Shown: positions 1 through 20,000 of the stretch, in pieces
Layout of the letters: each line of letters starts with the position of its first letter
Numbering within the stretch: the stretch's first letter is position 1
Source: an uncultured virus (IMG/VR IMGVR_UViG_3300042276_000285)
Taxonomy: Duplodnaviria; Heunggongvirae; Uroviricota; Caudoviricetes
Virus record (IMG/VR): IMGVR_UViG_3300042276_000285
DNA: 20,000 nucleotides
Reading direction: 5' to 3' (one strand)
Notes under the pieces: generated by a model
Databases searched by the model: none
Seen by the model: only the letters and a program-made list of their open reading frames with translations
What the model was told of the DNA's origin: nothing
Translations under genes and position numbers: made by a program

Positions 1-1686
1 CTGCCCGACACAGACTACGTGGTGGCAAGCGTGTATGCGCAATTGGACTGGCAGCAGGCACGACAAAGCCTGTGGTACGACAGCCTTGCTGTGGACGGGT
101 TTAGAGTGCTGGACGTCGTGGACAGTGCCTATGTACACTACATAGCCATACGGGATTTGGATTCTCTGTTGCTGGCACTGAACGGAACAGGACTGGTGTA
201 CGCAAGCGGAGCAGACACCACATTAGGTTTTTTGTCCAACTCTGTTGACGACAGTACAATTACTGTTTCCAACAACGAATTGCACGTACTGGACACAGCT
301 CTGTATCACAACAACCTTAGAAATCTAAATTGGGCAGACGCAGGGCACACGATGGACGACACGCTGGAAATGAACGGATACAACGTGGATCAAGTGGGTG
401 TAGTTGGTATGGACACATCGTATACTGTTTTGGGGTCAGAACCAATAGGTAGCATCTATTGGGACAGCGACAACGGAACGTACAGCTACGTGTTTGAAAA
501 CGGCGTGATAGGGCAGAACTTCTTCGAGGAATATTTTAGGGTAAAAAACGAAACAGGAGCGCAAATAGACAACGGAACACCCGTTATGTATTCCGGCTCG
601 GTAGGAGCCAGTGGAAACCCGAAAGTAGTGAAGGCTATTGCCGACGGAACAAGAGCACCGTGGACGTTTTTGGGTGTAGCCACAGAAGACATTGCCAACG
701 GTGGTTGGGGTTTGGTTTCGTGGAGGGGAATAGTACGCGGAATAGACACAGACGGAAGCCCATACGGTGAAACGTGGAGTGCGGGCGATACTATATACGT
801 ATCTTCTGCGACAGCAGGATATCTGACAAACGTTCAGCCCAGCGCACCAAACTACACTATATGGGTGGCTATTGTTTCTTCCGCAGGAAACAACGGGTCG
901 TTGCTCATCAGACCAAGCTGGGACAGCAAAATAACTGATGCCGCCGACGTGAACGGAACCCCACTGACAGAAAGCGGACAGTTCCTCGTGTGGAACAACG
1001 ACAGTTCTTATTTCGATCCAACGTGGAACGTAGATACCTTTAAGGTATTAGACGCATTGTACGGAGAGATGTACAAATACGAAAATACAACGGCCGCTGT
1101 CATTGGAACACAAGATACCTATCATGCGGTTGTGAATTTTACACAAGGAAGCCAAAACGGAGTTACCTACGTGGCAGGGGCAGAAGGAAGTTTCACGGCA
1201 GTGGCAGATTACAGCGGAACAGTAGCCGGAACAGTGTTGATAACAGACGTAGGACACGGGTTGTCCACAGGCGACATACTTACAATTCACAATACAACAA
1301 ACTACAACGGCGTGTTTGAGATAACAGTAGTAGACCCGGACTCCTATTACATTACCGACACATACGTTGCCACAGAAACGGGGGATTGGGCAGCAGGTGA
1401 CTATCTGAGATGTGATGTTGCGGGTGTGTACATGGCTACATTCCACGCCACTGCATTTGCAGCAGCAGCCAACACGCAGTTTAAGTTTGAGTTGTTCAAA
1501 AACACAACAGAGTTGAACAACATAGCTGCGTCGCGTATGTTTTCATCTACCGACTACGGGTCTATCAGCGGACATGGAGTTGTTACCCTTGCTGTGGGGG
1601 ATCGCGTATGGTTTGCAGTGATGAACAGAACAAGTTCAACAGATATAACAGTGCGTCACGCAAATGTGACAATAAACAGACTTTGA
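1..1686 (+). CDS. Tail fibre/virion structural protein (5'-truncated) with C-terminal C1q/TNF-like beta-sandwich
   Basis: Frame is open from base 1. Gly/Thr/Asp-rich. Contains the module VKNETGAQIDNGTPVMYSG...FLGVATEDIANGGWGLV...GDTIYVS, which recurs in phage fibre proteins. C-terminal GVYMATFH...GVVTLAVGDRVWFAV resembles C1q/BclA-C. Confidence 0.7.
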   Translation: MPDTDYVVASVYAQLDWQQARQSLWYDSLAVDGFRVLDVVDSAYVHYIAIRDLDSLLLALNGTGLVYASGADTTLGFLSNSVDDSTITVSNNELHVLDTALYHNNLRNLNWADAGHTMDDTLEMNGYNVDQVGVVGMDTSYTVLGSEPIGSIYWDSDNGTYSYVFENGVIGQNFFEEYFRVKNETGAQIDNGTPVMYSGSVGASGNPKVVKAIADGTRAPWTFLGVATEDIANGGWGLVSWRGIVRGIDTDGSPYGETWSAGDTIYVSSATAGYLTNVQPSAPNYTIWVAIVSSAGNNGSLLIRPSWDSKITDAADVNGTPLTESGQFLVWNNDSSYFDPTWNVDTFKVLDALYGEMYKYENTTAAVIGTQDTYHAVVNFTQGSQNGVTYVAGAEGSFTAVADYSGTVAGTVLITDVGHGLSTGDILTIHNTTNYNGVFEITVVDPDSYYITDTYVATETGDWAAGDYLRCDVAGVYMATFHATAFAAAANTQFKFELFKNTTELNNIAASRMFSSTDYGSISGHGVVTLAVGDRVWFAVMNRTSSTDITVRHANVTINRL

Positions 1687-1721
1687 TGTAAAATAACGAT
1701 ATTTGTAAAAAAAAATAAACA

Positions 1722-2111
1722 ATGGCAATTTACAGAGACACAAACACCAGATATGTGGGCACGATAGACATCGAAACGGCCACAATTGTTCCTCAGTTTA
1801 CACTGCGCACAGGAGCCTTGGACGACGGGTACTTCAGAACAGACAAAGGAGAGTCTTTTTCTTTTCAGTTGTTTTCCGACGACATCAGCGCAAGTCTTAC
1901 GTGGACGCTGCAATACAGCCTAGACGGAACGAATTGGGCAACAGCAAAGGACAGCTCTGACACGGACATTACGGGAACGCTTGTGGCAGACACAGCCACT
2001 ATTCAGTCCGTGTATGCTCCGAGGTATGTCTATTTCAGAGTTTCTCTGGCAGTGACGACAGAGACCGGTAACGTGAGCTATATTGTCAGACCCGGAAACA
2101 GTGAAAAGTAA
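1722..2111 (+). CDS. Hypothetical virion protein (small beta-sandwich)
   Basis: 129-aa ORF after an A-rich leader; beta-rich, with WTLQYSLDGTNW...YVYFRVSL pattern; late-module context. Confidence 0.6.
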   Translation: MAIYRDTNTRYVGTIDIETATIVPQFTLRTGALDDGYFRTDKGESFSFQLFSDDISASLTWTLQYSLDGTNWATAKDSSDTDITGTLVADTATIQSVYAPRYVYFRVSLAVTTETGNVSYIVRPGNSEK

Positions 2112-2296
2112 TGAGAGTAATCGGTAAGTTTGTAGGAAGGGACATTGGCAAGACAGTGGGAAAGGCTCGCCTTGGGTCAAAGTTGAACTCTTATGCGATT
2201 ACAACAGACATCGAAGATGGAGTTATTCAGGCAATTTTAACAGATAGTGAAGACGGAACACCAGAATTAATCTTAATTGATACGGAGGACAGATAA
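2111..2296 (+). CDS. Hypothetical small protein
   Basis: 61 aa; TAATG coupling with the upstream gene and 2 nt from the next ATG. Confidence 0.6.
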   Translation: MRVIGKFVGRDIGKTVGKARLGSKLNSYAITTDIEDGVIQAILTDSEDGTPELILIDTEDR

Positions 2297-2298
2297 TC

Positions 2299-4068
2299 AT
2301 GAGTAAAGAAGCAAAAAATTTAGGGGCATATACAAACACGTTAGAATCACTGCGTAGGCTATTAGGTAAAAACAAAGAATTTTTCCCCAAGAATTTAATT
2401 AATACCGTTTCTCCAGATCACATAACTGGATATTTTTACGATATTTATGGCAGTTTGACTTTAAATTCGAAGTATAATATAACTGAATATATAACAGTTG
2501 ACGGATTAGTTGGTAAGGTTCTTTTGTCTTTTTATATTGGGGAAAAAAATTCAATAGTACAACATCATCATTTTAGGTTTGTTACATTTTTTGACAACAA
2601 TAAAAATTTTATTGCCTCAACATCTATTACAGATTATCGCAATTATTATCTTGTTGAAGATGTAGCCGATGCTGTTTATATGAGGATTTCGTACGAAAAC
2701 ACCAGCCTGAGCTCTGAGACTGAAAGTGTAATCATATGCAGCGAAGAAGATTTTTATAACTCCTTAATATCAAGAATTGTTCTCGAAAATAAAAATTCAT
2801 TGCAATTAGCAAGTACGGTGTTATCAGTTAATAGTAATTTATATAGAAATGATGATGGCTTGGTGGCCTCTGAATATTACAGTTCTTGTGAATTTGTTCC
2901 ACAACGAGACAAGTTGTATTACATACACTTAAATACAGGAGGTGGTTTGCCGTCTGACTTGAACTTTATGACTGTTTTGGATTCTAATGATAATGTTATT
3001 TATCGTAATAAATCATCGCTTTCATATAAAGGATGGGTTTTTCCATCAAACGCAGTTAAAGTGGTGTTGTCGTATCGTAATTTATGTGATCCATTGCTGT
3101 TGACTGAAGGTAAAAATTCAAATGAAAACTATAATTTAAGTGGAGATCTCACTTCTGGAGTTACGTATTATATTGGAGAAAATAATTATATAAAAAAGAA
3201 TGTAATATTGACATATTTTATTCAATTTACAACTTTTTCAAACATCCGAATTGGGAGGGGTGTTGGCGAATATTGGTATTCATATGTTGATGTTAATTCA
3301 ACGCAGATAATAGCAACAACTAAGAACGGGGTTGTGTCCACAGAATCTCACGGACTGACTATCTTGGATTATTTAGTTATTTCATTAGAATCAGACGATT
3401 ATAATCAGACCATTGTAAAGATTAGAACAAACGGGGGGACGTTTACAAGTGCCGCATTTGATTTTTACGGCGACGGAAGACCGTATATAATTCCATACAT
3501 GGATTGTCAATTATACAAGGCTTGTGAAATTTTCAAAGATATTAAAAAGACGGTTAGATACTACGGAGATAGTTATTCTGGAACAAATAACGTAGAGCGA
3601 TGGCCGTATCAAGCGGCATTATTGGGTGCTGATTTTTTAGTCAATGGTTTAACTGGCGGAACTTCTGTTGAATTATATGAAATGGTGGTAAGAGACATGT
3701 GGTTTGGCAAACCAAACATAGTTATTTGGGGACTTGGTATGAATGATGGTTCGGACGCAGACGAAAATACCCCTAACGCAACATGGAAGTATATCGTTGA
3801 TAGTCTTATTCAATTATCATATTTGCTTGATTTTGAATTGATTTTATGTACAATTCCAAATGTTCCATCTAGATATCATGGTGGGAAGAACAAGTATATT
3901 AGAGAGTTAGGATTTAGATATATTGATTTTGATTCTATTGTTGACAATGGCATTGACTACACGTGGAAATCAGGAATGCTAAGTGCAGATAACATACATC
4001 CGTCAAAGATTGGCGCAATTGCTTTAGCTCATGCTGCCATAGCATCTGTTTCTGAACTCTTTGTTTAG
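2299..4068 (+). CDS. SGNH/GDSL hydrolase-domain protein (probable virion-associated polysaccharide O-acetyl esterase)
   Basis: C-terminal SGNH blocks: YYGDSYS (I), NGLTGGTS (II), GLGMND (III), DNIHPS (V). Repeated N-terminal beta modules (FVTFFDNNKNFI / MTVLDSNDNVI). Confidence 0.8.
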   Translation: MSKEAKNLGAYTNTLESLRRLLGKNKEFFPKNLINTVSPDHITGYFYDIYGSLTLNSKYNITEYITVDGLVGKVLLSFYIGEKNSIVQHHHFRFVTFFDNNKNFIASTSITDYRNYYLVEDVADAVYMRISYENTSLSSETESVIICSEEDFYNSLISRIVLENKNSLQLASTVLSVNSNLYRNDDGLVASEYYSSCEFVPQRDKLYYIHLNTGGGLPSDLNFMTVLDSNDNVIYRNKSSLSYKGWVFPSNAVKVVLSYRNLCDPLLLTEGKNSNENYNLSGDLTSGVTYYIGENNYIKKNVILTYFIQFTTFSNIRIGRGVGEYWYSYVDVNSTQIIATTKNGVVSTESHGLTILDYLVISLESDDYNQTIVKIRTNGGTFTSAAFDFYGDGRPYIIPYMDCQLYKACEIFKDIKKTVRYYGDSYSGTNNVERWPYQAALLGADFLVNGLTGGTSVELYEMVVRDMWFGKPNIVIWGLGMNDGSDADENTPNATWKYIVDSLIQLSYLLDFELILCTIPNVPSRYHGGKNKYIRELGFRYIDFDSIVDNGIDYTWKSGMLSADNIHPSKIGAIALAHAAIASVSELFV

Positions 4069-4092
4069 TTCACCTTTGGAACAATACAAAGC

Positions 4093-4126
4093 AGGCAGGA
4101 TTCTTTTTAAGGGTCTTGCCTTTTTT
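4093..4126 (+). terminator. Intrinsic terminator
   Basis: AGGCAGGATTC-loop-GGGTCTTGCCT stem (with G:U pairs) followed by a T run, just after the SGNH gene. Confidence 0.7.
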
Positions 4127-4240
4127 GTGTTAATTTTACAACATGAAGAACACGCAGGAAAAGTTTGTGGACTCACAGACAAAATTCAAAATAAAGATAA
4201 ATGTAAAAAAAGCAATACGTTGGATAAAAAAGAAACTAAA

Positions 4241-4384
4241 ATGAAAGGATTGTATTTTGGAGAATGGATAGACGTGCAGAAGGTAGACGCAGAGTGGCTA
4301 AAAGAGCCGTGCTACTTCAACACAAAAGAGGGGGTTATCCCGCGTGAACTGTTAGACGACATCATAGGAGAAGAATGCTCATGA
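4241..4384 (+). CDS. Hypothetical small protein (47 aa)
   Basis: ATG 4241 follows an A-rich leader; stop overlaps the endolysin ATG (ATGA at 4381). The longer ORF-track start would run through the terminator. Confidence 0.5.
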   Translation: MKGLYFGEWIDVQKVDAEWLKEPCYFNTKEGVIPRELLDDIIGEECS

Positions 4385-4908
4385 CAGAAAAAGACAGACT
4401 GATTTTTGTTGGATATATGTATCCATACGCGAAGCTCGTAGAAGAAGACACAGAGCTGAACTGTCGTATTCAGTTGGCGCAGTTGGTGGCAGAATCCGGG
4501 TGGGAAATACCTGAAGGCAACATGCTGTTTGGCGTGAAAGATACAGACGGAATCAACGGCAACGAAATATGGGTTCCCACTACTGAAATATCAGACAACC
4601 CAAACGAAGACTACGAACACATCATAAGAGTAGAACCGTTTGTGGAAGACGGAAAGGTGTACTACGAATATACCATACGCGACTACTTCCGCAAGTACGA
4701 TAGCCCGTATGAAGCATTCTTGGATCACGCAGAGTTCTTTCAGAGAAACAGACGATATGAAAAAGCGTGGGCGGTAAGACAAGACCCGTTTGCATTTGCA
4801 ACAGAAGTAGCCAAAGCAGGATACGCCACAGCGTTGAACTACGAAGCGTATCTTCACAGCATGATACGCAGTGTAGACAAGAGGCTTAAAAAATTAGGTC
4901 TGTTATAA
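4381..4908 (+). CDS. Endolysin, GH73 glucosaminidase/FlgJ-like peptidoglycan hydrolase
   Basis: Motifs AQLVAESGW (catalytic Glu), NMLFGVK, FRKYDS, NRRY and GYAT..NY (YaT motif). Confidence 0.9.
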   Translation: MTEKDRLIFVGYMYPYAKLVEEDTELNCRIQLAQLVAESGWEIPEGNMLFGVKDTDGINGNEIWVPTTEISDNPNEDYEHIIRVEPFVEDGKVYYEYTIRDYFRKYDSPYEAFLDHAEFFQRNRRYEKAWAVRQDPFAFATEVAKAGYATALNYEAYLHSMIRSVDKRLKKLGLL

Positions 4909-4912
4909 TGTG

Positions 4913-4920
4913 TATTTTTG
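4913..4920 (+). promoter_or_regulatory. Bacteroidota sigma-70 -7 element (TAnnTTTG)
   Basis: TATTTTTG 16 nt upstream of ATG 4937; no well-spaced -33 element. Confidence 0.45.
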
Positions 4921-4936
4921 TATCAAAACAATAAGA

Positions 4937-6520
4937 ATGTACAACTTGATAAAGAAAGTGTCTAAAACATGGCTTAAAATAGCTCTCACGGGGATATTTG
5001 CATTTGTGGCAACAGTGTCGTTTGGTCAGGTAGGCAAATACGAACCAAACTTGCACGCAAGAGACACGCTCGAAACAGACCAGCGGTTTATGGTGGCAAG
5101 AGACACAGTCGTTCCGATACTGGATGTTTCGTATCACGAGTGGAGTGCAGACGCTTCCACGTGGCGCGACGAGTATGTTTTGGGGGACAGGTATCTTCGC
5201 ATCTCCAACGATGTAGAAAACACATGGGTGGAAATAGACCTGTATGACAGGTATTGGGTGCTTGGGACAGACTCTGCTATTTATGTAAATACAGACTACG
5301 CAAACAAGATTTTGATAGACACTACTACTGCTCCTTCCAACTTCAAAGTGTTCACGACTGGCGACGTGGGTGCTGACTACTACTTTTTAGGAACAGACAG
5401 CCTTACTCACACTAATATGTACAATGGAGGGGCAGTAGACGGGTACACACTTGTTGCAAGCGGCGATACAGCCATTTGGCAGCCAGCAGCCAGCGGTGTA
5501 GGGGAAACAAATATAATGCAAAATGCAGGGACAAGAGGTGTGGGCGTGTACGACAACAAAGCAGATACGTTGTTCAACATGCGAAACCTTGCATCTCTCA
5601 CAGAGCTGTTGACGGTTACATTAGACGCTGCTGACTCGGTGATAGACTTGGACTTAGTTCTAAAAACAATAACCGCCGGAACAGGTCTCAGTGGCGGTGG
5701 ATCGATGGAGAGCGACATATCATTAAACTTGTATGTGCCGGAACTGCCTTCGTCTACGGTTGTGGACAGTGCAGCAGACTGGCTTATTCTGTACGACGTA
5801 AGTGCAGCCGCGCACTACAAAGTACACCCGGAAGACCTTCTGTCCGTATTGGGGGCATATGAAGCCGGAGACGGACTTTCTCTGCTGGGTAATGTATTTT
5901 CATTGGACACACCAGCAACTGTGTCAGATACGTCTACAAGCCGCGTAGGAGAGGACGACCACTCACATGCGCTAATCATATACAACCTTACTTCGATAGA
6001 AGATGTTACGGACAGTCCTGTGAGCGGGCAATATCTAAAGTGGAACGGCACTTCTTGGGTGACAGACAACCCGGCAACAGCCGGAACCACTGTGGACTTG
6101 TACGTGGACAACGTCTTAAAAGAAAGTTCTATCGACCAGATAAATCTGGTGGCAGGGCAAGACATAAAACACACGTACGGAACAGCAGGAAAGGTGACGA
6201 CAGACTTCGACTGGTCGGTGACAGAGACAAGCTCTACGACGCCTACGCTGAACTTCGCCACGTATAGGAATATGATTGTAAACATGGCAGGAGCCACTAC
6301 GATTACAATCTCTAATTTAGTGGCAGGGGGAACAGGGAACATAACGATACTCGGAACGGGTACTGCTTCTACGGTGGAGCTGTCTGGATACACATTTCAG
6401 ATTTCACCGTGTCTGACTTTTACAGGCGATGTGATAGACACAAGCGGTGGTAAGGATATGCTGAGTTTCTACTATGACGGGGAAAATGTTTTTATAAATG
6501 GTACATATGGTTATGAATAG
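4937..6520 (+). CDS. Fibre/adhesin-like structural protein with N-terminal signal peptide
   Basis: Fibre-type motifs ITAGTGLSGGG, YEAGDGLSL and SGQYLKWNGTSWV. N-terminus KKVSKTWLKIALTGIFAFVATVSFG|Q looks like an SPI signal. Start placed at 4937 from the promoter position. Confidence 0.65.
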   Translation: MYNLIKKVSKTWLKIALTGIFAFVATVSFGQVGKYEPNLHARDTLETDQRFMVARDTVVPILDVSYHEWSADASTWRDEYVLGDRYLRISNDVENTWVEIDLYDRYWVLGTDSAIYVNTDYANKILIDTTTAPSNFKVFTTGDVGADYYFLGTDSLTHTNMYNGGAVDGYTLVASGDTAIWQPAASGVGETNIMQNAGTRGVGVYDNKADTLFNMRNLASLTELLTVTLDAADSVIDLDLVLKTITAGTGLSGGGSMESDISLNLYVPELPSSTVVDSAADWLILYDVSAAAHYKVHPEDLLSVLGAYEAGDGLSLLGNVFSLDTPATVSDTSTSRVGEDDHSHALIIYNLTSIEDVTDSPVSGQYLKWNGTSWVTDNPATAGTTVDLYVDNVLKESSIDQINLVAGQDIKHTYGTAGKVTTDFDWSVTETSSTTPTLNFATYRNMIVNMAGATTITISNLVAGGTGNITILGTGTASTVELSGYTFQISPCLTFTGDVIDTSGGKDMLSFYYDGENVFINGTYGYE

Positions 6521-7322
6521 AATTGGATTTACGTTGCTCTTTTTAGGCACGTTTTTGTTTTTGAGTACAAGTTGTCAGAACTTCTTTTGGAGCCACAGGT
6601 GTTGCGACACGGTAGTTCCACCACAAACAGAATACGGCTACCTGTACAATTGGTGGGCGGCAATAGGAGATACTGATGGTGATAATGTTTCTAATACCAG
6701 CATTGCTAACGACGGGTGGAGAGTTCCAACAAAGACGGATTATGAAACATTAGCACTGTACATAGAGCCAACTGCAACAGCTTCGACAAACACTGTATCC
6801 AAATTCCTAAAAGAAGAAGGAACTGAATATTGGCAGATAGCTACCACTGGCAACAACGATTTTGGATTTAGTGGAAGAGGATCGGCTACCAGAGACTATT
6901 CTTCTGGTGAATTTAGTGGATTGAAACAAATATTAAGACTATGGAATTCAACTGAATTCGACGCAGATAGAGCAACTGAATCTATTATGGCATACAACAC
7001 AGACAGGTTTGCTACGTCTATCGGTAGTGGGAGTGTTATATCTTATAAGGAAAGGGGAAGCTCAATAAGATTGGTTAAAATAACCCCAACGGCAGAAGAG
7101 CTTTTGTTGCCAGATGGTTCTGTTGCCGACCCATATGTTGGAAATGATGGAAAAATATATCCTACTGTGAAAATTGGAACACAGGTTTGGATTTCTTTAA
7201 ACTTAGAAGAAACAGAGTATAGAAACGGAACAGACATTCCGTTGATTGGAAACACCGCAGCAGATCAACTTATTTGGACCGGGCTTACAACTGGAGCTTA
7301 TAGTATTTATCCAATACCTTAA
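6513..7322 (+). CDS. Fib_succ_major (FISUMP; C-type-lectin-like fold) domain protein, circularly permuted, with signal peptide
   Basis: YGYLYNW, GWRVPT, GFSG, WNSTE and GSSIRLVK come first, then DGKIYPTVKIGTQVWISLNL and YRNGTDIP...TTGAY. Hydrophobic N-terminus ending in LSTSC. Confidence 0.8.
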   Translation: MNRIGFTLLFLGTFLFLSTSCQNFFWSHRCCDTVVPPQTEYGYLYNWWAAIGDTDGDNVSNTSIANDGWRVPTKTDYETLALYIEPTATASTNTVSKFLKEEGTEYWQIATTGNNDFGFSGRGSATRDYSSGEFSGLKQILRLWNSTEFDADRATESIMAYNTDRFATSIGSGSVISYKERGSSIRLVKITPTAEELLLPDGSVADPYVGNDGKIYPTVKIGTQVWISLNLEETEYRNGTDIPLIGNTAADQLIWTGLTTGAYSIYPIP

Positions 7323-7326
7323 AGAT

Positions 7327-7797
7327 ATGTTAAAGAAAGTATGGAAGTGGATTAAAGGGCTTGTACGCAAGGCAGATGACCTTGTTGAGAAAGCACTACC
7401 AGTTGCTACGGCAGTGGTAGAGGGAGTAAAGAAAGCAATAGACAGCGGACTATTCGACGCTGTTTCTGCGACGGTAAAGAGTCTTATTACCGGCACGGCA
7501 GACGACGTATTGATAGATAAAGCTGTATCGATAGCAAAAAAACAAGTCCCAAAACTGGCATTGCAACTACAAATAGTATCTGGCATTGCTGGAATAGAAG
7601 ACGAGAACGAACAAATGAAAGCCATCTTCAAAGCTTTGGGGGAATCTTCCGGCGTAGAGTGGCAGAAGTTTTGCACGGGGCTTGCACAGGAAGTCCTCAT
7701 AGCACTTGCTGACGACAAAATCACATGGGGTGAGGCAGGTGGATTGGTTGAATATTATTACAGAAATTATATAAACAAACAAAATGGAACTACTTAA
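7327..7797 (+). CDS. Hypothetical helical protein (lysis-associated region)
   Basis: ATG 4 nt after the upstream stop; amphipathic N-terminus MLKKVWKWIKGLV. Confidence 0.65.
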   Translation: MLKKVWKWIKGLVRKADDLVEKALPVATAVVEGVKKAIDSGLFDAVSATVKSLITGTADDVLIDKAVSIAKKQVPKLALQLQIVSGIAGIEDENEQMKAIFKALGESSGVEWQKFCTGLAQEVLIALADDKITWGEAGGLVEYYYRNYINKQNGTT

Positions 7798-8107
7798 TAT
7801 TTTCACAGACGTAAAGACGTGGCTTGGTGGCATTGGCATTGTAGGTGTCGTGTCCGGCGTATGGTTGTTCGTAAAGAAGAACGGATGGGCATTGTTGATA
7901 GACAAATACGCCAAAAAAGGAACTATCTTTTTTAAAGAAACAGGAGAGTTTTTTCTTAGTTTATCTGTTTTATCTCAAAAGATAGATGATTCTATAAAAG
8001 ACAATGGTAATCTTATTGAAAACAGCGTTAAAGAAGCTATCGAGGCTGGCAAGACGGTCAAAGCAGAGCTAAGAGACGTAATTGTAATCATAAAACCTAA
8101 AAAATGA
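7784..8107 (+). CDS. Putative holin-like membrane protein
   Basis: One hydrophobic segment (WLGGIGIVGVVSGVWLFV) followed by a charged tail; end of late operon. Confidence 0.5.
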   Translation: MELLNIFTDVKTWLGGIGIVGVVSGVWLFVKKNGWALLIDKYAKKGTIFFKETGEFFLSLSVLSQKIDDSIKDNGNLIENSVKEAIEAGKTVKAELRDVIVIIKPKK

Positions 8108-8190
8108 TATACGTAGCAATTGGAGTACTTCTATGGGGGTATGTTGGATGGAAGTTGTACGAAAGTGCATATATAAAAAAAGGAAGCTAA
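8104..8190 (+). CDS. Small membrane peptide (28 aa)
   Basis: ATGA overlap with the upstream stop; translates MIYVAIGVLLWGYVGWKLYESAYIKKGS. Confidence 0.45.
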   Translation: MIYVAIGVLLWGYVGWKLYESAYIKKGS

Positions 8191-8206
8191 CAACTTCCTT
8201 TTTTTT
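8175..8206. terminator. Bidirectional intrinsic terminator
   Basis: A7-GGAAG-loop-CTTCC-T8, exactly where the + and - gene blocks converge. Confidence 0.8.
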
Positions 8207-8738
8207 ATCCTATATTGTTATTTTGCCTAAACTTAATATTGTTTTTCTCTAACCACTCTGTGAATAGGTACAACACTTTAACACCCTGTTCGAATTCAGG
8301 CTTTTCGTGAAGTCTTGTTTCTTCCCTGAACTTAAACTGAAACTTATCCCAGTTAACGTTTTCTCCTTCTTCAAGATGAGTGGCAATCCTTCTTAATAGC
8401 AAAGAAACAAGCTGACTTGCGCTGACGTTGTAAAAGCCAATAGCGTCTTTTATGTATCCGCCAGACAACTCCTTGGCTTCCTTGAACTCTACAGATCTTT
8501 CATCTTTAAGGTTTAGCAAATAACGATTCAGGTCGTCTTCTAATGTCTGCAAAGAAGCGTGCGTCACAATGTCTGCTGGTCTTTTAATGTCTCCAACCTT
8601 CCAGTACAACGAAGATATCGACCTGCTGTGTGGCTTGTTTTGAATTAACCAAATACCATCTGTCATGTCATATCTCTCTGGCATCGTAACCTCTACGTAC
8701 CTTCTTCCTACTTTTTTGTACAATTTTTCCTGATTCAT
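8205..8738 (-). CDS. Hypothetical protein
   Basis: 177-aa ORF; N-terminal LYKKVGRRY motif seen in phage proteins; coupled to the upstream gene. Confidence 0.7.
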   Translation of the reverse strand: MNQEKLYKKVGRRYVEVTMPERYDMTDGIWLIQNKPHSRSISSLYWKVGDIKRPADIVTHASLQTLEDDLNRYLLNLKDERSVEFKEAKELSGGYIKDAIGFYNVSASQLVSLLLRRIATHLEEGENVNWDKFQFKFREETRLHEKPEFEQGVKVLYLFTEWLEKNNIKFRQNNNIG

Positions 8739-9064
8739 TTTCTTTTATTGTATATGTAAAATCTTTCATCTTCCTGTTCTGCAAACACGTCAAACTCCGG
8801 TTGCTCTTTGCTGACAACCAGTCTTCCACCGAATATACTTCCAATGGGGCGCACAATGCCTTTTTCAGCCAGTGTCTTTTCGTAGTCGCTCAATTCCAGT
8901 ACAAGGGGCTGCACTGGCTTAAACATATAACAAGAGTTGACAGAACTACCAGTTCCGCATTCATATCTCGGTGCATGTCCTGAACCCCTTTTTTCGTGTT
9001 CTGCTTCAAGGAACCTTGCCCTGAACTCACAGCGAAAGCACAGATGTTTCATACTTCCAGCCAT
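8735..9064 (-). CDS. Hypothetical Cys-containing (possible Zn-binding) protein
   Basis: CFRCEFRA...YEC...NSCYMF pattern. Confidence 0.65.
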   Translation of the reverse strand: MAGSMKHLCFRCEFRARFLEAEHEKRGSGHAPRYECGTGSSVNSCYMFKPVQPLVLELSDYEKTLAEKGIVRPIGSIFGGRLVVSKEQPEFDVFAEQEDERFYIYNKRK

Positions 9065-9228
9065 ATTTCTTTGTACAGTCCCTTTGTGTCCAAACGCAAC
9101 TCAATGGTGTCTATTCTCATAACGCCTTTGTTGCAGCTTGGAAACACTTCGTTTACACGAATACGCGTATTTTTGTCTACGTCGCCCTCTATTTCGACGT
9201 TGCCGAATTGTGGAAACTTCAATCTCAT
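9049..9228 (-). CDS. Hypothetical protein (59 aa; not in ORF track)
   Basis: MRLKFPQFGNVEIEGD...KEIWLEV; fills the gap, with ATGA coupling to the upstream gene. Confidence 0.55.
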   Translation of the reverse strand: MRLKFPQFGNVEIEGDVDKNTRIRVNEVFPSCNKGVMRIDTIELRLDTKGLYKEIWLEV

Positions 9229-9635
9229 AGTCCTTGTATTTCTTGTTTAGTTAACTTAATTGCTTTGTTCAACAGTTTTATGTTGTCGTATACACCGATA
9301 AAGTTGTCAACAGCATAGTCCTTGCTAACGACGCTTACACCGCGTGTAAACCAACCGTCTGCAAAGAATCTGCTGTGAGACTCACATAGATTTAGTTCGT
9401 CCTCCGTTGAGGAAAGAGGCAATAGATACAGAAACTCTTTCTCTACCTTTATTACCACACACGGTCTCTTTTTGGCACCTACGCCGTTGGCAATCACGTC
9501 GCCCTTCTTGAAGTATCTTGGCTGTCCAAACATTGCGCCACCAACAGAGTGGACAAATCCTTTTGTCTCTCCTTTGGTGAAACTTTGCTTTACACTCGAT
9601 TCTATGATGTCGTACAGTTCTTGTTTTGTTGCCAT
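9225..9635 (-). CDS. PemK/MazF-like fold protein
   Basis: KKGDVI...KKRPCVVI...LLPLSST matches the PemK/MazF signature (GD..., KxRPxvV, vPlTS). Confidence 0.6.
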   Translation of the reverse strand: MATKQELYDIIESSVKQSFTKGETKGFVHSVGGAMFGQPRYFKKGDVIANGVGAKKRPCVVIKVEKEFLYLLPLSSTEDELNLCESHSRFFADGWFTRGVSVVSKDYAVDNFIGVYDNIKLLNKAIKLTKQEIQGL

Positions 9636-9644
9636 AAATTTTAA

Positions 9645-9673
9645 AGATTAAAGTCCCGGTCAACACCGGGACT
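9645..9673 (-). terminator. Stem-loop / probable intrinsic terminator
   Basis: Perfect 9-bp stem AGTCCCGGT-CAAC-ACCGGGACT; followed on the - strand by an interrupted U tract. Confidence 0.55.
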
Positions 9674-9696
9674 CTTGATACAAAATCTCGTGAACG

Positions 9697-9834
9697 TCAT
9701 TCGTTATACAACCAATCTATATTCACTGCCATCTTGCGAAAGTCGTAGTTGGCTTCCAAATGAAACTTCCGCAAAATTTCTTCTATTGCTTTTAGCCTTT
9801 CTTCGTTGAGTGTTCGCTTTGGAATCTTGTTCAT
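9697..9834 (-). CDS. Hypothetical protein (45 aa; not in ORF track)
   Basis: MNKIPKRTLNEERLKAIEEIL...; ATGA coupling with the upstream stop; ends just before the hairpin. Confidence 0.5.
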   Translation of the reverse strand: MNKIPKRTLNEERLKAIEEILRKFHLEANYDFRKMAVNIDWLYNE

Positions 9835-10397
9835 GACTTTTGTTCTTGTTGATTGTCAATGCTCAACTGTTCGAATCTATCATCGAACTGCAAGTCGACA
9901 GTAGTAACCTTGTCGGGTTTGTCAAACAAGTGCCGTGCAGCATTTAAAAGAATAGCCGATGCCTCAAAGCAAAACACTCTCTTTTCTTTGTTCTTTGGAG
10001 ACAGGTCGATCTTTCCATTGCTGAGAATGTACGGCATCCACCACGCAAAATTCAATATTTCATATTCTATGTTGCCATAGGCCATTTCGTTGGCTTTATC
10101 GCTTACCATTTCTTTTTCACGTTCTGTCAGTTGTTCTTTTAGTCTAAACGCAAGAACGTCTTTTGTTTTGTTGTGAATGTTTAGATCGGTTATAACATAT
10201 CCTTTCGCAACAGCTTCGGCAACTACAACGTTGTTTTCTCTTTTCCAAACCACCGTCATCGTGTGATTGTAGTACTTGTCCAACTTTTTCCCGTAGTGAA
10301 TTTTCGCCCATCGTTTCATGAAAAACTGTATTCCCTTTGGCAGGAATCCACTGTTGTTGTGTATGGCAATTATATCGCCTATTTGTAGTTCAATCAT
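9831..10397 (-). CDS. Permuted papain-like NlpC/P60 (YiiX/YebB, C92) enzyme
   Basis: LQIGDII, YNHT (His), AEA and FCFE (Cys after His = permuted order). Confidence 0.75.
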   Translation of the reverse strand: MIELQIGDIIAIHNNSGFLPKGIQFFMKRWAKIHYGKKLDKYYNHTMTVVWKRENNVVVAEAVAKGYVITDLNIHNKTKDVLAFRLKEQLTEREKEMVSDKANEMAYGNIEYEILNFAWWMPYILSNGKIDLSPKNKEKRVFCFEASAILLNAARHLFDKPDKVTTVDLQFDDRFEQLSIDNQQEQKS

Positions 10398-10627
10398 TTC
10401 CTAAAGTCTTTTTCTGTCAATTCCATATACGTAAATCCATATTCTTCTGCCAGTGCCATTGCTGTTCTGCACGCCTTTTTGAAGCTATCTATCCCGTGTA
10501 GTTCTACAGACACCTTTCTCAAATCCTGTGTCATAGGGTAGCGAAACACGCCGTTGGAGCTAAACCATCGTATGTATTCACCGCCTGTCACGTCCTGTAC
10601 TTTAAATCCGTATGTCTTCATATCCAC
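10394..10627 (-). CDS. Hypothetical protein
   Basis: 77-aa ORF overlapping both neighbours in the operon. Confidence 0.6.
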   Translation of the reverse strand: MDMKTYGFKVQDVTGGEYIRWFSSNGVFRYPMTQDLRKVSVELHGIDSFKKACRTAMALAEEYGFTYMELTEKDFRK

Positions 10628-10893
10628 CTTCCTTCTTTGATTATCAATTCGTCTATTCCTTCTATCTCCACGCCGTTGAACTCAACACGCAAGTCACCCC
10701 ACCTGTATATGAAGTTTGTTGCCGGAGGAGTCCACATGTCCCCTGCTATGTACTGCCACTCCGAAAACACAGTCCCGTTCACAATAGCCACGCCGTCGTC
10801 GAAGACAAACTCCTCGTCTTTGTAGAATTGTACGTCGTCGTTGTATCCTTCCAGAAGCAATTCTGACAGGGTTTTTAAGCTGAACTTTGCCAT
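10618..10893 (-). CDS. Hypothetical protein
   Basis: 91-aa acidic ORF in operon orientation. Confidence 0.6.
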   Translation of the reverse strand: MAKFSLKTLSELLLEGYNDDVQFYKDEEFVFDDGVAIVNGTVFSEWQYIAGDMWTPPATNFIYRWGDLRVEFNGVEIEGIDELIIKEGRWI

Positions 10894-10940
10894 AGTAGTC
10901 TATTTGTATTGCCTGTTGCTAAAAGTGTCTAAAACACCGC

Positions 10941-11153
10941 TTAGATTCCGTCTCCGCTGACGATTTGATTCAGTTGAGACAAAATGTAATCCTGTGCATC
11001 TCCCCAGAACATGTCGCACGTGAATACGCCGTCTTCTATCTTAAACGGAGTGTATACAAACCACGACTGCATTTCTCCTTCTGTTGACGTGTGGCGATGA
11101 CACTTGTCTGCTATCGGGCAGTTTGTTCCGTTGCACTTTGTAATGTCTGTCAT
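10941..11153 (-). CDS. Small Cys-rich phage hypothetical protein
   Basis: MTDITKCNGTNCPIADKCHRH: the DIT.C.G..CP....C.R pattern is common in phage small proteins. Confidence 0.7.
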   Translation of the reverse strand: MTDITKCNGTNCPIADKCHRHTSTEGEMQSWFVYTPFKIEDGVFTCDMFWGDAQDYILSQLNQIVSGDGI

Positions 11154-11208
11154 TTCTTTTCCAATATTAATACTACTTCCTTTGTTTTCATAATTCTAAA
11201 ATTTAAAG

Positions 11209-11293
11209 TTGATCCGGATAGAGGAATCGAACCTCCATTTCCCAATTGGATGTAATACCTCTGGGCTGCGCACTTCCCTTATACGAATCCGAC
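11209..11293 (-). ncRNA. tRNA-like element / pseudo-tRNA (non-canonical anticodon arm)
   Basis: Acceptor TCGGAT/ATCCGG, D arm GTAT-AAGGGAA-GTGC, T arm GGAGG-TTCGATT-CCTCT. The middle arm is an extended CCCAG...TTGGG stem with no 7-nt anticodon loop. Confidence 0.6.
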
Positions 11294-11312
11294 ATTAAAA
11301 TACTCCTAAACT

Positions 11313-11372
11313 CTTCTATTGCATAGGATTCGAACCTATCTGAACACCCATCCGTGAACCCCGCCAGCAGAA
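11313..11372 (-). ncRNA. Second T-arm-containing tRNA-like remnant
   Basis: Perfect T arm ATAGG-TTCGAAT-CCTAT enclosed by an imperfect TTCTGCTG/CAATAGAA stem; no clear D or anticodon arm. Confidence 0.4.
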
Positions 11373-11451
11373 CTCTCGTATTTTATAGAGTTTTTAGTGT
11401 TTCAAAGAACTTCCTGCGGTACTAAACCGCGTTTAGAAACTTTCATGGGTA

Positions 11452-11482
11452 CAAAGATACAGCATAAAACGCAACCCACAAA
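11452..11482 (-). promoter_or_regulatory. Bacteroidota sigma-70 promoter
   Basis: TTTG-19 nt-TATCTTTG, matching the -33/-7 consensus; intergenic, upstream of the tRNA-like elements. Confidence 0.8.
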
Positions 11483-11505
11483 ACATTTTTATATGTTGTA
11501 CAACA

Positions 11506-12741
11506 TTAAATGGTGATCCTAAGAACAGTCTCGTGCTTTCTTGTTTTCTCCAGAGACTTTGGGTTGTACGCGTCCTGCCAGTCTTTTGTGTCGTAGCCTT
11601 CGTATCCGGTCGTGTCCTGTATGTCGATTTTTACAGAATCTATTCCGTGTTCTTTTACAACGTGAAGGTTTTGACTTGCTTTTCCTACGAGAAGAAGTGC
11701 ATCTTCTGAGTAGTTGTTCGACCCACACACCGACGACGACCTTGCATACATATCTGCTATCATAGCCTCGTGCAGGTGTCCGTAGATAACAAAGTCAATA
11801 AGTATGTCCATGTTTGCATACTTGCGTATGAGCTTGGACATGTCTTTGGATACGTCTTTGCCTATTTGATTCCCGTGAACGAGCAAAAACACCTTGTCTC
11901 CAACCTCTACGACTTCTTCCAGCTTGTCAGACAACCCCAAGAAAGATACCCCCTGTGTTCCGTGTAGCTTATATCTTAAAATGTTAAAGATGGTAAAGTC
12001 GTAGTTGTCGCTGACTATGTCACCGTTCCAGTTAAAGTCCTTGCCAACACGGGATTCGTTTCCACAGACACCAGCCACGTGAACGTTGTAGTGTTCGTTT
12101 AGCTGAACGATGGCGTTCTCTATTATTTGAACCGCAATAAATGTTGCCTTAGACCTGTTTGTCGCCATAGCCAGAATCTCATCCAACCTTCTATCCGAGT
12201 TTAGGAGATCTCCGGTCATGAGCAGGAAAACGTCTACTACGTCAAATCTGTTCAGATACTCTACCGACTCAGTAATAAACTTCTGTATCCTCTTTGACGC
12301 TATCGTAAAGTCGTATTTGTTGCTTTTTATGTTAATGAGTTCGTTAAAGTGAACGTCGCTCAGGTGGACAACGCCAAATGCCTTCCCAACAGCATTGTGA
12401 AATACACCAGCAGGCTTATACGGATTGTTCTGAAATACTTCGATTAGCTGCTTCGTGTATTCGCTAACAGCGTTTTCTACCCTTGCATACTCCCGGAACG
12501 ACTTCCTTTCAATTCTGTTCAAGTCCATGTGCTTTTGCCGCTGCTTTTGAAACCTGACATTCTGCTCTACAAGCTCCGCGTCTGTCTCAAAGAACTCACT
12601 CAACTTGTCCATATTTCGAGACATAAACCAATAGTACCGTGCCTCTTGGTCTGAAATGCCAAATTGTGCTGCTATGGATTCTCTTGAAGGCATAGTCGGA
12701 TCGTCTACAACCCTTCTCAACAGTTCTACATTTAATTCCAT
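11506..12741 (-). CDS. Calcineurin-like metallophosphoesterase with N-terminal HTH-like segment
   Basis: SDVH, TGDLL, GNE (GNH variant), VHG and GHLH motifs; N-terminal SRESIAAQFGISDQEARYY. Confidence 0.85.
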   Translation of the reverse strand: MELNVELLRRVVDDPTMPSRESIAAQFGISDQEARYYWFMSRNMDKLSEFFETDAELVEQNVRFQKQRQKHMDLNRIERKSFREYARVENAVSEYTKQLIEVFQNNPYKPAGVFHNAVGKAFGVVHLSDVHFNELINIKSNKYDFTIASKRIQKFITESVEYLNRFDVVDVFLLMTGDLLNSDRRLDEILAMATNRSKATFIAVQIIENAIVQLNEHYNVHVAGVCGNESRVGKDFNWNGDIVSDNYDFTIFNILRYKLHGTQGVSFLGLSDKLEEVVEVGDKVFLLVHGNQIGKDVSKDMSKLIRKYANMDILIDFVIYGHLHEAMIADMYARSSSVCGSNNYSEDALLLVGKASQNLHVVKEHGIDSVKIDIQDTTGYEGYDTKDWQDAYNPKSLEKTRKHETVLRITI

Positions 12742-13625
12742 CCTCTATTTAAACTTTGATTTATAAATTCGTGTAAATTTTTATATTCCTGTTCGCGCCG
12801 CGTAGACTTGTCTCGCCACCCATCTGTTTCCCACGTAAAGTCAAACAGCGTTTTTGGCATTACAAACATTCCTTCGTCCCTACTCACCCGTTTCTTTCCG
12901 GCACGTTTAACCCTCTCGTCGCGACCGCAAGTTACACGAATTGTTTTAATGTCGTAAATATCAGAATATTTTTCAACAAGATATCGCAATCCAACTTCGT
13001 CGATAACGTATGTGTTTTCTTCTTTTACGTCTGAATGCAAACAGCAATACCGCCGCCCGCCAAACTCTGTAAAAGCAATCATGTCGTCCTTGTTGAACGC
13101 GTCAAATTCAGCGTCAGAAACGAATGTATGCCCTGTTTCGTCAGGCGTCCTTCTTGGTCTGGTTGTGTAGCTCTGAATTATAGACACGCCAAAGTTGCTT
13201 TCTATGTATTCAGCAAGGGTGCTTTTGCCTGAGCCACTTTCTCCGACGATACAAATTACTACGGGCTTACGATGCGACTTCCACTGAACGTATTCGTCTG
13301 CTTTCTGCCACCCCGGAAACCCACCAATGTTCTTGTCATCGAAGTATATGTCACCAGATGCCTTGCGCGTATCGATACCGTAAAAATCGATGATGTCAGG
13401 ATCGTTTTCATTCAAAAAGTGATAAAGGATTCCATTGGACTGCAAAAATCTTCTGCAATTATCCAAATGCTCACCAGCCCTGCACGTCCACACGCCTATC
13501 TTGTGTCCCTGTCCGTACCACTTGTTTATCGTTTCTTTTGCTCCACTCATAAGCGTGCCTATGCGTGGGTACTGACTGGACACAATCGTGCCGTCAAAGT
13601 CTACTATAAGCGTTAATTTCTTCAT
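12732..13625 (-). CDS. HAD-family phosphatase (BT0820-like) fused to guanylate kinase-like domain
   Basis: N-terminal VDFDGTIV, WTCR, RK..DIYFDDK; C-terminal P-loop GESGSGKST with SYTTRPRR and YVIDE.G. Confidence 0.85.
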   Translation of the reverse strand: MKKLTLIVDFDGTIVSSQYPRIGTLMSGAKETINKWYGQGHKIGVWTCRAGEHLDNCRRFLQSNGILYHFLNENDPDIIDFYGIDTRKASGDIYFDDKNIGGFPGWQKADEYVQWKSHRKPVVICIVGESGSGKSTLAEYIESNFGVSIIQSYTTRPRRTPDETGHTFVSDAEFDAFNKDDMIAFTEFGGRRYCCLHSDVKEENTYVIDEVGLRYLVEKYSDIYDIKTIRVTCGRDERVKRAGKKRVSRDEGMFVMPKTLFDFTWETDGWRDKSTRREQEYKNLHEFINQSLNRGWN

Positions 13626-13748
13626 AATTTTAAATTTAATGCAGGGATGCAGGTCTGGTTAACCTGATTCATCCCCGCTATTGAAATTCAGCTATTTTGA
13701 TATTTCACCGCTCCACACGGCATTAAAATAAAAAGTTAATAGTTTGTA

Positions 13749-13979
13749 TTACTTCTGATAGAAACTCGCTCTACGGGCGTAAAAATACTCTTCTTCGTCA
13801 AAATTGACGGGTGCCATTCCATGCTGCATTCTCATGATGTCGTACTTGCGCGCCGCATGTTCCTCGTCCTTTGTTCTCTTTCTGTAAACAGTCTTGTTTA
13901 CAATTAGCTGGGCTACCCAATATTCCCATCCGTGTTCGTTTGTCTTAAACACGCCCCTGTATTTACTTTTTCCTGCCAT
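13749..13979 (-). CDS. Stand-alone AP2-domain DNA-binding protein
   Basis: SKYRGV...WVAQL...EEHAARKYD...NF. Confidence 0.75.
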   Translation of the reverse strand: MAGKSKYRGVFKTNEHGWEYWVAQLIVNKTVYRKRTKDEEHAARKYDIMRMQHGMAPVNFDEEEYFYARRASFYQK

Positions 13980-14176
13980 TACTTTCGCTTAAATACATTT
14001 ACCGGCTCAAGTCCGTTTCTCATAAGGAACAGGTCGTACTGCACGGCTGCTTCCCTCTCTGTGTCTTGTATCGTTTCAAATACACTGCCGCCAATTTGTT
14101 TGCGTGCTATCCACTTCTGCCTGCCGTACACCATGCGCTTCGACACACCTTTGTATCCACTTGGAGACTTCTTCAT
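13979..14176 (-). CDS. Stand-alone AP2-domain DNA-binding protein
   Basis: SGYKGV...WIAR...EREAAVQYD...PVN. Confidence 0.75.
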   Translation of the reverse strand: MKKSPSGYKGVSKRMVYGRQKWIARKQIGGSVFETIQDTEREAAVQYDLFLMRNGLEPVNVFKRK

Positions 14177-14640
14177 TTCAACAGTTCTTTTATGTTCTTT
14201 ACTCCCATTTCCTGCATCTTCTTTATGTACTCGTCCAAGTATCGAAATGCTTTTAGTCCGTCTTCCTCAGGCTTGCCATTTATTGTTGGCACACGAAGAT
14301 GGTTTCTTGCATAACTAAGTCTTTCCAAGTCGTTCATTTTGTTGTTTTTTATTCCTTTGTATGAAATAGAAATGTCTTTTACAATGAATTTGTCGTCACG
14401 CTGTGTCCCCCGAACAACGGCAATGTTGTATCTCTTTTCGTGATACCTGCTGTTGACAACTTCCCTGTCAAATACAAGGTCGTCGTCCCACAGCACAAAC
14501 CCCTGTTCGAGCATTTCTTCTTCCAGTGCGTCGTAGTATGGAACGATGTCCACAAAGTCGCTCGTGTCCAAGTCGGGAGCAATTCTGTGAATATCGTCCA
14601 CGTCAAATCTGTTCAATTTTCCTTTAATCAACATACACAA
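14173..14640 (-). CDS. Hypothetical protein
   Basis: 155-aa ORF overlapping its neighbours. Confidence 0.65.
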   Translation of the reverse strand: MCMLIKGKLNRFDVDDIHRIAPDLDTSDFVDIVPYYDALEEEMLEQGFVLWDDDLVFDREVVNSRYHEKRYNIAVVRGTQRDDKFIVKDISISYKGIKNNKMNDLERLSYARNHLRVPTINGKPEEDGLKAFRYLDEYIKKMQEMGVKNIKELLK

Positions 14641-14857
14641 ATCCTCTGTTTACGTATTCCTCGATCATATCGTATCTCAATCCTTCTGTTACGTGGTACT
14701 CCTGTAGCTCTTGTTTCTTTTCCGACCATATCCAGTAAGGCATTCCAAGTTTCACAGTGTACCAATCAGGGTTCGTATATAATTCTACGTTAATGAAGTC
14801 GAAAAAGGACTCTGCTCTCCTAAGATCATCTCTGCTTCGTTTTGTATCTGCTGCCAT
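14624..14857 (-). CDS. Hypothetical protein
   Basis: 77-aa ORF filling the gap; start uncertain (73-nt overlap with upstream ORF). Confidence 0.5.
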   Translation of the reverse strand: MAADTKRSRDDLRRAESFFDFINVELYTNPDWYTVKLGMPYWIWSEKKQELQEYHVTEGLRYDMIEEYVNRGFVYVD

Positions 14858-15195
14858 TTTTCGTCTGTCATATTAGCCTTAACTACGTTGATGATAGCGT
14901 CCATTATATTTCCACGCAATGTCTCAATGTATTTAATTTTCATTTCAATCAACTTGTACAAGTCTTTCTGTAGCTTGTAGGTTCTTTTTACCCTGCGATA
15001 ATGGTCTGCATCCAAGTAGCTTCCATTGTCGCTCTTGTAGTCTTCTATCACCTCTATCTGCATTTCCAGTGAAGCAACGTCCATGTGCTGCTCCATAAGC
15101 CACTCCTGTAGCTGCAACAGGTCACCACAGTCAAGCACGTCGCCTGACTTTAAACCTGTATTCTTGTTCTTGATCTCAAATTCTTTCTTCACCAT
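14785..15195 (-). CDS. Hypothetical coiled-coil protein
   Basis: 136-aa helical ORF, TAATG-coupled to the resolvase gene. Confidence 0.65.
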   Translation of the reverse strand: MVKKEFEIKNKNTGLKSGDVLDCGDLLQLQEWLMEQHMDVASLEMQIEVIEDYKSDNGSYLDADHYRRVKRTYKLQKDLYKLIEMKIKYIETLRGNIMDAIINVVKANMTDEKWQQIQNEAEMILGEQSPFSTSLT

Positions 15196-15692
15196 TAAAA
15201 CTTTCTCCTTGCATATTCGGCTAACAACAATCCGTCTGCGTCGCCGTGTTTAACAATTAAATCTCTGTGTTGCGGAAACAGCCTGCACCCAATGTCACGT
15301 GAATCGTCTTTAAGGGTTTTTGATCCATGCGGCAGAAGCTCTTTTTGCCATGCTTTTGAGTCCTCAAACTGAATAGGTATATGAAAGTACTCCACGGCAA
15401 TCAAAACGGCTTCTAACGCCCTTAAAGCACTCGTGGTGGCACCAAACCGCGTCGGATTTACCATCGGCCTTTCAATTAAACAAATTGTAGCCTCTGGGTT
15501 GCCTTTGCTAAGTATATCTGCAAACACACTTAGCATTTTGTCAAAGTCGATTCTTGTGATGTTTGCCTTCTTCTTCGTGTAGTTTTGCTCCATTTTTACG
15601 GGAACATTTAGGAACCACGTTTTGTTGTTGCATATAGCCCCTATCGTTCCGCTAACACCGTTGTCGATTCCGATATAAAGTTTATTTTCCAT
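15195..15692 (-). CDS. RuvC-like Holliday junction resolvase
   Basis: YIGIDNGVSG (catalytic Asp), LIER, WQK and GDADGLLLA; start assigned to MENKLY. Confidence 0.8.
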   Translation of the reverse strand: MENKLYIGIDNGVSGTIGAICNNKTWFLNVPVKMEQNYTKKKANITRIDFDKMLSVFADILSKGNPEATICLIERPMVNPTRFGATTSALRALEAVLIAVEYFHIPIQFEDSKAWQKELLPHGSKTLKDDSRDIGCRLFPQHRDLIVKHGDADGLLLAEYARRKF

Positions 15693-16074
15693 TGCGTGTA
15701 AATTTAAAGTATTCAACAACGTCTCTGTCCAAGAAGAATATGTCCTTCTCAAAGTGACTCTCCATCTTCCATCTGCCATCGTCTTGTTTTACCAACACGT
15801 GCCACCTGTCCAAGTCGTAACTAAAAGGGACACTTCTTGTCACCATCTTCATCTGGTCTACCACGTTTCCGGCAGAGCTTTCTACCTTTTGCATTACCGT
15901 CTCCGGTACGCTGTCGTTTCCGTATTTCATAGACGTGTAGAAGTCAACAAGGATTCCCTCTGCGTAGTATTCAACAGTTGTTGCTTCTGCGTCAAGTATG
16001 TCGGAATGTTCCGGGTTACCGTAATCCACGTCTACCTCGCGTGTCTTACGTATGTATGCCTTAATTGGAATCAC
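15682..16074 (-). CDS. Hypothetical protein
   Basis: 130-aa ORF (GTG start) overlapping its neighbours. Confidence 0.6.
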   Translation of the reverse strand: MIPIKAYIRKTREVDVDYGNPEHSDILDAEATTVEYYAEGILVDFYTSMKYGNDSVPETVMQKVESSAGNVVDQMKMVTRSVPFSYDLDRWHVLVKQDDGRWKMESHFEKDIFFLDRDVVEYFKFTRNGK

Positions 16075-16864
16075 CGAATATTCTTTTAATGTTTATATCC
16101 TTAATAGAAAACTTATCAGGCATTGACTCTTTTCTTGGTTCAATGCTACCTCGTCTCAACAGCTCTACATACGCAGTTTCTTTTACAGCACAAAACTTTT
16201 CCCACAAATAGTCACGCTCTTTGTCTTTCACTTCAGTAAACGTGTATTTTTTCTTTGTTGTGTTGCCAAGTATTATCACGCCGGCTTTGTCAGCACCGAC
16301 GACCCTGCGAATGGATTCCACCTGCATCTTGTGTTCTTCTGACACCACCTTTGACGTCTTCCAATCCAACACCCACCTGTCCTTGTAGTCGTCTGCCAAA
16401 ATTCTTGCCTCCAAATCCAGAGTAAACCCAAAGTCCTCGCCCGTGGACATACGCTCAGACGCAAGTATCTCCGGTTGCTGGTCTGACATGAAGTTCATAA
16501 ACGCCAGCAGGCACACTTTTATTTTATACGCCTCCTTTTCGTTTGGGAAAGCAGCATCTATATCTGCGTGTTGTATGTCTACGTTGGACTTAATCATTCT
16601 GTCAATACTGTCGTGAACAAAGCTGCCTATTTCAGCAGAACGCGCAAGTATGTCGTCTGCATACATTCCATTTTGCTGCCTCCACTTTGACAACCCAACT
16701 GGCTCTGGTGCGCCAACAGACGTAATAAAATGATATGCCGGGAAAAAGCTGTTGCCAGTACGAGGGTTTATCTTTGACGGATCGTGGTAAAACCTCGTAT
16801 CGAATACGCTATCCGTTATTCTCTCTATCATATAAATATTTTTTAAAATTTTCGTGTGACTCAT
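16061..16864 (-). CDS. PD-(D/E)XK exonuclease (phage recombination nuclease)
   Basis: GSFVH, ASE, GFTLDL, LDWKTS and Q motif order; start may be the Met at 16831. Confidence 0.8.
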   Translation of the reverse strand: MSHTKILKNIYMIERITDSVFDTRFYHDPSKINPRTGNSFFPAYHFITSVGAPEPVGLSKWRQQNGMYADDILARSAEIGSFVHDSIDRMIKSNVDIQHADIDAAFPNEKEAYKIKVCLLAFMNFMSDQQPEILASERMSTGEDFGFTLDLEARILADDYKDRWVLDWKTSKVVSEEHKMQVESIRRVVGADKAGVIILGNTTKKKYTFTEVKDKERDYLWEKFCAVKETAYVELLRRGSIEPRKESMPDKFSIKDINIKRIFGDSN

Positions 16865-17081
16865 CTACAAATCTTACGCAGTCAATCCAATCCTTGTCGA
16901 TGAATTGTTTAACTCCAATGTCGCAAAGTTTTTTGCTCACCTGCTCAGGCGTAGAAAAAAAACCAACTGGATCGTAATTATCTTTTCCTGCTTTTTCGCC
17001 TTTCTTAATCTGCTTCTTTTCATACAGAATGTACTGATACTGGTCTGAACCAATGTACAGATTATCAGTTAACTTTTTCAT
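16809..17081 (-). CDS. Hypothetical protein
   Basis: 90 aa; SDQYQYIL...GFF pattern seen in small phage proteins. Confidence 0.65.
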   Translation of the reverse strand: MKKLTDNLYIGSDQYQYILYEKKQIKKGEKAGKDNYDPVGFFSTPEQVSKKLCDIGVKQFIDKDWIDCVRFVDESHENFKKYLYDRENNG

Positions 17082-17559
17082 TGGCTTTCAGTGCTTCTGT
17101 GAAAAATCTGTCTGCAACGCGCAATACGAATTGAGACGTTGTCTTCACCACCTCGTCTTCGTCGTTGGTTTTAACGGTAATTGTAATGCCATTTGCCAAT
17201 CTAACCGCCGCATCTAAAGCATTTAGCCACACAGTGACCGGAAACGCACTTCTTTCTTCTGTCTTGACAGGTGCGGGTGATGCCTGCTGTGCAGAGCTTC
17301 CGCTTGCAATAATCTTTGACGTCTTTGTGACTATATTTTTATACCCGTTCTTTTCTTCCAACAAAAGTTCCACCTCTTGTCCTTCTTTGAACTTGTTGCC
17401 GTTCTGATCCACCGGCCACACCTCGCCATTTCTTTCGTTGCACAGGCCGTTGTGCCACTCTCCGTTTACCTTTAAACCATAGCCTGCAAATTTTCCGTGT
17501 TTGCCTTCACGCGGTTCTTTCACGTTTACCGCTTCTACTATTCCTTTTACAATTTCCAT
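17065..17559 (-). CDS. Putative ssDNA-binding (OB-fold) protein
   Basis: Beta-rich N-domain (YGLKVNGEW...GQEVEL...GYKNI) plus low-complexity linker; lies near the exonuclease gene. Confidence 0.5.
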   Translation of the reverse strand: MEIVKGIVEAVNVKEPREGKHGKFAGYGLKVNGEWHNGLCNERNGEVWPVDQNGNKFKEGQEVELLLEEKNGYKNIVTKTSKIIASGSSAQQASPAPVKTEERSAFPVTVWLNALDAAVRLANGITITVKTNDEDEVVKTTSQFVLRVADRFFTEALKANEKVN

Positions 17560-17579
17560 GATTAATTTTATTATAAAGT

Positions 17580-17993
17580 TTACTTCTTAATTTTCTTTGT
17601 CTTTCCAACGTTCAGCAACAGAAGTTCGTCTGCCTGTTCCCCATAGTTTGCTATCAAAAAGTTCTGACAGTTTTCGTTGAACTGCACCAGCCTTTGCAAG
17701 CTCATTCCGGCAATAGATTCAACCTCGTATTCTCCGTCCAAATCCCTGACAAGAGCAAACATTTTTTGAAGTTCTTCTTTTGCTTCGTTTTCTCCAAATC
17801 CGGAAAGTTCTGAAAACGTGGGAACGATGCACCTGTGAAAAAAACTGTTAGAGTTTAGCCATTTTTCATACTCGTCTGTTCCTTTGTGTGGCCTGTGAGA
17901 AACAGCCATCAAAACATATGGAAACGGAACTCCGTCCAAGTCCGTCTTTGCGTCGTATAAATCCTGCCTATGTCCTATGTGGTACTTTTTCAT
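17580..17993 (-). CDS. NinB/Orf-like recombination protein
   Basis: NSFFHRCIV..FSELSG..ENEAKEELQKMF...SIAGMS..LVQF resembles the NinB pattern. Start 17993 lies downstream of a promoter. Confidence 0.55.
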   Translation of the reverse strand: MKKYHIGHRQDLYDAKTDLDGVPFPYVLMAVSHRPHKGTDEYEKWLNSNSFFHRCIVPTFSELSGFGENEAKEELQKMFALVRDLDGEYEVESIAGMSLQRLVQFNENCQNFLIANYGEQADELLLLNVGKTKKIKK

Positions 17994-17997
17994 AAAA

Positions 17998-18579
17998 TTA
18001 TTCCGCAAAGATAGCACTTTGTTTCCAATAATCAAAGCGCATCGTCTCATTTGTGTTGTAAAACATATCTATTTTCATTCTCCAAAACCAAACCTCGTCC
18101 TGTCTATCATAATACACGTTTCTCATCACTGCTTCTCCATAGTCGTCTGTTTTAAGCTCTTTTGAGTACAATACAGACACTTTCAACTGCCTTCCGATAA
18201 AAGTATCGACTCCTTTGTAAACACGCCTGAAATAGCTGTTAAAATCCTCGTCGTGGCGTTGTTCTTTAAGCTCCTTACCAAACGCCGCACAAAGTTCTTT
18301 TGCTCTGTTGTAGTCAAATATAAATTCAGAATGCCGCACAAAGCTAATTTTTGTCTTTAATCCGTCTACAAACTCTGGTTTGCGTGTAAATACACATTCT
18401 ATGTAAGCTTTGTTGTTTTTATCGAGTTTATAGTACGCATTAGAAAGAGTGCATTCGTTTTCACCAATAAAAAACAACTTCCCCTTTGACTGCGTTCCGT
18501 TCTTGTTCGTGTATGTCCCTGTTTGTAATACGGACATCGCATACAACAAATCCCTGTGTTCTTGTTTTAAAAAGCTCAT
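17998..18579 (-). CDS. Hypothetical protein (possibly OB-fold)
   Basis: 193-aa ORF in the recombination module. Confidence 0.65.
   Translation of the reverse strand: MSFLKQEHRDLLYAMSVLQTGTYTNKNGTQSKGKLFFIGENECTLSNAYYKLDKNNKAYIECVFTRKPEFVDGLKTKISFVRHSEFIFDYNRAKELCAAFGKELKEQRHDEDFNSYFRRVYKGVDTFIGRQLKVSVLYSKELKTDDYGEAVMRNVYYDRQDEVWFWRMKIDMFYNTNETMRFDYWKQSAIFAE
18006..18036 (-). promoter_or_regulatory. Bacteroidota sigma-70 promoter
   Basis: TTTG-19 nt-TATCTTTG, 12 nt upstream of ATG 17993. Confidence 0.7.
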
Positions 18580-18593
18580 AATGGTTTAATAAG

Positions 18594-19367
18594 TTAAACA
18601 GCAACATCCAAAGGATTATACATTTTATTCATCCTTTCAGCAGGAATGTGATAGTAGTGTAATGTAGAGTTAAGACAATTGTGTCTTGCCATGTCTTTTG
18701 CAGCAAAAACGTTTTCATGCTCTATCAGATTGGTGAGATAAGTTCTTCTAAAATCGTGTGAAGAGTATTTTTTGTTTGAAACACGCGAAATTATATTACA
18801 AACACTCTCGGCAGAGTATTTAATTGAATTTTGTCCGTTGAACAAATACTCTATTGGCCTCCATTCTCTTAGATACTTTAGCATATATTTTTTTGTTGAA
18901 TTAATAAAAATACGATTATTAACCCAATCGATATCAGTTAATCTTATATTTATCATTTCAGACCTTCTTATTCCTGTAGAATATAATAAAATGAGTATAA
19001 GTTTATGTTTTGAATTTTTACATTTCTTCCCCATTGATACAAATTCGTCCCAACTAATGATGTCATAAAACCTGCGTTTAGTTTTAACCGGATGGAACCA
19101 ACTCATCTTTTGGGGTTGTTTTAATAAGTCATCATACAATATTTTAAGCGCAGACCCATTAACATTGTAATAACTATCTGAAAATTCATTGCGAATAAAT
19201 GCCATGTATCCCATTAAATCCTGTTTAGTTATCCTGTAAATACGACTGTATCTACTACAAAATATTTTAACACAAGACCAGTAAGAATTAATTGTCTGTT
19301 CTGAATTGATATTTGGTTTATTTCTCAAAACAGTGACATAGTTTTGTTTCAGTTCTGTCAAATCCAT
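18594..19367 (-). CDS. Tyrosine recombinase (N-terminal SAM-like domain plus catalytic domain)
   Basis: SEQTINSY N-domain; LLYSTGIRRSE (R), STK (K), HDFRR (HxxR), ARH (H) and TLHYYH (Y). Markedly AT-rich. Confidence 0.9.
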   Translation of the reverse strand: MDLTELKQNYVTVLRNKPNINSEQTINSYWSCVKIFCSRYSRIYRITKQDLMGYMAFIRNEFSDSYYNVNGSALKILYDDLLKQPQKMSWFHPVKTKRRFYDIISWDEFVSMGKKCKNSKHKLILILLYSTGIRRSEMINIRLTDIDWVNNRIFINSTKKYMLKYLREWRPIEYLFNGQNSIKYSAESVCNIISRVSNKKYSSHDFRRTYLTNLIEHENVFAAKDMARHNCLNSTLHYYHIPAERMNKMYNPLDVAV

Positions 19368-19385
19368 TTTTATCTGATTGAAAAT

Positions 19386-19431
19386 TAATTGGTTAAACTA
19401 ATTGGTTTTAATAATAGTTATGCCCAATTAA
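19386..19431 (+). other. attI-like recombination site
   Basis: Direct repeat TAATTGGTT (19386-19394, 19399-19407) followed by core G|TTATGCCCAATTAA (19417-19431), just upstream of the recombinase start. Confidence 0.55.
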
Positions 19432-19787
19432 GCGAAAGCAAGTTTAACAAGCCTCATTTCTTGGCTTTGGTAAGTTTCTCCACCTTCAATTTTGGCTATC
19501 ATTTCTGCACAATATCCACCATCAGTCCATCTACTATTATCTTCTTCAAAGTGTACCTCTGTATAATCTTTGTAGGTGTATTCTCCGCCTTTGTACCCAT
19601 AGAAAGTACCCGTGTAGGCTTTTTTTATATTCGCCAAAATTTCTTCTCTTGTCATTGGCTGTTCAAGTATTTCAAAAGCTACTTCATCATAGCTACCACG
19701 CCAAGAAAAAGGTTCGCTAATTCCATAATCAAAAGTTTTACCAGCTTCGGCTTGTTCAATCTGTTGTTTAAATTCTTTTAGTTCCAT
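19428..19787 (-). CDS. Phage hypothetical protein (cassette 1 ORF)
   Basis: PFSWRGSYDEVAFE...TFYGYKGGEY, a pattern I recognise from small phage proteins; flanked by inverted core sites. Confidence 0.75.
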   Translation of the reverse strand: MELKEFKQQIEQAEAGKTFDYGISEPFSWRGSYDEVAFEILEQPMTREEILANIKKAYTGTFYGYKGGEYTYKDYTEVHFEEDNSRWTDGGYCAEMIAKIEGGETYQSQEMRLVKLAFA

Positions 19788-19812
19788 TTTATTAAATTTT
19801 GTTGTTTATAAA

Positions 19813-19883
19813 TTAACTGGGCATAACATCGTATATCCCCCATATTCGTACCTCATACGGTGCATATACACACCGTTAGCGGT
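19813..19883. repeat. attC-like imperfect palindrome
   Basis: GGGCATAAC-ATC-GTATAT-CCC-CCATAT-loop-ATACGG-TGC-ATATAC-ACACC-GTTAGCGG; AAC...GTT core ends, about 61 bp core to core. Confidence 0.7.
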
Positions 19884-20000
19884 AATGCGAACCAAACACA
19901 TCATCCACCGCTATGTTATAATATTCCTTTTCCTTTTCAATCCCAATAAATCTTCTGTTCAAATCCTTAGCACCTAAACAAGTTGTCCCACTACCCATTG
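19876..20000 (-). CDS. N4/N6 DNA methyltransferase, C-terminal fragment (cassette 2 ORF; not in ORF track)
   Basis: Translates MGSGTTCLGAKDLNRRFIGIEKEKEYYNIAVDDVFGSHYR*, the SAM-binding motif I region of beta-class MTases. The TAA stop lies inside CGCTAAC. Confidence 0.85.
   Translation of the reverse strand, partial: MGSGTTCLGAKDLNRRFIGIEKEKEYYNIAVDDVFGSHYR

Follow-up and report, generated by a model that had tools for sequence, protein, structure and literature searches.

A probable integron-like gene-cassette array beside an Xer-like tyrosine recombinase gene in an uncultured phage

The window analysed here is the whole 20,000-nt stretch of DNA from an uncultured Caudoviricetes virus (IMG/VR IMGVR_UViG_3300042276_000285), a phage with a wastewater source. 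At its right-hand end a tyrosine recombinase gene adjoins a short cassette region, and the features of both are collected in Table 1. Every feature that the initial annotation had described for this region was recovered at its position, and the observation itself is confirmed. The two arms reported there as a core and its inverse, GTTATGCCCAATTAA and TTAACTGGGCATAAC, are both present with the complementarity claimed for them, and a single ORF lies between them as described. This ORF matches no Pfam family, and the protein atlas returned only viral hypothetical clusters for it, with scores of at most 0.86. The third core, GTTAGCGG, is likewise in place and encloses the TAA stop codon of the methylase gene (19876-19878).

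Table 1. Positions of the features at the recombinase-proximal end of the array in the window
Feature	Position	Strand	Evidence or remark
Xer-like tyrosine recombinase gene	18594..19367	-	Pfam Phage_integrase 8.5e-14 and SAM_4; 257 aa
attI-like flank, from crossover core to recombinase start codon	19368..19416	-	flank common to four different cassette ends joined at TAAC
Two 13-nt direct repeats within the attI-like flank	19382-19394, 19395-19407		repeat family D18 (G001 coordinates)
Crossover core at the attI junction	19417..19420	-	GTTA on plus strand, TAAC on coding strand
Right-end arm (R'') of the last unit	19417..19431	-	14/15 complementary to 19813-19827
Cassette ORF, 119 aa, unknown function	19428..19787	-	PHROG 12889 (unknown function), 3.9e-6
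attC-like folding site, boundary of methylase unit and ORF119 unit	19810..19892	-	covariance model R1: 38.8 bits, E 3.3e-4
Left-end arm (R') of the last unit	19813..19827	-	belongs to B half of the folding site
Core GTTAGCGG; crossover letters 19875-19878	19875..19882	-	holds methylase stop codon
DNA methyltransferase gene, 3' end; unit leaves the window	19876..20000	-	Pfam N6_N4_Mtase 5.2e-10; PHROG 67, 1.4e-64

The attC-like site between the two units reads, in coding strand order, TAAC, bulge, GTATAT, loop, ATATAC, spacer and GTTA. Folded as DNA, it reaches -13.2 kcal/mol on the minus strand and -10.2 kcal/mol on the plus strand, the minimum-energy fold being different from the canonical hairpin. 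The window covers only the last 1.3 units of the array. Within it, the 15-mer pattern (at most 3 mismatches) has 2 matches against 1.25 expected, and at least 2 matches arose in 68 of 200 shuffles. An inverted-repeat search over the equivalent 6 kb gave 23 inverted pairs, among which the GTTATGCCCAATTAA/TTAACTGGGCATAAC pair ranks ninth. The significance of the repeats therefore comes from their context and not from the window alone, namely from a covariance model built from the sites of other phages, which matches the site in the window, and from the array in a near-identical record, G001.

The extended analysis is based on G001, which is 99.9% identical over window positions 4064-20000; a nucleotide search of the phage collection gave no match. 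The array that had been extrapolated past base 20000 exists in this record, with about 19 units on the same strand; a second array holds about 12 more and is accompanied by a recombinase fragment. A unit extends from one TAAC to the following one and contains one internal partner site. The sites that bound it consist of AATG-N5-TAAC followed by a short bulge, two partner L arms separated by a loop, and GTTA-N5-CGT. Of the two arms of the partner site, the left is complementary to the preceding site and the right to the end of the unit itself. The complementarity of a unit's GTTA end to its own TAAC end, described in the initial annotation, extends over 8-19 nt and holds for 15 of the 17 TAACGG sites of the first array and 11 of the 13 of the second. 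L arms link each site with the next partner site, the full chain being present in about 22 of 30 units and broken in about 8 of 30. One prediction failed, as the partner ACCGCTAAC expected at the far end of the methylase gene is absent from G001 (best partner score 5), where the methyltransferase of the window-edge unit is a 262-aa ORF without a B site. Loops are up to 980 nt long and can hold entire genes, and about 8 ORFs continue across the partner site; neither feature is known from classical attC sites. With a simple detector, G001 yields 26 sites per strand, almost all of them inside the two arrays, against 1-3 in 10 shuffles. This heuristic is noisy in AT-rich DNA, giving about 10 mostly implausible matches per strand in Polaribacter phage P12002L, and it was for this reason replaced in the survey by the covariance model, which misses sites with long loops and therefore recovers only 13 of the roughly 31 in G001.

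The folding sites combine a shared consensus sequence with conserved pairing. Across 23 sites from 9 loci, 24 pairs were predicted, 15 of them with compensatory changes. Paired cells amount to 94.7%, compared with 75.0 ± 1.2 in shuffles (0 of 500 reach 94.7%) and 37-55% in slid controls. The sites thus resemble attC in being imperfect inverted repeats in which AAC/GTT is kept and structure persists while sequence varies, as covariation and consensus both indicate. Mismatches in the L stem are strongly asymmetric, since 63 of 99 are G (5' arm)·T (3' arm) and 7 are A·C or C·A. Fold energy is lower on the coding strand in 14 of 15 short sites, and in only 9 of the 15 is the fold better than shuffles by at least 4 kcal/mol. 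The strand-biased pairing, with its G·T pairs, suggests a folded single strand as the substrate. An Rfam search of the sites matched no family.

Array, junction site and recombinase occur together across relatives down to 27-33% protein identity. The covariance model gave 196 matches overall, 179 of them inside 39 recombinase loci; 166 of these 179 lie on the recombinase strand and 158 upstream of the gene. At least one match is present in 33 of the 39 loci, with arrays co-oriented and upstream. In 34 of 39 relatives the region upstream of the recombinase gene retains the proposed attI-like site, which on the coding strand consists of TAAC and then an AT-rich TATAT box; within groups of closely related loci (L021-L024, L026/L027, L013/L014) the flank is shared and the cassette ends in front of it differ. 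Comparative evidence accordingly places the joining of cassettes between G and TT beside the recombinase gene, as at attI. The model also finds arrays in Bacteroidota chromosomes, and members of the recombinase family, which has many relatives in Bacteroidota genomes, adjoin arrays in the Flaviramulus and Chryseolinea chromosomes, which suggests a cassette pool common to Bacteroidota and phages. Phage P12002L has three model matches beside methyltransferase genes, and no homologue of the recombinase was found in it. Polaribacter phage Freya_10, with an integrase 29% identical, gave no model match in its first 16.8 kb.

Whole-unit differences among relatives, with breakpoints at the core, had been anticipated, and they were observed in near-identical relatives and in contigs from other samples, with junctions at TAAC. 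The backbone of L006 is 99.4-99.8% identical to that of G001; it lacks G001 24469-17454, with the junction inside GCTAACGGT, and carries 2.5 kb of additional DNA inserted exactly at the core adjoining the recombinase gene. The 7-kb junction recurs in a contig of run X4, and in both L006 and this contig another unit is joined just left of the core GTTAGCGG, with 9 letters in common. In run X7 the recombinase flank adjoins a further unit, with 4 letters in common, and another site-to-site deletion is present. Four different cassettes thereby adjoin one site next to the recombinase gene, and the core at this junction comprises the only 4 letters shared by the junctions in L006, the G001 contig end and run X7. 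Units also move between more distant backgrounds: a 937-nt unit is 99.7% identical in L007, whose recombinase gene is only 71% identical, and of 15 HSPs to distant loci, 13 have an endpoint no more than 9 nt from a TAAC site. In three runs one methyltransferase gene has been replaced, and the breakpoints of this change fall on gene borders and not at sites. No circle junction or cleavage product appeared in the assembled run contigs, and where L047 has no contig coverage in runs X4, X7 and X9, the gap does not count as evidence of absence. An alternative reading as invertible, shufflon-like segments, prompted by the inverted arms on either side of each segment, was rejected, as all listed joints from four runs are skips with no strand change and the cassettes in common are always in the same orientation.

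The 257-aa recombinase of the window is a private variant of a 271-aa form, with an in-frame deletion of 14 residues that removes the catalytic lysine hairpin with the invariant K159 and K162; this copy of the enzyme is probably inactive. The full form is present in G001, in L006 and in contigs of runs X4, X7 and X9, and the catalytic R, K, H-x-x-R, H and Y are invariant across 20 recombinase sequences. Among curated models, the best NCBIfam match is XerA_Arch with 104.9 bits, under its cutoff of 220, followed by XerC (66 bits, cutoff 335) and XerD (60.3, cutoff 329.6). Scores thus remain below the curated Xer family cutoffs, and the enzyme is nearest to the Xer clade by sequence and fold. The claim that it is not an IntI agrees with the IntI model TIGR02249, which scores 67.1 bits (cutoff 265) and aligns over positions 15-177 of 315 only, and with PRK15417 (29 bits, cutoff 435). 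The PDB sequence match to 2a3v spans only residues 59-171, and Foldseek aligns the 271-residue query to 2a3v over 321 columns. The nearest folds are XerA (1.3e-13) and VchIntIA (3.5e-12). The additional segment specific to the IntI clade is lacking, and by these sequence comparisons the enzyme is Xer-like and not an IntI.

All array ORFs run towards the recombinase, as described for the cassette ORFs in the window, an arrangement opposite to that of integrons, in which genes point away from intI and a promoter lies at attI. A motif search upstream of the cassette ORFs revealed no shared promoter motif, only a GATACGAG box in a few of them. Neither sigma-70-like sites (43 versus 51.5 ± 8.3 in shuffles, in a scan that excludes Bacteroidota-type promoters) nor terminator-like sites (6 versus 7.6 ± 2.8) are enriched. 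The array stands at the head of a minus-strand block of DNA-metabolism genes, which makes a location in an early operon plausible. Among the cargo genes are at least six for DNA methyltransferases and one for a Lar-like protein, with PHROG methyltransferase matches for five array ORFs. These annotations suggest that the array may serve to vary the protection of the phage against host restriction.

Integrons are the textbook gene-capture platform, and the insertion unique to IntI is thought to be needed for folded attC sites. The arrays share with classical integrons a recombinase gene adjoining the cassette-joining site, a predicted crossover between G and TT, sites whose R and L boxes pair and whose AAC/GTT core is fixed, mutually complementary cassette ends, gain and loss of whole units, and a recombinase sense strand that is the predicted folding strand and carries asymmetric features that would mark it. 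They differ in their enzyme, an Xer-like protein that is shorter than IntI by about 50 residues and scores below the cutoffs of the IntI models, and in their genes, which lie on the predicted folding strand and run towards the recombinase. Additionally, R pairing extends over 8-19 nt with AATG/CGT conserved on its outer side, G·T pairs and a 3-nt bulge are the putative strand markers, loops may hold genes, and the host is a phage. Xer recombinases act on a dif-like site of two 11-nt arms and a spacer of 6-8 nt. The pdif (Xer) modules of Acinetobacter plasmids resemble the present arrays in their Xer-type enzymes and in two-armed sites that alternate in orientation, so that in both systems each segment lies between inverted copies of one arm type. 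Unlike pdif modules, the element here encodes the enzyme, the mobile unit lies between two sites of the same orientation, and the arms covary unit by unit. The literature search retrieved no description of such phage Xer-like arrays; nearest is the work of Qi et al. 2023 (PMC9892861), the supplements of which may list further phage sites. According to the portion of that paper on which this comparison draws, CALINs (attC clusters without an integron integrase) occur in virulent phages including P12002L, methyltransferases are among the phage cassette cargo, and one P12002L site recombines with IntI1. The R1 model matches P12002L sites, to which Qi et al. gave the attC label. In the same portion, these phages have two sites each, without a dedicated recombinase or junction site, whereas the arrays here comprise 12-19 units with a conserved Xer-like recombinase and flank.

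Taken with this evidence, the window is very probably the recombinase-proximal end of a phage-borne, integron-like gene-cassette platform, and the integron-like interpretation of the initial annotation is supported. In the proposed mechanism, the Xer-like recombinase (271 aa in intact relatives), encoded directly behind the cassette-joining site, would act on a folded coding strand, which is the recombinase sense strand and hence the equivalent of the integron 'bottom' strand. Two half-sites would form a duplex with R and L boxes, in which the conserved G·T pairs and the 3-nt bulge would identify the strand to be used. Cleavage by the recombinase would fall inside TAAC, between G and TTA on the plus strand, and units would be excised as circles and inserted at the site beside the recombinase gene or at other sites. 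On a broader scale, the balance tips slightly towards a large unrecognised class of integron-like capture systems, in which short Xer-like recombinases without the IntI segment are common to Bacteroidota chromosomes and to phages with genomes of 40 kb to more than 300 kb, cassettes flow between host and phage through one folded-site chemistry, and phages reshuffle anti-restriction genes. If this were true, folded single-strand recombination would not need the IntI insertion. Integron logic would then be combined with a different, shorter enzyme family, in phage genomes, with reversed genes and with methyltransferase and restriction-alleviation cargo. Should the enzyme work as proposed, phages would own a dedicated device for swapping counter-defence genes, the integrase-less attC clusters of virulent phages would be explained, and an enzyme of 271 residues with sites of 80 nt would make it possible to examine what recombination of single-strand hairpins requires of the protein.

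It is improbable that the sites are conserved intergenic hairpin repeats among which homologous or illegitimate recombination shuffles the units, with the recombinase uninvolved. Shuffling of this kind has been described for T4-type phages, where PeSL motifs consist of promoter and terminator stem-loops and exchange is reportedly homology-driven; there, as here, repeated stem-loops flank small accessory genes in variable phage regions and relatives differ by whole modules. Such an origin would agree with the sequence common to the sites, the one gene replacement with breakpoints off the sites, and the retention of sites without the recombinase in P12002L. The recombinase-side junctions of four cassettes nevertheless share only 4 letters, and site-to-site junctions 9; unit-specific arms covary, which homology-driven exchange does not need; and array, junction site and recombinase stay linked at low protein identity. 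Unlike PeSL motifs, the arrays come with a recombinase of their own and have a junction of 4 letters; terminator-like sites are not in excess, and the sigma-70 and terminator scans gave no sign of a composite of early promoter and terminator.

Slightly less probable again is the idea of a role chiefly in RNA, with the structures closing gene transcripts as processing or stabilising stems, for example, and DNA rearrangement being a by-product. Sites at gene ends, often with the stop codon inside, would fit such a role, as would the favoured coding strand and its conserved G·T (G·U) pairs, yet a folded DNA substrate predicts the same strand bias. Exact DNA junctions at the core in several genomes and samples speak against RNA stems, as does the failure of the sites to match Rfam, and in the Bacteroidota chromosomes the array genes are opposite to the model strand, so that the fold would be absent from mRNA there. 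Least probable of the three is an ordinary lysogeny integrase or dimer resolvase, for which the core would be attP or a dif-like site and the array unrelated. Many relatives occur in Bacteroidota genomes, and integrases of related flavobacterial phages are interpreted, in the section of PMC8776804 that concerns them, as signs of a temperate lifestyle. Against this stand the gene-side site, which is the array's own variable junction, and the position of 158 of 166 same-strand model matches directly upstream of the gene. The recombinase may have a dual role, serving the array and acting as an integrase or resolvase.

The features named in the initial annotation (the recombinase, both arms, the 119-aa ORF and the core at the methylase end) were all located where it had placed them and are listed below.

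Features of the recombinase-proximal end of the array in the window
Feature	Coordinates	Strand	Remark
Tyrosine recombinase ORF	18594-19367	minus	
Core GTTATGCCCAATTAA	19417-19431		50 nt upstream of the recombinase start codon
119-aa ORF	19428-19787	minus	
Arm complementary 14/15 to the GTTATGCCCAATTAA core	19813-19827		
GTTAGCGG	19875-19882		stop codon of an N6_N4 methyltransferase gene inside it; the gene continues past the window edge

Within the window alone, the core repeat is statistically unremarkable, with 2 pattern matches against 1.25 expected, and 6 kb contain 23 inverted pairs, the core arms among them. The case had to rest on DNA outside the window. G001, a near-identical IMG/VR phage record of 59,516 nt, is a 99.9% match to window 4064-20000 and continues rightwards. 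TAACGG stands at almost every gene end between 17.4 and 28.0 kb of G001, on the gene-coding (minus) strand, and this interval accounts for 17 of the 25 copies that the record has on that strand. On the plus strand, 12 of 18 copies lie at 53.0-58.7 kb, where the genes are on the plus strand. These two clusters, each on the local gene strand, define two arrays in G001, and the array predicted beyond the window edge is present there as TAACGG clusters and partner arms. On each strand of G001 a simple site detector returned 26 sites, almost all of them inside the arrays; ten shuffles gave 1-3.

Across 37 sites, the coding strand carries an end arm (consensus AATG-N5-TAAC), GG with a few further bases, and an L arm resembling GTATAAG. 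Farther downstream is the partner site, in which the L arm that matches is separated by a 3-4 nt spacer from GTTA-N5-CGT. Complementarity of 8-19 nt between this GTTA arm and the TAAC arm ending its own unit, the cassette from one TAAC to the next, occurs at 15/17 TAACGG sites of array 1 and 11/13 of array 2, bearing out the proposal that the GTT-end of a cassette complements its own AAC-end. The L arm following each TAAC pairs with that of the next partner site, usually far above the second-best candidate, and some 22 of the 30 units have an unbroken pairing chain. One of the exceptions is the methylase unit at the window edge, which is without a partner site; for this reason the far-end core ACCGCTAAC predicted for it is absent. 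Genes are situated between L arms or between R arms, or extend across the partner site, and L-arm-to-L-arm stretches measure 29 to 984 nt. About eight ORFs of G001 array 1 (e.g., 22007, 23796, 24203 and 24634) read straight through an internal partner site; the resulting in-frame peptides, for example LH(N/G)VS, always have V and S encoded GTT AGC.

A structural alignment of 23 compact sites from nine loci was analysed with RNAalifold, which predicted 24 pairs and showed compensatory changes in 15. Paired cells reached 94.7%, against 75.0 ± 1.2 in column shuffles (0/500 reached the observed value) and 37-55% in slid controls. In the consensus fold, TAACG is paired with TGTTA; next, only the 5' strand has a 3-nt bulge, beyond which lies a stem of 14 bp or more, with G·T pairs conserved at fixed columns in 22/23 and 21/23 sequences. 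Among L-stem mismatches at the 37 sites, 63/99 are G·T with a single polarity, and A·C or C·A accounts for only 7. At 14/15 short sites the fold is more stable on the coding strand than on the complement, only 9/15 being at least 4 kcal/mol better than shuffles, and the minimum-energy fold of the window's own site differs from the canonical hairpin. The covariation, the one-directional G·T pairs and the stability bias together indicate that the fold is selected on one strand, the sense strand of the recombinase gene. The bottom strand of integrons is likewise the recombinase-sense strand.

The sites are linked to the recombinase. A covariance model of the folding site gave 196 matches at E <= 0.01 in 780 kb, of which 179 fall within 39 viral loci found through the recombinase. 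On the recombinase strand lie 166/179, the remaining 13 being weak echoes of stronger matches at the same place; 158 of the same-strand matches are upstream of the recombinase gene and 8 downstream. Seven of these 8 form a second array downstream of the recombinase gene in a distant relative (L031 18197-20557). At least one match occurs in 33/39 loci, and in five of the six matchless loci the sequence upstream of the gene is shorter than 1.3 kb. Near-duplicates among the loci (L037-L039, L029/L030) mean that these counts are not independent. TAAC followed by an AT-rich TATAT box is found upstream of the recombinase gene in 34/39 loci, and close relatives have this box in common but differ in the cassette end before it.

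Gain and loss of cassettes at the core, expected among relatives, was seen in L006 and in sequencing runs X4 and X7. The recombinase of L006 is 95% identical, and its backbone 99.4-99.8% identical, to G001. This locus is without G001 24469-17454, the junction falling inside GCTAACGGT, and carries 2.5 kb of additional units exactly between the last TAAC and the recombinase-gene flank. At the G001 contig end, a third cassette is joined to the recombinase flank. Contigs of other samples were compared with G001 15500-28600. Run X4 contains a 7-kb junction identical to that of L006 (contig 3,034 nt; shorter side 173 nt; 9 shared letters). In run X7, a crude-oil metagenome, the flank abuts the unit whose end is at G001 26053, the two sides sharing 4 letters, and an additional site-to-site deletion has 9 shared letters. 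No inversion joints are among those listed for these contigs. The recombinase gene of L007 is only 71% identical in DNA, yet a 937-nt unit bounded by two TAAC sites is 99.7% identical. Alignment of G001 with more distant loci gave 15 HSPs of at least 150 nt, and 13 of them terminate no more than 9 nt from a TAAC site.

Variation is not all at folding sites. A methyltransferase-like gene in an array loop (G001 19824-20498; L047 4325-4999) is replaced in runs X4, X6 and X7, with breakpoints at the gene's own start and end, away from folding sites. Elsewhere, window 2189-4064 and G001 133-1588 show a 1.9-kb segment exchanged for an unrelated 1.5-kb one in genomes otherwise 99.99% identical. The window segment holds a 589-aa ORF resembling a GDSL-like esterase by eye, and the exchange, also away from folding sites, resembles the swapping of a tail-fibre or receptor module. 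The end of the second array (G001 59388-59516; L002 1501-1629) consists of an exact 98-nt copy of the flank together with the opening 42 nt of the recombinase gene, after which comes sequence similar to the antisense strand of the hairpin region in a related recombinase; this junction recurs as a loose end in run X9.

The recombinase matches Phage_integrase and SAM_4. Its best NCBIfam match is archaeal XerA (104.9 bits vs a cutoff of 220), and the IntI model covers it by the first half of the model only. The best PDB sequence matches are XerA-like, with IntI4 matching over residues 59-171 only. The AlphaFold model (pLDDT 85.9) is nearest to XerA (1.3e-13), then to VchIntIA (3.5e-12), with about 50 extra alignment columns for the latter. 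Close relatives are 269-273 aa long, and R134, K159, K162, H218, R221, H243 and Y252 are invariant across 20 sequences. In the window copy, an in-frame 42-nt deletion (window 18891-18898; G001 16422-16457) removes the beta-hairpin with K159/K162. The deletion is private to the window among the copies seen, the recombinase being full-length in G001, L006 and contigs of X4, X7 and X9. With this hairpin deleted and the other copies intact, the enzyme of the window genome is probably dead.

The integron-like observation is real, and the interpretation of a phage-borne cassette system is supported. The array follows the same logic as integrons; however, the recombinase lacks the feature that defines integron integrases and the gene orientation is reversed, and the array is therefore filed as working like an integron rather than as a member. 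We infer that the recombinase would catalyse the reaction on a single-stranded folded substrate, via circular intermediates. A literature search found no description of a recombinase-linked folding-site array system. Qi et al. 2023 (PMC9892861) described clusters of attC sites that lack an integrase in virulent phages, two such sites lying beside methyltransferases in Polaribacter phage P12002L. The covariance model has three matches in this cultured virulent phage (L045 29994-30070, 38020-38104 and 38864-38950), flanking methyltransferase and Mom-like genes, and the phage has no homologue of the recombinase. Related flavophage integrases are taken as signs of a temperate lifestyle by Bartlau et al. 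2021 (PMC8776804).

By PHROGs, five array ORFs are DNA methyltransferases and one a Lar-like restriction alleviation protein, and most of the remaining ORFs are without an assigned function; the ORF at G001 19824-20498, a sixth methyltransferase-like one, was recognised by eye alone. The recombinase is followed downstream by genes for an exonuclease and a Holliday-junction resolvase and then by more DNA-metabolism genes, and the plus-strand block on the left side of the window holds endolysin and fibre-like genes. This DNA occurs in at least 23 runs from 20 studies among the runs listed, mostly 2025 wastewater metagenomes. Relatives of the recombinase at 27-33% identity are common in Bacteroidota genomes, and the model matches in 32/80 such loci. 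A Flaviramulus contig (470 kb; L111 11229-20053) and a Chryseolinea contig (714 kb; L066 11439-20456) carry 12 and 10 evenly spaced sites, respectively, beside a recombinase of the same family. In both arrays the genes run opposite to the model strand, which is the classical integron orientation, and the recombinase gene is oriented with its 3' end towards the array.

Follow-up and report, generated by a model that had tools for sequence, protein, structure and literature searches.

The hairpin described here, which we call site A, occupies an 88-nt spacer between two minus-strand genes near one end of a 20,000-nucleotide stretch of DNA from an uncultured virus, referred to below as the window. 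The gene upstream of the spacer encodes a DNA methyltransferase and runs past the window; it is seen in full, with 262 aa, in L001. On the other side follow a short ORF and the gene of a small tyrosine recombinase. Read along the minus strand, the region comprises the following features:

19876..20000, minus strand: 3' end of the DNA methyltransferase gene, the upstream cassette, which continues beyond the window (Pfam N6_N4_Mtase, 5.2e-10)
19873..19880, minus strand: 5' box of site A, the 8-mer GCTAACGG (read 19880->19873), crossover point of cassette rearrangements
19824..19878, minus strand: site A hairpin, from a constrained fold; matches of the models R1 and R2 at 19819-19885
19428..19787, minus strand: 119-aa ORF, function unassigned, the coding part of the cassette headed by site A (phrog_12889, 3.9e-6)
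19417..19422, minus strand: terminal CATAAC box closing the cassette, with the crossover directly after AAC (junction comparison)
19325..19416, minus strand: hairpin-less docking site, made up of the recombinase leader and the first 14 codons (part of a 98-bp repeat)
18594..19367, minus strand: small Xer-like tyrosine recombinase, 257 aa (Pfam Phage_integrase, 8.5e-14)

The nearest record, a phage of 59.5 kb (G001), is identical to the window over the site A region, and its terminase is a distant relative of the terminases of Cellulophaga, Flavobacterium and Tenacibaculum phages. All genome contigs that carry relatives of the recombinase belong to Bacteroidota. A blastn search of the site A region against cultured phages and a tblastn search with a structural protein returned no match. 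At the opposite end of the window, only 133 bp of the left 4 kb match the otherwise identical G001; this part (1-4063) encodes a C1q-domain protein, an F5/8-type-C-like ORF and a 589-aa protein, and looks like a swapped tail-fibre or host-range module.

Site A and its hairpin family

On the minus strand, the base of site A is a helix of TAACG (19878->19874) and TGTTA (19828->19824), above which follow an asymmetric internal loop, a GTATAT/ATATAC stem, a bubble and a CCGTAT/ATATGG stem that includes a G.T wobble. The methyltransferase gene ends, with its TAA stop codon (19876-19878), inside the 5' box. A preliminary description of this DNA, made from the letters of the sequence, had read the spacer as an attC-like hairpin, and the pairings it named are indeed present: GTATAT (19831-36) is complementary to ATATAC (19864-69), CCATAT (19840-45) and ATACGG (19855-60) meet in an A/C mismatch on the plus strand and a G.T wobble on the minus strand, the triplets AAC (19825-27) and GTT (19874-76) adjoin spacers of 3 nt vs 5 nt, and a CCC/TGC bubble interrupts the stem. 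The minus strand, said to be G-rich, holds 20 G vs 12 C among 71 nt. A repeat search of site A returned arms of 15 nt with 80% complementarity.

The proposed fold did not hold up when site A was considered alone. Folding of both strands gave z-scores of -0.60 (plus) and -1.88 (minus) with DNA parameters and -1.40 (minus) with RNA parameters, and by itself the hairpin is no better than chance (not significant). The unconstrained minimum-energy fold is another small hairpin, and the structure first proposed is obtained only with the base helix enforced (-14.6 vs -21.1 kcal/mol, RNA parameters). What makes site A convincing is its homology to a family of hairpins, not its own fold.

This family became visible through the 5' box, which is the most over-represented 8-mer in G001 (12 copies vs 0.79 expected). 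All copies in this genome lie on the gene strand, at or just past stop codons, and in many other phages, reached via the recombinase, long hairpins begin with this box as well. A covariance model built from 14 hairpins (A1, or R1) yielded 219 matches at E<=1 in 785 kb; in recombinase-oriented loci only 5 matches were antisense, each overlapping a stronger sense match, and structural or replication blocks contained none. Site A scored 49.8 bits with R1. Because site A itself sat in the R1 seed, we built a second model, R2, without hairpins from its own phage, seeded with 40 hairpins that all came from other phages. When applied to both strands of the 20-kb window with filters off, R2 recovered site A as its sole match (28.7 bits, E 0.0053). 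By this homology, site A is a genuine though weak representative of a hairpin that is widespread in Bacteroidota phages, where it lies between swappable accessory genes, and the stem and "cores" of the preliminary description correspond exactly to the conserved base of the family.

Aligning 129 distinct sense-strand hairpins revealed 96.4% paired cells vs 69.9% in shuffles and 663 double-change cells vs 210 in shuffles, in an alignment that was fitted to the model, which favours pairing. The proposed stem also passed a covariation check across homologous sites, its score of 0.659 vs 0.163 being reached by none of 500 shuffles, and slid controls scored 0.04-0.13. In the consensus, T..TAACG-G-TT leads into a stem that contains a fixed TAT; an A-rich conserved loop follows, then the return stem and TGTTA-T. 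Pairing of TAACG with TGTTA occurs in 125 of the 129 members, as well as in site A, and two near-invariant pairs are G.U (G.T in DNA), in 127/129 and 115/129 hairpins. The internal loop is conserved in its asymmetry, with ~3 nt on the 5' side vs 0-2 nt on the 3' side, and the length varies from 48 to 188 nt around a median of 92. A conserved single-base bulge was sought in the 129-member consensus and none was found, the unpaired columns of the stem being rare inserts. Site A, which measures 55-57 nt and has an internal loop of 3 vs 1, ranks as a weak member of a short subclass (48-60 nt, present in other phages) because of its bubble and short length. The idea that the minus, gene-sense strand is the one favoured for folding was borne out across the family: with DNA parameters, sense was more stable than antisense in 121 of 129 hairpins, by a mean of -2.8 kcal/mol. 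A duplex operator of the "stoperator" type was set aside because of this strand asymmetry.

Two further ideas about the box were tried and rejected. Its TAA does not serve as a general stop codon, being one in only 29/129 hairpins. Intragenic invertons or a shufflon were likewise dismissed, as in-silico inversion produced early stops in most of 11 pairs; box copies within genes and at gene ends form pair-specific inverted repeats, the inner copies being the 3' arms of hairpins that enclose the start of the next gene. Unrelated small proteins of G001 share an L-H-x-V-S-like stretch (genes 21855-22268, 23251-23544, 24000-24392, 24485-24727, 52642-53013 and 53104-53541), which is encoded by a hairpin 3' arm lying before the gene or reaching into it. 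One gene reads this DNA in another frame, and the constraint is therefore on DNA or RNA, not on protein. One hairpin (L033 808-906) is chimeric, combining the 5' arm of one subtype with the loop and 3' arm of a second, so that its upper stem is unpaired; crossovers therefore also happen within hairpins.

Arrays, recombinase and rearrangement joints

In G001 the hairpins fill two arrays, at ~17.4-28.5 kb (minus strand) and 53-59 kb (plus strand). Within them, the segments 17442-22863 and 56626-58255 (L003-L005) carry genes for at least six DNA methyltransferases, which belong to several classes, and one for a Lar-like restriction-alleviation protein. Site A stands at the recombinase-proximal end of its array.

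Among NCBIfam models, the recombinase matched XerA_Arch best (104.9 bits, cutoff 220). The integron integrase model TIGR02249 reached 67 bits (cutoff 265) and aligned only to residues 22-180, the N-terminal half, and PRK15417 gave 29 bits against 435. Judged by these profile scores, the enzyme is Xer-like and not an integron integrase. Its length is 257 aa in the window and 271 aa in G001 and G002, with a 42-bp in-frame indel at window ~18891-18898 (G001 16423-16456).

Across related loci, the hairpins are tied to the recombinase gene by position. Of 38 viral loci, 32 have hairpins upstream of the gene and on its strand, and among the six that lack a match, five have less than 1.3 kb of upstream DNA; in Bacteroidota genomes, hairpins precede the gene in this way in 6/9 loci. 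Furthermore, a hairpin-less docking motif, TAAC plus TA..ATATAT, precedes the recombinase ATG by 45-71 nt in 28 of 36 loci, compared to an expectation of 15.6% (p 2e-16), and remains linked to the gene though the recombinases are only 25-33% identical. In the window, this docking site forms part of a 98-bp inverted repeat that includes the CATAAC box (window 19325-19422, equal to G001 59388-59485; G002 copies at 10542-10637 and 49101-49195). The second docking copy ends the other array of G001 and G002, where a short peptide is followed by a stop and then by structural genes. The 98-bp repeat holds two direct copies of a 9-nt word.

Hairpins also occur in a phage for which no such gene was detected: G003, 95% complete according to CheckV, gave 9 hairpin matches, and neither tblastn nor a Pfam search of its 18 ORFs >=170 aa detected a tyrosine recombinase. 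Its homologue of the 119-aa gene is preceded by a family hairpin, and the notion that the G003 spacer is unrelated sequence was rejected on account of this hairpin. Among cultured phages, Polaribacter Freya and Cellulophaga Ingeline were without a hairpin match, and Leef_1 gave two weak ones. The ten isolates Freya_1 to Freya_10 of one Polaribacter phage range in genome length from 43,978 to 48,920 bp, and their small integrase lies 107 to 4,204 bp from the start of the record, an offset that may reflect a varying number of small genes upstream; Freya_10 contains no R1 hairpin. Cellulophaga phage Ingeline_1 (L056) has two integrases, the large one beside a divergent HTH regulator and the small one placed like the recombinase of the window, where the early/replication block ends.

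Comparison of G001 with G002, which is ~99% identical, showed that the array differences are cassette-sized and that their junctions fall at an ..AAC box in 7/7 cases. Cassette rearrangements between these genomes cross over exactly at the 5' box of site A. Four upstream contexts, ending in CATAAC, CATAAC, GCTAAC and CACAAC, are joined to one docking sequence that begins with TATTATT. A clean insert of 2,529 bp in G002 begins directly after the CATAAC that closes the 119-aa cassette, ends with GCTAAC and sits in the hairpin-less docking site of the recombinase leader, and a 7-kb deletion in G002 extends between the site A box and a second box. The 119-aa ORF and its hairpin stand behind a different upstream gene in G002, a 260-nt unit with TAAC on both sides is located in the left array of G001 and in the right array of G002, and the right-arm divergence of the two genomes starts directly after TAACGG. 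Among ~12 breakpoints listed for the central hairpin-less region, none carried an AAC box. The hairpin-free stretch of G001 at 28.9-38.4 kb differs from G002 by short replaced segments, with edges near gene starts and no box.

The identity shared at the joints amounts to 4-17 nt, which is less than the word sizes of assemblers and too short for homologous exchange of the ordinary kind. The sequences of G001 and G002 were assembled from metagenomes, where the 98-bp repeat could mislink the sequence downstream of a docking copy; despite such possible mislinking, the junction sequences themselves must be present in the reads. Logan contigs of other runs contain a box-to-box joint (7969->10450) with 9 shared letters, and contigs X6 and X7, from two other runs, lose their match at the site A box. 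When all related loci were considered, homology ended within 10 nt of a box in 11 of 75 cases vs 1.85% expected (p 1.4e-7). In a gene-boundary control, 7 ends were found at 9 box stops vs 13 ends at 33 box-less stops, an excess of only about two-fold.

Comparison with integron attC sites

The available part of one article on integron attC sites describes a folded bottom strand with extrahelical bases, an unpaired central spacer, a variable terminal structure and three conserved nucleotides, a length of 57-141 bp, and a stability difference between bottom and top strand of 2.1-2.4 kcal/mol, which is similar to that of the present family (PMC5371416). Like attC sites, the phage hairpins are imperfect, ~50-140 nt long, have an AAC...GTT base and variable, covarying stems, contain an asymmetric unpaired spacer, and fold better as one strand, by ~2-3 kcal/mol; site A, with 55-57 nt, and the family, with its median of 92, agree with the attC length range. 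Like integrons, the arrays consist of small, mostly promoter-less-looking ORFs with methyltransferase cargo, show crossover at the AAC/GTT triplet, and include a hairpin-less partner site beside the recombinase gene.

In contrast to integrons, the recombinase is Xer-like and falls far under the integron-integrase cutoffs, and transcription of the array runs towards the recombinase gene, whose leader contains the docking site. Whereas attC sites rely on extrahelical bases, no such bases are conserved here and two conserved G.T wobbles stand in their stead; it is the coding (top) strand that folds, which puts the hairpin at the head of the cassette and not at its end; loops are conserved; and a start codon may fall inside the hairpin. 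The attC-like label of the preliminary description thus survives for the AAC/GTT ends, the asymmetric loop and the covarying stems, but not for membership in the integron attC/IntI system (TIGR02249, 67 bits vs 265). The attC rule that it cites, a folded bottom strand selected by unpaired bases, is not supported for this family: extrahelical bases are not conserved, and the coding strand is the one that folds.

The suggestion of a new site class needs a similar amendment: the class is real and its geometry distinct, but it is not wholly new, as one member has been published as P12002L_attC1 (PMC9892861). According to the available part of that work, Qi et al. (2023) described integrase-less attC clusters (CALINs) in virulent phages, among them Polaribacter phage P12002L, with methyltransferase cassettes (PMC9892861). 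In P12002L, R1 found six hairpins at E<0.01 that adjoin the methyltransferases and without exception lie on the gene strand, and the annotation of this phage lists no tyrosine recombinase. One of our matches (L066 30003-30063, R1 32.2 bits) is the oligonucleotide P12002L_attC1 in the supplement of Qi et al. 2023 (PMC9892861), which HattCI had called as attC and which, in the portion of the study available, was the sole site among six phage sites not recombined by IntI1 (PMC9892861). P12002L attC2, which is located just past the last gene, was recombined only as the strand that is gene-sense in the phage (PMC9892861). The available part of the article contains no description of the hairpin family, the Xer-like enzyme or the docking site (PMC9892861). 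A literature search for the hairpin family, its motif and hairpin repeats in Bacteroidetes phages, with incomplete journal coverage, likewise returned no description.

A Xer-type tyrosine recombinase that acts on a one-strand phage hairpin is known from the CTX phage, whose attP is used by XerCD/dif. This case involves a single integration site, a single-stranded filamentous phage and host enzymes. In contrast, the phages studied here are tailed dsDNA phages with dozens of sites in each genome, an enzyme of phage origin and a traffic of cassettes.

A candidate cassette recombination system and its alternatives

Taking the positional tie to the recombinase, the strand bias and the joints on AAC boxes together, we favour, with modest confidence, the reading that site A is an attC-like site at which cassettes recombine in an integron-like system of the phage; the linked Xer-type recombinase would serve this system and recognise the site as folded coding strand. 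Three other explanations were weighed against this proposal.

The best-surviving of these, which we nevertheless consider unlikely, regards the hairpins as intercistronic RNA or regulatory elements of a polycistronic early mRNA that process, stabilise or attenuate the transcript or control the start of translation. In that case TAAC..TATAT would serve as an expression signal in front of each gene, that of the recombinase included, and shuffling would be a PeSL-like by-product of the repeats. RNase III hairpins of this kind are known from phage T7, where long, irregular hairpins with an asymmetric internal loop lie between the cistrons of the early polycistronic transcript; the T7 sites are not known as rearrangement joints or to be tied to a recombinase. 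An RNA role would agree with the nearly exclusive sense orientation of the R1 matches, with the two near-invariant G.U pairs and the conserved loop sequence, and with the RNA-parameter folds, in which sense beats antisense in 119/129 hairpins by a mean of 5.9 kcal/mol. It would also suit the position of the hairpins between genes: in 87/129 cases the stop codon of an upstream ORF is found -3..+15 nt from TAACG, at the 5' base, and the next start lies inside the hairpin in 39/129 (in the loop in 30/129) or 0-60 nt past it in 67/129, of which 20 fall within 0-20 nt and 47 within 21-60 nt. The presence of hairpins in G003, where no recombinase was detected, and the chimeric hairpin, which shows crossover by homology, point in the same direction. 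The joints, however, are unlike homology-driven exchange, as they share only 4-9 nt and fall at the AAC box in 7/7 cases, including the hairpin-less docking site, and the docking motif stays linked to the recombinase gene across highly diverged recombinases. Moreover, the hairpins lack a U-run behind them, 19300-20000 contains no terminator-like site, and no Rfam family was matched; a scan of L013 and L014, which contain strong family members, at E<=1 returned only two chance snoRNA matches.

The closest regulatory analogue are the PeSL cassettes of T4-type phages (Arbiol et al. 2010, PMC2839356). In the available part of that article, PeSLs are repeated intergenic stem-loops that contain G-T pairs, likewise start at the stop codon of the gene before them and shuffle ORFans; they are crowded in variable regions full of small ORFs, where they mark the joints at which close relatives differ by modular shuffling (PMC2839356). 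The hairpin family shares the stem-loop at the upstream stop, the variable regions and the shuffling joints. PeSLs are, however, described there as composites of a sigma-70 promoter and a terminator that undergo homologous exchange over tens of bases (PMC2839356), whereas in the present case no such promoter was found, the joints lie at one fixed box and share 4-9 nt, and a dedicated recombinase gene and docking site are linked to the arrays. A promoter scan of 19788-19880 detected no site, and a sigma-70 scan of 19300-20000 gave 3 sites vs 3.1 expected, the consensus used being that of sigma-70 and not the Bacteroidota type.

We regard it as improbable that the recombinase acts on a double-stranded TAAC core in the manner of Xer/dif, the inverted repeat having another purpose or providing two binding arms in a cruciform-free duplex. 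The Xer-like enzyme without integron-specific parts and the use of a hairpin-less docking site as crossover point would fit such a mode of action, but the box flanks vary from site to site and only the folded form unites the base helix, TAT and the wobbles, and the strand asymmetry, with G.T pairs in sense and A/C mismatches on the other strand, is unexpected for a duplex site. Still less probable is that site A is a decayed relic or chance hairpin without present function, its box kept by descent: weak fold statistics, the bubble and mismatches of the upper stem, a family fold that is not the minimum-energy one and the low R2 score would suit a relic, against which stand the exact 8-mer box, the correct base helix and expected stop-start position, the short subclass in other phages, the actual joint at site A in G002 and in contigs of two other runs, and the family hairpin before the homologous gene of G003.

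Returning to cassette recombination, the mechanism that we propose is as follows. Each cassette would open just past an ..AAC box, usually with a TAACG/TGTTA hairpin, and close at the next ..AAC box. The last cassette of the array would consist of the hairpin and the 119-aa ORF (window 19877->19417), with site A as its boundary, and transcription of the array would run towards the Xer-like recombinase, whose leader carries the docking site. The linked recombinase, as the probable acting enzyme, would cut and exchange strands at or beside the AAC of the box. It may read a folded, single-stranded coding strand by its shape, that is by the base helix, the asymmetric loop, TAT and the two G.T wobbles, and recognise the docking site as duplex DNA. 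By these steps the system could excise or delete cassettes, insert them at the docking site and carry them from one array to the other, and site A may still be active. The cargo is largely anti-restriction, comprising DNA methyltransferases and a Lar-like protein. In its full form, this amounts to a mirror-image integron, a self-contained system of gene capture in tailed Bacteroidota phages, with a minimal Xer recombinase that lacks the integron-specific domain, a folded coding strand, docking in the recombinase's own leader and one-gene trade of anti-restriction or accessory genes between phages, a picture that we put forward tentatively and as slightly less likely than not; within it, site A would head the cassette that this phage acquired in its present place most recently. 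Recombination and an RNA or regulatory role are not mutually exclusive, and both can hold.

The system is integron-like in its working and stands outside the integrons by its enzyme, its folded strand and its lack of conserved extrahelical bases. Current attC finders already catch some sites of the family and file them as parts of bacterial integrons; the covariance model finds family sites reliably and can be used to map such arrays. If the proposed mechanism is true, a large group of environmental and gut-type phages would exchange single genes via a dedicated site-specific system and not by chance recombination, which would explain the fast spread of methyltransferases and anti-restriction genes among unrelated Bacteroidota phages. 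It would also mean that folded DNA can be recombined without the special domain of the integron integrase, which would bear on the origin of integrons from Xer enzymes.
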